The notes under the pieces: generated by a model | The model's input: the letters and a program-made list of their open reading frames with translations, nothing else | The model's database searches: none | Told to the model about the DNA's origin: nothing | NCBI GenBank assembly: GCA_965224195.1 | Contig: OZ245040.1 | Span: forward strand, 480,001 to 544,000 | Source of the DNA: Nitrosopumilus sp. | GTDB taxonomy: Archaea > Thermoproteota > Nitrososphaeria > Nitrososphaerales > Nitrosopumilaceae | Length of the DNA stretch: 64,000 nucleotides | Direction: 5' to 3' | Part shown: piece after piece, positions 1 to 64,000 of the stretch | How the letters are laid out: every line of letters begins with the position of its first letter | Numbering within the stretch: position 1 is the first letter of the stretch | Made by a program: the position numbers and the translations under genes

Positions 1-510
1 TGGTGGATATTCTAATCTAATTCGTACTGGAAATCTGCTTAACAATTGCGGTGGTAATTCTTTTGTTCCGTTGTGTGATAATGGGTTAATTGTTGAAACT
101 ACAAACCAATTTTCTTTTGCTTTGATAACTTCACCTGTTGACTCTTTTAAGACAATTTGACGTCTATCATCTAATGCTTCATCTAATCTAAGTAAAACAT
201 CTGCTTCTGCTGAATTAATTTCATCTAGGTAGAGCATATCTCCACTCTTCATTGATTTGATTAACAGACCTTCATCAAAACTGACTGTTCCATCTGTTAG
301 TGTCTTAGTACCCACTAAATGACTCTCTCTAGTCCTTAAACTAAAATTGATAGAGTCTAAATTGATATTTTTATTTTTGGCAAAATCTCTAACTAAGGAT
401 GTTTTTCCAGTTCCTTTTGGACCTATTATAAGCACAAAAAGACCTGCCTCGTATGCTTTGTTTAGAATTTGAATTGAATTGTTCCAGTCAAGATATTGAG
501 CTTCTTCCAA
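1..510 (-). CDS. MoxR/CbbQ-NirQ-type AAA+ ATPase (5' part, runs off window)
   Basis: Manual translation from TTG at 510: MEEAQYLDW...IIGPKGTGKT (Walker A)...MLYLDEIN (Walker B)...STINP...LLSRF; not in ORF track. Confidence 0.85.
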   Translation of the reverse strand, partial: MEEAQYLDWNNSIQILNKAYEAGLFVLIIGPKGTGKTSLVRDFAKNKNINLDSINFSLRTRESHLVGTKTLTDGTVSFDEGLLIKSMKSGDMLYLDEINSAEADVLLRLDEALDDRRQIVLKESTGEVIKAKENWFVVSTINPLSHNGTKELPPQLLSRFPVRIRLEYPP

Positions 511-550
511 AGTATGTTTTCAATGATTTCTACAATATTTAATATTAGAT

Positions 551-2008
551 CTAAGAATCAAATGATTCTATTTTTGTAAATGCTTCCTCTAGTCTTTGAT
601 GTAGTGTTTTATTCCATGCATCAAATCCTGATGGATCTTTTGGATAGTTGTTATAATGTTCAACCAACCATTGGTTCTCTTTAGAAGTATATCTGAGTCC
701 GTCTGCAACTGTTTTATTCATTGCACCTCTGATAATCATTCCAATTTTCCCTAATCCTGAAAAGTCTGGATGTTCACCTTTACTAATTGATTCAGCGTCA
801 AGTTTACCCAAAAAGTGTTTCATTCCATAACTGATTTGCTCATTAGACATTTGTTGTATTAATCGTCTAAAGAGTTCAAGACCTGCAGTTTTGTATCCAT
901 ACTCTTTGATGTAATCTAAATTGTATTGCCATAAACCTGCTTCAGAAACATCATTTGCTTCTAATGCTTGAGTTACATTATTTCCTAGAATTGTACCTGC
1001 AATTAAAGCAGGTCCTATACCGCCAGCATCAATTGGTTTTGGCATCCATGCTGAATCTCCAACCATCACGTAACCTCCTGATACCATGCAATCGTTTTGT
1101 CTTCTAACTGAAACTTGGAATACTCCTGAATTATTGTTAATGTCTTGTGATTCTTCTGATAATTTTGCATTTTTAATTGCAGTATTTCTGTAAAGATATT
1201 CTTTCATTAGTGATTCAACATTATCTTTTTTACCTAATCTTTTGTTTCTTTTATCTAAAAGAGATTTTTCAACTCCTAAACCAATGTTAACTTTAGTATC
1301 TCCTTTTGGAAATACCCATCCATATCCTCCCGGTGCGATATCTTGATCTAAATGAATAATACAATAATCTGGATCAAATTCAGTAAGATCTCTTTGACCT
1401 TTTTCAAAATGCATGATGTATCTTCCAGTCGATTCTAAATCTCTCTTATCGATTCTTTTTTCTACTTTAGTAGAGTTCTGAAGACCATTTCTAAGCATGG
1501 ATGTAACTCCTATTGCATCAATTACAATTTTTGATGTTTTTTTGAATGGTTGTTTTGTTTTGTTATCTACTCCTTGAATTCCAACTGCTTGTTGGCCTTT
1601 ATAAATTAAACCTGTAATATTAATTTCATATTCAAATTCAATACCCATTTTTTTACATCTTTCATTTTGAATTTCTGGTAATTTTTGACGATTTAACATA
1701 AATCCGTCACCATCAAAAGGAATTGAAGTTTCTTTATCTGGTGATAATGCCATGACTCCTTTTACGTCATGTTCGATTTCTGGTCTAGTCCATTCAACTT
1801 TGATTCTCTCTGTCATAAAATCAACTGCTTCTTTAGAGCATGCATCTCCACATACCCATCCAGCTAGTGATTTACGACCTGGTAAAAATTCTGTATTTCT
1901 ATCAACAACTAAGATTTTCAAATTTTGTTTTGAATAGTGAGAAATAGCTTGTGCCGTAATTGTACCTGTAAGGCCTCCTCCTGCAATTATAACATCATAA
2001 TCTGCCAC
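551..2008 (-). CDS. Geranylgeranyl reductase family FAD-dependent oxidoreductase
   Basis: N-terminal DVIIAGGGLTG FAD motif, PGGYGWVFPKG, VGDSA...PIDAGGI. Confidence 0.8.
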   Translation of the reverse strand: MADYDVIIAGGGLTGTITAQAISHYSKQNLKILVVDRNTEFLPGRKSLAGWVCGDACSKEAVDFMTERIKVEWTRPEIEHDVKGVMALSPDKETSIPFDGDGFMLNRQKLPEIQNERCKKMGIEFEYEINITGLIYKGQQAVGIQGVDNKTKQPFKKTSKIVIDAIGVTSMLRNGLQNSTKVEKRIDKRDLESTGRYIMHFEKGQRDLTEFDPDYCIIHLDQDIAPGGYGWVFPKGDTKVNIGLGVEKSLLDKRNKRLGKKDNVESLMKEYLYRNTAIKNAKLSEESQDINNNSGVFQVSVRRQNDCMVSGGYVMVGDSAWMPKPIDAGGIGPALIAGTILGNNVTQALEANDVSEAGLWQYNLDYIKEYGYKTAGLELFRRLIQQMSNEQISYGMKHFLGKLDAESISKGEHPDFSGLGKIGMIIRGAMNKTVADGLRYTSKENQWLVEHYNNYPKDPSGFDAWNKTLHQRLEEAFTKIESFDS

Positions 2009-2094
2009 GATATTGGGGTTTGTCTATCCGTATTTAAAATAATACCATGAAATAGTCTGCAAAATCGATAACTCAAAATTATTGATCGATAATA

Positions 2095-2164
2095 TGGGTC
2101 GGTTCGTCGCGGCGTCTTCAAAGCTTTCGCTCAGACTGGAGCGGCTAATATTTCCTCATTCCCA
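2095..2164 (-). ncRNA. Box C/D guide sRNA
   Basis: GC-rich island. Minus strand reads UGGG-A-AUGAGGA (C)-guide-CUGA (D')-GCGAAAGC hairpin-UUGAAGA (C')-guide-CCGA (D)-CCCA, with a terminal stem. Confidence 0.75.
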
Positions 2165-2194
2165 AATTGTGTAGTTGTTTTATTCCTATTTAAT

Positions 2195-2623
2195 CTAGTT
2201 GACCTTATCAAAAATTTCTGTAAATATTTTGATTGTATCTTTTTTGTTGTAAATGGGGGTGTGAATTTTTAATTTTATTGTCTCTTTTTCACTAACTATT
2301 AGATTACCTTTGATTAATCCCTGCTTGTCTAATCTCATGTGGAACTTAGAATCATCTGTTCTTTCTTCAATTTCTTCAGTTAATTCATTGATTTGTTCAA
2401 CTGGTAAGAGTTCAAGCATTTTACTCATTAAATTTTGAGCCTGTTTTTTTACAATTTTTGCCTTTAGCATGATGATTGGATTTTCATAATGTCCTTCCAC
2501 TTCTTCTCGTGTAAAATCATCTTCTTTCAAATTCAAAACATTTTCAAAAGATTGAAAAATTTTTGAAATATCTTCTGTTGCGTGAACAATTACGTCAATT
2601 ATAATTTCAATCTTACGTACCAT
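2195..2623 (-). CDS. Archaeal RNA-binding protein (COG1325-like, predicted exosome-associated)
   Basis: HATED, GHYENPI and RLDKQ motifs typical of this family. Confidence 0.75.
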   Translation of the reverse strand: MVRKIEIIIDVIVHATEDISKIFQSFENVLNLKEDDFTREEVEGHYENPIIMLKAKIVKKQAQNLMSKMLELLPVEQINELTEEIEERTDDSKFHMRLDKQGLIKGNLIVSEKETIKLKIHTPIYNKKDTIKIFTEIFDKVN

Positions 2624-2650
2624 GATATTGTAAAAGAATAACCCTATTGG

Positions 2651-3262
2651 CTATGCTTCTAGTAATTTTGTTTCTTTGTCTGCAGTTCTGATAAGTTTCA
2701 CTTTCTCTAGACCTACATGTCTTACTCTAATTACTCTCTTGAATGCTGCCATAATGTCTGAATTAATTTTACTGTAACATGTTGCTTGCACAAATTGATC
2801 AATTGTCATTTCTGGAATTGTTTTGTTAATTACCTCTTGAGCAATTAATCTAAGAGCATGCTGTCTGGATGTGTTTAGTTGTCTATGTGTTAGAGCCAAC
2901 AATTTAATTCTAAAGATATAGCCATCTTTAGTTTTGATATCAATAGAGAAATTAATTTTTGATGATCCTCTTCTTACTAAGCTGCGTAAAAATTCTTTTG
3001 AATATTCATATCTTTTGAAAATTGTTGTAGCTCTGTCTCCATCAATTTTGTGAATTTGGAAATAGATTTTGTATTGATGTTGTGAAGGATCTCCTTTTAA
3101 AATGTCATATAGTGTAACTTCAATGACTCTGCCTACTGCATTTTCGTCATCTGTAATTGGAACATATGCAATTGGGACATTGTTGAATGAATCTGGTGCA
3201 TATACTGTAACCCAGCGTTTTTCTCGCCACTTGTCCTTTACTCGACCTTTTCTACGTGCCAA
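2651..3262 (-). CDS. rps3ae: 30S ribosomal protein S3Ae (eS1)
   Basis: KDKWREKRWVTVYAP, GRVIEVTLYDI, RSLVRRGSSKI. Confidence 0.97.
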   Translation of the reverse strand: MARRKGRVKDKWREKRWVTVYAPDSFNNVPIAYVPITDDENAVGRVIEVTLYDILKGDPSQHQYKIYFQIHKIDGDRATTIFKRYEYSKEFLRSLVRRGSSKINFSIDIKTKDGYIFRIKLLALTHRQLNTSRQHALRLIAQEVINKTIPEMTIDQFVQATCYSKINSDIMAAFKRVIRVRHVGLEKVKLIRTADKETKLLEA

Positions 3263-3302
3263 TTATTAACGACCTTTGAATCCAAAATATAAGGGTATAT
3301 CA

Positions 3303-4568
3303 CTAGATCTCTTTCTGATTTCCCATGTAATTCTGTAAAACACTGGGAATTCTAATGTGGCCATCTTTAGTTTGGAAATTCTCCATTATTGATACCATCA
3401 CCCTGGTTGTGGCTATCAAAGTACTGTTTAGAGTGTGTAAGTATTGTGTATCTTCATTTGTTTTATCTCTAAATCTAATTTTCAATCTTCTTGCTTGATA
3501 ATCTAAACAGTTTGAACATGAAACAATTTCTCTGTATGCGTTTTGTCCTGCCATCCAAGCTTCAATGTCATATGTCTTTGCAGAAACCTTTCCCATATCT
3601 CCAGATGATAGTAACATTACTCTGTGAGGAATTTCCAAGCTTTGATAAAATTCTTCAGCTACTGCTAACATTTTTTCATGTTCCTTCCAAGAATCTTCAG
3701 GTCTTGAAAATACAAATTGTTCAATTTTGTCAAATTGATGAACTCTGAAAATTCCTTTCTGATCTCTTCCATGAGCTCCTGCTTCTTTTCTAAAACATGG
3801 GCTAACCCCTGCATATCTTAATGGTAGTTCTTTACCTTCTAGGATTTCTTTTGCCTTCATTGCTGCCATGGCGTGCTCAGATGTTCCTATCATGTATAGA
3901 TCTTCATCTTCAACTTTGTAAATTACCTCTTCAAAATCATCTGCAATTACAGCCCCCTCCATTGATTCTCGATTAATCATGTATGGAGGTTGAACAAGTG
4001 AATACTCTTTTTTTGCCAGAAAATCTAATCCATAGTGGATTAATGATTGATTCAATCTAACAAGGTCATTTTTCAAATAATAAAATCTAGCCCCTGCTAC
4101 TTTGGCAGCTCTTTCTAGGTCTACTAAATCTAAATTTTCAGAGATATCAATATGATCATTTATTTTAAAATCGAAATTTGGAATTTCTCCCCATTTTTTA
4201 ATTTCTTTGTTTGAATTTTCGTCTACTCCGATAGGAACTGATTCATGAACGAGGTTTGGAATTGTTAATGCTAATTTAGAATATGTTTTTTCAACTGATT
4301 CTTGTTCAGATTCTAGTTTTGATAGTTGAGATGAAACTTCTTTCATTTCTGATAAAATCGAAGATGCATCTTCTCCTGCTTTCTTTTTTTGAGAAATCTC
4401 TAAAGCAACTTGGTTTTTCTTTTTTCTTAATTCATCTGTTTTAAGAATAAATTCACGTCTTTTTTGATTCGATTCAATTAGTGTGTCTAAATCAAAATCA
4501 ATAGCTCTTGCTTTGAGCATATCTCGAATTACTTGCGGTTTCTCTTTGATTAGTTTAGGATCTAACAT
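3303..4568 (-). CDS. serS: Serine--tRNA ligase
   Basis: MLD start, N-terminal coiled coil, GTSE, FRKEAG...GIFRVHQF, EIVSCSNC. Confidence 0.97.
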   Translation of the reverse strand: MLDPKLIKEKPQVIRDMLKARAIDFDLDTLIESNQKRREFILKTDELRKKKNQVALEISQKKKAGEDASSILSEMKEVSSQLSKLESEQESVEKTYSKLALTIPNLVHESVPIGVDENSNKEIKKWGEIPNFDFKINDHIDISENLDLVDLERAAKVAGARFYYLKNDLVRLNQSLIHYGLDFLAKKEYSLVQPPYMINRESMEGAVIADDFEEVIYKVEDEDLYMIGTSEHAMAAMKAKEILEGKELPLRYAGVSPCFRKEAGAHGRDQKGIFRVHQFDKIEQFVFSRPEDSWKEHEKMLAVAEEFYQSLEIPHRVMLLSSGDMGKVSAKTYDIEAWMAGQNAYREIVSCSNCLDYQARRLKIRFRDKTNEDTQYLHTLNSTLIATTRVMVSIMENFQTKDGHIRIPSVLQNYMGNQKEI

Positions 4569-4810
4569 CACTCAATCACCTTTAGAGCGACTTGGATATG
4601 TTCCATGACTTCATCAACTGTACTTGTAAGCTGTTTCATATTCTTTTTACTTTTAAAATTAAAAACAAGTTTGTTATCAATATTTTCAACATAAAGACTC
4701 AATCCTTCTGGAAAATCTATGTTGTCTGGTTCTAAGGCTTTTTTCACGGTTTCAGCTTTTTCTTTTGATATATTATTGAGAATTACCTGAACTTGGCACG
4801 TTAATGACAT
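4568..4810 (-). CDS. pcc1: KEOPS complex Pcc1-like subunit
   Basis: 80 aa with ALEPDN motif, between the DHH gene and serS in the rps15 operon. Confidence 0.75.
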   Translation of the reverse strand: MSLTCQVQVILNNISKEKAETVKKALEPDNIDFPEGLSLYVENIDNKLVFNFKSKKNMKQLTSTVDEVMEHIQVALKVIE

Positions 4811-6194
4811 TTACTTCTAAATAGTTAAGAAATTCATCCAATTTGTCTTTAGTTATTTTGGCTCCTGCAGCAGCATTATGACCTCCTCCAATACCATCAA
4901 ATTTCTCGGCTCCATTTCTCATAATTTCACTGAGATTGATATCTGATGTACACCCAAAAGATTTCCTTGATGAGAACTTTATTGTATTCTCTTCTGCCTT
5001 TGTTCTCAATATTACAATTTTTCCAGAGTTTTTTGGTGAACCTGCAATTAATGATGAAATTGTTCCTGTCATTGTTTCTGGAACTATGTCTTCACCGTTT
5101 ACCATTATACATGTCTCACTTTCTGAAATTCTCCATCTTTCATTTGATAAAATATTCATGTATTCTCTAATCATTTTTCTATAATCTGTTAGAATGGTTT
5201 CTGCTTCTCGTAGAATTTTATTTCTATCTCCCATACATACTGCCATTCCAACTCCTGAACGATTAATTCTACCACAAGAGTTTAGCATAGTTGAAAATTC
5301 TCTTCCATCTCTTAGGAAACTTCTATTATCTTCCCTTGGAAATGTGTAGGTATATCCGATTAATTCTGACATTAGTTCAGTAGTATTTTTTCCAGATGCA
5401 AATTTTGTAATTGATTCAATAACTTGTCTTTTTTCCTCTTCATTAATCTCGGCTGGTACTCTCCATCTACCTTCTTCTTTGAGATTGACTCCTGATGATT
5501 TTAGTAATGAAAAACATGCTTCTCTATTCCAGGTTAGTCCTTCAATAAATGGTTGAGATGTAAATGCCAAGGCATCTGCAAGAGGCCTAGTCTCTCTTCC
5601 AACTAACAACAAGTCTAAATCAATTTCCACTAAACCTAATTCCTTAGCAGTATTTGCAATCTCATAATTTTTACCTGTAAATGATTTTCTCTCTCCTTGG
5701 TCTTGCCTATCGCCTAATGCAGAAACAACAGCTAATGCAGATAAATCTGAATTTCTTTCATCTAATGCTTCTGATGCTAGATACGCCATTCCTCCAGCAC
5801 AAATATCAGCTCCTCCATCAATTCCATACTTCCAAGAATTTATGACATTTTGATTATCTAATTCTTCATCTGGAATTTGATGATGATCTAAAACAATCCA
5901 ATTGTCTCCTAATGTTTTGTCTAGTTCATTTGCAAAACCTCCTCCTAGATCAGTTACTACATGAAAATCTCTAGAATCTTTTTTGAATGACTCTAGAACA
6001 TTCTTGCTAAATTCTTTTGATGTTCTAACTGTGCAATTGGCCCCTGCTCTGATTAGGGCTTTTGTAATAATACTGCCAGAAGTAAGTCCATCACAATCAA
6101 TATGTGTTGTAACTGAAATTGATTTTTTTGATTTTATACAATCTATAATTTTATCTTTGAAAAATGAAAGTGATTCATCTAGTGATTTTGTCAT
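4773..6194 (-). CDS. DHH family phosphoesterase (archaeal RecJ/Cdc45-like)
   Basis: HIDCDG, DLG, LDHH, C-terminal GGGHNAAAG (DHHA1). Confidence 0.92.
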   Translation of the reverse strand: MTKSLDESLSFFKDKIIDCIKSKKSISVTTHIDCDGLTSGSIITKALIRAGANCTVRTSKEFSKNVLESFKKDSRDFHVVTDLGGGFANELDKTLGDNWIVLDHHQIPDEELDNQNVINSWKYGIDGGADICAGGMAYLASEALDERNSDLSALAVVSALGDRQDQGERKSFTGKNYEIANTAKELGLVEIDLDLLLVGRETRPLADALAFTSQPFIEGLTWNREACFSLLKSSGVNLKEEGRWRVPAEINEEEKRQVIESITKFASGKNTTELMSELIGYTYTFPREDNRSFLRDGREFSTMLNSCGRINRSGVGMAVCMGDRNKILREAETILTDYRKMIREYMNILSNERWRISESETCIMVNGEDIVPETMTGTISSLIAGSPKNSGKIVILRTKAEENTIKFSSRKSFGCTSDINLSEIMRNGAEKFDGIGGGHNAAAGAKITKDKLDEFLNYLEVNVINVPSSGNSQ

Positions 6195-6643
6195 TACTCT
6201 AGTTGAGCAACCACGGATTTATACTTCCATGTTTTATCAATTCTTCCAATTCTTTTGTAATAGACTGATAGTCTGTGAACTTTGGCTTCAATTAATTCCA
6301 AAGATCTTACGTTTCTGTTATCTCCCTTGTTTGCTTTGAGGTGTTTTTGAAGACCAACTGCTTTTCTAACAATATTTTCAAGATCTTCAGGCATTTCAGC
6401 TTTCAAATCATTTTCCTCCAAAATTTGGCCCATACTCTTTTTGGTAATTGGTTTGATTAGTGAAATGGAATGTTGATCTCTCAGTTTAATTCCGATTTGA
6501 CTTGGAGTCAAACCATCTTTAGAATATTTAATTACTAATTCTTCAATTTCTACTGGACTTTGTGTGATCCATGATGGTGCACGAAGTGTAGCTGGTCTAA
6601 TGGAGTGTGATTTTCCATGTCTATGTGTGTGCATTCTTCCCAT
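6194..6643 (-). CDS. rps15: 30S ribosomal protein S15 (uS15)
   Basis: MGRMH...SQIGIKLRD...PEDL...LIEAKVHRL; true start is probably the ATG at 6643. Confidence 0.97.
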   Translation of the reverse strand: MGRMHTHRHGKSHSIRPATLRAPSWITQSPVEIEELVIKYSKDGLTPSQIGIKLRDQHSISLIKPITKKSMGQILEENDLKAEMPEDLENIVRKAVGLQKHLKANKGDNRNVRSLELIEAKVHRLSVYYKRIGRIDKTWKYKSVVAQLE

Positions 6644-6767
6644 GATTTGGCTCACCATAGAACAGAATTAAACGTTACTTATACTGATCTCGTACAATAT
6701 ACCAAAATTTGATGTTCAGAATAAAAGTTAAATAAGTCTCATCAGTCAAAACGAGCAGGTAAACCGT

Positions 6768-7100
6768 ATGAATACAAAAATACTTTTAGCAGCATCCTTA
6801 ATCGCTGTCTTCACTGTAGGACTCTATGCAGAAAGTGCAGTAGCATTTGCACAGTACATGGGTAACGTCGGTAGTGAAGGACAAACCGGATCATACACAT
6901 TAGAAGAAGCACTTGAGATTCAAACAAGAAGAATCGCATCAGCTGAAGCAAATCCAGCAGCTGGTTCAGGAACTCCATACATTAGTGCAGATGGTGTTGT
7001 TGGTGCAGCAGTTATTGCAGGTGCAGTGTTCGGTGGTATTGCAGGAGCCTTCTTTATTAAAGGAAGATCTGGCAAATACGCAGCAATGGGAAGAGGATAA
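6768..7100 (+). CDS. Signal peptide + C-terminal TM protein; candidate AMO accessory subunit AmoZ
   Basis: Signal peptide (AFA|Q), short soluble helix, C-terminal TM; lies between rps15 and amoB. Confidence 0.55.
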   Translation: MNTKILLAASLIAVFTVGLYAESAVAFAQYMGNVGSEGQTGSYTLEEALEIQTRRIASAEANPAAGSGTPYISADGVVGAAVIAGAVFGGIAGAFFIKGRSGKYAAMGRG

Positions 7101-7242
7101 AACAAACCCTCACTTTTCTCTTATTTTATTATATGTTCTTAGTGAATACTAAGATCAAATTTCTCTCTCCTGATGAATACTGATCTCGCACTTTATGATA
7201 ATAAAAGAAATGTATATATCGTAGAAATAGTCGAAAAATATC

Positions 7243-7512
7243 ATGATTCCTATCGTAGGTACTTTCCTAAGCATCCTGTCTTCAATTACAGGACAACTAG
7301 GACCAAACTATGATCCATTATTCTATGATGTAATGATTTACATCTTCGGAACCATTATGTTCACGGTATTCCTTCTTGGAGTTATCTCATTCTGGTTGCG
7401 TGTACACGGCTGGGCTTACAAAGACAACCGTGAGAGATGGGTTGATGAATTAGACAGACACTTTGAAAGAGAAGGTATCGGTCTCATTCCAGACAACGGT
7501 AAATACTGGTAA
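7243..7512 (+). CDS. Small membrane protein; candidate AMO accessory subunit AmoY
   Basis: TM helix followed by WLRVHGWAY; adjacent to the previous gene and near amoB. Confidence 0.55.
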   Translation: MIPIVGTFLSILSSITGQLGPNYDPLFYDVMIYIFGTIMFTVFLLGVISFWLRVHGWAYKDNRERWVDELDRHFEREGIGLIPDNGKYW

Positions 7513-7613
7513 AATTACCAACTTTCATCTTTTCATTATTTTTAATATCCTTTAGTGAAAACTATGGAATTTTTACATTCTAATAATTACTAATTCTTAC
7601 AAAGTCCACAATA

Positions 7614-8147
7614 CTAGTTTTCTAATTCTGGGAGGAAGTCTTTGTCTTTGGATGAATCATAATCCTTTGTAGTAAATACTCCTTTGTAGTGATATCCGTC
7701 TTGTAATGGGGTATTGCTGAATTGTGATGATTCTTTATCATTGACATAGAATGTTGATTTGTCTTGATCCATGTCTCTTAGAGGGAATTCCCACATCCAC
7801 AAAAAGTGACCAATTTCCCATGAATAATCTTCTTCCCATTCAACATAGATGGTTCCATCGTCTGTTAGAGTGTACATTGTTCTTTTACATTCTCCATCAA
7901 TTAATCCCGCATTGATATTTGCAGGAATTGGTGTTGGAAGACCATCAATAATTAACTCCAAAGTGATCTTCATTTTGTAAGGTGTTTCTCTATCATCAAT
8001 ACAGACTTTGAGAGGATTATCTTGATTTAATTGACTTTGAATGACAGTATTACCTAATCCTATTGATACTGCTATGATTGCAGATATCAAAAGAAATCTA
8101 ATAGTTTTCTTTTTCTTGTATGGATCCCCCATTCCAGGATATTTCAT
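7614..8147 (-). CDS. Membrane-anchored hypothetical protein
   Basis: Basic N-terminus + TM; IPANI...C..MYT..DDGTIYVE motif; start probably MKYPG (8147) rather than 8216. Confidence 0.6.
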   Translation of the reverse strand: MKYPGMGDPYKKKKTIRFLLISAIIAVSIGLGNTVIQSQLNQDNPLKVCIDDRETPYKMKITLELIIDGLPTPIPANINAGLIDGECKRTMYTLTDDGTIYVEWEEDYSWEIGHFLWMWEFPLRDMDQDKSTFYVNDKESSQFSNTPLQDGYHYKGVFTTKDYDSSKDKDFLPELEN

Positions 8148-8185
8148 CGTGATGACTTTGACCAGATTCCTTAAAGTCCTTTCTC

Positions 8186-8500
8186 TTATTCGTACATAAT
8201 TTCGATTGTATCGCATTGATCCTGATGGTCTGCAAGAAAATACGTTATTTCATCTGAATCAATTTCCAACCATTCTGATTCTCCCTTGTAGGGAAGATAA
8301 TCTTCAATAAACAAATCCCCTTTTCCTGATACTCTAACAACAATTTTTTCATTTTTTGGTTTTATCTCAAAAGGTAATTTTAGAACTTTTCCCCTTCTTT
8401 GATTTTGAATATTAACTTTATATTTGTCAGAACGGAATTTTGTTTCTCCAAAAAAATAACTTTGAAAAATATCTAATTTTGTTATCTTGAAACTTAGCAT
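8186..8500 (-). CDS. Hypothetical protein
   Basis: 104-aa ORF with normal composition downstream of amoB. Confidence 0.6.
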   Translation of the reverse strand: MLSFKITKLDIFQSYFFGETKFRSDKYKVNIQNQRRGKVLKLPFEIKPKNEKIVVRVSGKGDLFIEDYLPYKGESEWLEIDSDEITYFLADHQDQCDTIEIMYE

Positions 8501-8596
8501 ATTTTCATTATTGTTTTCTAGAAGATAAAACTTGGTTTATTGTTTTACGGAAACCGTAAAGAAGAATCTAATAAATGAAAAGGAAAAGTGGGTTGT

Positions 8597-9166
8597 TTAA
8601 ATTACTTGCCAGGGTCGTGTTGCAAACGTAATGACATATCCAACACCGATAATAATTGATTGATATGCGATGTTAGTATATGGGATTGGTTTGATAATTG
8701 GATCTCCTTCAACTACTACTGTTTGACCTGGACCAAGTCCTGGACCAACTTTTGCTACGTTGAGTTGGGTGTGTACGTGGTATACACCTGCTTCAAGTGC
8801 TTTGGCAGATAGTGAGTAATCGATGACTGAGTTACCTGAAATGTCAAAGACGTTTCCTGGTGGATCTCTTGCCAGCATCTCCCATCTATTACCTGCGTTG
8901 GTTGACTCTGTGAAAATTGATAGCCATCCTCTTAGGTCTCTTTCTACTAAACTAACTAAAGTTCCTTGAACTGTCAAGGTTTCGCCAGTTTGTAGGGATT
9001 GTCTGTTGAAGGTTTCATCCTCAATTCTGATGAAACGACTCTGGAGTTGTGCTTGGACACCGTGTGCATCTGCAGTTGGAAGTACGGATTCAACCCAGTT
9101 GAAACCTAAAGTTCCTAGTGCAAGTACTACAGCTAGTCCAAATACGAAAATTCTTTTTTCGACCAT
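8597..9166 (-). CDS. amoB: Ammonia monooxygenase subunit B
   Basis: Signal peptide then AHGVQAQLQSRF, YHVHTQLNV; 189 aa from ATG at 9166. Confidence 0.97.
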   Translation of the reverse strand: MVEKRIFVFGLAVVLALGTLGFNWVESVLPTADAHGVQAQLQSRFIRIEDETFNRQSLQTGETLTVQGTLVSLVERDLRGWLSIFTESTNAGNRWEMLARDPPGNVFDISGNSVIDYSLSAKALEAGVYHVHTQLNVAKVGPGLGPGQTVVVEGDPIIKPIPYTNIAYQSIIIGVGYVITFATRPWQVI

Positions 9167-9419
9167 AGTTATCCCTAAAGTCAGGAAACAAAACACGTCG
9201 TTATATGTTTTACCTTGACAACGAGGATCGATATTAAATTCAATGTATATCATTGATGTATAACACTGAAATTGATAAAAAAATGGACTAAATTATGATA
9301 TTTTAAATGTAAGAATATGTAATATTTCTATATTATTTCTATAGAATTATAATAAATTGGAAAAAATTAGCATCTTCTAAAACTCTTACTTTATATTCCG
9401 AATTCACGTGATGATATAC

Positions 9420-9983
9420 ATGGCACAGATGCCCGCATTAATCCCAAAAGAAGTTGAGATCCAGAGACTAAAGAAAGTCTGGCTCATCGTTATTGCTATG
9501 GGTTCTACTGCAGCATCAGTCGAAGTTGATAACTTCGTTGATGGTTCTTTGCATCAAACCTCTATCAGAGATAGTGCTTTCACACCAGCACACTGGTGGC
9601 TATATTCCCACTTCATCACATTACCACTTGGATGGGGAGCAGCAGCAATCTATGATAGAAAAATCCCAGTTCTTAGAGGCCCAAATAATTCAATGAACAC
9701 TGGATTGAAGATGACCATTCTTGGTTACCTTGCAACCATGTTTACAATTGGTATCAATGAGATGTGGCATTTCTGGTTTGTAGAAGAAATCTTTGCAGTT
9801 CCAAACCATTGGATGTTTAACATGGGAGTCGTAGTGGCTTTCATGGGTGCACTAGCATACGTAGTTAGAGTATATGCTCGACTCGTAGAACTTGGTGCAG
9901 AAACTCCTGGAGAAAACCCATACGTTGCAGAGATGTACAAGATGGCTTTAGAAGGCAAATTGTACAGCAGAGCAATTCCTTAG
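9420..9983 (+). CDS. amoC: Ammonia monooxygenase subunit C
   Basis: MAQMPALIPKEVEIQRLKK, DGSLHQTSIRDSAFTPAH, NEMWHFWFVEEIFAVPNHW. Confidence 0.98.
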   Translation: MAQMPALIPKEVEIQRLKKVWLIVIAMGSTAASVEVDNFVDGSLHQTSIRDSAFTPAHWWLYSHFITLPLGWGAAAIYDRKIPVLRGPNNSMNTGLKMTILGYLATMFTIGINEMWHFWFVEEIFAVPNHWMFNMGVVVAFMGALAYVVRVYARLVELGAETPGENPYVAEMYKMALEGKLYSRAIP

Positions 9984-10098
9984 AAAAAGTGCATTAGCAC
10001 ATTTTTTATTTTTATTATTTTTTATAAAGCCGTAGATCGTACTTGGCCCCATTGATTAAGAAAGACTTAAAAGGATTCTGAAATAGAATAATTCCATA

Positions 10099-10461
10099 AT
10101 GACTCTTCCTAAAGGATTTGGTTCTGGCGGTGCTGGCGGATCATCTAGCGCTGACGTAGAACGAATGATTGGTAGACGCGTTGAAAATATGACTGGAATG
10201 ATAACTCTTTCATTCTGGGCAGCATGGTTAGCAACATTTGCTGGTACTGCAGCAGGATACTTCTATTATCCTTGGGCATATCCAACTCCAAGTGGTCACT
10301 TTGCATTCATCGTATTGACAATCATTGAGGCAATAGGTTACATCTTCTGTGTTAAGGTCATGGAAGAAGGTTCCAACAAGAATAGTAATGGTATTGTAGC
10401 AGGCAGTATTGGTGCAGTTACAGTAGGTACTATCTTCATATCAATGTACGTTGGTAACTAG
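10099..10461 (+). CDS. amoX: Ammonia monooxygenase subunit X
   Basis: Three-TM protein MTLPKGFGSG... between amoC and amoA. Confidence 0.9.
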   Translation: MTLPKGFGSGGAGGSSSADVERMIGRRVENMTGMITLSFWAAWLATFAGTAAGYFYYPWAYPTPSGHFAFIVLTIIEAIGYIFCVKVMEEGSNKNSNGIVAGSIGAVTVGTIFISMYVGN

Positions 10462-10538
10462 AAGGTAACCCCTTCAGATACACTTCTTTTTCATTTTCCT
10501 TTTTAGTTTAGATTAACGATCTTCGTCATACTCTAAAA

Positions 10539-10547
10539 TTTTATATA
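10539..10547 (+). promoter_or_regulatory. Probable TATA box of amoA (short or no leader)
   Basis: TTTTATATA ~25 nt upstream of the ATG, preceded by an A-rich BRE-like stretch. Confidence 0.5.
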
Positions 10548-10569
10548 CTGACCGTTTCTTCACCTTCAT

Positions 10570-11220
10570 ATGGTCTGGTTAAGACGATGTACACACTACT
10601 TATTCATAGTAGTAGTTGCAGTTAACTCAACACTGTTAACAATTAATGCAGGAGACTACATCTTCTACACTGACTGGGCTTGGACTTCGTACACGGTATT
10701 TTCAATATCGCAAACGTTGATGCTTATTGTAGGAGCTACATACTATCTTACATTTACAGGCGTTCCAGGCACAGCAACGTACTACGCTCTAATTATGACA
10801 GTATACACATGGATTGCAAAAGGTGCATGGTTTGCACTCGGATATCCATATGACTTTATTGTAACTCCAGTTTGGCTACCCTCAGCAATGCTGTTGGACT
10901 TGGTTTACTGGGCAACAAAGAAGAACAAGCACTCCTTGATACTGTTTGGCGGCGTACTGGTAGGAATGTCATTACCATTGTTCAACATGGTAAACCTGAT
11001 AACGGTAGCAGACCCACTAGAAACGGCATTCAAATATCCAAGACCAACATTGCCACCATATATGACACCAATCGAACCGCAAGTCGGCAAATTCTATAAC
11101 AGCCCAGTTGCTCTTGGTGCAGGTGCAGGTGCAGTATTGGCATGTACATTTGCAGCTTTAGGTTGTAAATTGAATACTTGGACATACAGATGGATGGCCG
11201 CTTGGTCAAAGTGGGACTAA
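10570..11220 (+). CDS. amoA: Ammonia monooxygenase subunit A
   Basis: Canonical 216-aa archaeal AmoA, MVWLRRCTHY...WTYRWMAAWSKWD. Confidence 0.99.
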   Translation: MVWLRRCTHYLFIVVVAVNSTLLTINAGDYIFYTDWAWTSYTVFSISQTLMLIVGATYYLTFTGVPGTATYYALIMTVYTWIAKGAWFALGYPYDFIVTPVWLPSAMLLDLVYWATKKNKHSLILFGGVLVGMSLPLFNMVNLITVADPLETAFKYPRPTLPPYMTPIEPQVGKFYNSPVALGAGAGAVLACTFAALGCKLNTWTYRWMAAWSKWD

Positions 11221-11312
11221 AAACTCCAACCTTTTCCTTTTCATTTTATTATCTAACCCTTAGATGATTCTCTACAAAATTTTTTGATTTTAAAAATTCA
11301 AACTAAATTTTT

Positions 11313-12173
11313 CTAATAATTTTTAATCAATAATTCAAAGTGTCCAGTTCGTTTTTTAGAATTTGAATTGATAGAACGGTTTGCTTGGACTTTGCTAATC
11401 TTCCAAGATTTGTTTGAGAATATTTCTGCAACTTCTTTAGAGTCAGAATTTGATAATAGAACTTTACATCCTTTGGAATCTAATTTCATACAAAGTTCTG
11501 CAAGTCTGTTAAGATCCTCATATGTGAAACTCTTGTTGGTATAACTTGTAAAATTGGCAGTTTCACTAACTGGTTGGTATGGGGGATCAAAGTATACCAG
11601 ATCTCCTTTTTTTGCATCTCGAAGTACTGATTCAAAATCTCTACATTTTATGGCAACTTTACTTGATTGTAAAATAGCACTAACTGAACGTAAGTTTTCT
11701 TCATTTACTATATTGGGATTTGTGTAACTACCTAGAGGGACGTTGAATTTCCCCTTACTGTTGACTCTGTACAATCCATTAAAACAGGTTCTATTCAAAA
11801 AGAGCAATCTTGATGTCTTTTCGATTTCACTTCTAGGGTTTGCTTCTCTAACTGAATAATAGTATGTTTTAGAATCTTTTTGATAATTCCTTTCATGATT
11901 TTTTAGAGATGGAATTAATTCATCAATTCTATTTCGAATTGCAGTATATGTCAAAACTAAATCAGAGTTCAAATCTGAGATACTGCATTTTTGAGCATTT
12001 CTCTCAGCAAGGATGTGGAACAGTAATGCACCTCCACCTAAAAATGGCTCATAATAGGTACCAAAGGTTTTGGGTAAATTTTCATTTAGTATAGGAATTA
12101 GTTGACGTTTTCCACCAGCCCATTTTACAAATGGTTTTGGAGTTCCATGAATTTGGCTATAGGTCTGTTTCAA
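11313..12173 (-). CDS. DNA adenine methyltransferase, Dam/D12 class, no adjacent nuclease
   Basis: KWAGGK, YYEPFLGGGA, FNGLYRVN..G.FNVP, YFDPPY. Confidence 0.93.
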   Translation of the reverse strand: MKQTYSQIHGTPKPFVKWAGGKRQLIPILNENLPKTFGTYYEPFLGGGALLFHILAERNAQKCSISDLNSDLVLTYTAIRNRIDELIPSLKNHERNYQKDSKTYYYSVREANPRSEIEKTSRLLFLNRTCFNGLYRVNSKGKFNVPLGSYTNPNIVNEENLRSVSAILQSSKVAIKCRDFESVLRDAKKGDLVYFDPPYQPVSETANFTSYTNKSFTYEDLNRLAELCMKLDSKGCKVLLSNSDSKEVAEIFSNKSWKISKVQANRSINSNSKKRTGHFELLIKNY

Positions 12174-12308
12174 TAATGAATATTACAAAATTCATTATCA
12201 CTGGAGAACATAAAATAATTTAATCCCGAACTAACTTTTTTCTAGTCATGAAATAGCTTAAATAGAAATTTTGTAAATTAGTAAAAATTCATGATTTAGA
12301 AAATAGAA

Positions 12309-12382
12309 AGCTTCGAACGGGATCTGAACCCGTGACCTTTACATTACCAATGTAACGCTCTACCAGACTGAGCTACCGAAGC
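12309..12382 (-). tRNA. tRNA-Thr(GGT)
   Basis: Cloverleaf; anticodon arm TTACA-TTGGTAA-TGTAA. Confidence 0.92.
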
Positions 12383-12473
12383 ACAAATTCACCCTGTAGA
12401 AAATCCTTATAATTCTTCATTCTGGGCCAATTTACTCTAAACTGTTAAATTTCACTCAGATTTTTATCCTTTT

Positions 12474-12595
12474 GGAGGAGTAATCAAGCCTGGCCAAAGT
12501 AAGCACTATGTGCTTTTGGACATGCAGGACTTAAGATCAAATAATGGGTGATCCTGTCTCTCAGGAGTTCGTGGGTTCAAATCCCACCTCCTCCA
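12474..12595 (+). tRNA. tRNA-Leu(TAA) with two introns (D-arm and anticodon loop)
   Basis: Acceptor GGAGGAG/CTCCTCC-A; CAGGA-CTTAAG[ATCAAATAATGGGTG]A-TCCTG; extra hairpin insert in the D arm; long variable arm. Confidence 0.85.
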
Positions 12596-12596
12596 C

Positions 12597-12983
12597 TTAT
12601 CTTGGATTTTTGATTCCTCTAGAATTTAGAACTTCATAAACATCTGGCAATGAGAATACAAATCCAACATGGACACAATCTTTCTCATCGCAGAGCTGAC
12701 AAAATAATTCACCTTTTTGAATTGCAACTTCTGCAATTCTATTTTTGATATTGTCTTTTAGAACAACACGATCATCATCAACTGAAATTTTTTCAATCTT
12801 TGGAGCATATCTTGCAAAAGTCTTGTCCTTTTGCATCATCTCCTCTAACATGTAAGTTACATAACCTGCAAAACTGTTGACCCCTTTCATTGTTAGGTCG
12901 TCTTTACTCTTTTGATAAACTTCATGGAATTTATCATAAACAGTTTCTGAAACAGTGATTGATTTGAATCCGGCTTTTGGCAA
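12597..12983 (-). CDS. Conserved hypothetical protein (N-terminal DNA-binding-like segment, C-terminal CxxC...CxH)
   Basis: KSITVSETVYDKF and FCQLCDEKDCVH. Confidence 0.7.
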   Translation of the reverse strand: MPKAGFKSITVSETVYDKFHEVYQKSKDDLTMKGVNSFAGYVTYMLEEMMQKDKTFARYAPKIEKISVDDDRVVLKDNIKNRIAEVAIQKGELFCQLCDEKDCVHVGFVFSLPDVYEVLNSRGIKNPR

Positions 12984-13056
12984 TTTACTTTTTCTTACCG
13001 TACAATAAAGTACTCAAGTATATAATGTTTTATTTTAATGACTATTGCATTATAGC

Positions 13057-13953
13057 ATGGGAAAAGGCTATTCTACTGAGGAGATAAGAGAAAAATTAAT
13101 TTCAATTTTGGATGATTCAGTTTCTGGAATGTCTGGAGTTGAGATTTCTGATAAAATAGGCATCAATCGAATTACAATGTCAAAATATCTCAAAGTTTTT
13201 GCAGCAGAAGGATTGCTACGACAAAAGAATATTGGAAATATTATTTTATGGTTTTTAGAACCAGGACAAGAATCATTTAATTTCCCTGATGATTATTTCA
13301 AAGTGGTTCCACAATATCTTGATTATTTGGTAAAAGGTACTGAGGATCAAGTTTACTCTTTAATTCGTAATTGTATACATTCTGGAGGTACTGTGAATCG
13401 CTTAGTATTGGAAGTGATTTTCCCTTCTATTGATTATGTTAAGAAATTATTTGATGATGGAAAAATTGGGACTTCTGAACAAAATCTCTTAATGAATACT
13501 ATCTCAAAATCACTTCAAATTTTTAACCAAATTCAGGTTGTCTCTGATCCAAAAAAGAATATAGTTGTAATGGCAGCCGAATCTGAAAGTAGACTGTATT
13601 CTGAAGCAGCTTCTGCGGTTTACCATTCTGATGGGTGGAAAGTTTCTCATTTAGGCGATATGTCCTCTTCAATCAATGTGCTATTTGATCTTGATCTTCA
13701 AAAATTAATAGGAAGAATTTGGAAGCAAAAGCCTGGTATCTTGGTAATTACAGTATTCTCTCAAACAGATGAAGGACTAAACTTTTTTGCAGATTCTATA
13801 AATCCAATAAAAGAGAAGTTTGGAAAACAAATGAAATTAGCACTTTGTGGAAACGTATCTAAAAAAACAAAAATCCAATCTGATTTGACGTCTGAAAAAA
13901 TAGGCGATATTTTACAATGGTCTCAAACCATATCTCAAAATTTAAAATGGTAA
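13057..13953 (+). CDS. Winged-helix regulator with B12-binding-like C-terminal domains
   Basis: N-terminal HTH (GVEISDKIGINRITMSKYL), helical cap and Rossmann-like domain (GWKVSHLG); the canonical His motif is not evident. Confidence 0.6.
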   Translation: MGKGYSTEEIREKLISILDDSVSGMSGVEISDKIGINRITMSKYLKVFAAEGLLRQKNIGNIILWFLEPGQESFNFPDDYFKVVPQYLDYLVKGTEDQVYSLIRNCIHSGGTVNRLVLEVIFPSIDYVKKLFDDGKIGTSEQNLLMNTISKSLQIFNQIQVVSDPKKNIVVMAAESESRLYSEAASAVYHSDGWKVSHLGDMSSSINVLFDLDLQKLIGRIWKQKPGILVITVFSQTDEGLNFFADSINPIKEKFGKQMKLALCGNVSKKTKIQSDLTSEKIGDILQWSQTISQNLKW

Positions 13954-13957
13954 AAAA

Positions 13958-14032
13958 TGGGCCCGATGTGATTCGAACACATGACCTTTCGATTATCAGT
14001 CGAACGCTCCAGCCAAGCTGAGCTACGAGCCC
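13958..14032 (-). tRNA. tRNA-Ile(GAT)
   Basis: Cloverleaf; TTCGA-CTGATAA-TCGAA. Confidence 0.95.
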
Positions 14033-14276
14033 ACGAACAAATCTCTAGGCTAGACTCATTTAAGTTTAATTTTGTATTCGCGAAGTGACCAGTAAATTCG
14101 TCACTCATCACACATTCTAGAAATTATTGATAATTAAACATCATGCTTTTGGAATTAATTTAATGACTTTGATATCTTTTCAATTTTTTTAATTATCATC
14201 AAAACTCTGCCATAATCATTATAATTTTTACAAATGTGATTAGGACATTATAATATCAGTACTGAGTGTGAATTTC

Positions 14277-14700
14277 ATGCCCAAAACAGAATTTACAGTT
14301 GACCAGATTGATCATGTGGGATTATCCGTTCCAGACAGAATGAGGTTTCAAAGTAGTATGAGAAAATTCTAGGACTAAAAATAGACAAACAACTAGAAAA
14401 AGACATTTCAAAGATTGGACCATTAATGATAATTACAAAAAATGCCAAAACCATGCTTGCATTATTTGAGGGTTAGCATGAAAAACAATCTGTTTCTTCA
14501 GGATTTCAAAGAGTATTAGGGATGAATGAGTAGATATGATTATTTTTATGATGTGACACAAAGAAGACACTGTTGGGTTTACATCGAATCATATTTTATG
14601 ATGATGGATGCACTGCGCTGAATAAATATCTAATGCCAAAAAGAATGTTTTTTAGATGTACCTGGAGTACATGCTGCAACTTTTTTGAGCATGCGCAGAG
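14277..14700 (+). pseudogene. Decayed VOC/glyoxalase family gene
   Basis: MPKTEFTVDQIDHVGLSVPDR, then *YEKILGL in another frame; multiple disruptions; end approximate. Confidence 0.5.
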
Positions 14701-14821
14701 AGATGTGAAGCGTTGTACCATTCATAGAAGATCTTGAAAAATATTTTCTTAAAATATACTAGCTGATAAAACCATGTAATCTTAGTAAATATTTTAATAT
14801 ATTTTTGCACTATGTGGTATT

Positions 14822-15223
14822 ATGGAGGTAATAGTAATGGTTGGTATTTCAGGTGCTGGGAAAACCACATGGGTCGAGAAGCTGTTTTCACACCATGTAA
14901 AAATTTCCCTTGATAAGATACCCGACAGCAATAGAAGAATGGAACACAATGCAATTGAAGAGAATCTCAAAATGTGTAATGACATTGTAATTGATGATAC
15001 TAATCTCACACGGGACATACGATCAAAACATATTGTTTTGGCCAAAAGGTATGATGCAAAAGTCAAATCTTTTTTTATTAACTTGCCAATGTGGAAGATA
15101 TTATACCAGAACAGAAACAGGGAAGAACCAAAACATGAGTCAGTGCTCTTTAAGATGAAAAAACAGCTAGAGGAGCTTGATGAATATGAGGGATTTGATT
15201 TTATTCAAAAGATAGGTAGCTAA
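14822..15223 (+). CDS. AAA_33 / polynucleotide-kinase-like P-loop protein
   Basis: MVGISGAGKTTW, IVIDDTNLTRDIR, RNR lid. Confidence 0.85.
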   Translation: MEVIVMVGISGAGKTTWVEKLFSHHVKISLDKIPDSNRRMEHNAIEENLKMCNDIVIDDTNLTRDIRSKHIVLAKRYDAKVKSFFINLPMWKILYQNRNREEPKHESVLFKMKKQLEELDEYEGFDFIQKIGS

Positions 15224-15406
15224 TTTTTAGACAAAATACCCATGATTAGAATTTAAGAATATCCCAGAACACATACTGAGATATATTTATGATCGTTTTA
15301 ATGACACATCGCAAACTTATTTTCTTGGTTTGATAATGCCAGACTCTGCTGCTCCATCATACCACATTTTACATAAAACACGGTGATCATATTTCATGGT
15401 ATACTA

Positions 15407-16375
15407 GATGTCCTGCGTAACCAACTGACCTTGGTCATAATCTCAGCATTCCATTACAGCAGGATCCAAAGATAAGAAAAACCGTCTACTTCATGCTAAG
15501 CTATACAAAGCTAGCAGGAAAACCAAAGCAATTCTTGAGGTTTACAGGAATGACCGTAGCACAGTTTGATTTTTTGGCAAAAAAGATACAAAAACAATAC
15601 AAAATTACAGAGAAAAAAAGACTATCCGCAAGAAAAAGAGTTCGTGGTATTGGATCTGGAAGGCCATTCAAGCTTTCAGCAAGGGGTGGGACTCTGGTGT
15701 TGCTAATTCACTGTCGTTGCCATACAAGCTATGGCTTGCTGGAATATCTGTTTGGGGTTGATTCATCAACAGCGTGTAGAGGCATTGCAAGAATTGAGTC
15801 TGCAGTGAAGTGTGTAATTCCAATTCCTGTCAAACTGTATGCTGATTCAAAGAAGATTAACGGCATACGGCAACTGCTGGAATTCTTTCCTGGGCTGATT
15901 GCAATTACTGATGGAGCAGGACAGCAGATCCCAAGACCAGAAAATAAGAAGAGAAAAACCCACTGTTCAGGCAAAAGGAAAGGACATGCAATCAAAAATC
16001 AGATTACGGTTAACCTGAATGGTGGGATTACTCAGACCTCCGCACTCCCCTGGACGAAGAAATGATTACGCAGTACTGAAGATAAAATGCCATTAAATCT
16101 TCAGGTAGGACAGGGCATTTTATGATCCGGGGTATTTGGGTGTTGAGAAAGATCCCCCAAAACAAACTAGCATTTTACCATACAAGAGAGAAAAAGGAAA
16201 AGGGCTGGCCATATCTCAAAAGGATTGGAGCAGGCTACAGAGTAAAATCAGAATAAAAGTAGAACATGCAATTAGTAGAATAAGGAAATTCAGAATCAGT
16301 TCAGAAGCATTTAGGAACAGACTGTGCAGATATGATGGAATAAGCGACATTGTTTGTGGAATTACTAATTTCAAG
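15407..16375 (+). mobile_element. IS5-family (HTH_Tnp_4/DDE_Tnp_4-type) element, frameshifted, right end lost
   Basis: ORFs 15493-16065 and 16136- are homologous to the transposase at 57041; left end GATGTCCTGCGTAA resembles that element's TIR. Confidence 0.85.
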
Positions 16376-17010
16376 AATAGTGCAGTATCATCGTTGAATT
16401 CTTCACCGCCTGATTTTCTCATATTGAGATATCTATCCAATGCCCTTGATGCTTCAGGTGTGAGAAAAGCCCAATATCCCTCTTCAGATTCATCATATAC
16501 TATAATTGCATAACAATCATCTGGCATCCTTTCTAGTCCGTCATATGCCAGGACTGGCTCAGCTATACCATTTGGTCTAATTCCAGTTGATGACAAAAAA
16601 TGAATTAATGCCTTTTCTACTAATTTTGTAGTAGCGCCCAATAAACCAAATACATCATCATCAGATGCAGCGTCTTTACCCCCTTTCTTTCTCTTGTCAT
16701 TTTTGATAGATCTTCTGACTATTTTCTTATGCCATAGTATAGCATTCATATCAAAGAATAATTCTGTAGATGATATCATAACTTGTATTGCTGATTTTTT
16801 TAATGATTCGTTAAGGTAGTAAACCCATGCTTGTAATACGTCTGTTATTTTTTATGGCTCAAATGCAATGAGTTCATCAAAGGACGTATTAGTTTTGATG
16901 TATTTGTTAGATGATGTAAATTTCATAAAGCGATACATATCATACGAATATGTTTTTGGCAGAATCCTCGTTAATGGATCTCCAGAATTTCCTATATTCT
17001 GGGTGTTCTA
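16376..17010 (-). pseudogene. Truncated tyrosine recombinase/integrase
   Basis: KALIHFLSSTGIR...YWAFLTPEAS..LD.Y matches the 33863 recombinase; cut at the IS junction; HxxR and Tyr half absent; 5' end approximate. Confidence 0.8.
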
Positions 17011-17110
17011 ATGCTAATTTATCACCGTGAATAATCCACTTGTAACTGTCTACCATGTAACTTTGAGCGTAAACAGGATATAAAACAATTACTAAACTAG
17101 GAGTACAAGT

Positions 17111-17665
17111 TTAATTTTCTTTCCACTTGATTGAGCATCCAATTGAGGGGTCAAAATCTTTTTCAATTTTTTCTCCAGCTATCAATTTTTCCATATTGAT
17201 GATCATTGTTTTTTCAGTTGCCTCATCATCTGGTTTCATAGCGTTGTCTATTTTTCCATGAAAAATTAGCTGTTTTTGTGCATTAAACAAGAAAGGATCT
17301 GGAGTACACATGGCACCATATTTTTTAGCAATTTCCTGTGTCTCATCTACTAAATAATCAAATTCAAATCCTTTCTCTTTTGCTGTTTCTTTCATAGCTT
17401 CAAAACTATCTTCTGGATAATCTGTAGAATCATTACTGTTGATTCCAATTATTGCTATATCTTTACCGCATTTTTCAAATAATTCATTGAGTGCGTCTAC
17501 TTTTGCTTTCACATATGGACAATGATTACACATGAAAATTACTAGAATTCCTTTGTAATTCCCATAATCATTTAGTGAATGTGTTTTATCGTCAATTCCC
17601 ATTAATTCAAAACCTGGTGCGATATCTCCTGTTTTTAGTTTGATTTGTGATTCTAAAAGTACCAT
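17111..17665 (-). CDS. Thioredoxin-fold AhpC/TSA protein
   Basis: FMCNHCPYV, CTPDPF, PSIGCSIKW. Confidence 0.92.
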   Translation of the reverse strand: MVLLESQIKLKTGDIAPGFELMGIDDKTHSLNDYGNYKGILVIFMCNHCPYVKAKVDALNELFEKCGKDIAIIGINSNDSTDYPEDSFEAMKETAKEKGFEFDYLVDETQEIAKKYGAMCTPDPFLFNAQKQLIFHGKIDNAMKPDDEATEKTMIINMEKLIAGEKIEKDFDPSIGCSIKWKEN

Positions 17666-17745
17666 ATTGAAAATATCGTGTTTTCAAATAAAATCCTTGC
17701 CAAGAAGACAACAATTAAAATCCACACTTTATCCATTCTTCTTGT

Positions 17746-17819
17746 GGGCCGGTAGTATAGCCTGGTAGTATACCCGCCTTGCACGCGGGGGGTCACGGAT
17801 TCGAATTCCGTCCGGTCCA
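17746..17819 (+). tRNA. tRNA-Ala(TGC)
   Basis: Cloverleaf, CCCGC-CTTGCAC-GCGGG, G3:U70 pair. Confidence 0.95.
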
Positions 17820-17889
17820 CTTCTCCCGATCAATACTGAAATTTAGACTTCAGGATGGATTTAAATAGGATAAGTTTTGGTTTTTACGT

Positions 17890-17991
17890 ATGACAAGTGT
17901 AGTCGATGGATGGCCTGTATGGATTCCACTCATTGTTGGTTTAGCACCAGGTTTAGTTTACTGGTTAGCAATTACCGCAAAGAGAAAATAA
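17890..17991 (+). CDS. 33-aa membrane microprotein
   Basis: MTSVVDGWPVWIPLIVGLAPGLVYWLAITAKRK; TTTAAATA upstream, T-rich tract downstream. Confidence 0.6.
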   Translation: MTSVVDGWPVWIPLIVGLAPGLVYWLAITAKRK

Positions 17992-18120
17992 AATTAGCAT
18001 ATATTTTTAATTTCTTTTTATTCTCCTAACTTTTAGTGTAAACTGGGTTTAACGTTGTTACCTTATTTGTTCACTATTTGTTATGTTACCTGAAATTAAT
18101 CCCCAATCTTAAAGGAAATT

Positions 18121-19188
18121 ATGATGAAAGTAGTTTTATGCTCATTTTTGATATTACTTTTAGTTCCTTTTTCACAAGCATTTTCTGCAGAAACTACAGA
18201 CACTCCTTCCACACTTAATGTATCTCTAAGCAATGAATCTCCATTTGTATATCAAGACTCTGAAGGCTATACCGTAGTTGTTGGATTAGTTGATAATAAC
18301 AATCCTCTAACTCCAATATCTAATGTTCAAATTCAAGTAAATTTCTATGATGATTTAGATCCTACTCCTTTAGAAGTTGTACAAGGAACTACCACACTTG
18401 AAGTAATTCCTGCTAATGGTAAATCCACATATTCAATTCGCTCTCAATCTACAAATCCAAGTATATCTGAGGCTTCTGTTTCTCTATTGGGATTTGATTC
18501 CTCAGTAGAAAAACAAAAAGGGTTAACAGTGTATTCTACTGATGTGTTTTTGGATACATCCTTTAGATTTTCAGGAGTTTTACAAAATGGAGGAGCTCCA
18601 AGTGCTGATACCAATGTCTATCTTGCATTTTATGATGGCTTTGAGCCTTCTAGAATCCTTAGTGTATCTACAGTTGAATTAGGAAACATAGATCTAAACA
18701 CTGATGTATCCTTTGAGTTAGATGAGGAAATTAACTCAAGAGCAGTAGGGTTTTTCTTGTTTGCAGAATCTAGTGTTTTTATTTCTGACTTGATAGATAT
18801 TAAAATTCCTGAATCTGGAATTCTTGATAAATTAATCACTATTTCAAATATATCAGTAGAAGATATAAGTGGAAATAAATTATCTGAATTAAGTGTAGGT
18901 TCTCAAGCAAACATAAAAAGTGAAACTTGGATTCAATTTACTGCAGATCCAGAAACCAATGAAACTGCATACACATACTATGTACAAGTAAAAGAATCTG
19001 GTGAATCTCCATATGTAGAATATATTGGAACATTTGATGGGAGATTTATTGGAACTGGTCAAGAAACACAAACCATAGATTGGATTCCAGAAAAAACTGG
19101 TTTGTATTTCATTGAAACTTTTGTTTGGGATCGAAATAATATTCCAATTGCCGAACAGGGCCCATTTGTTCTAGTAATCGTGAATTAA
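18121..19188 (+). CDS. Secreted beta-rich hypothetical protein
   Basis: Signal peptide (AFS|A), acidic Ig-like composition, C-terminal WIP..G.Y.IETFVW. Confidence 0.75.
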   Translation: MMKVVLCSFLILLLVPFSQAFSAETTDTPSTLNVSLSNESPFVYQDSEGYTVVVGLVDNNNPLTPISNVQIQVNFYDDLDPTPLEVVQGTTTLEVIPANGKSTYSIRSQSTNPSISEASVSLLGFDSSVEKQKGLTVYSTDVFLDTSFRFSGVLQNGGAPSADTNVYLAFYDGFEPSRILSVSTVELGNIDLNTDVSFELDEEINSRAVGFFLFAESSVFISDLIDIKIPESGILDKLITISNISVEDISGNKLSELSVGSQANIKSETWIQFTADPETNETAYTYYVQVKESGESPYVEYIGTFDGRFIGTGQETQTIDWIPEKTGLYFIETFVWDRNNIPIAEQGPFVLVIVN

Positions 19189-19251
19189 TTCTACTATTGT
19201 CCATATCATTTCTCACCGTTTAAATGCAGAAAGGAATGTACAATCTTAATT

Positions 19252-19944
19252 ATGAATAAGAAAATTTTCACAATTTCAATAATCTCTTTAATTCTGATAT
19301 CTTCTTCTGGACAGTCAGTTTTGGGTTATGGTGGACCACCAGAACAAAGTAGTGCTAATAATTATACTGTAGATATTATTTCTGACAATGCATCATACGC
19401 ACTTGGAGAATCTGTAATATTTTCTGGCAGCGTAAACAAATATGATGAAGACAGAAATTTACGAATTACAATTTTTGGTACTGGTAATAGTCTAATCTTA
19501 TCTCAAAAAACTCCTGTAAATGAAGATGGTACCTTCTTACATGAAGTAAATCTTAATGAAAAATTCAGTGATGGTAAATTTACAGTAAAAGCCCAATATG
19601 GTAATTCAAAGACAACAATTGCAATTATTTCATTTGAAGTAATTTCTAACAATGTAGTTTCACAAGACAACAAAATTCCTGATTGGATTAAGAACAATGC
19701 TGGATGGTGGGCAGATGGACAAATAGATGATAATTCATTTGTTGAAGGAATTCAATTCTTAATCAAAGAAGGGTTTATGCAAATCCCAATCACTGAACAA
19801 GGTTCAGTTTCACAAGACAACAAAATTCCTGATTGGATTAAGAACAATGCTGGATGGTGGGCAGATGGACAAATAGATGATAATTCATTTGTTGAAGGAA
19901 TTCAATTCTTAATCAAAGAAGGATTCATGAAATTATCAAAATAA
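19252..19944 (+). CDS. Secreted protein with two IPxWIKNNAGWW C-terminal repeats
   Basis: Signal peptide; duplicated thaumarchaeal surface-protein motif. Confidence 0.8.
   Translation: MNKKIFTISIISLILISSSGQSVLGYGGPPEQSSANNYTVDIISDNASYALGESVIFSGSVNKYDEDRNLRITIFGTGNSLILSQKTPVNEDGTFLHEVNLNEKFSDGKFTVKAQYGNSKTTIAIISFEVISNNVVSQDNKIPDWIKNNAGWWADGQIDDNSFVEGIQFLIKEGFMQIPITEQGSVSQDNKIPDWIKNNAGWWADGQIDDNSFVEGIQFLIKEGFMKLSK
19656..19922 (+). repeat. Direct repeat, 2 x ~117 bp, period 150 bp
   Basis: AGTTTCACAAGACAAC...CAAAGAAGG at 19656 and 19806. Confidence 0.9.
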
Positions 19945-20023
19945 AGCAGAATTTTTAAATAATTTAGAGTAAAAATCAACAAAAAACTAGTATATTTATT
20001 TTCAAAGAAAATTATCATCTTAC

Positions 20024-20500
20024 ATGTCTAAATTCTCTCTTGTAGCAATAGGTGGAACTTTTGATATTATCCATAAAGGACATCTCACTTTACTATCAAA
20101 TGCATTTGATATTTCTGATAAAGTTATCATAGGAATTACCAGTGATGAATTTGCTGCAAAAAAAGGTAAAATTCTCACAAACAAGTATGATCAACGTTTT
20201 GAAAATTTAACATCTATTTTAAAAAAAAAATTCTCTAACGCCTCTTTTGAAATAAGTAAATTAGAAAACGATTTTGGACCAGCAGTTCTAGAAAAAGGAG
20301 TTGAAGCATTAGTCGTCAGTGATGAAACAAGTAATCAGGGAATCATTCTTAATGAATTGAGAGCAAAAAAGAATCTTCCACCAGTTCAAGTTGTTACGGT
20401 TCCAATGTTTTTGGCAAAAGATGGTACTCGAATATCCACGACTAGAATTAAAAATTCTGAAATAGATATTGATGGAAACTTGCTATCAATTGACAAGTAG
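20024..20500 (+). CDS. coaD: Phosphopantetheine adenylyltransferase (archaeal type)
   Basis: GGTFDIIHKGH, ALVVSDET, RISTTRI. Confidence 0.92.
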   Translation: MSKFSLVAIGGTFDIIHKGHLTLLSNAFDISDKVIIGITSDEFAAKKGKILTNKYDQRFENLTSILKKKFSNASFEISKLENDFGPAVLEKGVEALVVSDETSNQGIILNELRAKKNLPPVQVVTVPMFLAKDGTRISTTRIKNSEIDIDGNLLSIDK

Positions 20501-20552
20501 CTTATCGAACTTTGAGTAATTGGAATAAAACAAAATTCTTGGATTGAGCCTT

Positions 20553-20882
20553 ATGGCAATCATTAACCACATGATGAAAAAAATTGATACTGATGTGGCA
20601 AATCTCAAACAGGGATTACATCCTCAAAATCTTTCATACTGGTATGATAAAATTATCAAAGAAACTATTGAAATGGCCCCTCCATGGCTTCAGGATAAAA
20701 TCAAAGTACATCAAGATCCTACTCTTCCAATGAAATTTAATTTAGATATCTCGAAACGTGCTGTAAGATATTTTATGATTGTTGTTGATAATAATTTAGA
20801 TGATATGCCATACTCAACAAAACTCTATTTCCTTAAAGTGCAAGAAATAATGTCAATTGAAATGGACAAATCTCTAGTTTAA
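20553..20882 (+). CDS. Conserved hypothetical protein
   Basis: ORF with normal composition; likely ATG at 20553. Confidence 0.65.
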   Translation: MAIINHMMKKIDTDVANLKQGLHPQNLSYWYDKIIKETIEMAPPWLQDKIKVHQDPTLPMKFNLDISKRAVRYFMIVVDNNLDDMPYSTKLYFLKVQEIMSIEMDKSLV

Positions 20883-20955
20883 TGAGATTTTTTTATTCTA
20901 GGCACAAACCAAAGCTCTAGGTATCTATAACCAATTGATCTCAATTTCTCTATTA

Positions 20956-22116
20956 ATGGACTTGTACAAATCAAAGTACTCAGATGGAAGAAATTCTATA
21001 CGAGAAAATAATACATCTCGCTCTTTTAGAAATTCTGGAGACACCCGAGGTACACGAGATGAATCTACAACTGTAACTTGCTCTGATTGTGGAAATCAAT
21101 GCACAGTTCCATTTGTTCCAAGAAGTAACAAACCAGTTTACTGTAGTGATTGTTTCAGACAAAACAAACCACAGGATTCAGGAAATGATAGATATTCCAG
21201 AGACGATAGAGGTTCAAGATATTCCAGAGACGATAGAGGTTCACGATATTCAAGAGATGATAGAGGTTCAAGATATTCAAGAGATGATAGAGGTTCAAGA
21301 GATAATGATAGAGAAGATACAGAGGTAACTTGCTCTGATTGTGGAAATCAATGCACAGTTCCATTTGTTCCAAGAAGTAACAAACCAGTTTACTGTAGTG
21401 ATTGTTTCAGACAAAACAAACCACAGGATTCAGGAAATGATAGACGTTCAGGAAATGATAGATATTCAAGAGATGATAGAGGTTCAAGATATTCAAGAGA
21501 TGATAGAGGTTCAAGAGATAATGATAGAGAAGATACAGAGGTAACTTGCTCTGATTGTGGAAATCAATGCACAGTTCCATTTGTTCCAAGAACTAACAAA
21601 CCAGTCTACTGTAGTGATTGTTTCAGACAAAACAAACCACAGGATTCAAGAGATGATAGACGTTCAGGAAATGATAGATATTCCAGAGACGATAGAGGTT
21701 CAAGATCATCTTATGGACGAGAATCTAGTAGAGGTGATAATAGATCTAGAAAACCTCGAAATGATAAATTTTTGAGAAAACAAGAGAGTTTTTTTTCAGG
21801 TGGTTCAGACAAATTTTTTGAAACAATTAAAGAAAAATTATATGAAATTCTGGGTGGAAAAGTCTGTTCTAGTTGTGGTTTTAGTGATGAAAGAGCTTTA
21901 GGAATTAGTCCAATTTCTGAAAATATCACTACTGATAATTCTGGACGTGGCGGTGATGCAGCCTCATGGGGCAAATATATCTCGGCACCAGATGTTGCTA
22001 GAGCCGAACTAAAGGTATTTTGTTTAAATTGTAATCAAGTTAGAGAACCATCCACAAAACCTACAGCAGACAGTTCAAGATCAAAATCAAAAATGAGCAA
22101 ATATTTTCCTAGATAA
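20956..22116 (+). CDS. CxxC-x17-CxxC zinc-ribbon repeat protein with R/D/S low-complexity linkers
   Basis: Three CSDCGNQCTVPFVPR.NKPVYCSDCF units; RDDRGSRYS repeats; C-terminal CSSC...CLNC. Confidence 0.85.
   Translation: MDLYKSKYSDGRNSIRENNTSRSFRNSGDTRGTRDESTTVTCSDCGNQCTVPFVPRSNKPVYCSDCFRQNKPQDSGNDRYSRDDRGSRYSRDDRGSRYSRDDRGSRYSRDDRGSRDNDREDTEVTCSDCGNQCTVPFVPRSNKPVYCSDCFRQNKPQDSGNDRRSGNDRYSRDDRGSRYSRDDRGSRDNDREDTEVTCSDCGNQCTVPFVPRTNKPVYCSDCFRQNKPQDSRDDRRSGNDRYSRDDRGSRSSYGRESSRGDNRSRKPRNDKFLRKQESFFSGGSDKFFETIKEKLYEILGGKVCSSCGFSDERALGISPISENITTDNSGRGGDAASWGKYISAPDVARAELKVFCLNCNQVREPSTKPTADSSRSKSKMSKYFPR
21074..21706 (+). repeat. Nested intragenic repeats (3 zinc-ribbon units plus 27-bp tandem units)
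   Basis: GTAACTTGCTCTGATTGTGG at 21074, 21325 and 21541; AGAGATGATAGAGGTTCAAGATATTC arrays. Confidence 0.9.
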
Positions 22117-22178
22117 TTAGTAAAATCATCTTTGAGAATTTGTTAACACTTTAATTATAATTATTTTCAAATTAATCC

Positions 22179-22262
22179 ATGAATGGTGATTTCAAAGCAT
22201 TAGGGATTTCTCTAATTGTTGTTGTTGGAATTGTAACTGCATATGCTGTATTTGGTCTATAG
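22179..22262 (+). CDS. 27-aa single-TM microprotein
   Basis: MNGDFKALGISLIVVVGIVTAYAVFGL; TATA-like element upstream. Confidence 0.5.
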   Translation: MNGDFKALGISLIVVVGIVTAYAVFGL

Positions 22263-22264
22263 AA

Positions 22265-22546
22265 TCATTCTTTGACTATTTCTACAACATGTTCAATTAT
22301 TTTAGTTGAAACTAATGTATGTTCTTTGTCCAATACTGATTGTATAAAATCTGCAAAATACTCTACTGTTTCTTCATCTTTGAGTAGTATACTGTGAGCA
22401 GATTTATCTTTCAATGAAATCACCATTTCATTTTTCACAATATTTAGAATTCCTGTGATGAAAGTTTCTTTTCCATCATTTATGAAAACAAGACTGGCTA
22501 GTTTTTGTGCTTCGTATTTATCATCACAGGTAATGCTGATTTTCAT
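22265..22546 (-). CDS. Hypothetical protein coupled to trpS
   Basis: ATGA overlap with the trpS stop. Confidence 0.7.
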   Translation of the reverse strand: MKISITCDDKYEAQKLASLVFINDGKETFITGILNIVKNEMVISLKDKSAHSILLKDEETVEYFADFIQSVLDKEHTLVSTKIIEHVVEIVKE

Positions 22547-23655
22547 CTATTCTCAAAAAGAAATTGATCTATTTGATTTTTAGCTTTTTCTCTGTTTTCT
22601 TGATGGATTGCAAGAAATGCATTAATTTTCTCAATCAAGATTGCTTTTAGTTTGCCTGAAAGTAGTTTCCCTGATTTATAATCTTCATAAATTGTTTTTA
22701 ATTTATCATCATCTGGCTCAAAAAATATCCTTAGGTATTGATAGGATACATCGATATCTGGATTTCCACCCAGTTTTCTATGTTGTTCAATATCCGGTTG
22801 TCCTCCTGAAAATGCATGTTTGTTAATTTTTTTTTTTACTTCAGATGGAGAATCTGTTGTGTATATTGTACCTTTTTCATCCGATGCTGACATTTTTCCA
22901 CCAGGTCCTTCTAAACTAGGAATCATTATGTTGTGAATTAATGCAGGTTTTTGTTTTCCAATTTTTTGTGCTATATCACGTGTTAGTCTAAAATGAGGAT
23001 CTTGATCAACTCCTAATGGAATTAGCACTGGTTTATCTTCAATAAAACACGGAGCTGATTGTAATGATGTATAAAATATCATTCCAATATTTGTTTCATT
23101 TGTAAATCCAAACGTAGCTTTTGTATTTGAAAAATTAATTTTTTTTGCTACCTGGGCTGCAATTGGATATAATGTTTGAATATTTCTTGTGTTTATGATA
23201 ATTTTTGTTTTTTCTGGGTTGAAACCTAATGCAATAAAATCTAATGCATTTTCATAAGCAAATTTCTTTGTATCTTCTAAAGTAAGATTAGATTTTGAAT
23301 AAAATTTCTCATCATCGGTAAGTTGAAAATACAAATTCACATCAAATTTTTCTTGTAACCATTTTGCAAACATCCATGGTACCAAATGCCCTATGTGAGT
23401 ATGTCCTGAGGGGCCCCTTCCAGTATATAGAAAGAATTTGTTTCCTTTCTCATATTCATCAAGAATTCTATTCAGTTCTCTATGTGAGAAGAAAATGCCC
23501 CTTCTGAGCATAAAATGATCCTCGCCTGTAATTTTCTTGATTCTTTCGAGTAATTCTGAAGAAATTTTTTCAGTTCCAAATCTCTTGATTAGTTTATCAT
23601 AGTCGATATCGCCCTCAACATGCCAAGGCGTTACAGTAAAGTCATCAGCTGACAT
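22543..23655 (-). CDS. trpS: Tryptophan--tRNA ligase
   Basis: VTPW, YTGRGPS..HIGH, DQDPHFR, KMSAS. Confidence 0.97.
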   Translation of the reverse strand: MSADDFTVTPWHVEGDIDYDKLIKRFGTEKISSELLERIKKITGEDHFMLRRGIFFSHRELNRILDEYEKGNKFFLYTGRGPSGHTHIGHLVPWMFAKWLQEKFDVNLYFQLTDDEKFYSKSNLTLEDTKKFAYENALDFIALGFNPEKTKIIINTRNIQTLYPIAAQVAKKINFSNTKATFGFTNETNIGMIFYTSLQSAPCFIEDKPVLIPLGVDQDPHFRLTRDIAQKIGKQKPALIHNIMIPSLEGPGGKMSASDEKGTIYTTDSPSEVKKKINKHAFSGGQPDIEQHRKLGGNPDIDVSYQYLRIFFEPDDDKLKTIYEDYKSGKLLSGKLKAILIEKINAFLAIHQENREKAKNQIDQFLFENR

Positions 23656-23700
23656 TCATCTTGACTTAGGTTAAGGTTTAAAAAGTCTTTTTCGGATTCT

Positions 23701-25095
23701 TTGCTGTTGTCGCAAGTTTTTCATGATATTGAAAAAAAAATTATTACCTCATTAAGAGATAATCCAAAACAATCTCCTGAATCCCTGGAAAAATCAACAC
23801 AACTTTCCCCTGATCAAATTAGACGTGGAATTGAATGGCTAAAACTAAAAGATCTGGCAATTGTTTTTGAATCAAAATCAAGTGTGATGAGTTTAGGAAA
23901 AAATGGAATTGAATCATTTGAAAAAGGATTACCTGAAAGGAGATTACTAAATTTACTAAAGGATGGACCAAAAAAATTATCTGACTTGCAAAAAGAATTA
24001 GGATTTGTATTTGGACCTTCAATGGGGTTATCTAGAAAAAATAATTGGATAGAAGTCTCATCTGATGAAATTTCTATTAAGACTCCACCTTCAGATCTTC
24101 CAGGTGAAAAAACCCTCAAACTAATTGGAAATGCAAAATTATCTAAAGATAAAATTAACAGTACTGATTTATCTGGACTTTTAAGAAGACCTGATTTTAT
24201 TGTTGAGGATATTATTAAGGCAAAAGAAATTTCGTTATCTGATGCTGCAAAATCAATTAAGATTTCAGATTCAGTTGGAGGCATTGATGTTGAAGCTACA
24301 GTTCCAGATGTTTTTGTTGCAAGAACTCATCCACTAAAAGATACGATTGATGAAATTCGTGAAATTTTTGTCACACTTGGTTTTTCAGAAATTTTAGGCA
24401 ACATGACACAATCAAGCTTTTGGAATTTTGATGCTCTTTTTACTCCACAAGATCATCCGGCTAGAGAATTACAAGATACATTTTACCTTGATAAAATAAA
24501 TGCTAAAAAAATTGGAACTCCTGAACAAATTAGAAAAGTTTCTGAATCACACAAAAAGAATTGGAGATATCAATGGGACATAAACGAAGCAAGAAAAATG
24601 GTTCTTAGAACTCACACTACTTGTGTGACCATCAAACATTTAGCTGAAAACAAACCTGATGAGGCACGGATTTTCTCATTAGGACGTGTATTTAGAAATG
24701 AAAAAGTCAGTTACAAACATCTTGTGGAATTTAATCAAATTGAAGGAGTTGTCGTTGGAAAAGATGCATCTTTGAAAAATTTAATGGGAATTCAACGAGA
24801 ATTTTATAAACGAATAGGAATAACGAAGATAAAATTCTGGCCAACATTTTTCCCATATACTGAACCATCACTCCAGACTATGGTTTACAATGAAAAATTG
24901 GGAAAATGGATTGAGTTATTTGGAATGGGTATTTTTAGACCCGAAGTAACCAAACCTCTTGGAATTACACAACCTGTTTTAGCTTGGGGTGGTGGAATTG
25001 AAAGAATTGCAATGCTAAAATATGATCTAGCTGATGTAAGAGAGTTTTACAACAACGATCTTGGATGGTTAAGGAGTGCTAAAAAATGCCAGTAA
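23701..25095 (+). CDS. pheS: Phenylalanine--tRNA ligase alpha subunit
   Basis: FWNFDALFTPQDHPARELQDTF, LRTHTT, FFPYTEPS. Confidence 0.97.
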   Translation: MLLSQVFHDIEKKIITSLRDNPKQSPESLEKSTQLSPDQIRRGIEWLKLKDLAIVFESKSSVMSLGKNGIESFEKGLPERRLLNLLKDGPKKLSDLQKELGFVFGPSMGLSRKNNWIEVSSDEISIKTPPSDLPGEKTLKLIGNAKLSKDKINSTDLSGLLRRPDFIVEDIIKAKEISLSDAAKSIKISDSVGGIDVEATVPDVFVARTHPLKDTIDEIREIFVTLGFSEILGNMTQSSFWNFDALFTPQDHPARELQDTFYLDKINAKKIGTPEQIRKVSESHKKNWRYQWDINEARKMVLRTHTTCVTIKHLAENKPDEARIFSLGRVFRNEKVSYKHLVEFNQIEGVVVGKDASLKNLMGIQREFYKRIGITKIKFWPTFFPYTEPSLQTMVYNEKLGKWIELFGMGIFRPEVTKPLGITQPVLAWGGGIERIAMLKYDLADVREFYNNDLGWLRSAKKCQ

Positions 25096-26726
25096 TCGAA
25101 TTATCTTATTCTCGTCTCCAAAAATTAATTGGAAAAGTATCGAAAAAACAAATTTCTGATTCTTTACCTTTTCTTGGATTGGATATTGAATCAGAAGATA
25201 AAGATCTTGTAAGGGTTGAATACAGTCCAAATAGACCTGATTATTCAACTGATTTTGGAATTGCGCTTGGTTTGCAAGGATTACTTGGGATTAAGACTGG
25301 TCCAATAAAACTAAATGTAAAAAAATCAAACAAATATCTGATTTCTGTTAAACCTAATGTCTCAAGAATTAGGCCATTTGTAACTGGAATTATTGCAAAA
25401 AATGGTAAAATTGACGATAAAACAATCAAACAATTAATGACTATGCAAGAAGATCTGCATTTTGGAATTGGAAGAAAAAGAAAAAAATCCTCTATAGGAA
25501 TACATGATTTAGATAAAATTTCATTCCCATTAGTTTACACTACAACTAATAGAAATCACAAATTCATTCCACTAAACTCTGAAAAAGAATTGGATATATC
25601 CGAAATACTTGATACAACTGATGTTGGAAAAGATTATGGTTCTTTACTTGGACAGTCTTCCCAAGTTCCTATAATTTTAGATGAGAAACAAAATACGGTA
25701 TCATTTCCTCCAATTATCAATGCGGCTGTTACGACTGTCACTACCAAAACAAAAAATCTCTTTGTAGAGGTAACTGGTCTCAATAAAGACGATGCTGAAG
25801 ACATGTTGTCCGTAGTAGCCACTGTTTTACAAAGTGCTGGGTTTACTTTAGAATCAGTAAAAATTACAGGTGCTAAAAATTCTTCACCAAAATTAGAACA
25901 TAGAAAAATAACTGTCAATTCTTCATTGATTAACCAAATTTTAGGTTTGAATCTTCCATCTTCAAAAATCATTTCATCCTTGAAAAAATCTAGATTGGAT
26001 GCATCATCTAAAGGAACAAACATTATTTGCACAATACCTGCATATCGATTTGACATTTTTGGTCCTATGGATTTAGTAGAAGAAGTTGCTTTAGGATATG
26101 GAATTCAAAATCTTGAACCTACAATATCCCCTTCTCAAACTATCGGAAAAACAAACCCTGTTTCATTAAAACTAAAATCACTGGATCAAACTATGATTGG
26201 ACTTGGATATCTTGAAGCTTTGAATTCTAGCTTGACCAGTAAACGTGTACTATATGATATGACCAACAGAGATTCAACAAAACTTCTCTCAGTACTTGAC
26301 TCAAAAAGCAGAGAACATACTATTTTACGTGACTCTATACTTCCAGGATTATTAGAAAACCTTTCAAGAAATATTCACGAGTCTTATCCTCAAAAAATGT
26401 TTGAAACTGGAACCGTATTTGCAACTGAAAATCCAATATCTGAAAAAATTAGTTTTTCCGGAATTAGTGCTCATAAAGATGCAAATTTTACAGAAATAAA
26501 ATCAATAATTCAAACCGCATTAAACATTGGATTTGGAATTAAAGTTGAAACAAGGACTTCAACTGATTCTACATTTGAAGAAGGTCATTGTGCATCAATT
26601 ATCCTAGATAATGTGCCAATTGGTATTATTGGAAAAATTGATTCAAAGATTATTGAAAATTATAAAATTCGTGTACCTGTAGTGGGATTTGAGATTTCTT
26701 TGTCAGACTCTGTTCTTAAAAATTAA
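25086..26726 (+). CDS. pheT: Phenylalanine--tRNA ligase beta subunit
   Basis: PNRPD, IGRKRKK.SIGIHD, PAYRFDI..DLVEEVA. Confidence 0.97.
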   Translation: MPVIELSYSRLQKLIGKVSKKQISDSLPFLGLDIESEDKDLVRVEYSPNRPDYSTDFGIALGLQGLLGIKTGPIKLNVKKSNKYLISVKPNVSRIRPFVTGIIAKNGKIDDKTIKQLMTMQEDLHFGIGRKRKKSSIGIHDLDKISFPLVYTTTNRNHKFIPLNSEKELDISEILDTTDVGKDYGSLLGQSSQVPIILDEKQNTVSFPPIINAAVTTVTTKTKNLFVEVTGLNKDDAEDMLSVVATVLQSAGFTLESVKITGAKNSSPKLEHRKITVNSSLINQILGLNLPSSKIISSLKKSRLDASSKGTNIICTIPAYRFDIFGPMDLVEEVALGYGIQNLEPTISPSQTIGKTNPVSLKLKSLDQTMIGLGYLEALNSSLTSKRVLYDMTNRDSTKLLSVLDSKSREHTILRDSILPGLLENLSRNIHESYPQKMFETGTVFATENPISEKISFSGISAHKDANFTEIKSIIQTALNIGFGIKVETRTSTDSTFEEGHCASIILDNVPIGIIGKIDSKIIENYKIRVPVVGFEISLSDSVLKN

Positions 26727-26801
26727 AATAAATTTATTAAAAAATAATTTTTGATATTATTCCTTCAATGGTTTTTAGTAGGAGTGATTCTATAATTAAT
26801 C

Positions 26802-26965
26802 GCCCAAGAGCAAGCATGCAGACGGATTAGGATGAGTCGATCGTAATGATACCAGTGATTTCTAATTCACCCAGGCGTGCCACATTATGGGCAACCCCGG
26901 TTTCAGAACGCGAGGAGGCGTATGGCTATGACCAATGAGTTTGTGCGAGTCAGAACCGGGGAACA
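26802..26965 (+). ncRNA. Probable H/ACA guide RNA (two hairpins)
   Basis: GC-rich intergenic region; stems GCCCA/TGGGC and CCCCGGTT/AACCGGGG, each with an internal loop; ACA 3' of the second stem; GA-rich K-turn-like motifs. Confidence 0.5.
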
Positions 26966-27014
26966 TATCTTTTTTTAAAAACCATTAAACACCGATAAAA
27001 TATGGTAAAATGAA

Positions 27015-27434
27015 ATGGTGAATTACTGGTTAGCAAAACAAGAACCTAGTGGACCGAGAGGATATAATTTTGAACAATTCAAAAAAGAAAAAACAACAGT
27101 GTGGGATGGGGTTCATAATAATTTAGCATTAAAGCATATGCGAGAAATGAAATCCGGTGATCTAGTATTATTTTATCATACGGGAGATGAACGACAAGCC
27201 GTTGGAATTATGCAAGTTACTTCAAAACCATATTCAAATCCTAAAGAAGATGTAGAGAGATTCATTGTAGTTGATGTGAAATATAAAAAAACATTGAAAC
27301 GCCCAGTAACCCTTGACGAAATGAAAAAAGAGAAAAAATTCAAGGATTGGGAATTAATTAGAATTTCAAGGTTATCTGTAATGCCAGTACCCAAACCCAT
27401 CTGGGATAATGTTGTAAAGATGTCTCAAAACTAA
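27015..27434 (+). CDS. EVE domain protein
   Basis: YWLAKQEP, WDGVHN..A, GDLVLFYHT, RLSVMPV. Confidence 0.92.
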   Translation: MVNYWLAKQEPSGPRGYNFEQFKKEKTTVWDGVHNNLALKHMREMKSGDLVLFYHTGDERQAVGIMQVTSKPYSNPKEDVERFIVVDVKYKKTLKRPVTLDEMKKEKKFKDWELIRISRLSVMPVPKPIWDNVVKMSQN

Positions 27435-27446
27435 CAATAATTGGAA

Positions 27447-27486
27447 ATTGATATAATTATTGATATAATTATTGATATAATTATTG
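27447..27486. repeat. Tandem repeat (ATTGATATAATT) x3.3
   Basis: Directly visible. Confidence 0.9.
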
Positions 27487-27532
27487 CTGAGATTCTGTAA
27501 TATTTTTTTCTTTAATTCAAAAATAAAAACTA

Positions 27533-27615
27533 GTCAGGTTTCCGAAGTATGGTATCGAGGTTGTCTGAAAAACAACAGCTTCCTAGGCACATGGGTTCGA
27601 ATCCAATACCTGACG
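27533..27615 (+). tRNA. Atypical tRNA: GAA (Phe) anticodon with long variable arm and G73
   Basis: Acceptor GTCAGGT/ACCTGAC, anticodon arm GTTGT-CTGAAAA-ACAAC, 14-nt variable region, T arm ATGGG-TTCGAAT-CCAAT (1 mismatch). Confidence 0.75.
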
Positions 27616-27742
27616 GGTTTATTAATTATAATATGAATAATAATAAAAAGATTTATCGTTCTTGAGATTGAAATTCATATCTACATAACGTTACAGAACC
27701 TACAAAAGTATTCATTAAATACAATATGCCACAAATTATTTT

Positions 27743-30481
27743 GTGAGGCCCGAAGATAGTGCACGTCAAGAAATTGATAAAATGCTAATTGATTCAGGTT
27801 GGATAATTCAAGATCATGAGACTAGGAATCTTAGTGAATCGCTAGGTATTGCAGTAAGAGAATATCCGCTAAGTAAGGATAATGTAGATTATGCTCTTTT
27901 CATTAATTCTCAACCCGTAGGAGTAGTAGAGGCAAAAAAATATGGTCATACGTTAAGTGGCGTAGTAGAGCAATCTGAAAAATATCTAGATGGTTTGCAT
28001 GAAAAATTTACCCATTCACCAATACGACCTCCATTTTCATACGAAACCACGGGAATTGAGACAAAATTTGCAGACAGACGTGATCCTAATTTTCGCTCTC
28101 GTTATGTCTTTACATTTCACAGACCTGAATTGCTACAATCCTGGCTCAAAGAAGAGAAAACATTACGTGCAAGATTAAACAACATACCAAAATTGGATCC
28201 TGGTATACTTTGGGAGTGTCAAATTGAAGCCATCACAAATCTAGAGAATTCTCTTTCACAGAATAAACCACGTGCCTTAATTCAGATGGCAACAGGTTCT
28301 GGTAAAACATTCACTGCCGTAACTGCAATTTATCGATTAGTCAAATTTGCAAAGGCAAAAAAAATTTTATTTTTAGTTGACAGGTCAAATTTGGGCAGAC
28401 AGGCATTGCGTGAATTTCAACAGTATGAAACACCTGATGATGGGAGAAAATTTACTGACTTGTATAACGTACAACTGCTACAATCACACACAATTGATCC
28501 TGTCCCAAAAGTTGTAATCTCAACAATTCAAAGAATGTTTTCAATTCTAAAAAATGATAAAGACTATGAGGATGAAAATGATGAATTTTCATCGTTTGAA
28601 GATTTACAGGATGAAACTCCAGTTGAAGTACACTACAATGAAAATATGCCAATTGGAGAATTTGATTTTATTGTTATTGATGAATGTCATCGTTCTATTT
28701 ACAATAAATGGAAACAAGTTCTTGATTACTTTGATTCGTTTTTAATCGGATTGACTGCAACTCCGTCAAATGACACTGTAGGATTTTTCAACAACAACCA
28801 GGTAATGAGGTATACTCATGAGCGAGCAGTTGTAGATGGAGTCAATGTTGGATATCACATGTATAAAATCAAGACCAAAATAACTGATCAAGGGAGTACA
28901 GTAGATGCAGGTCAGTTTATTGAAAAACGTGACAGATTGACACGTAAACGAGAAGCAGAACTGCTTGACATTGACTTGATTTATGCTAAGAACGAACTTG
29001 ACAAATCTGTTGTGTCAAAAGACAGAATCAGATTAATAATTAAAACATTCAAGGAACGATTGCCTGAAATTTTCCCAAACAGGACCCATGTTCCAAAGAC
29101 TCTGATATTTGCAAAAGATGACTCTCATGCAGAAGACATTACAGGTATTGTACAAGAAGAGTTTGGGTTGGGAAATGAGTTTTGCAAAAAAATCACATAC
29201 AGAACCAAAGAAAAACCTGAAGATCTCATATCCAGTTTTAGGAATTCATCAATGCCTAGAATTGCAGTAACAGTTGACATGATTGCGACAGGAACTGACA
29301 TCAAGCCATTGGAATGCATTATCTTTATGCGAGATGTTAGAACTAGGAATTATTTTGATCAAATGAAAGGTCGTGGAACTAGAACAATAAAAAAAGACGA
29401 TTTGATTGCAGTGACTCCTGATGCTAAGAATAAAACACATTTTGTAATTGTTGATGCAGTAGGTTTACGAGAAGATTCAATGAGTGACACTCATTCTCTT
29501 TTACAAAAACCCAACGTATCTTTTACAAAATTATTGGACAAGGCAATTGACAAAAATGCGGATACTGGAGACATTGAAAGCTTGATTTATCGTTTATCTA
29601 GACTAGATAGAAAATTAAACCAAGAAGACAAGGATGAAATTGCAAATAATGGAAAGTCTCTTGTAGAAATAGGGAGAATTTTACTTGATGGAATTGATGC
29701 AGATAAAAGACTAGAACAAGCAAAAGAGCAGTTTGATACTGAAAAACCAACTGACGAACAGATTAGAATCGTATCAAAACAAATGATTGATGAATCTTGT
29801 AAAATTTTTGACTCATCGAAACTACGTAAAACCATACTTGATATCAAATCTAAAAATGAGCAAATTATTGATGATGTATCTATTGATGAATTATTAAAGG
29901 CAGGATTTACAGAACAAGTTAATTCCATTGATAAAAAAACAATAGAGAGATGGTCTGAATTTGTGGAGAAAAACAAGGATCAGATCACCGCACTTGACAT
30001 AATTTACTCAAAGCCTTACAGGATGAGAGAGATTACATTCTCAGATATCAAAGATTTGACAAACTCTATACGGAATCCACCATACAATCTCACATCAGAG
30101 ATGGTCTGGAACGCCTATTCTAGACTAGACAAGTCAAAGGTAAAGAAAAATCCAGCTAAAATGCTGACTGATTTGATATCTCTAGTTAGGTATTCTACAG
30201 GAAAAGAAGAATCATTATTGCCATTTTCAGATGTTGTAGATTCAAAGTTTGAAAAATGGCTGATACAGCAAGAGTCATCAGGGCGAGTATTTACAACAGA
30301 ACAAAAGGAATGGCTGCTTGAAATTAAAAAAGGAATAGCAAGTTCTGTCTCAATTGGCATTGAGGATTTGGATGAAATTCCATTTAACCAAAAGGGCGGT
30401 AGAGTAAAGTTTTATGAAATATTTGGAGATGATTATGAGAAGATTTTAGAAGAACTGCATGAGGTGTTGATTAATTCATGA
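27743..30481 (+). CDS. hsdR: Type I restriction enzyme R subunit (EcoAI/EcoEI-like)
   Basis: DY...VEAKK nuclease motif, MATGSGKT, DECHR, TGTD, QMKGRGTR. Confidence 0.95.
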   Translation: MRPEDSARQEIDKMLIDSGWIIQDHETRNLSESLGIAVREYPLSKDNVDYALFINSQPVGVVEAKKYGHTLSGVVEQSEKYLDGLHEKFTHSPIRPPFSYETTGIETKFADRRDPNFRSRYVFTFHRPELLQSWLKEEKTLRARLNNIPKLDPGILWECQIEAITNLENSLSQNKPRALIQMATGSGKTFTAVTAIYRLVKFAKAKKILFLVDRSNLGRQALREFQQYETPDDGRKFTDLYNVQLLQSHTIDPVPKVVISTIQRMFSILKNDKDYEDENDEFSSFEDLQDETPVEVHYNENMPIGEFDFIVIDECHRSIYNKWKQVLDYFDSFLIGLTATPSNDTVGFFNNNQVMRYTHERAVVDGVNVGYHMYKIKTKITDQGSTVDAGQFIEKRDRLTRKREAELLDIDLIYAKNELDKSVVSKDRIRLIIKTFKERLPEIFPNRTHVPKTLIFAKDDSHAEDITGIVQEEFGLGNEFCKKITYRTKEKPEDLISSFRNSSMPRIAVTVDMIATGTDIKPLECIIFMRDVRTRNYFDQMKGRGTRTIKKDDLIAVTPDAKNKTHFVIVDAVGLREDSMSDTHSLLQKPNVSFTKLLDKAIDKNADTGDIESLIYRLSRLDRKLNQEDKDEIANNGKSLVEIGRILLDGIDADKRLEQAKEQFDTEKPTDEQIRIVSKQMIDESCKIFDSSKLRKTILDIKSKNEQIIDDVSIDELLKAGFTEQVNSIDKKTIERWSEFVEKNKDQITALDIIYSKPYRMREITFSDIKDLTNSIRNPPYNLTSEMVWNAYSRLDKSKVKKNPAKMLTDLISLVRYSTGKEESLLPFSDVVDSKFEKWLIQQESSGRVFTTEQKEWLLEIKKGIASSVSIGIEDLDEIPFNQKGGRVKFYEIFGDDYEKILEELHEVLINS

Positions 30482-31866
30482 ATGAATTGATTTTAGAAGA
30501 AAAGCAAAAATTACCAAATGGATGGAAAGAATCTAATCTAAATTTATTATCTTTAGTTGTTACAAAGGGTTCCACCCCAACCACTCATGGTTTTAAATAT
30601 CAAATAATGGGTATTAATTTTATTAAAGTAGAAAATATTGTTGATGGTTGGATAGATCAAAATACTGTTCATGAATTCATAAGTCAAGATACAAATGATT
30701 ATCTAAAACGTTCACAACTACAAGAAAATGATATTTTATTTTCAATAGCTGGAACTATTGGTAGAACTAGCATTATAAGAAAAATAGATTTACCTGCAAA
30801 TACAAATCAAGCAATTGCAATTATTAGATGTCCGTGGAAATATCTGAATCCAAAATACATCCGTTTGATTTTAGACTCTCCAATTTTATTTCATATATTT
30901 AGTCTTAAGACTCGTGGAGTTGGAATTTATAATCTTAGTTTAAATGATATTAAAGAATTAAAAATTCCAATTCCTCCACTAAACGAACAAAAAAGAATCG
31001 TAGCAAAAATTGAATCAATCTTCTCCCAGATTGATGCAGGACAAACCAAGCTAGATGCGGTTAAGATATTGTTGAAGCAACAGAAACAATCTGTTCTAAA
31101 AGTAGCTTTTGAAGGTAATCTTGTACCACAAGATCCAAATGATGAACCAGCTGAAGTATTATTAAAGAAAATTCATGTCGATTCAAAGATAGAATTTGAC
31201 AAAGAGAATCTTCCAAAGGGATGGATTAGAACAAAAATTGGATTTACTATTGATCCATCAAAAGACAGATTTGATCCGATTACAAATAAAAATAAAACAT
31301 TCATTGGTCTAGAGCACATTGAAAGTAATACTGGAAAGATTATTAGAAAAGGAGAATCAAAAAATCTTACAAGTACAAAAACAATATTCAGATCAGGGGA
31401 TATTTTGTATGGAAGACTACGTCCATATCTTAACAAAGTATGTGTCCCTAATTTTAACGGAGTATGTTCAACAGATATTCTAGTTTTAAAAAAAAACTCT
31501 TTTCTATCAAATAGATTTATTGCGTTATTTTTTGCAACCAATTGTTTTGTCACATATGCAAATGCAAATATGACTGGAGTCCAACATCCTCGTATTAGTT
31601 TCAAAAAAATCTCAATATTTACAATTCCACTTCCACCACTCAACGAACAACATCGCATAGTTACCAAAATCGAATCAATCTTTGGCAGAATTGATGCAAT
31701 TGAAAAGCAAGTAAATGATTCACTAATTAAGCTTGATCACTTGAAAAAAAGTGTACTCAAAAAGGCTTTTGAAGGCAAGCTTGTGCCACAGGATCCAAAT
31801 GATGAACCAGCATCTGTTTTATTGGATAAAATCAAATTAGAGAAATCTCATGTACAGAAAAAATAA
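30478..31866 (+). CDS. hsdS: Type I R-M specificity subunit, complete (TRD-A + TRD-B)
   Basis: Two LP.GW-TRD-PPLNEQ..IV units, each followed by a coiled coil ending AFEG.LVPQDPNDEPA; ATGA overlap with hsdR. Confidence 0.95.
   Translation: MNELILEEKQKLPNGWKESNLNLLSLVVTKGSTPTTHGFKYQIMGINFIKVENIVDGWIDQNTVHEFISQDTNDYLKRSQLQENDILFSIAGTIGRTSIIRKIDLPANTNQAIAIIRCPWKYLNPKYIRLILDSPILFHIFSLKTRGVGIYNLSLNDIKELKIPIPPLNEQKRIVAKIESIFSQIDAGQTKLDAVKILLKQQKQSVLKVAFEGNLVPQDPNDEPAEVLLKKIHVDSKIEFDKENLPKGWIRTKIGFTIDPSKDRFDPITNKNKTFIGLEHIESNTGKIIRKGESKNLTSTKTIFRSGDILYGRLRPYLNKVCVPNFNGVCSTDILVLKKNSFLSNRFIALFFATNCFVTYANANMTGVQHPRISFKKISIFTIPLPPLNEQHRIVTKIESIFGRIDAIEKQVNDSLIKLDHLKKSVLKKAFEGKLVPQDPNDEPASVLLDKIKLEKSHVQKK
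31011..31038 (+). other. Putative recombination site A1 (11-6-11; spacer TCTCCC)
   Basis: TGAATCAATCT-TCTCCC-AGATTGATGCA, arms 10/11 inverted; inside a 146-bp repeat (31009-31154) that recurs inverted at 36034-36179. Confidence 0.7.
31201..31631 (+). repeat. ~430-bp inverted repeat (TRD-B), partner 36217-36647
   Basis: Sense and antisense translations of both copies are identical except for one substitution (T4A9 vs T5A8). Confidence 0.92.
31671..31698 (+). other. Putative recombination site B1 (spacer TTGGCA)
   Basis: CGAATCAATCT-TTGGCA-GAATTGATGCA; overlaps a 35-bp perfect repeat (31672-31706) that recurs inverted at 35422-35456. Confidence 0.7.
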
Positions 31867-31877
31867 ATTTCCAAGAT

Positions 31878-32081
31878 CTAACTGATAAATTTAGATAAAA
31901 TTGTCTTTATTTCCAAAAATATCTTTTTGTTTATTTTTCCAATATTCATTTTAATCAGTTTTTTCTCCACACTAAAAATTCGATTTATTTTTACCCCACT
32001 ATCTACAATCAAATTTCCTTCTTCCATATTTTCGTTTGTAATAATTAGATCATAATCTCTCTTTGCCAAATTAAATATCAA
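31878..32081 (-). pseudogene. C-terminal fragment of a PemK/MazF-like toxin
   Basis: Pattern GNL..DS.VKINRIFSVEKKLI...IGKI resembles the PemK C-terminal half; N-terminal RP motif absent. Confidence 0.45.
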
Positions 32082-32161
32082 TGGAATAACAACCCCATCT
32101 CTTGATTTTTTTTATCATGTTTGTCATTTGATATATTTAATTAATATATCAGAAATGATTC

Positions 32162-33313
32162 ATGAAATCATTGTTATTTCAGCACATATTTCTTCAGACA
32201 GAATTAGGTGGTCTGGTAATATTAACAATAATTATTGCAGTCATAACAAGTGTGATTTTTTATGCTGCTTCCCAAAGAAGCATATCTGCAATCAAAAAGA
32301 AATTACAGCCCTTTAGTAACTTGGATCCAAAAATACAGTATGACGTATCACGAATTGAAACTGATTTGAAAACTGCATACGAAGATTTAACTTCTCTGAA
32401 AACCAATTTACCACACACAAATGAAGTTACATCATTACAGGACAACATACAAAAGCTTTGCTTGGATTTTACATACTTGAAAGAAAACATAGATGAACAG
32501 ATGAATAAATTCAAACTTGGAACTACTGAGGATTTACATAAGACAAAAGATGAGATGATAAAAAATGCGACACAGACAGTCACAGAGCATGCAAACAATC
32601 TCTTACTTGAAAACAGTGTATCCAGAGAAGAATTCGAAAATCTTAAAGAAAGAATTGAAAAAATGGTGGGAGTAGATGAAATAACAGAGAGAATGGAAGT
32701 ATTACAGTTATTATTTGATTCATCACAGATTAAGACATTAAATTGGCAGTGTAAGTTAATTCGATTGTTAAATGGAGGATTGGCACCAGATGCCGAAGAA
32801 GATATTATTATTTCTGAAGGTATTCCAAAATCAAGTTGTGATAAATTCTTAAAAAAACTAACAGATGTTGGAATTACAGAAAACAAAAAAATATCAGCAT
32901 TTTATTTATTACCTGAGTATGAATGGATTTATAGCTATGTTGATAATCCTGATTGGTTACAAAAAAAACTAGATGGTACAATCAAAAAAGAAAATGAATA
33001 TCAAGAATATGTGAAAAATAACTTGAATTTAATAGAAGACGGATTATTACTTGAAAAATCAGAGTATGTGTTAGCAACAGGAAAAATTGATTTTGTTTGT
33101 AGAGATAAAAACGGCTTGGCAGTTGGCTTGGAATTAAAATATCCAATAGCTACAACCACTGTGAAACGACAGATATTAGGATACAAAAATGACTATGAAC
33201 AAAAATCAGGCAGAATAGATTCTAGATTTATTGTTGTCGCACCTAAAATTCCAGACAAACTAAAGGAACTACTTGATATAGATAATATTGAATATAGAGA
33301 GATTGACTTTTAA
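32162..33313 (+). CDS. Membrane-anchored coiled-coil protein with C-terminal NucS/EndoMS-like PD-(D/E)xK nuclease domain
   Basis: TM at aa ~16-36, heptads, then E..YQEY...IEDGL...EY...GKIDFV.RD.....LELK.......QILGY. Confidence 0.7.
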   Translation: MKSLLFQHIFLQTELGGLVILTIIIAVITSVIFYAASQRSISAIKKKLQPFSNLDPKIQYDVSRIETDLKTAYEDLTSLKTNLPHTNEVTSLQDNIQKLCLDFTYLKENIDEQMNKFKLGTTEDLHKTKDEMIKNATQTVTEHANNLLLENSVSREEFENLKERIEKMVGVDEITERMEVLQLLFDSSQIKTLNWQCKLIRLLNGGLAPDAEEDIIISEGIPKSSCDKFLKKLTDVGITENKKISAFYLLPEYEWIYSYVDNPDWLQKKLDGTIKKENEYQEYVKNNLNLIEDGLLLEKSEYVLATGKIDFVCRDKNGLAVGLELKYPIATTTVKRQILGYKNDYEQKSGRIDSRFIVVAPKIPDKLKELLDIDNIEYREIDF

Positions 33314-33364
33314 TAAATTTAACTAGAAAAAGTTTGCAAATTAGAAAATTTATTCAGTTTATTT

Positions 33365-33579
33365 TCAAAAATTCTTTCAGAGTTAATCCTGATTATTTTA
33401 TTATGGAACATAGTGCACCTCTTGCTATTTCTTTGTGATTTGGAACAGTTATTCTTCTGTGAGGATTAATCTTTATTTCTCAATATTATGTGACTGCCTG
33501 TTTGATGATCAACATCATATCCCTTTTTGTGCAATATCTTGAGTAACTCTCTTGCCGAAATAATAGGCAGTTTAGACAG
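33365..33579 (-). pseudogene. hicA: HicA toxin with premature stop
   Basis: LSKLPIISARELLKILHKKGYDVDHQTGSHIILR...TVPNHKEIARGALCSIIK*SGLT; CTG start; not in ORF track. Confidence 0.8.
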
Positions 33580-33585
33580 GTACCT

Positions 33586-33783
33586 CTACAGTTTCTTCAT
33601 CAATGGAGAACGGAATTGGTTCACCATGTTTTTTAGACTTGCGATATATCCTGAAATAGCATCCTTGATGTTAGTTATTGCTAATTCTCTTGCATCTCCT
33701 TGAGATATATATCCAGGCAATTCTAGAACCTCTGATACAAACATCCCATCTTCGTCTTGTTTTATGAATATTCTAAACTTCAT
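33586..33783 (-). CDS. hicB: HicB family antitoxin
   Basis: MKFRIFIKQDEDG.FV.EV.ELPGYISQG...A..NIKDAI. Confidence 0.85.
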   Translation of the reverse strand: MKFRIFIKQDEDGMFVSEVLELPGYISQGDARELAITNIKDAISGYIASLKNMVNQFRSPLMKKL

Positions 33784-33862
33784 GTGATTTGTTAGATACA
33801 TTTAGTATAAAAATTTGAACCATGTGAAATAGTTACAAGTTTCATAAAATATGATTTATAAT

Positions 33863-34777
33863 TTAAATCTCTAGTTTAAACATGACTTTCTTAAATTCTG
33901 CAAATAATTCGCTTAATGTAGGAGTAAAATAAATACCATCAAGACCATTTTTGTGTCCCATTAGCTTTTCTGCAATGTTGTAGTTTACTGAATTATCTAG
34001 TTTTAGAATCGTATTGAATCTTTTTCTAAACCCATGATCAACTTGTACATTATAACGATGATTTTGTTTCTGTCTGATAATGTTACTTTTTAATATTGAT
34101 CTGTATATTACAGATCTAACCCCATTCCATCCAAGCTGCTTTTGAATTGTTTTATCAATTCCAAATATCGGAGTATTATTGCAAAATATTTCTCCTTTTT
34201 GTTTACGTAAATTGTGATATTTGTCAAGAATTGTGGATGCCTGTGGTGTTAGAAATGACCAATATTCGTCTACATCTTCAGCATAAAGCAATACGGCATA
34301 ACTATTGCAAGGCATTTTTTTCATATGTCTAATTGATAAATTATGATCAAAGATTCCTACTCTTGCACCTGTAGATGCAAGAAAATGAATTAATGTCTTG
34401 TTTCTAATGTTCTTCTCCGTATATAATATGTCACGAATTTCATTTGTAGTGTATGATCTCAAGTTTGGGGTTTTTTGTTTTTGCGGAAACATCTTGTATA
34501 TTTTGTTCCAATTAAGATAGATTTCATTCATAATACAAAAATGTTTGATTCCTTGAAACTTTGATGGTATTGAATTAGAATTTGTTGTTTGTTTTAGTTG
34601 TATTAAATAATTTTCTAACTCATGTTGCAATTCTGATGTAGAATAAAGTAATAGTAAATCAACAGAATTTATTTTCATAAATTTAATGAACTGTTTTAGA
34701 TGTGAATTATAATTTTTTGCAGTGTATTTTGATTTGATAGATTCTTCAAATAATATGAGGCTTCTTTGATTTAACAC
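33863..34777 (-). CDS. Tyrosine recombinase (candidate hsdS invertase)
   Basis: Catalytic motifs present: STGAR, HGFRKRF, LMGH, GIYF. Confidence 0.9.
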   Translation of the reverse strand: MLNQRSLILFEESIKSKYTAKNYNSHLKQFIKFMKINSVDLLLLYSTSELQHELENYLIQLKQTTNSNSIPSKFQGIKHFCIMNEIYLNWNKIYKMFPQKQKTPNLRSYTTNEIRDILYTEKNIRNKTLIHFLASTGARVGIFDHNLSIRHMKKMPCNSYAVLLYAEDVDEYWSFLTPQASTILDKYHNLRKQKGEIFCNNTPIFGIDKTIQKQLGWNGVRSVIYRSILKSNIIRQKQNHRYNVQVDHGFRKRFNTILKLDNSVNYNIAEKLMGHKNGLDGIYFTPTLSELFAEFKKVMFKLEI

Positions 34778-34890
34778 TATATAACATTCTTGTAAAGTTT
34801 GTATTTTTGCATAAATGTTTCATAAAATAGATTATCATATTTTTATTTAAAATGTTACTAAAGAATCATATTTTTTATTTCTACTGCAAG

Positions 34891-35130
34891 TTATTTTACA
34901 AGTCCATTATTGTAATCTTTTTCAAATTCATTTCTATCAATGCTTACATCTGTAAGAATTTGTAATTGCAAACCGATTTTTAAGATTTTATTTCCAGCTG
35001 GAACTGTTGTAAAAACATTGTTCTGTCTTAACGTAACATGGCTTCCTTTTCTGCTGGTTATCAAAAATTCTTTTTTGATCAAATATTTTATCATGATATT
35101 GCCAGAAATTCTTGGAATTCTATTCGTCAC
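34891..35130 (-). CDS. hicA: HicA family toxin
   Basis: RIPRISG...RKGSHVTLR...TVP...LKIG...IL. Confidence 0.85.
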   Translation of the reverse strand: MTNRIPRISGNIMIKYLIKKEFLITSRKGSHVTLRQNNVFTTVPAGNKILKIGLQLQILTDVSIDRNEFEKDYNNGLVK

Positions 35131-35341
35131 GTTTTTGAATAATCAACAAATTAAAATCATCTGTATTTCCAATCTCTTCTGATGCAAGATCTACGACTTC
35201 TTTCATGTTCTCCATTACTTCTCCATATGTTTCTCCTTGTGAATTAGCATGTAATTCATCACACCTTCCAATAAATCCTCCATCAATTTTATCTGGAGTT
35301 ATGATAACAGTGTATGTTTTTTTCTGTATTGTAGAACTCAT
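35120..35341 (-). CDS. hicB: HicB family antitoxin
   Basis: YTVII..D..DGGF.G.C.EL.ANSQGET..E.MENMKE. Confidence 0.85.
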   Translation of the reverse strand: MSSTIQKKTYTVIITPDKIDGGFIGRCDELHANSQGETYGEVMENMKEVVDLASEEIGNTDDFNLLIIQKRDE

Positions 35342-36686
35342 GATATGATATCATTGTAAAAAGTATTAAAAGTATTCTAAATTTTATGGATAAAATAATA
35401 TGTACAGATAAGATTACACTATTTTCAATTGCATCAATTCTGCCAAAGATTGATTCAATTTTGAAGACGATGCGTTTTTGCTCGTTGAGGGGAGGTAGAT
35501 GAATCTGAAAATTACGAAATTTGATTAAATTTACTCTTGGTCTAGTTGTTCCTTGGGTATGTTCATTAAATTGCTTGATAACTATGTTTGAATTTATCAT
35601 ATATGTTAGAAATTTTTTTAAAACAAACTCATCACCCACTCTTATCCTAATTATATCTGCAACAATTATGCCTGCCTTTAAAGAAGAAGGAACAATACAT
35701 GCTTTTCCTACTGGAAATCCTAATTTTGTTACTACAATATCATTTTGATGAAAATTATGTCTTTTCAATTTTTGAGCTTTTTCTTTTGTAACGCATATGA
35801 TATTTTTATTAATAAAATAATTTCGTTTAACATTTTGTAATCTAATCAAAGGAATTCCATCATTTACATATTCAGATGATTTGAGATTCGAACCAAAAGG
35901 TCCATCTACAATATCCTGTTTAGGGTTATGGGCCATATCTTTTATTCTAACACATATCCACCCATTTGGAAGATTATCTTTCTCAAAGACTAATTTTTCT
36001 TTGGAGTTTTTGTGTATCTTTTTCAAAAGAATCTCAGCTGGTTCATCATTTGGATCTTGTGGTACAAGGTCACCTTCAAAAGCTACTTTTAGAACAGATT
36101 GTTTCTGTTGCTTCAACAATATCTTAACCGCATCTAGCTTGGTTTGTCCTGCATCAATCTGGGAGAAGATTGATTCAATCTTGGAGACGATGTGGTGCTG
36201 TTCGTTTAGTGGCGGGAGTGGAATTGTAAATATTGAGATTTTTTTGAAACTAATACGAGGATGTTGGACTCCAGTCATATTTGCATTTGCATATGTGACA
36301 AAACAATTGGTTGCAAAAAATAACGCAATAAATCTATTTGATAGAAAAGAGTTTTTTTTAAAAACTAGAATATCTGTTGAACATACTCCGTTAAAATTAG
36401 GGACACATACTTTGTTAAGATATGGACGTAGTCTTCCATACAAAATATCCCCTGATCTGAATATTGTTTTTGTACTTGTAAGATTTTTTGATTCTCCTTT
36501 TCTAATAATCTTTCCAGTATTACTTTCAATGTGCTCTAGACCAATGAATGTTTTATTTTTATTTGTAATCGGATCAAATCTGTCTTTTGATGGATCAATA
36601 GTAAATCCAATTTTTGTTCTAATCCATCCCTTTGGAAGATTCTCTTTCTCAAAAACTGATTCTTTTTTGATCAATGATTCACTCAT
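35289..36686 (-). CDS. hsdS: Second Type I specificity gene (TRD-B + TRD-C) lacking the conserved C-terminal tail
   Basis: ATG at 36686 overlaps the stop of the upstream ORF; homology ends at IFGRIDAIE, followed by a 44-aa unrelated run-on into hicB. Confidence 0.9.
   Translation of the reverse strand: MSESLIKKESVFEKENLPKGWIRTKIGFTIDPSKDRFDPITNKNKTFIGLEHIESNTGKIIRKGESKNLTSTKTIFRSGDILYGRLRPYLNKVCVPNFNGVCSTDILVFKKNSFLSNRFIALFFATNCFVTYANANMTGVQHPRISFKKISIFTIPLPPLNEQHHIVSKIESIFSQIDAGQTKLDAVKILLKQQKQSVLKVAFEGDLVPQDPNDEPAEILLKKIHKNSKEKLVFEKDNLPNGWICVRIKDMAHNPKQDIVDGPFGSNLKSSEYVNDGIPLIRLQNVKRNYFINKNIICVTKEKAQKLKRHNFHQNDIVVTKLGFPVGKACIVPSSLKAGIIVADIIRIRVGDEFVLKKFLTYMINSNIVIKQFNEHTQGTTRPRVNLIKFRNFQIHLPPLNEQKRIVFKIESIFGRIDAIENSVILSVHIILSIKFRILLILFTMISYHEFYNTEKNIHCYHNSR
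35430..35457 (-). other. Putative recombination site B2 (spacer TTGGCA)
   Basis: Minus strand TGAATCAATCT-TTGGCA-GAATTGATGCA. Confidence 0.7.
36150..36177 (-). other. Putative recombination site A2 (spacer TCTCCC)
   Basis: Minus strand identical to site A1. Confidence 0.7.
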
Positions 36687-36892
36687 TCTTTTTTTGAAAT
36701 TTTTGTCTTGTCCCAAACTTGAATTTGTCCGCCGTAAATTTTATCATCATATACTATTGATGGAATCTGTGCATAGAATCCTTCTCGACCAGAACTAAAC
36801 GTCTTTGCAGGCAATGGCACTTCGTATTCTTTTCCATCTGGTATTTTTATTATAACAAATACAAATTCTGGCTTTTCTTCGGACATCGACAT
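36683..36892 (-). CDS. Small hypothetical protein translationally coupled to the second hsdS
   Basis: 69 aa, beta-rich, KTFSSGREGFY; divergent from hsdM. Confidence 0.7.
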   Translation of the reverse strand: MSMSEEKPEFVFVIIKIPDGKEYEVPLPAKTFSSGREGFYAQIPSIVYDDKIYGGQIQVWDKTKISKKE

Positions 36893-36983
36893 GGTATTAT
36901 AACATTTACAAATAAATGTTTGATTTTAGGAGATAATTTTAAAGAAAAACAGTAATTAAAAACAACCATTATGAAAAAATACA

Positions 36984-38462
36984 ATGTCAAATGAGGCACC
37001 AGTTATAGTTCAAAAACTGTGGAATTTCTGCAATGTGCTTAGAGATGATGGCGTATCATATGGTGATTATGTTCAGCAGTTAACCAATTTACTATTTCTA
37101 AAAATGGCAGATGAGCAGACAAAGCCACCATACAAGAAAAAATCAATAATTCCAAAAAAATATGATTGGCAAACTTTAATTGGTAAAACGGGAGATGGTT
37201 TAGAAACTCACTACAGAAATGTCTTAGAAAATTTATCTAAAGAAAAAGAATTGTTGGGAGTAATCTTTAGAAAATCTCAAAACAAAATACAGGATCCTGC
37301 AAAACTAGAGCGCTTAATCAAGCTAATTGATGGAGATTCAAAAGACTCGATTCTTTGGAATGGGATGAATATTGATGTCAAAGGGGAAATCTATGAGGGG
37401 TTGTTAGAAAAGAATGCAGAGGATGTAAAAAGTGGTGCTGGCCAATACTTTACGCCACGTGCATTAATTGATGCAATGGTTGATGTGATGCAGCCAAAAC
37501 CCAAAGAAACAATCGGAGATCCAGCTTGTGGTACTGGTGGATTTTTTCTCTCTGCATACAAGTACATTACAGATAATTTTAATTTGGATCCTGATCAGAA
37601 AAAGTTTCTAAAAATCAAGACCTTCAAGGGATGGGATATTGTAACTGAAGTTGTAAGATTATGTGCAATGAGCATGTATTTACACGGAATAGGCGAAAAG
37701 GCAAGTCAAATCGTATCAGGCGATTCACTAATTTCTGATTCTGGAGATAGGTTTGACATAATAATGACAAATCCCCCATTTGGAAAAAAATCCAGTACAA
37801 TAATATTTTCAGAATCAGGCAGGGCAGAACGTGAAACTCTATCTTATGAAAGAGATGATTTCTGGGCAAGCACCTCAAACAAACAGCTAAATTTTCTACA
37901 ACACACAAAGACAATTCTCAAAGTAAATGGCAAATGTGCCATTGTACTGCCAGACAATGTGCTTTTTGAAGGGGGTGCAGGCGAGACCGTAAGAAAGAAG
38001 ATGTTGGAGATGATGGACTGCCATACTCTGCTAAGGCTGCCAACTGGAATATTTTATGCAGGCGGAGTAAAGGCAAACGTGCTGTTCTTTGACAAAAAAC
38101 CTGCAAGAACAGATGGAAAAGCATGGACACAAAAACTATGGATTTATGATTTTAGAACAAACCAACACTTTACATTAAAAGAGAATCAATTATCAAGAAA
38201 TAATCTAGATGACTTTGTGAAATGTTACAATGCAAAAAATATCCCAAAGCGAAAAGAATCAAAAAATTTCAAATCTTTTTCATATGATGAACTCATTAAA
38301 AGAGACAAGGTATCTTTAGATATTTTTTGGTTAAAAGATGATTCAATTGAAGATGTTGATAATTTACCTCCACCTGAAGAAATATCCAAAGAAATCAAAA
38401 ATAACCTTACATCTGCCCTTAATTCCATAGATGAATTAATTATCAATCTTGGAAGAAATTAG
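36984..38462 (+). CDS. hsdM: Type I R-M methyltransferase (N6-adenine)
   Basis: GQYFTPR, DPACGTGGF, NPPF, LRLPTGIFY. Confidence 0.97.
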   Translation: MSNEAPVIVQKLWNFCNVLRDDGVSYGDYVQQLTNLLFLKMADEQTKPPYKKKSIIPKKYDWQTLIGKTGDGLETHYRNVLENLSKEKELLGVIFRKSQNKIQDPAKLERLIKLIDGDSKDSILWNGMNIDVKGEIYEGLLEKNAEDVKSGAGQYFTPRALIDAMVDVMQPKPKETIGDPACGTGGFFLSAYKYITDNFNLDPDQKKFLKIKTFKGWDIVTEVVRLCAMSMYLHGIGEKASQIVSGDSLISDSGDRFDIIMTNPPFGKKSSTIIFSESGRAERETLSYERDDFWASTSNKQLNFLQHTKTILKVNGKCAIVLPDNVLFEGGAGETVRKKMLEMMDCHTLLRLPTGIFYAGGVKANVLFFDKKPARTDGKAWTQKLWIYDFRTNQHFTLKENQLSRNNLDDFVKCYNAKNIPKRKESKNFKSFSYDELIKRDKVSLDIFWLKDDSIEDVDNLPPPEEISKEIKNNLTSALNSIDELIINLGRN

Positions 38463-38573
38463 CAAGTATTATAATTATAAAAAATTATTTTTTGCCTAAT
38501 TCAAAACTTTTACGTACAAAACATCTTTAAATAAATATGGTAAATTTTTAATATATTTTTACACTGTTCCAGT

Positions 38574-38744
38574 TTATCCAGTCTTCAAAGAATCGTAGAT
38601 TTGCCCTTCTTCTGCTTTGAGATATTCTGTTATGATCTGATCGCCTGTTCTCTGATATTTTTTTGTGCAAAATGCATCAAAGTTTTTGATTACAGCTGCA
38701 AGTTTCTCTGCGTTGCAAGTGTCTTTGTCTGTATTTTTCTTCAA
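38574..38744 (-). CDS. 56-aa hypothetical protein
   Basis: TTG start, MKKNTDKDTCNAEKLAAVIKNFDAFCTKKYQRTGDQIITEYL...; fills the intergenic gap. Confidence 0.45.
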   Translation of the reverse strand: MKKNTDKDTCNAEKLAAVIKNFDAFCTKKYQRTGDQIITEYLKAEEGQIYDSLKTG

Positions 38745-38866
38745 AACCCGACTGGTTTCTGACTTTTCCTAAAATAGTAGATATTTTATCTACATCTACT
38801 AAAAAAGGCTATAAACCTATTCAAAATAGTCGGTTTATTGATATAGTCGATTTATCTAATTTCTGT

Positions 38867-39106
38867 ATGGCAACAGCTTATGTTTTAATAAACTGTGAAC
38901 TAGGTTCTGAAGAAGCTATTATCCAGCAATTAAAGGGCTTAGAAGGTGTAAAAGAAGTTCATGGAACTTTTGGTGCATATGATATTTTGGCCAAAATCGA
39001 ATCTGACACTGTTGAAAAACTTAGAGAAACAATTACCTGGAAAATCAGGAAAATTGAAAAGATTCGTTCAACTCTTACCTTGATGGGTATTGAAGGTCAA
39101 ACATAA
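38867..39106 (+). CDS. Lrp/AsnC ligand-binding domain protein
   Basis: AYVLINCELG, GAYDILAKI, IRSTLTL. Confidence 0.92.
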   Translation: MATAYVLINCELGSEEAIIQQLKGLEGVKEVHGTFGAYDILAKIESDTVEKLRETITWKIRKIEKIRSTLTLMGIEGQT

Positions 39107-39124
39107 ACACCCTTTTTTCTTATT

Positions 39125-39694
39125 ATGATTTTGCATTTTATTTTTGTGATACCTGAAGAAGATCGTGAAAAACGACAATTCGAATTTGAATATGTTAAAA
39201 AAATGAGCAAATTTTTTCAGGTTTGGTTAAAAGAAAAATTTGGCCAAGATTATGAAATCCAATGTGATGAAATGATTACATCTCCTAGAAGCATTCTTCA
39301 ACGTCTTGATACACACACGTTAGTACGAGATCATCATCAACGAGGTGATGATATTTACCATTTCTATCTAACTCATTTCAAACCTTGGTGGACTGATTGT
39401 ACTTGTGATGGATACCATGCTGAAAATTTTGGAATGGCATTTTGGCAATCTCCAAAAGAATCTAATGATACTTTATTCCTTGCAGAAAAAAATTGTACTA
39501 CTGTTTCACATGAACTGGTTCATGAAATGTTAAGAATTGCTGGACATAAAAAATTCATTCAGGATGTACATGATGTATGGACTAAACATCTTTTTGAACA
39601 GTTAGAATTTGAACAATATGGTGAAGATTTTAAAAAAACTGAAGGCAAGCCCATGTTTTTAGCAATGGATACTTCACAATTTAATTCAAAATAA
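39125..39694 (+). CDS. Hypothetical protein with zincin-like motif
   Basis: VSHELVHE. Confidence 0.65.
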   Translation: MILHFIFVIPEEDREKRQFEFEYVKKMSKFFQVWLKEKFGQDYEIQCDEMITSPRSILQRLDTHTLVRDHHQRGDDIYHFYLTHFKPWWTDCTCDGYHAENFGMAFWQSPKESNDTLFLAEKNCTTVSHELVHEMLRIAGHKKFIQDVHDVWTKHLFEQLEFEQYGEDFKKTEGKPMFLAMDTSQFNSK

Positions 39695-39705
39695 AATATT
39701 TACAA

Positions 39706-40338
39706 TTAACATTTAGTAACTGAATAAATGTTATTTTCAAAATTTGCTGTTTTGAAATCTAATTTGTTTTCTGGATCATTGTTTCTTGATTTGCTTAATG
39801 TTTCAAGTTCTACAAGAGCATCTCCTCTAAAACCTACTGAAGAACCATAAATTCCATCAGTTAACATGGTGCCGTGATCTCCTTTTTTAATATCATTTAC
39901 CATATCATAAAATCTAGTTGTTTCTTTTTTGTTTACTGGGTTTCCTGTTGCTTTGTTAAATGCAACTGCTATGTACATTCCATTGTTTTTTACTGCGACA
40001 GGAATTTTGTGATTTTTATCTGAAGCACCTGGAATTGTATCGTTGACTATAACTTCACATTTATGATACATGCTTGACACGTATGCAAAAAATCTGTATT
40101 GGGCATATTTTCCTGCAGAATCTTCTTCACATCCAACAAAAACTTTATGCAATAATTCTAAAGCATCATCATTCATACTTTGTAATCTGTCATCTATTCT
40201 TCCTCTTTCAAGAAGTTCTGATTTGCATTCTTTTGCAACTAAAACTAAAATGAAATCTGGTAAATTGTAATTTTTGAGTGCTGCAACAAATGCACCTGCT
40301 TGTGACATGCCAAATTTTGGAAATCCTTTATTGACCAT
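39706..40338 (-). CDS. Conserved hypothetical protein
   Basis: 210-aa ORF; C-terminal half loosely resembles a restriction-endonuclease fold. Confidence 0.65.
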   Translation of the reverse strand: MVNKGFPKFGMSQAGAFVAALKNYNLPDFILVLVAKECKSELLERGRIDDRLQSMNDDALELLHKVFVGCEEDSAGKYAQYRFFAYVSSMYHKCEVIVNDTIPGASDKNHKIPVAVKNNGMYIAVAFNKATGNPVNKKETTRFYDMVNDIKKGDHGTMLTDGIYGSSVGFRGDALVELETLSKSRNNDPENKLDFKTANFENNIYSVTKC

Positions 40339-40493
40339 AATTATACCTCAATTTAGAAAATTTACTACTCCCCAACACTGTATTAAAAAGCAGTATTTGG
40401 CTTATAATTGTTAAGAATTTAGATGCCTACTGAAAGAATTTTTTGAATTTTCCAATTGTAAATATTAAATTTGGGATTAATTTATCGCATTTT

Positions 40494-42761
40494 GTGGAAA
40501 CTGACACTACTGCAGAACTTGTTTCTAATGTTTATTTGAAATTAAAAAATAATATTGTAAAATATAGAAATCTAGTAGGAAGACCATTAACACTTTCTGA
40601 AAAAATCTTATCTGGACATCTAAATGAAATTGATGATACTATTTTTACCGGAGGAAAAAATTATGTCTTTTTAAAACCTGATAGAGTTGCATTACAAGAT
40701 GTTACAGGACAAATGGTAATGCTTCAATTTATGCAAGCAGGATTAAAACAAACAGCTGTACCAACAACTGTACACTGTGATCATCTCATTAGAGCAGAAG
40801 TTCAAGGCGATATTGATATGAAAGTTTCACTTGATGAAAATAGTGAAGTTTTCAAATTTTTACAATCTGCATCTGCAAAGTATGGATGTGGTTTTTGGAA
40901 ACCTGGTGCAGGTATTATTCATCAAGTAGTTCTTGAAAATTATGCATTCCCTGGTGGATTGATGATTGGTACTGATTCCCATACTCCAAATGCAGGTGGC
41001 CTTGGGATGATTGCAATAGGTGTTGGTGGATTAGATGCTGCAGAAACTATGGCTGGAATGCCTTGGGAATTACTTTATCCTAAAAAAATTGGTGTAAAAT
41101 TAACTGGAGAACTTAGTGGATGGACTGCTCCTAAAGATATTATCTTAAAAGTTGCCGATGAGTTAACTGTCTCTGGTGGTACAAATGCTATTGTAGAATA
41201 TTTTGGACCTGGAACAAAATCTATCAGTTGTACAGGCAAAGCTACCATTACTAACATGGGTGCCGAACTTGGTGCTACTTGTTCTGTATTCCCATATGAT
41301 GAAAGAATGGAAACTTATCTCAAATATACAAACAGAGAAGGCATTGCTCAATTAGCAAATCAAAATAAAGAATCTCTTGTTGCAGATATTGAAGTAGAAT
41401 CGAATCCGGAAAAATTCTTTGATAGAGTAATTGAAATTAATCTTTCAACACTAGAGCCACACATTGTCGGTCCTCACACCCCTGATTTGGCAAGAACTAT
41501 AACGGAATTATCTGATGATGTAAAATCTAAAGACTATACTGATCCAATCTCTGTTGCACTAATTGGTAGTTGTACAAATTCTTCTTATGAGGATATGTCT
41601 CGAGCAGCAAGTTTAGCTGAACAAGCAAAAGCCAAAGGAATCAAATCAAAGATTCCTCTATTGGTAACTCCTGGTTCTGAACAAATTCGTGGTACTATAG
41701 AACGAGATGGACAAATGGCTTCTCTTTTAGATATCGGTGCAACTGTTTTAGCAAATGCATGTGGTCCATGTATTGGCCAATGGAATAGACCAGAACTTGA
41801 AAAGGATCAACAAAATACTATTGTTACAACATTTAACAGAAATTTCCCAGGGCGAAATGATGGTAAGAGAAGTACTCTGAACTTTATTGGTAGTCCTGAA
41901 ATGATCATTGCTTTAGCATTAGGTGGTAGACTTTCATTTAATCCATTGAAGGATGATCTAATTGCATCTGATGGAACAAAGTTCAAACTTGAACCACCTA
42001 AACCTGCACCAGAAATTCCTGAAGAAGGTTTTATGAGGCCTGAAGGAATTTTTATTGCACCTCCTAGTAATTCTGATGATGTTGAAGTAGTCATTGATCC
42101 TAACAGTAAAAGATTACAGCGTTTAGAACCATTTTTAAAATGGGACGGTAAAGATTTTGAAAATATTCCAATCATGGTAAAGGCTAAAGGCAAATGCACT
42201 ACTGATCATATTTCCCCTGCAGGAGCTTGGCTTTCTTTAAGAGGACATTTGGATAATCTTAGTGATAACATGCTTTTGGGAGCAGTTAATGCTTTTAATG
42301 ATCAAGTTGGACAAGGTAAGAATGTTCTAAATAATAATCAAGAATCATTTTCACAAATTGCTAGACAATACAAAGAAAAACAGATGAGATGGGTAATTGT
42401 TGCTGATAATAATTATGGTGAAGGAAGTAGTAGAGAACATGCTGCAATGACTCCTCGCTTTTTGGGATGTGCAGCAGTAATTACAAAAAGTTTAGCAAGA
42501 ATTCACGAAACAAATCTGAAAAAACAGGGTGTCTTGGCATTGACATTTAGTAATTCAGATGATTACGAAAAAATTCTTGAAGATGATAAAATCAGTTTAC
42601 TTGAATTAAATGAATTAGCTCCGGACAAACAAGTTAGATGTGTTATTTCTCATTCTGATGGAGAGAAAGATGAAATTCTTTTAAATCATTCATACAATAA
42701 ATCACAAATTGAATGGTTCAAGTCTGGCTCAGCACTAAATGTATTGAGAAATAACCAATAG
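40494..42761 (+). CDS. acnA: Aconitate hydratase
   Basis: DRVALQD, HCDHLI, DSHTPN, IGSCTNSSYED, CGPCIG, TTDHIS, GSSREHAA; likely GTG start at 40494. Confidence 0.96.
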   Translation: METDTTAELVSNVYLKLKNNIVKYRNLVGRPLTLSEKILSGHLNEIDDTIFTGGKNYVFLKPDRVALQDVTGQMVMLQFMQAGLKQTAVPTTVHCDHLIRAEVQGDIDMKVSLDENSEVFKFLQSASAKYGCGFWKPGAGIIHQVVLENYAFPGGLMIGTDSHTPNAGGLGMIAIGVGGLDAAETMAGMPWELLYPKKIGVKLTGELSGWTAPKDIILKVADELTVSGGTNAIVEYFGPGTKSISCTGKATITNMGAELGATCSVFPYDERMETYLKYTNREGIAQLANQNKESLVADIEVESNPEKFFDRVIEINLSTLEPHIVGPHTPDLARTITELSDDVKSKDYTDPISVALIGSCTNSSYEDMSRAASLAEQAKAKGIKSKIPLLVTPGSEQIRGTIERDGQMASLLDIGATVLANACGPCIGQWNRPELEKDQQNTIVTTFNRNFPGRNDGKRSTLNFIGSPEMIIALALGGRLSFNPLKDDLIASDGTKFKLEPPKPAPEIPEEGFMRPEGIFIAPPSNSDDVEVVIDPNSKRLQRLEPFLKWDGKDFENIPIMVKAKGKCTTDHISPAGAWLSLRGHLDNLSDNMLLGAVNAFNDQVGQGKNVLNNNQESFSQIARQYKEKQMRWVIVADNNYGEGSSREHAAMTPRFLGCAAVITKSLARIHETNLKKQGVLALTFSNSDDYEKILEDDKISLLELNELAPDKQVRCVISHSDGEKDEILLNHSYNKSQIEWFKSGSALNVLRNNQ

Positions 42762-42774
42762 AATTTTTTTAAAG

Positions 42775-42848
42775 TGGGCCCGATCGGATTTGAACCGACG
42801 ATCGATGGTTTTGGAGACCATCGCCCTACCAGGCTAGGCTACGAACCC
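42775..42848 (-). tRNA. tRNA-Trp(CCA), intronless
   Basis: Cloverleaf; ATGGT-CTCCAAA-ACCAT. Confidence 0.93.
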
Positions 42849-42924
42849 ACAAGAACCGAAATATTTTGCTTGAATTTTAACTATTACTAAGATTTATTTG
42901 CAAATTGGCAGTATTTGCAGTAAA

Positions 42925-43458
42925 ATGGTAAAACCAATTTACATTGTATTAGGTGCAATTCCAGTTATTGCTGCTCTTTTACTTTCAACTCCGCTATTAC
43001 TAAAAAATGAAATTCCTACGTCAGCTGCTAATTACACCGATAATGTTGAAATTGAATACACTAAACATCAGCTAAAAAAAATCTCTTATGGCGTAACTGA
43101 ACGTGTTGGGGCACAAAAAACTGAAATCCTTTACATCAAAAATAATGGTGACATAAAATATTCAGTAACTGAACAAGGATATCTAAGACCTGATGTTAGC
43201 TCAAAACTAGATGAAGACAAACTAAATAAAATTAAAGCACTCATTAAAGAAACTGGTTTTATTTCCATTCCTTCTGAGTCTTTTGAGATAATGGAAAATG
43301 CAACTGAATACCAAAAATCAAATGTCAAAGTTACACTAAACGGTCGTGTAAATCAGATTCATTGGCCACAACAAAATGTAACTGAAGATTTTATTCCGCC
43401 AATAATTACTATGGTTGAATCTGAATTGGATTTGATTATGTCTGAATTTAGTGAATAG
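42925..43458 (+). CDS. Membrane-anchored hypothetical protein
   Basis: N-terminal TM after MVKP. Confidence 0.7.
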   Translation: MVKPIYIVLGAIPVIAALLLSTPLLLKNEIPTSAANYTDNVEIEYTKHQLKKISYGVTERVGAQKTEILYIKNNGDIKYSVTEQGYLRPDVSSKLDEDKLNKIKALIKETGFISIPSESFEIMENATEYQKSNVKVTLNGRVNQIHWPQQNVTEDFIPPIITMVESELDLIMSEFSE

Positions 43459-43488
43459 ATACAAATAGTCTTTAGGAAAAATTAACGC

Positions 43489-44457
43489 ATGCTTCCCTTA
43501 TCTGGTGAACGACTTGATGCTAAAGGAATAGTTTCAGACAAGATAAATTCTATTGATACTTTACGTGGTTCCTCCACTGTTAAACGTGGGTTTGCTCACA
43601 TGCTCAAAAATGGAGTTGTAATGGATGTTACAACTGTTGAACAAGCTCAAATTGCTGAAGAGGCAGGAGCAGTATCTGTTATGGTATTAGATAAACTTCC
43701 ATCTGAAGTTAGGAAAGCTGGTGGTGTTGCACGAACTGCAAGCATTAGAATTATTGAAGAAATTATGGACTCTGTAACAATTCCTGTAATGGCTAAATGT
43801 AGAATTGGTCATGTCAATGAAGCACTAGTTTTACAAGAAACTGATGTAGATATGATTGATGAATCTGAAGTTTTGACACCTGCAGATGAACTTCGTCATA
43901 TCTGGAAATGGGACTTTACTACTCCAGTAGTTAATGGTGCAAGATCTTTGGCAGAAGCATTAAGGAGAATTGAAGAGGGTGCATCCATGATTAGAACAAA
44001 AGGAGAACCTGGAACCGGAAATGTTGCAGAAGCTATCAAACATATTAAAAAAGTAAATGATGAACTGAGAACCATCAAATCAATTTATGATTCTGGGGAT
44101 AATCAAGAATTAGTTAGAATGGCAAGAGAATTCAAAGTATCTTATGATATTGTTGAACAAACTGCAAAACTTGGAAGGTTACCTGTTGTTAATTTTGCTG
44201 CAGGTGGAATCGCAACACCTGCTGATGCCGCATATTTGATGTCTTTAGGCTGTGATGGTATCTTTGTTGGTTCTGGAATTTTTAATTCTGATGATGCAAA
44301 AGAAAGAGCAAGAGCCATAGTTTTAGCTACTACTTTTTGGAATGAATCAAACAAAGTCAAAGAAGCACAAAAAATGATTGATGAAAGACAATCTATGATA
44401 GGATTAGATGTGAACACTTTAGAATTACGTATGCAAGATCGTGGTGGCTCAGCATGA
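43489..44457 (+). CDS. pdxS: PLP synthase lyase subunit
   Basis: [36 protein letters not shown]. Confidence 0.97.
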
Positions 44458-45071
44458 GTCTTACTGTTGGTGTATTATCCATTCAAGGGGATGTTCAAGA
44501 AAATATGTTGTCAGCTAAATCTGCAATTGATGAATTAGGACTAGATGGGAATGTTGTTGATGTAAGAACCCCTGAAGAAATCTTTCAGTTAGATGGTTTA
44601 ATTATTCCTGGTGGAGAAAGCACTACAATTGGCCAATTATCTCTAGTAAACGGTTCTCTAAATGTACTAAAAGAAAAAATTCAGAGTGGCATGCCTGTTC
44701 TTGGAATTTGTGCAGGAATGATTATGTTATCAAACACTGCAAATGATAAAATAGTTGGTAAAACTGATCAGCTGCTTTTAGATATTTTGGATATTAAATT
44801 GGAGAGAAATTCATTTGGAAGACAAAAAGAATCTTTTGAATCTGACATTTCCATGGATTCTATTAACATTCCAAAATTTAATGGAGTATTCATCAGAGCA
44901 CCATCTGTATCTGATGTAGGATCTGGTGTAGAAGTTTTATCCAAATTCAATGAACGAATAGTTGCAGTCAAAAAAGGAAATGTGATCGGCACTGCTTTTC
45001 ATCCTGAATTAACTGAAGATACCGCATTGCACAAATATTTCATTAATCTTGTGAACACATCAAAAAATTAA
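44454..45071 (+). CDS. pdxT: PLP synthase glutaminase subunit
   Basis: PGGESTT, GICAGMI, RNSFGRQ, FIRAP, FHPE. Confidence 0.97.
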
Positions 45072-45131
45072 TCCATAATAAGATGAATGCTGAGCAATTC
45101 TTTTTAACTATAGTTTAGTCCAGCTTTTAAA

Positions 45132-46002
45132 ATGAACAAAAATTTTATTTTCTTTGCTATTTTAGCCTCAATTTTGATCGATAGTTCTTTTGGACTATTT
45201 TCAATTGAAAATTCGTTTGCAGATGATGATAATCTATCTGTAAGCAGAAAAGACTCTAAAAGCATATCAAAAACAATTGGACAAGTTAGAAAAAGAAAGA
45301 GAAAAAGCTGAGGAACGAAAACAAAAACTAGAAGAAAAACAAGAGAAACAAAAACAAAAAGCTGAGGAACGAAAACAAAAACTAGAAGAAAAGAAAGAAA
45401 AATTAGATTTAGATAGAAAAAAACTTGAAGAAAAATTATCCAAGAAAATTAACAAGTATGAAGAAAAATTAAAAGAAATTAAAGCAAAATATCAAAATAA
45501 AATTGAATCTGGTTTTACAGGAGATGTTGAAAAATTTTCTGCTAAAACTGCAAAACTAGAAGATAAAATTGCTAAAAAAAAATCTGATGAAATTCGTAAA
45601 AAATTATTAGAAAAACAAGAAAAATTAGATTCTAGAACTCAAAAAATCCTTGATAAAATTAGCAATGATGATTACTTAGGTGATAAAATTCCCTCTTCAA
45701 ATTCATTTGAAACATACGAATTAACATTTGATTCAGTAACTATTACTGGAATTCATGATAAAACTCAATTATCTACACTTGGAGGTTTTATGATTTTTAA
45801 TACATTTGACAAAGGTAAATCTAATCTAAAATTGGAATTAGAAGAATGTAGTATTACAGTAGATGGTATACCTTTCAACTGTGGATTTGGAAAAGCTAGA
45901 ACAACTTCATCAGGTGATTCTGGCTCAAAATATTCTTTGGTGGTCCCTAGCATTTTTAGATGTTTAACTGATCCCAAAACTAACCATTTAGACAGCATTT
46001 GA
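45132..46002 (+). pseudogene. Frameshifted, probably 3'-truncated secreted K/E-rich coiled-coil protein
   Basis: Signal peptide MNKNFIFF...SFA|DDD from 45132 is out of frame with the 45277 coiled-coil ORF; internal ~36-bp duplication. Confidence 0.6.
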
Positions 46003-46341
46003 TGATCATCTGGATCTATGAATAATGACATTCCAAACCAAGTTATGCAATTCTAGGAAATAACAAATAGGCAGTGGAGCATGATGAAACCTCATCCTCC
46101 AAACCCTGCAAGCCTATTACAATTTCACTAAAAAACATGGTGCATTAAAGGGCAAGATACCAGCAGAACAAGCCATGATACAAGTCGATGGTAAGAACAA
46201 ATGGATTACATTCATTCAAAATGCTAGTCTTTACAAGGAAAATTCAATTTAGAGAAAATTCATATTTTGTGTCTAGCTGACGATAACCCGACAGAACCTA
46301 CAGTAGCTAGTCTTAAATAATGAATTTAGGGCTAATTTGTC

Positions 46342-46467
46342 GTGGATGAGGAAATCAGACAAATCAGAATGGCCGAAAACAAAGACCAATTCCTAAAAGA
46401 AACTTTAGAAATAATCAACGAAGACTCGGATCTTTATGAGGCCTTTGCTAAAGAAAAATTTGATTGA
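46342..46467 (+). CDS. 41-aa acidic protein, candidate Doc antitoxin
   Basis: MDEEIRQIRMAENKDQFLKETLEIINEDSDLYEAFAKEKFD; its stop abuts the convergent Fic gene. Confidence 0.4.
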   Translation: MDEEIRQIRMAENKDQFLKETLEIINEDSDLYEAFAKEKFD

Positions 46468-46887
46468 TTATTTTTCAATGACCTTTTTCATCAAGTATTT
46501 TTCAATGTCGGGGTAAATCGAAAGATCCCCCTCTGGTTTGTATGCTGTTTTTTCCAACAATTGAAAGTATTCTTGTTTTTCTTGTTTGTTTGCAAATTTT
46601 AGATTGAATCCATTTTTTTATAAAAAGTATTTGGTAACTGCTGAAGCTGTTGCCTTGTTTCCGTTTTTGAATGGTTGGCCCCATACAATACCAGATAGTA
46701 ATGTGGCAGCTTTTTTTATGATTCTGGTTCTCGGATCAGGAATAGAAGTAAATTCATTTACATTTCTAAAGGTTTCATAAAATATTTCAGTATCATCTAA
46801 ACCAAACGGTTCGTTTCTATGAGTGGTAATGTGCTTGTTTAATTCTACAATATTTTCAATTACATCACCCGTAAAGATATCGGGCAT
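46468..46887 (-). pseudogene. Fic/Doc family gene with internal stop
   Basis: QPFKNGNKATA motif; TAA at 46618-46620, then in-frame KNGFNL...KKVIEK*. Confidence 0.75.
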
Positions 46888-47101
46888 ACAAAAACTTGTG
46901 ATTAATTAGTTTTATGTGTTGTTGGATTTTCACCATTTTTGATATTTGTATTGCTGGATAACCATACTAAAAATGTAATTTGTAAACTTCATCTCGCCGT
47001 TTTCCTTGTTCTTCTTTTTGTTCTGTCAAACAAATAATTTCTAACTAATGATCAATATTATTTCACAAGAATAGCTTTGGATCTCATATTCTGATTATTT
47101 T

Positions 47102-47530
47102 CATGGTTAACTGGAGTCAATACAATGAAAAACTAGTCAGAAGAGGTGAAGATCATCATGTCATTTGATGTCATTGAGAACTGGCATAAAGAACTGGAGG
47201 TCATGAATCACAACAAAAGAGGTAGAAAGTCCAGGCTATCCTGATTCATTCATGAAATTATTGGGTTATGCGAGAATCTATTTTGGATTACCATTCAGAC
47301 AAACAGAAAGGAATGATTCGTGCATATTGTAATAGAATTCCAGCAGTTCCGGATTTTACACCAGTCCACAAGAGAATAAACAAGCTTGACATCAAAATTG
47401 ATAATTCCATTGGAGATAACAACGAAATCATTTTAGCAATTGACAGTACAGGAATCAAGGTTGCAAACAGAGGCGAATGGATGCGACAGAAATGGCACAT
47501 GAGGAGAGGGATTCTTGAAAATTCATGTTT
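47102..47530 (+). mobile_element. IS5-family transposase fragment (IS903/ISH1-like)
   Basis: YPDSF, PDFT...KR, AIDSTGIKV.NRGEWMRQKW..RRG; frameshifted and truncated. Confidence 0.8.
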
Positions 47531-47940
47531 GGGAATTTGTAAATGTATCAGAAGATGATATTGAGATCGTATTTGATAATGATGGGGAAAAAATCTTAAT
47601 TGTAACAGAGCAATTTAATGTACCATCTGGACAATCTGAAATATTTACAAAACAGATCAAACCTACACAATTAGGAATTAGTTATTTTAAAGTTATAATT
47701 CCATATGTTTCAGATTCTCAATTTAGTTTAGTTATTGATGAGGATAAAACTATTCCAACTGAACAATACTGGGAAGAGAATCCAAGTGAAGCCCCTTGGA
47801 ATAACGAACCAGAGCCTATACCTTGTACTAACCAATGGTGTGAGCCAGAACCTCAATTGCCTGGAACAACCAACTCTACTAGTACAACAAGAGATGTTAC
47901 AAAAGAAGACTTGGATGATTCTATCAAAAGTACAACTTAG
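47531..47940 (+). pseudogene. Gene fragment fused to the IS remnant
   Basis: ORF start lies within transposase sequence (KIH); acidic Pro/Thr-rich tail. Confidence 0.4.
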
Positions 47941-48125
47941 AAAATATAGTTTAATATAACCATGTTCTAGAATTTACATTATGCAAGAAATAATCAATCG
48001 CGAAGACAAGATGCGAAATATCTTTGAAACCGCACAAAAGATGAAAAATGGTACAATAAAACCAGCTAAAATCTACAATAGTATTGATGAGTTTGCAAAA
48101 AAATTAAAAAACGAGTGATTCCAAA

Positions 48126-48395
48126 ATGTGGAAAATCATTGTCGCAAATGAATCAGATGATGATTTCCTAAATGATTTAAACAACACAACACTTGAAGAA
48201 ATTATAACACATTTCAAGGAAGTAATTAATGTATTTTCAAATCTGCATTCCTCAGTTTATTGTACCAGTGGAATTTTCCCAGTTGAGTCATATGATGCAA
48301 CAAATGAAAAACTTTCCATACGTTATCATGTAGATAATGATGAAGAAGCAATGCGTATCATTACTGTAGATTTTACAGCCACCTTAATTGGATAA
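48126..48395 (+). CDS. Hypothetical protein
   Basis: 89-aa ORF; preceded by a 45-aa ORF at 47981-48118. Confidence 0.5.
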   Translation: MWKIIVANESDDDFLNDLNNTTLEEIITHFKEVINVFSNLHSSVYCTSGIFPVESYDATNEKLSIRYHVDNDEEAMRIITVDFTATLIG

Positions 48396-48530
48396 AACTT
48401 TAAACCTAAAAACATATCATCTAAAACTATGACAAAACAATGGACGGCAAACCAAATAAATTATGCAAACTCGGTTATTGATAATTTTTTGGCAGGTAAA
48501 ATAAAAACAACACCAAATAAGTGAATGTGA

Positions 48531-49013
48531 TTACGATCTGTTTTGTATATGTGATATCGTCATAGATTCTTTATGAAATGATTGTGAATATCTGATATGA
48601 AAACCTTGAACGTTTTGTGACCATATGCGTATTCTTTCTTCTTCATCAGATGTAGCATCATAGAAATCACTGATCAACCAGTCAAGTAATTTTCCAATAT
48701 ATTTTAATTCAGAATTTTTATAATACCATGGTTGGGATTCTGCCAATTTATCTGCCAATAATTTTAATCTTAAACTATTATCTTTAAAATAAGATGCTAA
48801 AGATAATTCAATCTCATAAATCTCTTCTTCATTATCTTTGTCACAATCTGTTAATATCCTCTTAAGATCCATGCAAAGTATTTTTGCTTCACTAATCATT
48901 ACATCTCTCTCTTTTTTGATATTATAGAACTTGAACATTAATTGAAGTGTAGATATAGCAATCATACACACAATTGCAATAACAGATAATGATAATTGCT
49001 CTTCTGCACTCAT
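48531..49013 (-). CDS. Membrane-anchored hypothetical protein
   Basis: N-terminal TM. Confidence 0.6.
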   Translation of the reverse strand: MSAEEQLSLSVIAIVCMIAISTLQLMFKFYNIKKERDVMISEAKILCMDLKRILTDCDKDNEEEIYEIELSLASYFKDNSLRLKLLADKLAESQPWYYKNSELKYIGKLLDWLISDFYDATSDEEERIRIWSQNVQGFHIRYSQSFHKESMTISHIQNRS

Positions 49014-49053
49014 GATTAATATTAGAATTTACTAAGTAAAAACTTTATCATCA

Positions 49054-49596
49054 TCACATACACCAAGATAAGTAATTTTTAATCAAACTAATCCATTGCT
49101 CAAAAGTTAATGCACGTGAACTATAAAGACGTCCTGCATGATTCACTTTGAATTTTGTTATAATATCATCGTCATTTATTTTATTAATCTTAAACACTGG
49201 TTCAAAATAAGAGCATTTTTTCATCATTTTTGGATATTCTTTATCATCTGTTGCACATTCATCCTCACCTACAATAAAATCATTAAATTCTCTTTTTCTA
49301 TATCTCTCAGAAAAACGGAATCTTGGTTGATATATTTTATTGACCTTCTTTTTTAGAAGTTTGTTTGTAAATTCTTGAATTTCTTTTTTACTCAAATACT
49401 TTGGTTCAAATACATATTTTTGAGGATGTAGTAAATCTACAAGATATTTTAACAATGTATTTCTATTAGTCATTCCAGTAATTATTAAAAATCCTTTTTT
49501 ACTAAAACACACATTATGATGTAAACTTAGAACTTCTGACTCTGTCTCTCTTTGTGCATCAAACTGACATGGAATGCACAAGATGGTGTTACTCAA
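49054..49596 (-). CDS. Hypothetical protein (5' end uncertain)
   Basis: ORF track; the first ~12 codons overlap a relic on the + strand. Confidence 0.4.
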   Translation of the reverse strand: MSNTILCIPCQFDAQRETESEVLSLHHNVCFSKKGFLIITGMTNRNTLLKYLVDLLHPQKYVFEPKYLSKKEIQEFTNKLLKKKVNKIYQPRFRFSERYRKREFNDFIVGEDECATDDKEYPKMMKKCSYFEPVFKINKINDDDIITKFKVNHAGRLYSSRALTFEQWISLIKNYLSWCM

Positions 49597-49750
49597 TACA
49601 TCATAAAGAGTGCTTGTCTATCTACTACAAATGATGATGGTGGTAAAACAAAGGGCAAAATAGCACTAGATGGTGATTGTACAATCACATACCTTTGATG
49701 TGGCTGATGACAAACTTTGCAAGGTTAGTATCCGTGCATTAGATGCTTTT
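49558..49750 (+). pseudogene. Relic FN3-like domain paralogous to the N-terminal domain of the giant protein
   Basis: KLTWNAQDGVTQYIIKSAC and (frameshift) VQSHTFDVADDKLCKVSIRA vs VLSWDTQEDIEWYNIKYKC...QSSYTFDVYADQSCKINIRS. Confidence 0.6.
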
Positions 49751-49764
49751 GATTGCATTAGATA

Positions 49765-52700
49765 ATGGCCCACCTGTATCAATGGTTGTTATGCAACTCC
49801 ACTGAGCATAAAATAACATTAATTAGTCGGGGGGGGGGGCAGAATAAATTAGTGAGACTCGTTTTAATGCTAACCATTTTTGCAGTATCTGTCATGTCAT
49901 TGCATGGCGTTGCAGTGGCAGATGATAATCATGTCCAAAATATTTCCGTAGAGCGCAGCAGCGCCAATGTCACCATTGCAGTCTTGAGCTGGGACACACA
50001 AGAGGACATAGAGTGGTACAACATAAAGTACAAGTGCAGCGGCGATGAGAAAGAAAACTTGAGGGTGCCAGGCAACCAGTCCTCATACACATTTGATGTA
50101 TATGCTGACCAATCATGCAAAATTAACATCAGATCAATTAGTGATAGTGGCGAGAAATCAGACAATGTTAAGATAATCTTGGCAAGTGGAGAACCAACAG
50201 GTGAGATAGTAGAGAGTGTCAAGAACTTCAACAATCGTAGTAATAATGTACCTGCTGACAGTACCCTGCCAACATTAGAGTCAGCCGCACTAAATGAGGA
50301 GACCGGAGTTTTGGCAATAACTTTTGATGAGATAATTGCAAACGAGGGCTTTGACTTGTCTACTGCTGACTATACAGACAGATCTTTCTCAGTATCTAAC
50401 AGAGACACGTCTCCGTCAGGTGTAGCATTCAACCCAGACGGAACAAAGATGTTTGTTGTGGGTACCAGCAGTGGTGCCATCCATGAGTACACGCTGTCTT
50501 CTCCCTTTGACATGTCTAACCCCTCCTTTGTACGTCTTTTCTCAGTATCTTCAAACTACCCGCTTCCAACAGATGTGGCATTTAGCACAGACGGAACAAA
50601 GATGTTTGTTGTAGATTTTCAAAGTGAGAATGTTTACGAGTACACATTATCTTCTCCCTTTAACTTATCTGACCCCACCTTTATACGGGACTTTTCAGTA
50701 TCTTCACAGGACACATCTCCGTCAGGTGTGGCATTCAACTCAGACGGAACAAAGATGTTTGTTGTAGGTACTGACAATGGGAATATCAACGAGTACACGC
50801 TGTCTTCCCCATTTAACATATCTAACTCCTCTTTTGTACGCCTTTTCTCAGTATCTTCACAGGAAAGGTCTCCACAAGATGTAACATTCAACCCATCTGG
50901 AACAAAGATGTTTGTTATAGGTAATAGTAATGGTAATGTCAATGAGTACGCATTAACTGCCCCATTTAACATATCTGATCCCTCCCATACAGGCACTTTC
51001 GACGTATCTTCACAGGACACATCTCCAACAGGTGTAGCATTTAACCCTGCTGGAACAAAGATGTTTGCTGTAGGTATTGGCAGTGACAGTGTCCACGAGT
51101 ACACATTAACCACTCCAGTTGATCTATCCCTACTATTCATCAGTGAGTCAGGAAATACCAATGATATTTCACTGACTGGTGCCAGAATTACAACTGTCGG
51201 CAACAGCACCTCCATAGAAATCAAGCTGGCTGAATCTCAAAGACAGTCAGTCATTGCATTGACTACCCCAGAACTGGACATATTATCTGCTGCAGTATCT
51301 GATGTTTCAGGCAATCAAATAGGTGCATCACCAAACAATGCCATTGCAGTAACTAACAGTGTAGTGCCGCCGCCATCACTTGATGCGCCAACTAACCTTT
51401 CAGTCAATGTCATAAACGGCACAGCCGCTGAAATCACTTGGACTGCACCTACAATACCTGCCAATTCATTTTATGATATTAATTCCGTATCCTATCTCGT
51501 GAATGTCACTGATGTTGCTGCTAGCACCACCGTACTGTATACCATATCTGACGGCACCACTACCACACATACGGCAACAGGCCTGATACTTGACAAATCT
51601 TATCAGGTAACCGTAGAGGCAAAAGCCTTGTTGTCAGATTTAACCGCTATATCCTCCCAACCTACCGCAGCTGTATCCTTTGATATGCCGACACCTCCGT
51701 CACCTGATGCGCCAACTAACCTTTTAGTCAATGTCATAAACGGCACAGCCGCTGAAATCACTTGGACTGCACCTACAGTGGATGCCAATGAGTATTATAC
51801 CATTGATGATGTGGCTTATCAAGTGACTGTCATTAGTTCTGACGGTTCTGAACTCGGCGACACTGTAGATGACACCTCATATATGGTAACAGGCCTGACA
51901 CCGGGTGAGTCATACAATGTACATGTAGTTGCATATGCTGCCGTTGGATCAAAATATACTGTGGAATCATCTCCGGTATCTGCCTCCTTTAATATGCTTG
52001 CAGTAGTAAATGATGGTGCAGGCACACCGCCATCACCATCTGCTGATAATACCCCGCCAACATTAGAGTCAGCAACACTAGATGAGGGAACCGGAGTTCT
52101 GGCAATAACTTTTGATGAGATAATAGCAAACGAGGGCTTTGACGTATCCACTGCCGCCTATACAGACAACTCTTTCTCAGTATCTAACAAGGACCCGGAA
52201 CCAGAAAGCGTAACATTCAATCCTACTGGAACAAAGATGTTTGTTGTAGATTTTCAAAGTGAAAAGATCTACGAGTACACATTATCTTCTCCCTTTGACG
52301 TATCTATTGCCTCCTATACACGCAATTTCTCAGTAGGTTCACAGGACACGCATCCAAAAGATGTAACATTCAACCCTACTGGAACAAAGATGTTTGTTGC
52401 AGGTTATCAAAATGAAAAGATCTACGAGTATACATTAACTACTCCCTTTAACTTATCCACTGCCTCCTATACACACAATTTCTCAATATCTTCACAGGAC
52501 ACGGATCCAACAGGTGTAGCATTCAACCCTACTGGAACAAAGATGTTTGTTTTAGGTTATCAAAGTACGAATGTCTACGAGTACGAATTATCTTCTCCCT
52601 TTGACATATCCTCCTCCTCCTATACACACCATTTCTCAGTAGGTTCACAGGACACGCATCCAAAAGATGTAACATTCAACCCTACTGGAACAAAGATGTT

Positions 52701-54918
52701 TGTTGTAGATTCTCAAAGTGAGAAGATCTACGAGTACGAATTATCTTCTCCCTTTGACGTATCCTCCTCCGACTATAAACGCAATTTCTCAGTATCTGAC
52801 GAGGAATCATTTCCAACAGGTGTAGCATTCAACCCTACTGGAACAAAGATGTTTGTTGTAGGTACCAGCAGTAACAGTATCCACGAGTACACATTAACCA
52901 CTCCAGTTGACCTATCCAAACTGTTCATCAGTGAGTCAGCAAGTGCCAATGATATTTCACTGACTGGTGCCAGCATTGAAACTGTCGGCAACAATGCTTC
53001 AATATCAATTGAGCTGACTGCACCCCAAAGGGAATCAGTCATTGCATTGGCTGTCCCGGAACTGGACATATTATCTGCTGCGGTATCTGATGTTTCAGGT
53101 AATCAAATAGTTCCAGTAGCAGACAATGCCATTGCAGTAACTAACAGTGTAGCACCACCATCACTTGCTGCGCCAACTGACCTTTCAGTGGCAGTACAGG
53201 GCACCACAGCTACTATCACCTGGACTGCACCTGCAATACCTGCCAATCCATTCTATGATATTAGTAACGTATCCTATCTCGTGAATGTCACTGATACTGC
53301 TGCTGGCACCACCGTACCGTATACCATATCTGACGGCACCACTACGCATACGACGCACCTGTTATTGAGCAAATCTTATCAGGTAACCGTAGAGGCAAAA
53401 GCCTTGTTGTCAGATTTAACCGCTATATCCTCCCAACCTACCGCAGCTGTATCCTTTGATATGCCGACACCTCCGTCATCTGATGCTCCAACTAACCTTT
53501 TAGTCAATGTCATAAACGGCACAGCCGCTGAAATCACTTGGACTGCACCTACAGTGGATGCCAATGAGTATTATACCATTGATGATGTGGCTTATCAAGT
53601 GACTGTCATTAGTTCTGACGGTTCTGAACTCGGCGACACTGTAGATGACACCTCATATACAGTAGCAGACCTGATACCAGGTGAGTCATACAATGTACAT
53701 GTATATGTAGTGATCTTTGGACCAGGCTATTTTGTGGAATCATCTCCAGTATCTGCCTCCTTTAATATGCCTGCAGCAGTAGTAGATGGTGGTGCAGATG
53801 CAGCAGCAGATGCCCAAGCAGCAGCAGACAAAGCAGCACTCTCTAATAAACTCGAAATTAAAGTGACACGATCTACTGGTGTGATAAATGTTGAGATGAT
53901 AGTTAACCATCCTGATGCTGACAACTATAAACTTGATTTACAATGTCACAACTATAAAGGTGCAATTCCACCTCAACTCTTTACTGGTAAAAAGGCCTCT
54001 GTAATGCCTGCCGACAATATTATATCTGCACAGTTTGATACTGAGCGTTTAATGGGTAAAAATTGTTTAGCCAAGTTGAAAATCTTTGATGTTGCTGACA
54101 ATATACTACTTGATAAACAGAAAGGTGTTAGTATCGGGGCTCACAAGCCATCTGATGTGACTAACTTGGTGGCAACAGACAAGTCAACCTCATTTGGCGC
54201 ACAGGCCTATCTGCATTTTGGACCATCATTGGATCCTGGTTCCAAGGACAAACTTGATGGATATCACATGGATGAGTATACTATCAAGACAAGTTGTACT
54301 GATGTATTAGACGCTAGCATCTCTAAGGGTAATGTACCTGATACCGTGTTGCAGTCTAGTGCGATTATTCAATTCAACAACCTCCCAAGTTTTGCCACAA
54401 TAATCTCAGACTTGCCACTTGATGCTAATTGTACATTTAGTGTCACTGGCAAGAACTGGAATGCAAATCAAAAGGACAAGCAGTGGAGCAATCCTGTAAC
54501 TACTACATTACAGACACCTTTAACTTTGCCTGGTAAAGTATTATACAGTTACACTAATGATCTAATACCACAACTGCCTGCTCAAAAAAACATACCAATT
54601 ACTGAAACACCAAATGATATACAATTAACTGCTGCAATGGATGGCAGTGATGCAATCGAGGTGTCATGGCATCCAATATCCAGTGATGTATTTTCTTATA
54701 ATCTGGAATGGAATGATCCAACTGAGGGTTCATCCGGATTCATACCTTTTGGTACGAAGAACTTTGTAAATGGTGATAGATCAACATCACACATGATTAA
54801 AGACGTTATTCCTGGATATACGTATACTATTGCACTCACTCTATACTATGGTACAGATGCCGATATTGAATTTGTACATCGCGTTACTATTATTGAATAT
54901 ACAGTAGCAAATACATAA
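49765..54918 (+). CDS. Giant secreted surface protein: 2 x [Ig-like domain with 5 inserted propeller repeats + 2 FN3] plus further FN3-like domains
   Basis: Signal peptide (AVA|DD); ten ~50-aa P.GVAFNP.GTKMFVVG...EY.L.SPF repeats; APTNL...ITWTAP...Y.V.V.A FN3 units; start may be 49852 or 49867. Confidence 0.88.
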   Translation: MAHLYQWLLCNSTEHKITLISRGGGQNKLVRLVLMLTIFAVSVMSLHGVAVADDNHVQNISVERSSANVTIAVLSWDTQEDIEWYNIKYKCSGDEKENLRVPGNQSSYTFDVYADQSCKINIRSISDSGEKSDNVKIILASGEPTGEIVESVKNFNNRSNNVPADSTLPTLESAALNEETGVLAITFDEIIANEGFDLSTADYTDRSFSVSNRDTSPSGVAFNPDGTKMFVVGTSSGAIHEYTLSSPFDMSNPSFVRLFSVSSNYPLPTDVAFSTDGTKMFVVDFQSENVYEYTLSSPFNLSDPTFIRDFSVSSQDTSPSGVAFNSDGTKMFVVGTDNGNINEYTLSSPFNISNSSFVRLFSVSSQERSPQDVTFNPSGTKMFVIGNSNGNVNEYALTAPFNISDPSHTGTFDVSSQDTSPTGVAFNPAGTKMFAVGIGSDSVHEYTLTTPVDLSLLFISESGNTNDISLTGARITTVGNSTSIEIKLAESQRQSVIALTTPELDILSAAVSDVSGNQIGASPNNAIAVTNSVVPPPSLDAPTNLSVNVINGTAAEITWTAPTIPANSFYDINSVSYLVNVTDVAASTTVLYTISDGTTTTHTATGLILDKSYQVTVEAKALLSDLTAISSQPTAAVSFDMPTPPSPDAPTNLLVNVINGTAAEITWTAPTVDANEYYTIDDVAYQVTVISSDGSELGDTVDDTSYMVTGLTPGESYNVHVVAYAAVGSKYTVESSPVSASFNMLAVVNDGAGTPPSPSADNTPPTLESATLDEGTGVLAITFDEIIANEGFDVSTAAYTDNSFSVSNKDPEPESVTFNPTGTKMFVVDFQSEKIYEYTLSSPFDVSIASYTRNFSVGSQDTHPKDVTFNPTGTKMFVAGYQNEKIYEYTLTTPFNLSTASYTHNFSISSQDTDPTGVAFNPTGTKMFVLGYQSTNVYEYELSSPFDISSSSYTHHFSVGSQDTHPKDVTFNPTGTKMFVVDSQSEKIYEYELSSPFDVSSSDYKRNFSVSDEESFPTGVAFNPTGTKMFVVGTSSNSIHEYTLTTPVDLSKLFISESASANDISLTGASIETVGNNASISIELTAPQRESVIALAVPELDILSAAVSDVSGNQIVPVADNAIAVTNSVAPPSLAAPTDLSVAVQGTTATITWTAPAIPANPFYDISNVSYLVNVTDTAAGTTVPYTISDGTTTHTTHLLLSKSYQVTVEAKALLSDLTAISSQPTAAVSFDMPTPPSSDAPTNLLVNVINGTAAEITWTAPTVDANEYYTIDDVAYQVTVISSDGSELGDTVDDTSYTVADLIPGESYNVHVYVVIFGPGYFVESSPVSASFNMPAAVVDGGADAAADAQAAADKAALSNKLEIKVTRSTGVINVEMIVNHPDADNYKLDLQCHNYKGAIPPQLFTGKKASVMPADNIISAQFDTERLMGKNCLAKLKIFDVADNILLDKQKGVSIGAHKPSDVTNLVATDKSTSFGAQAYLHFGPSLDPGSKDKLDGYHMDEYTIKTSCTDVLDASISKGNVPDTVLQSSAIIQFNNLPSFATIISDLPLDANCTFSVTGKNWNANQKDKQWSNPVTTTLQTPLTLPGKVLYSYTNDLIPQLPAQKNIPITETPNDIQLTAAMDGSDAIEVSWHPISSDVFSYNLEWNDPTEGSSGFIPFGTKNFVNGDRSTSHMIKDVIPGYTYTIALTLYYGTDADIEFVHRVTIIEYTVANT
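49829..49839 (+). repeat. G11 homopolymer
   Basis: AGTC-G11-CAG just upstream of the signal-peptide codons. Confidence 0.9.
51595..53770 (+). repeat. Near-identical intragenic duplication (~51595-51998 vs ~53371-53770)
   Basis: AAATCTTATCAGGTAACCGTAGAGGC...GACACCTCATATA occurs twice, 1776 bp apart. Confidence 0.85.
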
Positions 54919-54923
54919 TCTTT

Positions 54924-55154
54924 ATGAAATGTGAAAGTAAGGATAATGGACGGAGTTACTATGGCGTGGTGACCCGCAGCTTTTCCTTTGATGATTTAGA
55001 GTATACATTTGATATTGTAAACATGAAGCAAGACGGCGGTATATGTGTTGCCAAGGTGCATTATGTCAGCAGTGATGATAATAGTCTAGTGTCTGAGCTT
55101 AAAAGCAGTAATACGATAAGTATTGCTGTGGGCAACGCACGAACTGTTATCTGA
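54924..55154 (+). CDS. Hypothetical protein or fragment of an FN3-like domain
   Basis: Starts 6 nt after the giant gene; C...YTFD...C.AKV pattern like its Cys-containing domains. Confidence 0.35.
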   Translation: MKCESKDNGRSYYGVVTRSFSFDDLEYTFDIVNMKQDGGICVAKVHYVSSDDNSLVSELKSSNTISIAVGNARTVI

Positions 55155-55829
55155 TAGTTGAAGGCCTGGAACTATACATCATACTCCCTGCAATGGTATG
55201 ATGATGTATGTCCAATCCAAGATGTATAGAATGTAGCAATCAGGCAACAAACAGCAGTTGATGGGAATCAGCCACTCTAATTGAAAACCCAAAAATTATT
55301 TTTCTGTCAATCCATTGATTACAGTTTATACCTTATAATCAAAATTAATAATACATGAGTATGGAACTGGCAAAGTCAATGCTGATTTTTGTCCTAGTTG
55401 GCATTATCTTTGGGTTTGCAATATTTTACGCAATAGAGTCATCAGTTGAATGCAGTGTTGTAGATATCAGTACAGGTATGATAGATGGTATGGTAGATGG
55501 TAGGGTGTTGAACTGATCTGACAAAACCCGATGGGAGCATTATGTTTGATTTGAAATTTTTAAATTAGTGAACTTGGTAGAAACACAATAAACGAATATT
55601 GTTAGGTTATCTACGTTTAAACTAATTTGGTTTTTTGTAATTTTTTAATAATAAATCAAGTTCAATCGCGGTATTTTTAATACGAGTTAATTCTGCACCA
55701 TATTTTCCCAATTCAGCTTTCATTTCCTGGTGTCTTTGAATATTCTTGAATATGATATTATTTTCAATATTATGGATATCAACAACATCATTGTTGAAAA
55801 GAGTTATCATCATGTTGAATTTTCCCATA

Positions 55830-56242
55830 TTATCTCTTATTTTCTCAAATCCAAAGTTTAAGCTAAATTTCTTCTTGCAGTCTAGACGTTTAAAGATTCT
55901 AACCTTGCCATTCTTGTTCTTTCTAAATCCCTCTTTTCTTAATCTGCCTGAATCACAATACTTGTATAATTGTAACTTTGAGCGTTCCATGATTCGGAAT
56001 GTGTTATCTCTGCGACATTTGTTGTTCTTGATAATCTCTCAAACTATCTTGATATGTTTACAATCGGATTTTCTGCATAAATGATCTTTACATTCACATT
56101 TTAACCCATTTCCAGTCTTAGATACAATGTAGAATTTAGTTGGATCAGATTGTGATTTTACGGTAAATTTATTCGATTCAAATTGTGAACAATGACCTTT
56201 AGTCTCCATCATAGATTGAGCTCTTTGCTTTCTTGCGTTCAT
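55830..56242 (-). mobile_element. 5' remnant of a SWIM + IS1-like zinc-ribbon transposase gene
   Basis: F.VKSQS...CECKDH...CKHI (SWIM), then degenerate KYCDS....K.G.RKNK.G......DCKKKFS.N.GFEK; catalytic domain missing. Confidence 0.65.
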
Positions 56243-56418
56243 AAAAACACCTCAAAAATTATAAAGTGGCAGAAAGAATAATGCTCAGTTCGTAACAAGT
56301 TCATCATAGGCTCTGCCAAGCCTTTGATTTTCTTTTTCATCATTGCACAATTCATACTAATAGTATTTACTTTTAGTAATATTAACCTTATTATTATAGT
56401 AACTACTAAAGGTAAATA

Positions 56419-56538
56419 ATGGTAGTGATAAAACGAGATGTATGTAGATGTAACAAATGTAAAAATGAATGGATTCCAAGAGGTAAAGATTTACCTATAT
56501 GCTGTGGAAAATGCAAATCACCCTATTGGAATCGATAA
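56419..56538 (+). CDS. 39-aa zinc-finger microprotein
   Basis: MVVIKRDVCRCNKCKNEWIPRGKDLPICCGKCKSPYWNR; divergent from the SWIM gene. Confidence 0.7.
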   Translation: MVVIKRDVCRCNKCKNEWIPRGKDLPICCGKCKSPYWNR

Positions 56539-56943
56539 TAAAACGATCAAATTTTCTTACCAATTACACTCAAAATCTCATACCTCTGCTTCTAAAAATG
56601 TATTAACGGATAACAACGTGATTAAATTGGTGTATAAAATGAGCTCAAAAATCCTAGAATCCTAATAGAGTTTCCATCTGTTGACTGTACAGAACGTGGA
56701 TTTGAAACCCTTTGTTCATCCCAGCGTAGTTTCGACTATATGGGAAAGGATAGATACGAAATAACTCAAATTCAATTGAATGCATTAGATATACAGGGAA
56801 TACCATACAAAATTATTCCTTAATTTTTTTTATGATTTAAAATGTCTATTAATAAATACACTGTTCAAATGACAATTAGTTTTGTGAGAACAAAAAATTT
56901 TCAAAATACCAAACCTGGATTTACTTTTCACAAAACAATAGAA

Positions 56944-58009
56944 GATGAGTTGTGCAATTAGTCCAATTTGAGTATAATCTCAACATTTTCTAATCATAAG
57001 ATCCAAAGCTAAGACTGAATTATTTTCAATTCATGTTTAATTGCACAAACTGGCAAAAAAACCAAAACAATTCCTGCCAATAACAGGACTAACTGTTCCA
57101 CAGTTTGATTCCCTATACAAGGAAATAAAGAAAAATTGCAAAACTGCAGAACAAAAGGGATTGTCCAAAAATAGAGAAAGAGACATTGGTGCAGGACACA
57201 AGTTTGACTTGTCCTTCAAAGACAGAATTCTAATGTTTTTCATGTACTACAGAATGTACACAACATATGACATGCCAGGGATGATATTTGATTTGGACAA
57301 ACCAAACGTAATGAGAAACATCAGATGTTTGGAGCCTGCAGTGAAGCAGTCCATTATAATTGCTGCCAAAAAATATGCAGATTCAAAAGAGATTAACGGC
57401 ATGCAGGAATTGCAGGAATTCTTTCCGGAATTAGTTGCAATCACTGATGGCACAGAACAGCCCATCCCAAGACCAAAAAACAAAAAGAAAAGAAGGACGC
57501 ACCATTCAGGCAAAAAGAAAAAACATGCAGTACAAAATCAAATCGCCATAAATCCTGATGGGATAACAATCCACAAATCTGCACATTCGCCTGGCAGTCA
57601 TCATGATTACAGAATTTACAAATCAAAGCATCCAACATTATCTGAAGAGTTGTTGCAGTTTTATGATCTTGGATATTTGGGGATGGAAAAAGACTTTCCA
57701 GAACAGGCAAGTGTTTTGCCATATAAGAAAAAGAAAGGAAAAAAATTGACTGTTACTCAAAAGGAGTGGAACAAGATGCAGTCAAAAATTAGAATAAAAG
57801 TTGAACATGTTATTGCACAAATCAAGCAATTTCGGATAAATCGCGATGTGTTTAGAAACAAATTATGCAGATATGATGTGATAAGTGAAATTGTTTGTGG
57901 GACTGTCAGTTTCAAGATTAAATGGAAAGAAGAATTCATTGCAATTCCATAAAATTAAAAATTAAATGATAGAAAAGTTAGATTTTTGTTTGTAATTACG
58001 CAACTCATC
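56944..58009 (+). mobile_element. IS5-family element with both ends
   Basis: 17-bp imperfect TIRs GATGAGTTGTGCAATTA / TAATTACGCAACTCATC, flanked on both sides by TAGAA. Confidence 0.9.
57041..57952 (+). CDS. IS5-family transposase (HTH_Tnp_4 + DDE_Tnp_4 type)
   Basis: TGLT...FD.L, ITDGTEQPIPRP, HSGKKKKH, YDLGYLG, RIKVEH. Confidence 0.9.
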   Translation: MHKLAKKPKQFLPITGLTVPQFDSLYKEIKKNCKTAEQKGLSKNRERDIGAGHKFDLSFKDRILMFFMYYRMYTTYDMPGMIFDLDKPNVMRNIRCLEPAVKQSIIIAAKKYADSKEINGMQELQEFFPELVAITDGTEQPIPRPKNKKKRRTHHSGKKKKHAVQNQIAINPDGITIHKSAHSPGSHHDYRIYKSKHPTLSEELLQFYDLGYLGMEKDFPEQASVLPYKKKKGKKLTVTQKEWNKMQSKIRIKVEHVIAQIKQFRINRDVFRNKLCRYDVISEIVCGTVSFKIKWKEEFIAIP

Positions 58010-58587
58010 TAGAAATTCTAGTAAAAACAAAGGGTGTTAAAATTCAAGAAGTACCTTATACTTTTACAGACAGACAACAAGGAGACAGCAAACTTGGAGT
58101 ATCTACTGTTCTAGACTATTGCAAATCAGTCTGGAAATTATACAAGTATGGACGAAGCGTAAGAAGAGAAGAGAGTCGTACATCGGTTCGATTTCTCTCA
58201 AAGGCTGCACGATTCTTTACAGTTGGCGCATCAGGTTTAGCAGTAAACTATCTTGCATCAATGGTGTTTTCTCTAAGTGCGGATATGTGGTATATTCATG
58301 CAACCGTAATGGGAATAATGTTTTCAATTACAAGCAATTTCATTCTAAACAAGTATTGGACGTTTGAGGAGAGAGATTTTGGATTAAGAAGAACGCTTGT
58401 ACAGTACGGTAAGTTTACAGGATTTATCTCAATTGGCGCACTAGTTCAGCTTGGAATGGTGTATTACCTAGTTGATCAAAACGGCATATCATACCCATTA
58501 TCACTTGTTCTGGCAGTAAGTATTGCAGCATTTAGTAACTTTATGCTAAACAAGAGATGGACGTTTAAAGAAAAGGTCTGGAGTTAG
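58010..58587 (+). pseudogene. 3' half of a dolichol-P-mannose synthase-like GT2/GtrA fusion gene, cut by the IS
   Basis: Open frame EILVK...EVPYTFTDRQQGDSKL...RFFTVGASG continues into the GtrA ORF at 58261 (NF.LNK.WTF x2). Confidence 0.8.
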
Positions 58588-58911
58588 TTATCTTACGTAA
58601 TCGTCTTCTAGACGTTTAATGTCAGTCTCTTGGAACAATTCAAAAGATATTTCTAAAATTCTCATATCAGTAATAGCCTCTAATCTGTGAACTGCCTCTT
58701 TTGGAATAGATATCTCATCACCTGTTTGAATTTTTTTCTTGTCTTGTAATATCGCATATACTTCACCGTTTAGGACATACCATTTTTCAGATCTATGCTC
58801 GTAAAATTGCAAGCTGGTTCTATTTCCTGCAAGTATTGTAATTACCTTGATAGTTGTGGTTTCATTGTCAGTTAGCTGCTCAAAAAAACCCCAAGGCTTG
58901 TTAACTTTCAT
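58588..58911 (-). CDS. Mannose-6-phosphate isomerase-type cupin
   Basis: KPWG, RTSLQ..EHRSEKW, HRLE, LEIS...DI.RLEDDY. Confidence 0.85.
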   Translation of the reverse strand: MKVNKPWGFFEQLTDNETTTIKVITILAGNRTSLQFYEHRSEKWYVLNGEVYAILQDKKKIQTGDEISIPKEAVHRLEAITDMRILEISFELFQETDIKRLEDDYVR

Positions 58912-58982
58912 TAGTTATGCTGATTTATATCAACATTATAACTCCATTGAAATTCAGAGTTTCTTTTGGATTTTATAAAATA

Positions 58983-60000
58983 TTATTGACATGCTGCTGC
59001 TGCCTGTAATTGGACTGTTTTTGTTGAAAAATCAGAATAAGTATTGCTCATAATGATATAGTATGTTCCAGAGTTTAATGTTCTATCAAAAACATCTGCT
59101 TCTACTTTTCCACTCTGATAATATACCTGAAAGTCTTGGTCATTTTCATATTTTCTAAAATCATCATCAACAATATACACCATAATGTTATCACCTAACG
59201 CAGCACTTGCAAGGAATCCACCCTGAAGATTTGCAATGCATGGCAAAGTAAATAGAATGTAATAATATGATCCTGGATTTACTTTGTATGTCGAATCGAT
59301 AAAAGTTTCACCAGACAAGGACAGATTCAAGTCATCTGCACTAAACAGTTCATTTAGAACAGAATCTAATGCATTAGATACGGTCTTGGTTGCAGTGACA
59401 ACTTTGTTAATTGGCTTGTTCTTTTGAATTTCTGAATTTATTTTATTTTTTATTTCATTATAGATTGAAATTTCTTTTGATGACTCAAAAGGTATTGGAA
59501 TGCTAATGCCAAACAGTTTGAAGTAGGCTGTGCCCTTTACCTTTAATTCCATCATTCCGTTTGCACTAACTATGGAGTTTATTGCAGGAGACATGCTATG
59601 TTTTTGAATATTTTGAAAAGATACAATCTCTTTTGCCTGTCCCGGATTTACAGTAACATTGACATTGCTATTTCCCCTTTCCTACAGAAATTCCGTTAAT
59701 CAAAATATCATATGACAAGTCAGGAATATACACTGGAAGAAAACCGTTGTTTGTCAATTCAAAAATCAGATTTAAATTTACTCCGTCAATTAACTCAAAT
59801 GCCGCACCAAGCCAGTCCCCACTCGGTGTGGATAATCCCAACTTTAGAAGAGTAGACCATGAAATGCTTGTCCAGTCTATGTTGTAAAATTTCACATCAT
59901 GTAAACTGACTGAGAGTTGGGTGTAAGAATATGCAAACAGGCCTCCAATAATTAGGAGAATTAGAACAATTACTATGCCTATGATTGCTCCTTTTCCCAT
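58983..60000 (-). pseudogene. LEA-2-like membrane-anchored protein split into two ORFs (59668-60000, 58983-59594)
   Basis: TM + N.GFLPVYIPDLSYDILING..VG.G, break, then L.VKGTA.FKLFG.SI.IPF completes the fold. Confidence 0.65.
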
Positions 60001-60038
60001 GTTTTGAGAATTATTGTATGAATTTAAGCATATTGGAG

Positions 60039-61253
60039 TTAATCAAAAAACGTAGATGGAATTATTGCAGCCACATATTCTTGTTTATAGCCTTTCATTC
60101 CATCTAAGACTTCGATTCGTTTTGTATGGTCTTCTTTGCCAAATGCTATTACATAATAAGGATAATACACTACATCTATTGAATTGATTTTGCAATCATC
60201 CCAGTATCTGCTAAATGCAGTTTCAATACTTGCAGGAGATATTTCTGGAGTTATTGTTTTCTCTTTTGAATCAAATGGAATCACTTGATGTTTTTCCATA
60301 ATACTTTGAAATGCAGAAGGATCTGAAGGATACTGCCATACTCTGTTATATGTTGCAGGTCTAGGATTAGTTTGTACCAACACTCCCTTACCCAGTAAAC
60401 TATTCACAATTTTCCCTATTTTACCAGCACTCCATCCTAATGCAGATAACATTCTTTTTTCAAATTCACCACTATCTGCAACATATCGTAGTAATTGTAT
60501 TTCCTCTTCGTCAAGTTCACTAAGATAAGACATTTGATAGTCTACACCGTCTGAATCCAGATCAACTAGTGCACCAGTTATTGCATCAACTCCTGCTCTA
60601 CTGGTAATAGTATGAATTGATTCTTCAGTTGACCTCCAACCTGTTTTTTCTTGCTTTCTAACTTTTGCAGATAATTCTACATCATAATATGGATAGAGGA
60701 ATTTTTTTACACCTACAACTTTTTCAAAAATCTTACCTTTACCCATAAATCCCCCTTTGGCTCTGTTATCAATTATTTCATTAGCATATTGTGTTACATG
60801 TTCAAGTGAAACAATTGGAGTAACCATATGCTTTGTAGTTTGTTTTGATTCCTCCATAACATCCCCTGTATCCATTAGTTGCATTTTACCAAGAAATGAT
60901 GCGATTTTCTCTCCGTCCCACAATTCAAGATTGTTGTATTGATTGGCAGTACTTAGTGCACCTGGAGTAAAATCACTTGTAGTGGCAAGTATTGCTCTGT
61001 CTGCAGATAAATCTTGTTGAATTTGAATTAGTTTCATTATGATATCTTTGTCAATATTGGTTTTGTAGGATTTTGCCTCAATTATTACAGTAGATGTATG
61101 AAGCGGTGCTTTGAATTCTGCAAGTACATCGATTTGATGAGTAGTTCCTGACTTTCCTTCCATCTTGATGTCATGAGTTACACGATATCCGTTTTTTTCA
61201 AATAATTCTGCAATTTTTAACTCAAAACCAGTACCTTTCTTTAAAGCAAACAT
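60039..61253 (-). CDS. Mrr-like restriction endonuclease domain protein
   Basis: G..FE..IAELF...GY, HQIDVLA, IIEAKSY, TTSDFT..A, LELWDG; winged-helix-like insert further on. Confidence 0.85.
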   Translation of the reverse strand: MFALKKGTGFELKIAELFEKNGYRVTHDIKMEGKSGTTHQIDVLAEFKAPLHTSTVIIEAKSYKTNIDKDIIMKLIQIQQDLSADRAILATTSDFTPGALSTANQYNNLELWDGEKIASFLGKMQLMDTGDVMEESKQTTKHMVTPIVSLEHVTQYANEIIDNRAKGGFMGKGKIFEKVVGVKKFLYPYYDVELSAKVRKQEKTGWRSTEESIHTITSRAGVDAITGALVDLDSDGVDYQMSYLSELDEEEIQLLRYVADSGEFEKRMLSALGWSAGKIGKIVNSLLGKGVLVQTNPRPATYNRVWQYPSDPSAFQSIMEKHQVIPFDSKEKTITPEISPASIETAFSRYWDDCKINSIDVVYYPYYVIAFGKEDHTKRIEVLDGMKGYKQEYVAAIIPSTFFD

Positions 61254-61432
61254 TCTACGATTATTTCTCTATTTTTGTGAACTTAAGCATATTGGAAAAC
61301 AAAATATGTTGCAAATAGATTCTAGAGGGGTTAACGAGTTTATTGGTAATCAGTAAAAATAGAATGCCCTCCTCTTAGGTTCAAAAAGTTGGTTAGTACC
61401 TAAATCATAACAGATGTTTGTTTGTTGGGAAA

Positions 61433-62444
61433 TTACTCTTTGAATGCAATATTTCCAAATTTTCTTTTGTAATCAATATACAAATCTTGAAGGGCATTTA
61501 GAATGTATATCAATTCCAATAGATCTGAAATAATAAATTCCATATGACGACGTAATGGAGAATGTTTTGTATTTTCATTTTGTAGAATTTCTGAACATGT
61601 ATCAAATTCTTTTGGTGTTAAATTGTAATGTAAGTTAACAATTTTAATCAAATTAAAATTTTCATTGGGTAAATTACGAATGTATTCCTCAAGTTTAATC
61701 AATATGTCGGTTTCTTCTTGAAATTTTTCCATGTGCGGAAATCTCTTTGCATGATCCAGTTCATTTACAAAATAATCATAACCGAGATCATTTAGTTTTC
61801 TGAAGTATTCAAATTTGATTTGAGAGAAATGATGAATTAATTCTTCTGTATCTTTTTTGAGGAATTTTTTAATGTAATTTATGTTATTTTTTTCCAAGAG
61901 GTATTTTTAGTTGAAAATAATTCATAACGTTTTGACATATCACTCATATTAAGACGCAGAAAAATTGAATCTAAAATATGGATAATTGCATCATGTATAG
62001 AATTTCAATAATGTGCGGATTTTTGAATAAGCACTACTTCATCTTTAATAAATTTCGCAGGAATTCCTTTTTTTATTAGTCTCTAACTTCAAGGCATTTC
62101 TTTTCAAATGTATTTTTTGTAAATTCAATTTTCTCAGTACCAAAAATCATAATTCCTTCTTCAGAGTCTTTTTCTAAAAAAGGAATTTTTTCAAGATCTA
62201 GTGCTTGTGCATAATCATATTCTTGATTTACTGATGCAGATGTTCGGGAATTGTTAGTTATCAAGGCCACAACATAATCTGATAAATCAATTTCTCTTGT
62301 GAGTTTATCGCTGATTTGAGTTCCTAATTCTTTCTTTTCTTCATAAACAAATGCTTCGTTGATCAAATCATTTTGTTCTAAAACATCTTTGAGTGTTTTA
62401 GCTAATTCATAATCTTCCGATGAATGACTGATGAATATTTTCAT
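61433..62444 (-). pseudogene. TIR-domain gene, apparently broken (ORFs 62076-62444 and 61433-61897)
   Basis: KIFISHS, I..SD..VALIT..S..S..VNQE; protein-like reading continues across the gap with a frameshift and a stop. Confidence 0.7.
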
Positions 62445-62738
62445 ACTCCAAAATTATGTTGTAACTGCTTTAACAGTTATTCAAAAATCAACATGATTCA
62501 TCGATCATTTCTGGTATTTAAATCAGGTATGCCTACCTCCTAAATTCCCCACGGGGGCCAAGTAGGAAATGGATTATATCATCTCAGAAAATTTTGAATT
62601 ATGGTACGTAAACACCACGTAGCTATAGGAACTGTACTTGCAATAGCAGGTATAGCATATGCTGTCATATCTGACATCATAACCTTATAGCGAAAATGTT
62701 ACGTCGTCCCCTAGACACAGCGGAGTTCTGATACGTAG

Positions 62739-62856
62739 GCAGACTTCGTATTGTTAATGTGTGCAGGGGAGACACCCTTTTCAAATTTAATCATATTGCA
62801 GACTTCGTATTGTTAATGTGTGCAGGGGAGACACCCTTTTCAAATTTAATCATATT
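62739..62856. repeat. Exact tandem duplication, 2 x 59 bp
   Basis: GCAGACTTCG...TAATCATATT at 62739 and 62798. Confidence 0.95.
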
Positions 62857-63024
62857 ACATACTTCGATGAAAGCGGAATTGAATTAATGATTTTACCATC
62901 AGGAATATTTTTCAATTCTTTAAACCATATTCTCTTATCATCTGCATTCAAATTTACTCGTCTCTCAATAGTTTGACTTATCAAAAATTCTACAATAACC
63001 AATCTAGCATAATGATTTTACAAA

Positions 63025-63378
63025 TTATTTTCTAGAATCAACACCACTGATAATTGAGTCCAATTTCTCAAAGGTGTCAGGATTTTCTTTTACATATCCA
63101 ACTACATATGAAACACCAAGTTTAGCTAAAAGCAAAACGGCCATACTTTTTCCATCATCAAAAAGTAGTTTTCGTCTAACCAATTTACAGGCTATTGATT
63201 CAAAGCTGTCTTTAACTCTATAATAGGAGGAAATTCTTTTCCAGTTTATCTTACTTCGAACTATTTGGATACTGGTGTAGCCGCTTGGCCCAATTATTCT
63301 CTCATTATATATTTGAAGTAAAATAGCAATTTCATACGGCTTTAAATCCAATCTACTGTATAATTGTACAGTAATCAT
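63025..63378 (-). CDS. Hypothetical protein, winged-helix-like
   Basis: L.PYEIAILL...LVRRKLL........L..LG; start uncertain. Confidence 0.5.
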   Translation of the reverse strand: MITVQLYSRLDLKPYEIAILLQIYNERIIGPSGYTSIQIVRSKINWKRISSYYRVKDSFESIACKLVRRKLLFDDGKSMAVLLLAKLGVSYVVGYVKENPDTFEKLDSIISGVDSRK

Positions 63379-63408
63379 TATATAAGTATACATGTAATTA
63401 AGAATGAA

Positions 63409-64000
63409 ATGAAGTCACGTACAAGCATCGTTGATGCATTGCATATAGTATTGCAAGTTTTGAAATCAGGAGAACCATTTACACTAAACAAACTAGCAAG
63501 AGAATCAGACCTAAACTTTAGAACTGTAAAAAAAATAATAGATGTTTTGCAGTCCAGTCACAATTCATTTTCTGGAAAACAACTTGAAGTATCAGATTTA
63601 GAGAGCACCACAATAATTCAACTAAAAGAGAAAACAGGATTGTTATTGTTTCCAGAAACTATACAGAATTTAATCATCAAGACAAACCACTATCCCGTGG
63701 CATCAAGGGATGAGGAAATTCTAGTATATTTGTTTTTGAAAAAAGCAACAGATATAGAAAATGCAGTGAGTCTTCCAGAAGGTAAGATGATTGAAGAATT
63801 AGTAGATGCAAAATATGTTGATAAAGTAGGAAACAGGTTCTATCTTACAGGAGATGGCAGATACATTGCAAAAGGTGCACTAGGATTATACCCAGAGTTG
63901 CAAAGCGTATCAGAAGAAATGCCAAAAGAAAATCATGTAGAATTAACACATCTCCCCATGATTACATTTGCCACTCCTCCAAATACAATTATGATTAAAA
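63409..64000 (+). CDS. Winged-helix protein (runs off window)
   Basis: Open frame MKSRTS...FTLNKLARESDLNFRTVKKII...ELVDAKYVDKVGNRFYLTGDG; not in ORF track. Confidence 0.7.
   Translation, partial: MKSRTSIVDALHIVLQVLKSGEPFTLNKLARESDLNFRTVKKIIDVLQSSHNSFSGKQLEVSDLESTTIIQLKEKTGLLLFPETIQNLIIKTNHYPVASRDEEILVYLFLKKATDIENAVSLPEGKMIEELVDAKYVDKVGNRFYLTGDGRYIAKGALGLYPELQSVSEEMPKENHVELTHLPMITFATPPNTIMIK

Follow-up and report, generated by a model that had tools for sequence, protein, structure and literature searches.

[quoted passage not shown] It lies in a 64,000-nucleotide stretch of DNA (the window, to which all coordinates refer); the host genome comprises two contigs, is 99.85% complete and has a chromosome of 2.06 Mb. 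ORF and domain calls bear out the gene order and strands given in the initial annotation, namely hsdR-hsdS1(+), tyrosine recombinase(-), hsdS2(-), small ORF(-) and hsdM(+). The genes are:

27743–30481, + strand: hsdR, EcoAI/EcoEI-type (Type IB-like); Pfam ResIII (1.3e-37), EcoEI_R_C (1.5e-34) and Helicase_C
30478–31866, + strand: hsdS1, with TRD-A, CR1, TRD-B, CR2 and the full C-terminal tail; Methylase_S in two stretches
32162–33313, + strand: NucS-like ORF of 383 aa with a C-terminal nuclease domain (Pfam NucS_C, 3e-14)
33469–33576, - strand: hicA remnant (tblastn to hicA, 33% identity over 36 aa, E 0.002)
33586–33801, - strand: second hicB-like ORF, degenerate (ORF translation)
33863–34777, - strand: tyrosine recombinase, with R139, H248, R251, H275 and Y283
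34891–35130, - strand: hicA (Pfam HicA_toxin, 3.9e-6), upstream of the recombinase
35120–35341, - strand: hicB-like gene, upstream of the recombinase
35289–36716, - strand: hsdS2, with its own N-terminus, TRD-B, CR1, TRD-C and the start of CR2; Methylase_S in two stretches
36683–36892, - strand: small ORF of 69 aa, its stop overlapping the hsdS2 ATG
36893–36983: spacer between the small ORF and hsdM
36984–38462, + strand: hsdM; Pfam N6_Mtase (1.2e-67) and HsdM_N (3.2e-14)

The domains are those of an EcoAI/EcoEI-like Type I system: ResIII and EcoEI_R_C in HsdR, N6_Mtase and HsdM_N in HsdM, and two Methylase_S TRDs in HsdS. Against the NCBIfam EcoAI family, hsdR scores 9.6e-58 and 196 bits where the cut-off is 550 bits, and judged from its sequence it is a relative of that family and not an equivalog. 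Its stop overlaps the start of hsdS1, and hsdM is divergent from the small ORF and hsdS2. The NucS_C-like ORF is cargo; the orthologous locus of another species (L033) lacks it. Paralogues of hicBA adjoin the recombinase paralogues of the same genome, and paralogues of the small ORF follow both of them. The small ORF matches no Pfam or NCBIfam family and falls in a 'hypothetical protein' cluster, mostly from Nitrososphaerota, in the protein atlas. It was detected solely in L033 among 80 related loci, and we therefore leave it out of the core parts.

Translation, together with alignment to hsdS2, supports the earlier description of hsdS1 as TRD-A, TRD-B and tail. The same annotation had hsdS2 ceasing to be HsdS where a 35-nt inverted repeat ends, and there the protein indeed reads IESIFGRIDAIE, with 44 non-HsdS residues making up its C-terminal end. 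In contrast, hsdS1 continues past this repeat into a normal C-terminal conserved region. Gene callers start hsdS2 at the ATG at 36686 (protein P0001). TRD-A and TRD-C share 29% identity. As in hsdS invertons generally, two hsdS copies thus lie in inverse orientation and share intragenic inverted repeats.

The 35-nt repeat is exact (31672–31706 and 35422–35456), and the flanking sequences diverge immediately on either side. A 146-nt repeat over the central linker, also noted previously, has two mismatches (31009–31154 and 36034–36179). TRD-B had been described as a shared TRD, but the repeat that it forms was missing from the earlier list: this is a third inverted repeat of 431 nt, with one mismatch (at 31488). 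Embedded in the two shorter repeats are 28-nt dyads with the consensus TYGMRTCAAT-N10-RTTGAYGC, two per hsdS:

31010–31037, + strand: central (CR1) dyad site of hsdS1, spacer CTTCTCCCAG, at the opening of the 146-nt repeat
31201–31631, + strand: TRD-B arm of the 431-nt repeat in hsdS1
31670–31697, + strand: distal (CR2) dyad site of hsdS1, spacer CTTTGGCAGA, at the exact 35-nt repeat
31707–31866, + strand: sole HsdS C-terminal tail (KQVNDSLIKLDHLKKSVLKKAFEGKLVPQDPNDEP...), from translation
31707–35421: inner, putatively invertible segment between the distal sites, carrying the tail, the NucS_C-like ORF, the recombinase and the hicBA modules
35431–35458, - strand: distal (CR2) dyad site of hsdS2, spacer CTTTGGCAGA
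36151–36178, - strand: central (CR1) dyad site of hsdS2, spacer CTTCTCCCAG, inside the 146-nt arm
36217–36647, - strand: TRD-B arm of the 431-nt repeat in hsdS2

The spacers fall into two classes, one common to both central sites and another to both distal sites. Chance does not explain the dyads, since the pattern has four matches in the window and none is expected from 100 shuffles. Chromosome-wide there are ten sites, all within the three places that carry hsdS, and a recombinase paralogue lies within 2 kb of each place. The residues encoding the left arm of the dyad are IESIF in these proteins, where named bacterial homologues have IEELF. One caveat is that the spacers are coding (FSQ or FGR), so that spacer identity within a locus could partly reflect protein constraint and common descent. 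A scan of 80 bacterial-type hsdS loci found no sites, but this is a weak control that cannot separate DNA from protein constraint, since the peptide, too, is missing from them.

In the mechanism that we propose, two facing hsdS genes with their own start codons would carry dyad sites, encoded where each conserved region begins, as crossover points. Only like sites would be exchangeable in register, because the central pair and the distal pair each have their own 10-nt spacer. The recombinase of the locus would synapse like sites and invert the DNA between them. A distal flip would carry the sole C-terminal tail, along with the hicBA-recombinase cassette, over to the opposite hsdS, whereas a central flip would exchange the distal halves. 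The four resulting states (A/B, B/C, B/B and A/C) would each hold one complete and one tail-less subunit, and hence predict four methylation and restriction specificities. This logic had been set out in the initial annotation, and a simulation with two site classes yielded exactly those four states, with one complete subunit in each; two further states arise in the simulation if homologous recombination acts at the 431-nt TRD-B repeat. By inference, hsdS2 is transcribed, a tail-less HsdS is inactive and the inversions are catalysed by this recombinase; the same holds for any frequency of switching.

The call of a locus-encoded tyrosine recombinase stands up well, on a two-domain fold, the catalytic residues, and profile and structure matches. 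Its predicted model (mean pLDDT 89.3) retrieves XerA (5hxy, E 5.9e-10), Cre and integron integrase (TMq 0.66) in Foldseek, a profile search of PDB sequences matches XerA at 1.9e-5, and the NCBIfam XerA_Arch match is 3.9e-12 (46.3 bits). R139, R251, H275 and Y283 are invariant across 26 sequences, and H248 is kept in seven of eight. Going by the model, the protein has a XerA/Cre-like tyrosine recombinase fold and belongs to that superfamily, although its scores fall below the Pfam and NCBIfam cut-offs (20.6 bits for Pfam Phage_integrase, against 27.1). Archaeal XerA (PDB 5hxy, 4a8e) is its best structural and sequence match, with two domains and no arm-binding domain in either. Identity, however, is only 18–19%, and the score lies far under the 220-bit cut-off of the XerA equivalog (NF040815), which no protein of this genome reaches. 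XerA is a single housekeeping dif resolvase, whereas the recombinase here is multi-copy and linked to restriction-modification genes.

This linkage is a property of a clade. At a recombinase identity of 54% or more, 23 of 37 loci have an hsdS within 5 kb (17 of 26 when only full flanks are counted) and 14 have none, compared with 0 of 43 loci below 54% identity. All but one of the 80 loci retrieved with the family's own peptides are titled as Nitrososphaerota or Thaumarchaeota lineages, the exception being a 3-kb contig binned as Hyphomicrobiaceae; on these sequences the clade appears confined to Nitrososphaerota, that odd contig aside.

The same genome has a second Type I locus built on four sites and one C-terminal tail, and at least 14 loci of other species repeat this design. 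A scan of 38 sources gave inverted site pairs with identical spacers in 17; between species the spacers differ, but inside each locus they match. Fourteen loci have an inverted distal pair; in every one of them a proper tail follows one site and unrelated sequence the other, and the truncation point is identical in these loci, which span two Type I families. The smallest cassette of hicB, hicA, recombinase and tail is 1.65 kb (L052).

These data bear on an alternative in which general homologous recombination or gene conversion over the 431-, 146- and 108-nt repeats rearranges the locus and the recombinase serves otherwise, for instance by mobilising its own hicBA cassette. Repeats of this length would suffice for RadA-type recombination, recombinase-hicBA cassettes exist without hsdS (L035, L047, L055), and pneumococcal spnIII is reported, in the source cited, to recombine without known site-specific recombinases (PMC6620402). 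Such an origin nevertheless seems unlikely, given that the distal repeats are short (26–56 nt exact) and always end at the dyad right arm (14 of 14 loci), that the recombinase clade shows close linkage to hsdS, and that the two-spacer arrangement, a requirement of tyrosine recombinases, is meaningless for homologous recombination.

For a recombinase-switched locus, as claimed in the initial annotation, the architecture, the recombinase and the four-state logic hold, but switching itself rests on one chimeric protein. A flipped junction is seen in P0002, an ENA protein from a 26,451-nt contig of another assembly, which matches hsdS2 residues 11–215 and then hsdS1 through CR1 into TRD-B. Its junction is exactly that predicted for a central-site flip. 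P0002 terminates in a frameshift (ISLV) and may be a mis-join across a 108-nt exact repeat; no near-identical fragment continuing it was found among shorter proteins (best 72% identity). Neither an A/C protein nor a B/C-plus-tail protein occurs among the best 120 protein matches, and metagenome contigs hold no near-identical hsdS2 copies in other states (relatives at most 46% identical). Logan contigs (k=31) of four public runs end at the repeats and so neither show nor exclude a second orientation. In two runs TRD depth is heterogeneous, which points to a hotspot of strain-level variation at this locus.

Several candidate rearrangements in the contigs were rejected. Support for two joints (27530 to 31285, and 31909 to 30804) was too weak. 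A loose end after 31044 is the same as one before 36144; it was not accepted as an inversion junction, being absent from the genome at up to three mismatches, and we attribute it to a variant CR1 of another strain, because it is not found in the window's own genome. A 7,434-nt contig considered as an alternative haplotype (C2) had no similarity to C1.

Rather improbable, in our judgement, is a static relic, with hsdS2 as a duplicate in decay, the recombinase as integrase of a cryptic integrated element next to tRNA-Phe, and no programmed inversion. The tRNA-Phe gene does lie 128 nt upstream of hsdR, and thaumarchaeal integrated elements are described, in the sources cited, as carrying Type I restriction-modification genes and XerC/D-type integrases, often in tRNA genes, with att sites from 8 bp (PMC6563490, PMC8371274). 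The tRNA-Phe region shares no repeat of at least 14 nt with the rest of the window, a test to be read against the reported 8-bp att (PMC8371274), and the presumed integrases of the clade below 54% identity never adjoin hsdS. A relic would also fit the single state common to related species: the three species that share the window's gene order (window, L026 and L033) all have the tail on the hsdR-linked gene, and it is on the hsdM-linked gene in L009, L034, L052 and L062. This pattern also agrees with rare or strongly biased switching, or with none since the species diverged. In L026, decay is evident, the repeats being 86–87% identical and hsdS2 degenerate, but in the window hsdS2 is open for 475 codons with its TRDs intact. 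The truncation site shared by two Type I families, the co-variation of spacers inside loci and the P0002 junction likewise argue against a relic. That the inverted repeats are an assembly artefact is hardly credible: repeats may be mis-joined, but the genome is in two contigs, contigs from two runs (~441x and ~109x) cover every segment with no differences, and the architecture is the same in independent assemblies of other species.

Inversion of hsdS is a textbook route to methylome and phage-defence variation in host-associated bacteria. In the hsd loci of Mycoplasma pulmonis (HvsR), two full-length inverse hsdS flank the other hsd genes, with two site classes, and expression depends on one fixed promoter and not on a movable C-terminus. 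Two of the related loci (L049 and L009) resemble this arrangement in that hsdM and hsdR would flip between two hsdS bodies. With SpnIII/ivr (cod) of Streptococcus pneumoniae and the bacterial 'epigenetic invertons', as these are described in the survey of Huo et al. 2020 (PMC7672463), the window locus shares inverse hsdS copies, repeats in conserved regions, a tyrosine recombinase in the locus and TRD reassortment. The recombinase here, unlike that of SpnIII-type invertons, is from a Nitrososphaerota clade; the invertase clades of bacterial invertons include PsrA, TvrR, BfiA, EfiA, MfiA and HvsR. In the bacterial paradigm of that survey, expression is confined to the first hsdS, with the copies downstream of it serving as silent templates (PMC7672463), whereas here both hsdS have start codons and a single C-terminal tail would move. 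The hosts surveyed are host-associated in 216 of 235 cases (92%; PMC7672463), in contrast to the free-living, marine Nitrosopumilus.

The initial annotation named no characterised archaeal case. We found none characterised in the literature, but Euryarchaeota hsdS invertons are already tabulated, as uncharacterised loci, in Table 1 of Huo et al. 2020 (PMC7672463); these too combine a Type I locus of an archaeon with an inverton-type recombinase, are assigned to bacterial invertase clades 2 and 5, and number 4 in one table and 11 in another. Supplementary tables aside, we found no Thaumarchaeota entry in that survey (PMC7672463), and found no hsdS inverton described for Nitrososphaerota, the archaeal listing being so far of Euryarchaeota only.

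More tentatively, and with slightly less than even confidence, we suggest that a Nitrosopumilaceae-wide system is at work, in which a self-inverting hicB-hicA-recombinase unit with the HsdS C-terminal helix acts as a movable completion token that chooses the functional hsdS, by way of in-frame, two-spacer dyads, with the clade also serving a Type IIG-like methyltransferase (L060). The same inversion logic would now extend to free-living ammonia-oxidising archaea that dominate the ocean, and its distinctive elements would be a recombinase clade of its own, a recognisable 28-nt site and a movable C-terminus as the on/off principle. It makes testable the diversification of archaeal restriction specificity against viruses, phasevarion-like epigenetic heterogeneity in these archaea, and the use of a compact recombinase-and-site pair as a tool. 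If this is true, the most abundant archaea of the ocean would run a lineage-wide recombinase switch of defence specificity and methylome, one that evolved apart from the bacterial invertase clades.

The window covers C1:480001–544000 of a two-contig, 2.07-Mb genome with 33.6% G+C and a completeness of 99.85%. The features of the locus, with those of the region just upstream, are as follows.

27015–27434, EVE-domain protein (1.1e-38), directly upstream of tRNA-Phe and the R-M locus
27533–27615, tRNA-Phe, upstream of the R-M locus
27743–30481, + strand, hsdR
30478–31866, + strand, hsdS1, its start overlapping the hsdR stop
32162–33313, + strand, 383-aa ORF with a NucS-like C-terminal domain
33469–33801, − strand, degenerate hicB/hicA pair (hicB-like ORF and hicA remnant)
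33863–34777, − strand, recombinase, 304 aa
34891–35341, − strand, hicA and hicB-like gene
35289–36716, − strand, hsdS2
36683–36892, − strand, 69-aa small ORF, its stop overlapping the hsdS2 ATG
36984–38462, + strand, hsdM, divergently transcribed
31672–31706 / 35422–35456, 35-nt inverted repeat, exact, flanks diverging immediately
31009–31154 / 36034–36179, 146-nt inverted repeat, 2 mismatches
31201–31631 / 36217–36647, 431-nt inverted repeat, 1 mismatch, spanning the entire TRD-B

This anatomy, an hsdS locus with its own recombinase, confirms what the initial annotation had described, and its interpretation was largely right with respect to architecture. In translation, hsdS1 reads TRD-A/CR1/TRD-B/CR2 (target-recognition segments alternating with the central and distal conserved regions), while hsdS2 has its own N-terminus followed by TRD-B/CR1/TRD-C, then 12 residues from the start of CR2, and finally 44 unrelated residues. 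Three inverted repeat pairs connect the two genes. Those of 35 and 146 nt had been reported before and are both present, the former exact and the latter with its 2 mismatches; the sharing of TRD-B had also been recognized, as a shared segment only, and takes the form of the 431-nt repeat. With the degenerate hicB/hicA pair on one side and the hicA and hicB-like genes on the other, the recombinase gene is flanked by two hicBA modules. The 383-aa ORF lies within the invertible segment and has no counterpart in the orthologous locus L033. Its product begins with a hydrophobic stretch, continues with a long helical part and ends in a NucS_C nuclease-like region. Just upstream of tRNA-Phe, three 12-nt units stand in tandem (27445–27488), and public sequencing run X2 lacks one of them (12 letters absent at 27447 in the sole contig there), so the copy number of these units is variable. 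Elsewhere in the window, G+C rises to 0.43 at 50001–54000 versus ∼0.33 in the remainder, and no rRNA or other Rfam family was found in this stretch. The second contig of the assembly (7,434 nt) shows no similarity to the chromosome.

Each conserved region begins with a 28-nt dyad, TYGMRTCAAT-N10-RTTGAYGC, a pattern with four matches in the window compared to 0 expected from 100 shuffles. The spacer is CTTCTCCCAG in the central pair (31010+, 36151−) and CTTTGGCAGA in the distal pair (31670+, 35431−). Exchange by a tyrosine recombinase requires identity in the crossover region. Given this, the two spacer classes would confine exchange to like sites, central with central and distal with distal. 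When inversion was simulated between like sites only, four states were obtained: A-B-tail with B-C-no tail (as assembled), A-B-no tail with B-C-tail, A-C-no tail with B-B-tail, and A-C-tail with B-B-no tail, where the tail is the HsdS C-terminal end. The list is identical to the four complete subunits predicted earlier (A/B, B/C, B/B and A/C). Four bipartite methylation motifs with common half-sites are predicted from these states, A/B and A/C having one half in common and A/B, B/C and B/B the B half. If recombination inside TRD-B is permitted as well, a half-size gene (B-tail) and one with three TRDs are added. The geometry would place the hicBA-recombinase block downstream of the tail-less gene in every case. 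Of the original shufflon reading, the architecture (gene order, repeats and four states) stands, and switching activity remains a prediction.

At the sequence level, evidence for the identity of the recombinase is weak. Pfam Phage_integrase gives an E value of 4e-4, below the cut-off, NCBIfam XerA_Arch gives 3.9e-12 (46 bits versus a cut-off of 220), and a profile built from eight relatives matches XerA (5hxy) at 1.9e-5. Predicted structure provides stronger support: an AlphaFold2 model from 26 sequences has a mean pLDDT of 89.3, and Foldseek matches it to XerA (5.9e-10), Cre, lambda Int and an integron integrase (TMq 0.66). All 26 sequences share R139, R251, H275 and Y283, and 7 of 8 have His at position 248. 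The gene thus encodes a tyrosine recombinase of the simple two-domain type. It shares the fold of archaeal XerA, although the score of 46 versus 220 bits indicates that it is not a XerA equivalog.

The sole direct hint of switching comes from P0002, a 269-aa ENA protein encoded on a 26,451-nt contig of another assembly. Its residues 1–205 equal hsdS2 residues 11–215, hsdS2-specific residues included, and from residue 206 it follows hsdS1 (EGN...VDSKIEFDKENLPKGW...) into TRD-B; four non-matching residues at its end result from a frameshift. Read this way, P0002 would be the product of a crossover within the exact 108-nt block, at the start of which the central site lies. Contigs covering TRD-A (30452–31038) and TRD-C (35428–35992) have about 62–65% of flank depth in two of the public runs (272.7 and 288.5 versus 441 in X1; 68.7 and 69.5 versus 109 in X2), and a variant in X1, at depth 44, links 30481 with 31190 through 6 additional letters, such that hsdR is directly followed by an hsdS beginning with TRD-B. 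Together, the depth deficit and this variant indicate that several hsdS alleles are present on shared flanks in the samples. Besides that of P0002, no alternative junction was found among the best 120 protein matches or in a search for shorter proteins. Moreover, the tail is on the hsdR-linked gene in all three species with the gene order of the window, and on the hsdM-linked gene in L009, L034, L052 and L062. Both these tail positions and the lack of a further junction argue against frequent switching.

All 10 Methylase_S matches of the genome fall in three places, each with a recombinase paralogue within 2 kb. One of these, L009 (C1:1088000–1107000), is a second Type I R-M system of a different family, comprising a tail-less hsdS′(−), hsdR, a YgjP-like gene, hsdM, an AAA gene, a complete hsdS(+), the small ORF, a recombinase (67% identical to that of the window), hicA and hicB. 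It repeats the design of the window, with four sites (central spacer CCTCTCTAGA, distal spacer CCTGTCAGGA) and a single tail. Next to a TRD fragment there is a fifth dyad site, its spacer 11 nt long, and a recombinase fragment and hicA remnant are found downstream of hsdS′. At L010 (C1:1938000–1954000; 7286–9169), a recombinase paralogue interrupted by a stop codon precedes the small ORF and an hsdS of half the usual size (229 aa, CR-TRD-CR); the arrangement looks like a decayed or minimal form of the hsdS switch system.

Scanning species-representative genomes with peptides of the family itself gave 80 loci, 79 of them titled as Nitrososphaerota lineages and the exception on one 3-kb contig. 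Dividing these at the gap between 46% and 54% identity, a cut chosen post hoc after the data were seen, we found hsdS within 5 kb in 23 of 37 loci at or above 54% (17 of the 26 with 5 kb available on both sides), compared to 0 of 43 below it (0 of 13 with full flanks). One clade member lacking hsdS is that of L060 (3092–11741), where a 54% identical recombinase adjoins a PLD-helicase gene and a 1157-aa Eco57I/MmeI-like methyltransferase, with an opposed 269-aa ORF of no family match; this locus may serve to switch the specificity of a Type IIG-like enzyme. Others have transposases or unrelated genes as neighbours.

The dyad was looked for in 38 sources and occurs at least once in 24 of them. 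In 17 there are one or more inverted pairs with identical spacers, and four of these 17 possess a second pair that differs at 1 of 10 bases; spacers vary between species. An inverted distal pair is present in 14 loci. In every one of them the sequence behind one site continues as a proper HsdS C-terminus and that behind the other is unrelated, with the break directly after the right arm of the dyad. The segment between the distal sites holds hicBA-recombinase-tail in the window, L026, L033, L034, L052 and L062, tail and hsdM in L040, and tail, hsdM and hsdR in L049. In L026, from a related species, the entire orthologous R-M locus is bracketed by two inverse ∼0.8-kb element copies (2117–2939 and 16984–17791), visible as many exact inverted blocks, an arrangement that resembles a composite transposon. 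No dyad site occurs in the distant recombinase clade (43 loci, 540 kb). None was found in 80 mostly bacterial hsdS loci (668 kb) either, a weak control because the peptide is missing there too. An IESIF..IDA-type peptide occurs in 45 of the 120 best homologues, and the named homologues covering this stretch (n = 6; five bacterial, one Nitrosotalea) have IEEL or IEEV in place of IESIF.

We found no description of hsdS inversion in Thaumarchaeota or Nitrosopumilus in the main-text literature searched. In the tables of Huo et al. (PMC7672463), Euryarchaeota account for 4 of 827 loci in one case and 11 of 1140 in the other. These authors class 216 of 235 hosts as host-associated, and in their account the first hsdS is the expressed one and the remaining copies act as silent templates. 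'Archae' is absent from the main text of Atack et al. (PMC7394358), as is 'restriction' from a review of archaeal tyrosine recombinases (PMC8371274), and Chanin et al. (PMC10028968) call archaeal invertons minimally investigated. In thaumarchaeal integrated elements, Krupovic et al. (PMC6563490) count 11 S, 9 M and 6 R genes of Type I systems and make no mention of inversion. As judged from sequence, the window locus belongs to a Nitrosopumilaceae-wide family of hsdS shufflons with predicted switching activity, a family with a recombinase clade of its own, a defined site and the logic of a movable tail.

What the first reader, a model, noticed from the sequence alone, without database searches (positions are those of the whole stretch)
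31011..36177. Four dif-like 11-6-11 sites hidden in hsdS coding sequence form two orthogonal nested pairs
Seen: TGAATCAATCT-TCTCCC-AGATTGATGCA at 31011(+) and 36150-36177(-), with arms 10/11 inverted. (C/T)GAATCAATCT-TTGGCA-GAATTGATGCA at 31671(+) and 35430-35457(-). They encode ESIFSQIDA and ESIFGRIDA. Known: tyrosine recombinases bind inverted arms around a 6-8 bp spacer and need matching spacers. Inference: one enzyme acts on both pairs, and the spacer mismatch blocks A x B reactions, including deletion between same-direction sites. This is a natural two-bit switch resembling engineered heterospecific lox pairs.
Basis: partly seen in the sequence, partly recalled or inferred. Interest (0 to 1): 0.88.

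Follow-up and report, generated by a model that had tools for sequence, protein, structure and literature searches.

The report
Archaeal restriction-specificity switch with coded crossover sites
This ammonia-oxidising archaeon carries a well-known kind of DNA-flipping switch that changes which sequences its restriction enzyme targets, and its four 28-base crossover sites show unusually clearly how two different 6-base centres could keep two flips apart.

Summary
Four 28-bp 11-6-11 sites lie at the stated coordinates, and they are the only four in the 2.07-Mb genome.

[quoted passage not shown] An XerA/Cre-like tyrosine recombinase gene lies between them.

Comparison with relatives supports the crossover-site reading:
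- Seven genus-mates' genomes have the same nested A-B...B'-A' layout.
- Partner spacers are identical in 14 of 14 pairs, although spacers differ between genomes.
- The overlap of all 14 exact-identity blocks is exactly the 6-bp spacer.
- Arm codons are frozen at synonymous positions, while neighbouring conserved codons drift.
- Only one of the two heads carries the C-terminal helix, in 7 of 7 genomes.
- The inner segment has the opposite orientation in relatives.
- One public protein is the predicted A x A product.

Not shown: inversion in reads (low power), enzyme activity, and A x B exclusion.

The kind is known from bacterial hsdS invertons, and this scan has noted archaeal ones on other DNA. 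I rate it a new member of a known kind.

The parts
27743..30481 (+). hsdR (912 aa). Its stop overlaps the hsdS start (ATGA).
   Evidence: Pfam ResIII, EcoEI_R_C, HSDR_N; ORF list
30478..31866 (+). hsdS, 'head 1': TRD a - site A1 - central conserved region - TRD b - site B1, then the only C-terminal conserved helix ('tail 1', 31699-31866).
   Evidence: Pfam Methylase_S, 2 stretches; translation; tail comparison
31011..31038 (+). Site A1, 11-6-11, spacer TCTCCC
31671..31698 (+). Site B1, 11-6-11, spacer TTGGCA
31195..31670 (+). TRD b. It is 96% identical, in inverted orientation, to TRD b' at 36178-36653.
   Evidence: inverted repeat I1 (its arms 31195-31698 and 36150-36653 run on into sites B1 and A2)
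32162..33313 (+). NucS_C-domain protein (383 aa) inside the invertible segment, downstream of tail 1
   Evidence: Pfam PF01939; 82-86% identical copies in the same position in G291 and G322
33586..33801 (-). HicB-like small ORF downstream of the recombinase gene
   Evidence: Pfam HicB_lk_antitox E 4.5e-5, below cut-off
33863..34777 (-). Tyrosine recombinase (304 aa) with a two-domain Xer/Cre-like fold. Candidate invertase.
   Evidence: AlphaFold2 model pLDDT 86.6; Foldseek top hits XerA 5hxy E 8e-10, 4a8e, Cre, XerH; R139, H248, R251, H275, Y283 invariant in 73 sequences; Pfam PF00589 only 20.6 bits, cut-off 27.1
34891..35130 (-). HicA-like ORF between head 2 and the recombinase gene. A 73-aa ORF at 35120-35341 overlaps the junk tail of head 2.
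   Evidence: Pfam HicA_toxin 27.3 bits; ORF list
35430..35457 (-). Site B2, spacer TTGGCA, followed by an unrelated 'tail 2' that ends at 35289
36150..36177 (-). Site A2, spacer TCTCCC
35289..36686 (-). hsdS', 'head 2': TRD b' - A2 - central conserved region - TRD c - B2, without the C-terminal conserved helix. Its ATG at 36686 overlaps the stop of a 69-aa ORF (36683-36892).
   Evidence: Pfam Methylase_S; translation; ORFs; sequence
36984..38462 (+). hsdM (492 aa), outside the invertible segments and divergent from head 2
   Evidence: Pfam N6_Mtase, HsdM_N

Best explanation
The locus is an invertible type I restriction-modification specificity locus (an hsdS inverton, or shufflon) of a Nitrosopumilus-type archaeon. 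Two complete hsdS 'heads' face each other, each reading TRD1 - site A - central helix - TRD2 - site B. Between them lies a single C-terminal helix ('tail'), a NucS-like gene, hicA/hicB-like genes and an XerA/Cre-like tyrosine recombinase gene.

The four 28-bp sites are the recombinase's core sites. Each has two roughly inverted 11-bp arms for binding around a 6-bp overlap where strands are exchanged. The sites sit in the same codon phase inside the conserved HsdS motif KIESIFxxIDA, so every product stays in frame.

- A x A inversion (about 5.1 kb) swaps the [central helix + TRD2] cassettes.
- B x B inversion (about 3.7 kb) hands the single tail to one head or the other.
- Together they give four states with predicted complete HsdS proteins a/b (the window's state), b'/c, b'/b and a/c.
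- Both inversions together amount to a cassette exchange.

The arms of A and B are nearly the same, so one enzyme can bind both. The spacers differ at 4 of 6 positions. By the general rule that tyrosine recombinases need matching overlap regions, this should prevent A x B events, including deletion of TRD2 between A1 and B1.

Shown: anatomy, recombinase fold, DNA-level constraint on the arms, partner-specific spacer identity, the single tail, and opposite orientations of the inner segment among species.

Inferred: that this enzyme does it, the position of cleavage, A/B insulation, expression of both heads, and loss of function without the tail.
For: (1) Anatomy. The gene order is hsdR, hsdS, NucS-like, recombinase (-), hsdS' (-), hsdM. 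The sites are nested A-B...B'-A'.

(2) Recombinase. The AlphaFold2 model has pLDDT 86.6. Its best PDB matches are archaeal XerA, Cre, XerH, IntI and lambda Int, with 67 matches at E <= 0.001. A profile search hits XerA at E 0.0046. R, H-x-x-R, H and Y are invariant in 73 sequences.

(3) The same nested layout, with a recombinase homologue (66-90% identical) in the fetched locus, occurs in 6 further genus-mates' genomes of the 11 loci fetched. One more record shows it too.

(4) Codon analysis of 37 hsdS sites in 12 loci. The arm codons are almost fixed:
- TCA 37/37
- ATC 36/37
- ATT 37/37
- CAG 19/19 in A sites
- GAA 35/36
- GCA 34/36
Flanking conserved codons vary, for example Ser -3 (TCC 9, TCA 12, TCT 2), Pro, Leu, Arg, Val and Lys. 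ATC, CAG and TTC are minority codons in the window, at 17%, 23% and 21%.

(5) Spacers.
- Partners show 0 differences in 84 spacer positions, against 7 in 308 arm positions.
- Across the seven genomes there are four spacer variants of each type.
- The 14 exact-identity blocks overlap only at +11..+16, which is the spacer.
- Random pairing gives 7 of 7 matches in 3 and 4 of 20,000 trials.

(6) In 7 of 7 genomes exactly one B site is followed by the ...AFEGKLVPQDP... helix.

(7) The tail and NucS gene are joined to the hsdR-side head in the window and G274. In G291 and G322 they are joined to the hsdM-side head.

(8) Protein P0006, from another public assembly, reads head 2 (TRD b') - site A - the hsdS-type central region - TRD b. 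That is the A x A product.

(9) A paralogous type I family repeats the grammar.
- In G372 the nested pairs have spacers TTTCAG/TTTCAG and TGTCGG/TGTCGG, and both sites encode ASILSGVDA.
- The window's own genome has a second such locus with a 67% recombinase paralogue.
Against: - No strand-changing joint was listed in four public runs. Power was low: the k-mer contigs break at the repeats, and the raw Hi-C reads give only about 3-8x depth.
- P0006 could be an assembly chimera across the 108-bp A repeat.
- The window's recombinase scores below Pfam's cut-off. Paralogues also occur away from any hsdS gene.
- The palindrome persists in hsdS genes with no recombinase nearby. G328 has no homologue in the genome. 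G083 has only 28-29% relatives.
- The B arms in the window match only 8 of 11.
- Partner sites share ancestry, so identical spacers are not independent events.
- TRD b occurs after A in one head and before B in the other. TRDs have therefore moved between positions by some route.
Confidence: 0.75

Rival explanations
1. The rearrangements are made by general homologous recombination or gene conversion between the conserved hsdS regions. On this view the palindrome is a by-product of coding KIESIFxxIDA, and the neighbouring recombinase serves something else, such as a mobile element.
For: - In the window the A repeat is 108 bp of exact identity, and TRD b/b' is a 504-nt inverted repeat at 96%.
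- Recombinase paralogues occur without hsdS neighbours (L080-L083).
- The palindrome exists in recombinase-less hsdS loci.
- In S. pneumoniae the longer repeats invert without PsrA (PMC4948785, passages).
Against: - Partner identity shrinks to 22-56 bp in most relatives and always covers the spacer. That is short for homologous recombination.
- Synonymous positions of the arms are frozen while adjacent conserved codons drift.
- A recombinase homologue lies in all 8 two-headed loci examined, and in the paralogous loci.
Confidence: 0.1
2. The sites are real recombinase sites, but the spacer difference does not insulate A from B. Either A x B events occur and are simply selected against, or partner choice is set by something else, such as arm differences, topology or accessory factors.
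For: - Some tyrosine recombinases tolerate overlap heterology (recalled general knowledge).
- TRD b is found in both positions.
- The site at the B position of G372 has a spacer (TCTCTA) that starts like A-type spacers and ends like B-type ones.
- A and B also differ in the first bases of the right arm.
Against: - 0 of 84 spacer positions differ between partners, while the positions directly beside the spacer (+10, +17) do differ in some pairs.
- A and B spacers differ in all 7 genomes.
- In G372's second locus A and B differ only by synonymous changes.
Confidence: 0.15
3. The locus is a fossil. It once inverted but is now fixed in this strain, and the heterogeneity in the reads comes from co-existing strains.
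For: - No inversion joint appears in the reads.
- Depths of TRD a and c are about 65-70% of the flanks, and other TRD sequences follow the conserved motifs. This fits mixed strains.
Against: - The recombinase gene is intact with all catalytic residues.
- All four sites have perfectly matching partner spacers.
- P0006 shows the other A state in near-identical sequence.
Confidence: 0.1

Closest known systems
Mycoplasma pulmonis hsd1/hsd2 loci with vip and hrs sites and the HvsR recombinase
   Same: - Two facing hsdS genes.
- Two different kinds of short recombination site inside hsdS.
- One tyrosine recombinase generates chimeric hsdS genes.
Source: PMC5149525 table; PMC7672463 passages. Details of vip and hrs are recalled, not read.
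   Different: - HvsR is encoded elsewhere in the genome (PMC7672463). Here the recombinase gene lies inside the locus.
- Here the two site kinds share the same arms and differ in the 6-bp centre.
- The host here is a free-living archaeon.
- I could not compare sequences.
Streptococcus pneumoniae SpnD39III / cod (ivr) locus with PsrA/CreX
   Same: A type I locus with a recombinase gene between hsdS copies. Several distinct inverted-repeat pairs (IR1 15 bp, IR2 298 bp, IR3 85 bp) give several HsdS alleles (PMC4948785 passages).
   Different: - The pneumococcus has one expressed hsdS plus silent partial copies.
- Only the 15-bp IR1 needs PsrA.
- Here there are two full heads and one shared tail, with two short sites of identical design.
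Epigenetic invertons surveyed by Huang et al. 2020 (PMC7672463), and archaeal cases noted earlier in this scan
   Same: The defining set is two or more opposed hsdS genes, in-frame inverted repeats and a nearby invertase. The survey lists Euryarchaeota loci (4 in REBASE, 11 in NCBI). Earlier notes e1-2600094 and e1-6369853 describe archaeal hsdS shufflons on other DNA.
   Different: - 91.9% of the survey's species are host-associated.
- The table rows I read were cut short. Those I saw show no Thaumarchaeota or Nitrososphaerota row, and the supplements were not read.
- This recombinase has no significant sequence match to any solved structure except XerA.
Archaeal XerA / dif and Cre / heterospecific lox pairs
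   Same: - Best fold matches.
- 28-bp 11-6-11 geometry, as for dif.
- The same arms with different spacers, as in engineered lox variants used for cassette exchange (recalled).
   Different: - These are not dif sites: there are four copies, inside coding sequence, in inverted pairs.
- Non-cross-reactivity of the spacers is untested here.

Membership tests
Invertible hsdS locus (epigenetic inverton / hsdS shufflon) | Two or more hsdS genes in opposite orientation within one type I R-M locus | tested here: met
   hsdS 30478-31866 (+) and hsdS' 35289-36686 (-), with hsdR and hsdM
Invertible hsdS locus (epigenetic inverton / hsdS shufflon) | Inverted repeats inside the hsdS genes that keep the reading frame after inversion | tested here: met
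   All four sites are in the same codon phase
Invertible hsdS locus (epigenetic inverton / hsdS shufflon) | Site-specific recombinase gene in or beside the locus | tested here: met
   33863-34777 (-). Fold. Homologue present in all 8 two-headed loci examined.
Invertible hsdS locus (epigenetic inverton / hsdS shufflon) | Alternative arrangements observed within a population | tested here: inconclusive
   No inversion joint in 4 runs, with low power. One chimeric public protein, P0006. Opposite inner-segment orientation among species.
Tyrosine recombinase superfamily (Xer/Cre-like, two domains) | Core-binding plus catalytic domain fold | tested here: met
   Foldseek: XerA 5hxy E 8e-10, 4a8e, Cre, XerH, IntI, lambda Int
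Tyrosine recombinase superfamily (Xer/Cre-like, two domains) | Catalytic R, H-x-x-R, H/W and Y conserved | tested here: met
   R139, H248, R251, H275 and Y283 are invariant in 73 sequences. The catalytic Lys was not assigned.
Tyrosine recombinase superfamily (Xer/Cre-like, two domains) | Pfam PF00589 above the gathering score | tested here: not met
   20.6 bits against a cut-off of 27.1. About half of the 120 listed homologues carry a precomputed PF00589 hit.
dif site of Xer chromosome-dimer resolution | Single site per replicon acting in dimer resolution | tested here: not met
   Four copies in inverted pairs inside hsdS genes. Only the 11-6-11 geometry is shared.
Heterospecific site pairs (lox-variant type cassette exchange) | Same binding arms, different spacers, partners with identical spacers | tested here: met
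   Partner spacers 0 of 84 differences. A versus B differ at 3-5 of 6 positions. The closest A and B arms differ at 0-2 of 22 positions per genome.
Heterospecific site pairs (lox-variant type cassette exchange) | Sites with unlike spacers do not recombine with each other | not testable with these tools
   Needs reporter or in vitro assays

The most novel reading that the evidence does not exclude
The 6-bp spacer may act as a genome-wide address code for one family of Xer-like recombinases. All paralogous hsdS loci in a cell share the arm core TG..TCAATC / TTGA.GCA. Which site recombines with which would then be set only by the spacer, sometimes through purely synonymous codon choices. This would give several insulated two-bit registers in one archaeal chromosome, and a natural, ready-made set of orthogonal recombination sites.
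Probability: 0.35. Interest if true: 0.65.

Novelty: new member of a known kind. Interest (0 to 1): 0.45.

Why it matters
Switchable type I specificity is mostly described in host-associated bacteria. Here it appears in free-living marine ammonia oxidisers, where the likely pressure is viruses rather than a host.

The short, sharply bounded sites offer a clean natural test of the rule that spacer identity chooses the partner in tyrosine recombination:
- They have conserved arms.
- Their spacers vary between species but never between partners.
- In one relative's paralogous locus, A and B differ only at synonymous positions.

If the enzyme works in a heterologous host, the site and spacer sets could serve as orthogonal recombination tools. 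The sites also explain why this part of hsdS is frozen at the DNA level.

Tried and rejected
Reads. Four runs were laid.
- No inversion joint was listed.
- The contigs end at the repeats, and the raw reads are too shallow to decide.
- The only joint (30481 to 31190, with 6 extra letters) is a different hsdS allele that starts with TRD b. It is not an A/B product.

JGI metagenome scans:
- The exact A site gave 0 hits.
- The degenerate site gave 9 loci, none with hsdS, hsdR, hsdM or recombinase homologues. I treat these as chance matches.

The GTDB-wide scan gave 23 stretches. I examined 10 of them. The 6 from non-Nitrosopumilus-type records had no hsdS context.

Recombinase checks that added little:
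- The first structure model, from 9 sequences, was poor (pLDDT 46) and was not used.
- A single-sequence PDB search found nothing.

'dif' membership was rejected (see the membership test).

Arm-versus-paralogue co-variation was considered and not supported. The recombinase of G372's second locus is closer to the window's enzyme (68.5%) than to the locus-2 paralogue (63.5%), although its sites are of the locus-2 type.

From the family scan (31 of 401 genomes matched) I fetched loci from 11 genomes. G381, G311 and the remaining genomes, most with a single 1- or 2-mismatch hit, were not fetched.

Literature searches found no paper on hsdS inversion in Nitrosopumilus or ammonia-oxidising archaea. 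Supplementary tables of the surveys were not read and may list such loci.

Full report
OBSERVATION

- A1 31011-31038 (+) and A2 36150-36177 (-) read TGAATCAATCT-TCTCCC-AGATTGATGCA.
- B1 31671-31698 (+) and B2 35430-35457 (-) read (C/T)GAATCAATCT-TTGGCA-GAATTGATGCA.

A search for the arms with up to 3 mismatches finds only these sites in the window. It gives 6 hits, which include 2 palindromic self-hits. Shuffles give a mean of 0.06, and 0 of 100 shuffles reach 6. The whole 2.07-Mb genome has no further copy. The sites encode ESIFSQIDA and ESIFGRIDA.

The A arms are 10 of 11 inverted. The window's B arms are 8 of 11.

The repeats are longer than 28 bp here.
- A1/A2 are identical over 108 bp (-2..+105).
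- B1/B2 are identical over +1..+35, then diverge completely.

SURROUNDINGS

The gene order is hsdR (27743-30481), hsdS (30478-31866), a NucS_C-domain gene (32162-33313), a 304-aa recombinase gene on the minus strand (33863-34777), a second hsdS on the minus strand (35289-36686) and hsdM (36984-38462).

HicA- and HicB-like ORFs flank the recombinase gene.

Both hsdS starts overlap the stop of an upstream ORF by ATGA. For head 1 that ORF is hsdR. For head 2 it is a 69-aa ORF.

Upstream lie archaeal-type PheRS genes. The window has 33.6% G+C.

A scan of one genome per GTDB species finds this site in an hsdS setting only in records titled Nitrosopumilus sp. or Nitrososphaerales archaeon.

THE RECOMBINASE

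On its own the protein misses Pfam's cut-off for PF00589 (20.6 against 27.1 bits), and it has no sequence match in the PDB.
- It has 798 relatives at E <= 1e-5. About half of the 120 listed carry PF00589.
- An alignment of 73 relatives keeps R139, H248, R251, H275 and Y283 invariant.
- The profile from that alignment hits archaeal XerA at E 0.0046.
- It gives an AlphaFold2 model with pLDDT 86.6.
- The model's best solved matches are XerA (5hxy, 4a8e), Cre, XerH, IntI and lambda Int.

It is therefore a simple two-domain tyrosine recombinase. Enzymes of this kind use sites of two inverted arms around a 6-8 bp overlap (established knowledge).

COMPARATIVE EVIDENCE

In 401 genomes of the family, 31 match the site with up to 2 mismatches. 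I fetched 11 of these loci.

Six genus-mates (G177, G274, G291, G353, G371, G384) have the same nested A-B...B'-A' layout, with a recombinase homologue in the fetched locus. So does one more record from the GTDB-wide scan.

(a) Synonymous constraint (37 sites in 12 loci). The arm codons are almost fixed:
- TCA 37/37
- ATC 36/37
- ATT 37/37
- GAA 35/36
- GCA 34/36
- CAG 19/19 in A sites

Conserved residues just upstream use several codons, for example Ser -3 (TCC 9, TCA 12, TCT 2), two Pro, Leu, Arg, Val, Lys and Ile -1. ATC, CAG and TTC are minority codons in this window, at 17%, 23% and 21%. The wobble base of the Phe/Leu codon is C in A sites and T in B sites, with one exception.

(b) Spacer co-variation.
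- Between partners, 0 of 84 spacer positions differ, against 7 of 308 arm positions.
- Across the seven genomes there are four A spacers and four B spacers.
- The 14 exact-identity blocks range from 22 to 284 bp.
- Partners share ancestry, so these are not 14 independent events. Even so, the contrast with the immediately adjacent positions is what a requirement for overlap identity predicts.

(c) A and B spacers differ at 3-5 of 6 positions in each genome.

(d) One tail. In 7 of 7 genomes exactly one B site is followed by the C-terminal conserved helix (...LKxAFEGKLVPQDPxDEPA...). The other runs into unrelated sequence with an early stop.

(e) Orientation. The tail and the NucS-like gene are attached to the hsdR-side head in the window and G274. 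In G291 and G322 they are attached to the hsdM-side head. In G353, G371 and G384 the flipping segment carries hsdM or hsdM-hsdR.

(f) A 269-aa protein from another public assembly (P0006) reads head 2 with TRD b', then site A, then the hsdS-type central region and TRD b. That is the A x A product. It could be an assembly chimera, and its contig could not be fetched.

The palindrome also occurs in hsdS genes without a nearby recombinase:
- G328 has no homologue in the genome.
- G083 has only 28-29% relatives, far away.
- G372 and G359 have homologues more than 170 kb away.

The site is less well kept there. I count 6 departures from GAATCAATC / ATTGAYGCA in 7 sites, against 2 in 30 sites of recombinase-linked loci. 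The sample is small, and it was found with a DNA pattern, which biases against decayed sites. Other sites in the family that fit the ESI[FL]xxI[DN]A pattern use other codons. I did not check whether they lie in hsdS genes.

A SECOND FAMILY REPEATS THE DESIGN

The genome has recombinase paralogues.

The 67% paralogue lies in a second type I locus: hsdR, YgjP-like, hsdM, an AAA-domain (PF13671) gene, hsdS, recombinase. Its sites sit at the same place in the HsdS motif, here IASILSxVDA.
- One inverted pair is identical.
- A second pair appears decayed.

In G372 the corresponding locus has a complete nested set. Its partner spacers are TTTCAG/TTTCAG and TGTCGG/TGTCGG. Both sites encode ASILSGVDA, so A and B differ only at synonymous positions.

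Arm type does not track recombinase similarity. This leaves open that the spacer alone sets the pairing.

MECHANISM

A x A inversion exchanges the cassettes [central helix + TRD2]. B x B inversion moves the single tail, with the NucS-like gene, from one head to the other, and moves hicBA and the recombinase gene the other way.

| State | Head 1 | Head 2 |
|---|---|---|
| Window | a-b-tail | b'-c-junk |
| B inverted | a-b-junk | b'-c-tail |
| A inverted | a-c-junk | b'-b-tail |
| Both inverted | a-c-tail | b'-b-junk |

This is a two-bit switch with up to four specificities, provided both heads are expressed and a head without the tail is inactive. Both conditions are inferred. Unlike spacers should prevent A x B events, including deletion of TRD2 between A1 and B1. 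This is inferred from the general behaviour of Cre, Flp and Xer enzymes.

WHAT SPEAKS AGAINST IT

- No inversion joint appeared in four public runs, though power was low.
- The same runs show that the locus is heterogeneous. TRD a and c have about 65-70% of the flanking depth. TRD b-specific words have about 18%. TRD b' has about 130-145%. An allele starts directly with TRD b, and another sequence follows site A after +33.
- This fits mixed strains at least as well as switching does.
- TRD b sits in position 2 of one head and position 1 of the other at 96% identity. TRDs have therefore moved between positions by a route that A/A and B/B inversions cannot provide.

COMPARISON WITH WHAT IS KNOWN

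hsdS invertons with tyrosine recombinases and several distinct repeat pairs are well described:
- S. pneumoniae (IR1, IR2, IR3 and PsrA; PMC4948785, passages).
- M. pulmonis (vip and hrs; PMC5149525 table).
- A survey of 827 loci in 235 species, 91.9% host-associated, with a few Euryarchaeota (PMC7672463, passages).

[quoted passage not shown] This scan has noted archaeal hsdS shufflons on other DNA.

My searches found no description in ammonia-oxidising archaea. Supplementary tables were not read.

The finding is therefore a new member of a known kind. Its particular value is the sharply defined 28-bp sites and the comparative signature of spacer-coded partner choice.

Noticed in passing
G000:C1:1093000-1112000 (locus L045), outside the window: There is a second type I R-M locus in the same genome: hsdR, YgjP-like, hsdM, an AAA-domain (PF13671) gene, hsdS and a 67% recombinase paralogue. 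It has analogous 11-6-11 sites coding IASILSxVDA. One inverted pair is identical (+8250 / -600). The partner of the second site differs by a 1-base indel, next to a DDE transposase fragment.
   Followed up: partly
L079 (G372:C1:1703000-1722000), sites at 6740, 7262, 11619, 12255: A complete nested A-B...B'-A' set in the paralogous hsdS family. A and B encode the same peptide, ASILSGVDA. Their spacers (TTTCAG, TGTCGG) differ only at synonymous positions, and each is identical to its partner's.
   Followed up: partly
window 31195-31698 and 36150-36653: A 504-nt inverted repeat at 96%. The same TRD (b/b') is the distal TRD of hsdS and the proximal TRD of hsdS'. It is a possible substrate for homologous inversion, which would give a three-TRD gene and a one-TRD gene.
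   Followed up: no
window 30481-31190, 31044, 31236, 36144: The public runs show locus heterogeneity.
- One joint skips 708 bp with 6 extra letters, giving an hsdS that starts with TRD b (depth 44 of about 400 in X1; 2 raw reads in X4).
- A different sequence follows site A after +33.
- Another TRD follows ENLPKGW.
- Depths of TRD a, c, b and b' are unequal.
   Followed up: partly
window 16375-16908 (-): A recombinase-like stretch, 31% identical to the locus recombinase over residues 31-205, with a TAA inside. It is probably a decayed paralogue (place G000:C1:496375-496908).
   Followed up: no
window 32162-33313 (+): A 383-aa protein with a C-terminal NucS_C nuclease domain travels with tail 1 inside the invertible segment. 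Copies 82-86% identical sit in the same position in G291 and G322. Its role is unknown.
   Followed up: partly
window 33586-33801, 34891-35130, 35120-35341 (all -): HicB-like, HicA-like and a further small ORF flank the recombinase gene. The junk tail of hsdS' reads into the 73-aa ORF.
   Followed up: partly
L080-L083 (G372, G359, G000 paralogue loci): Recombinase paralogues of 34-61% identity have no hsdS, hsdR or hsdM homologue within about 9 kb. The family is therefore not restricted to hsdS loci.
   Followed up: no
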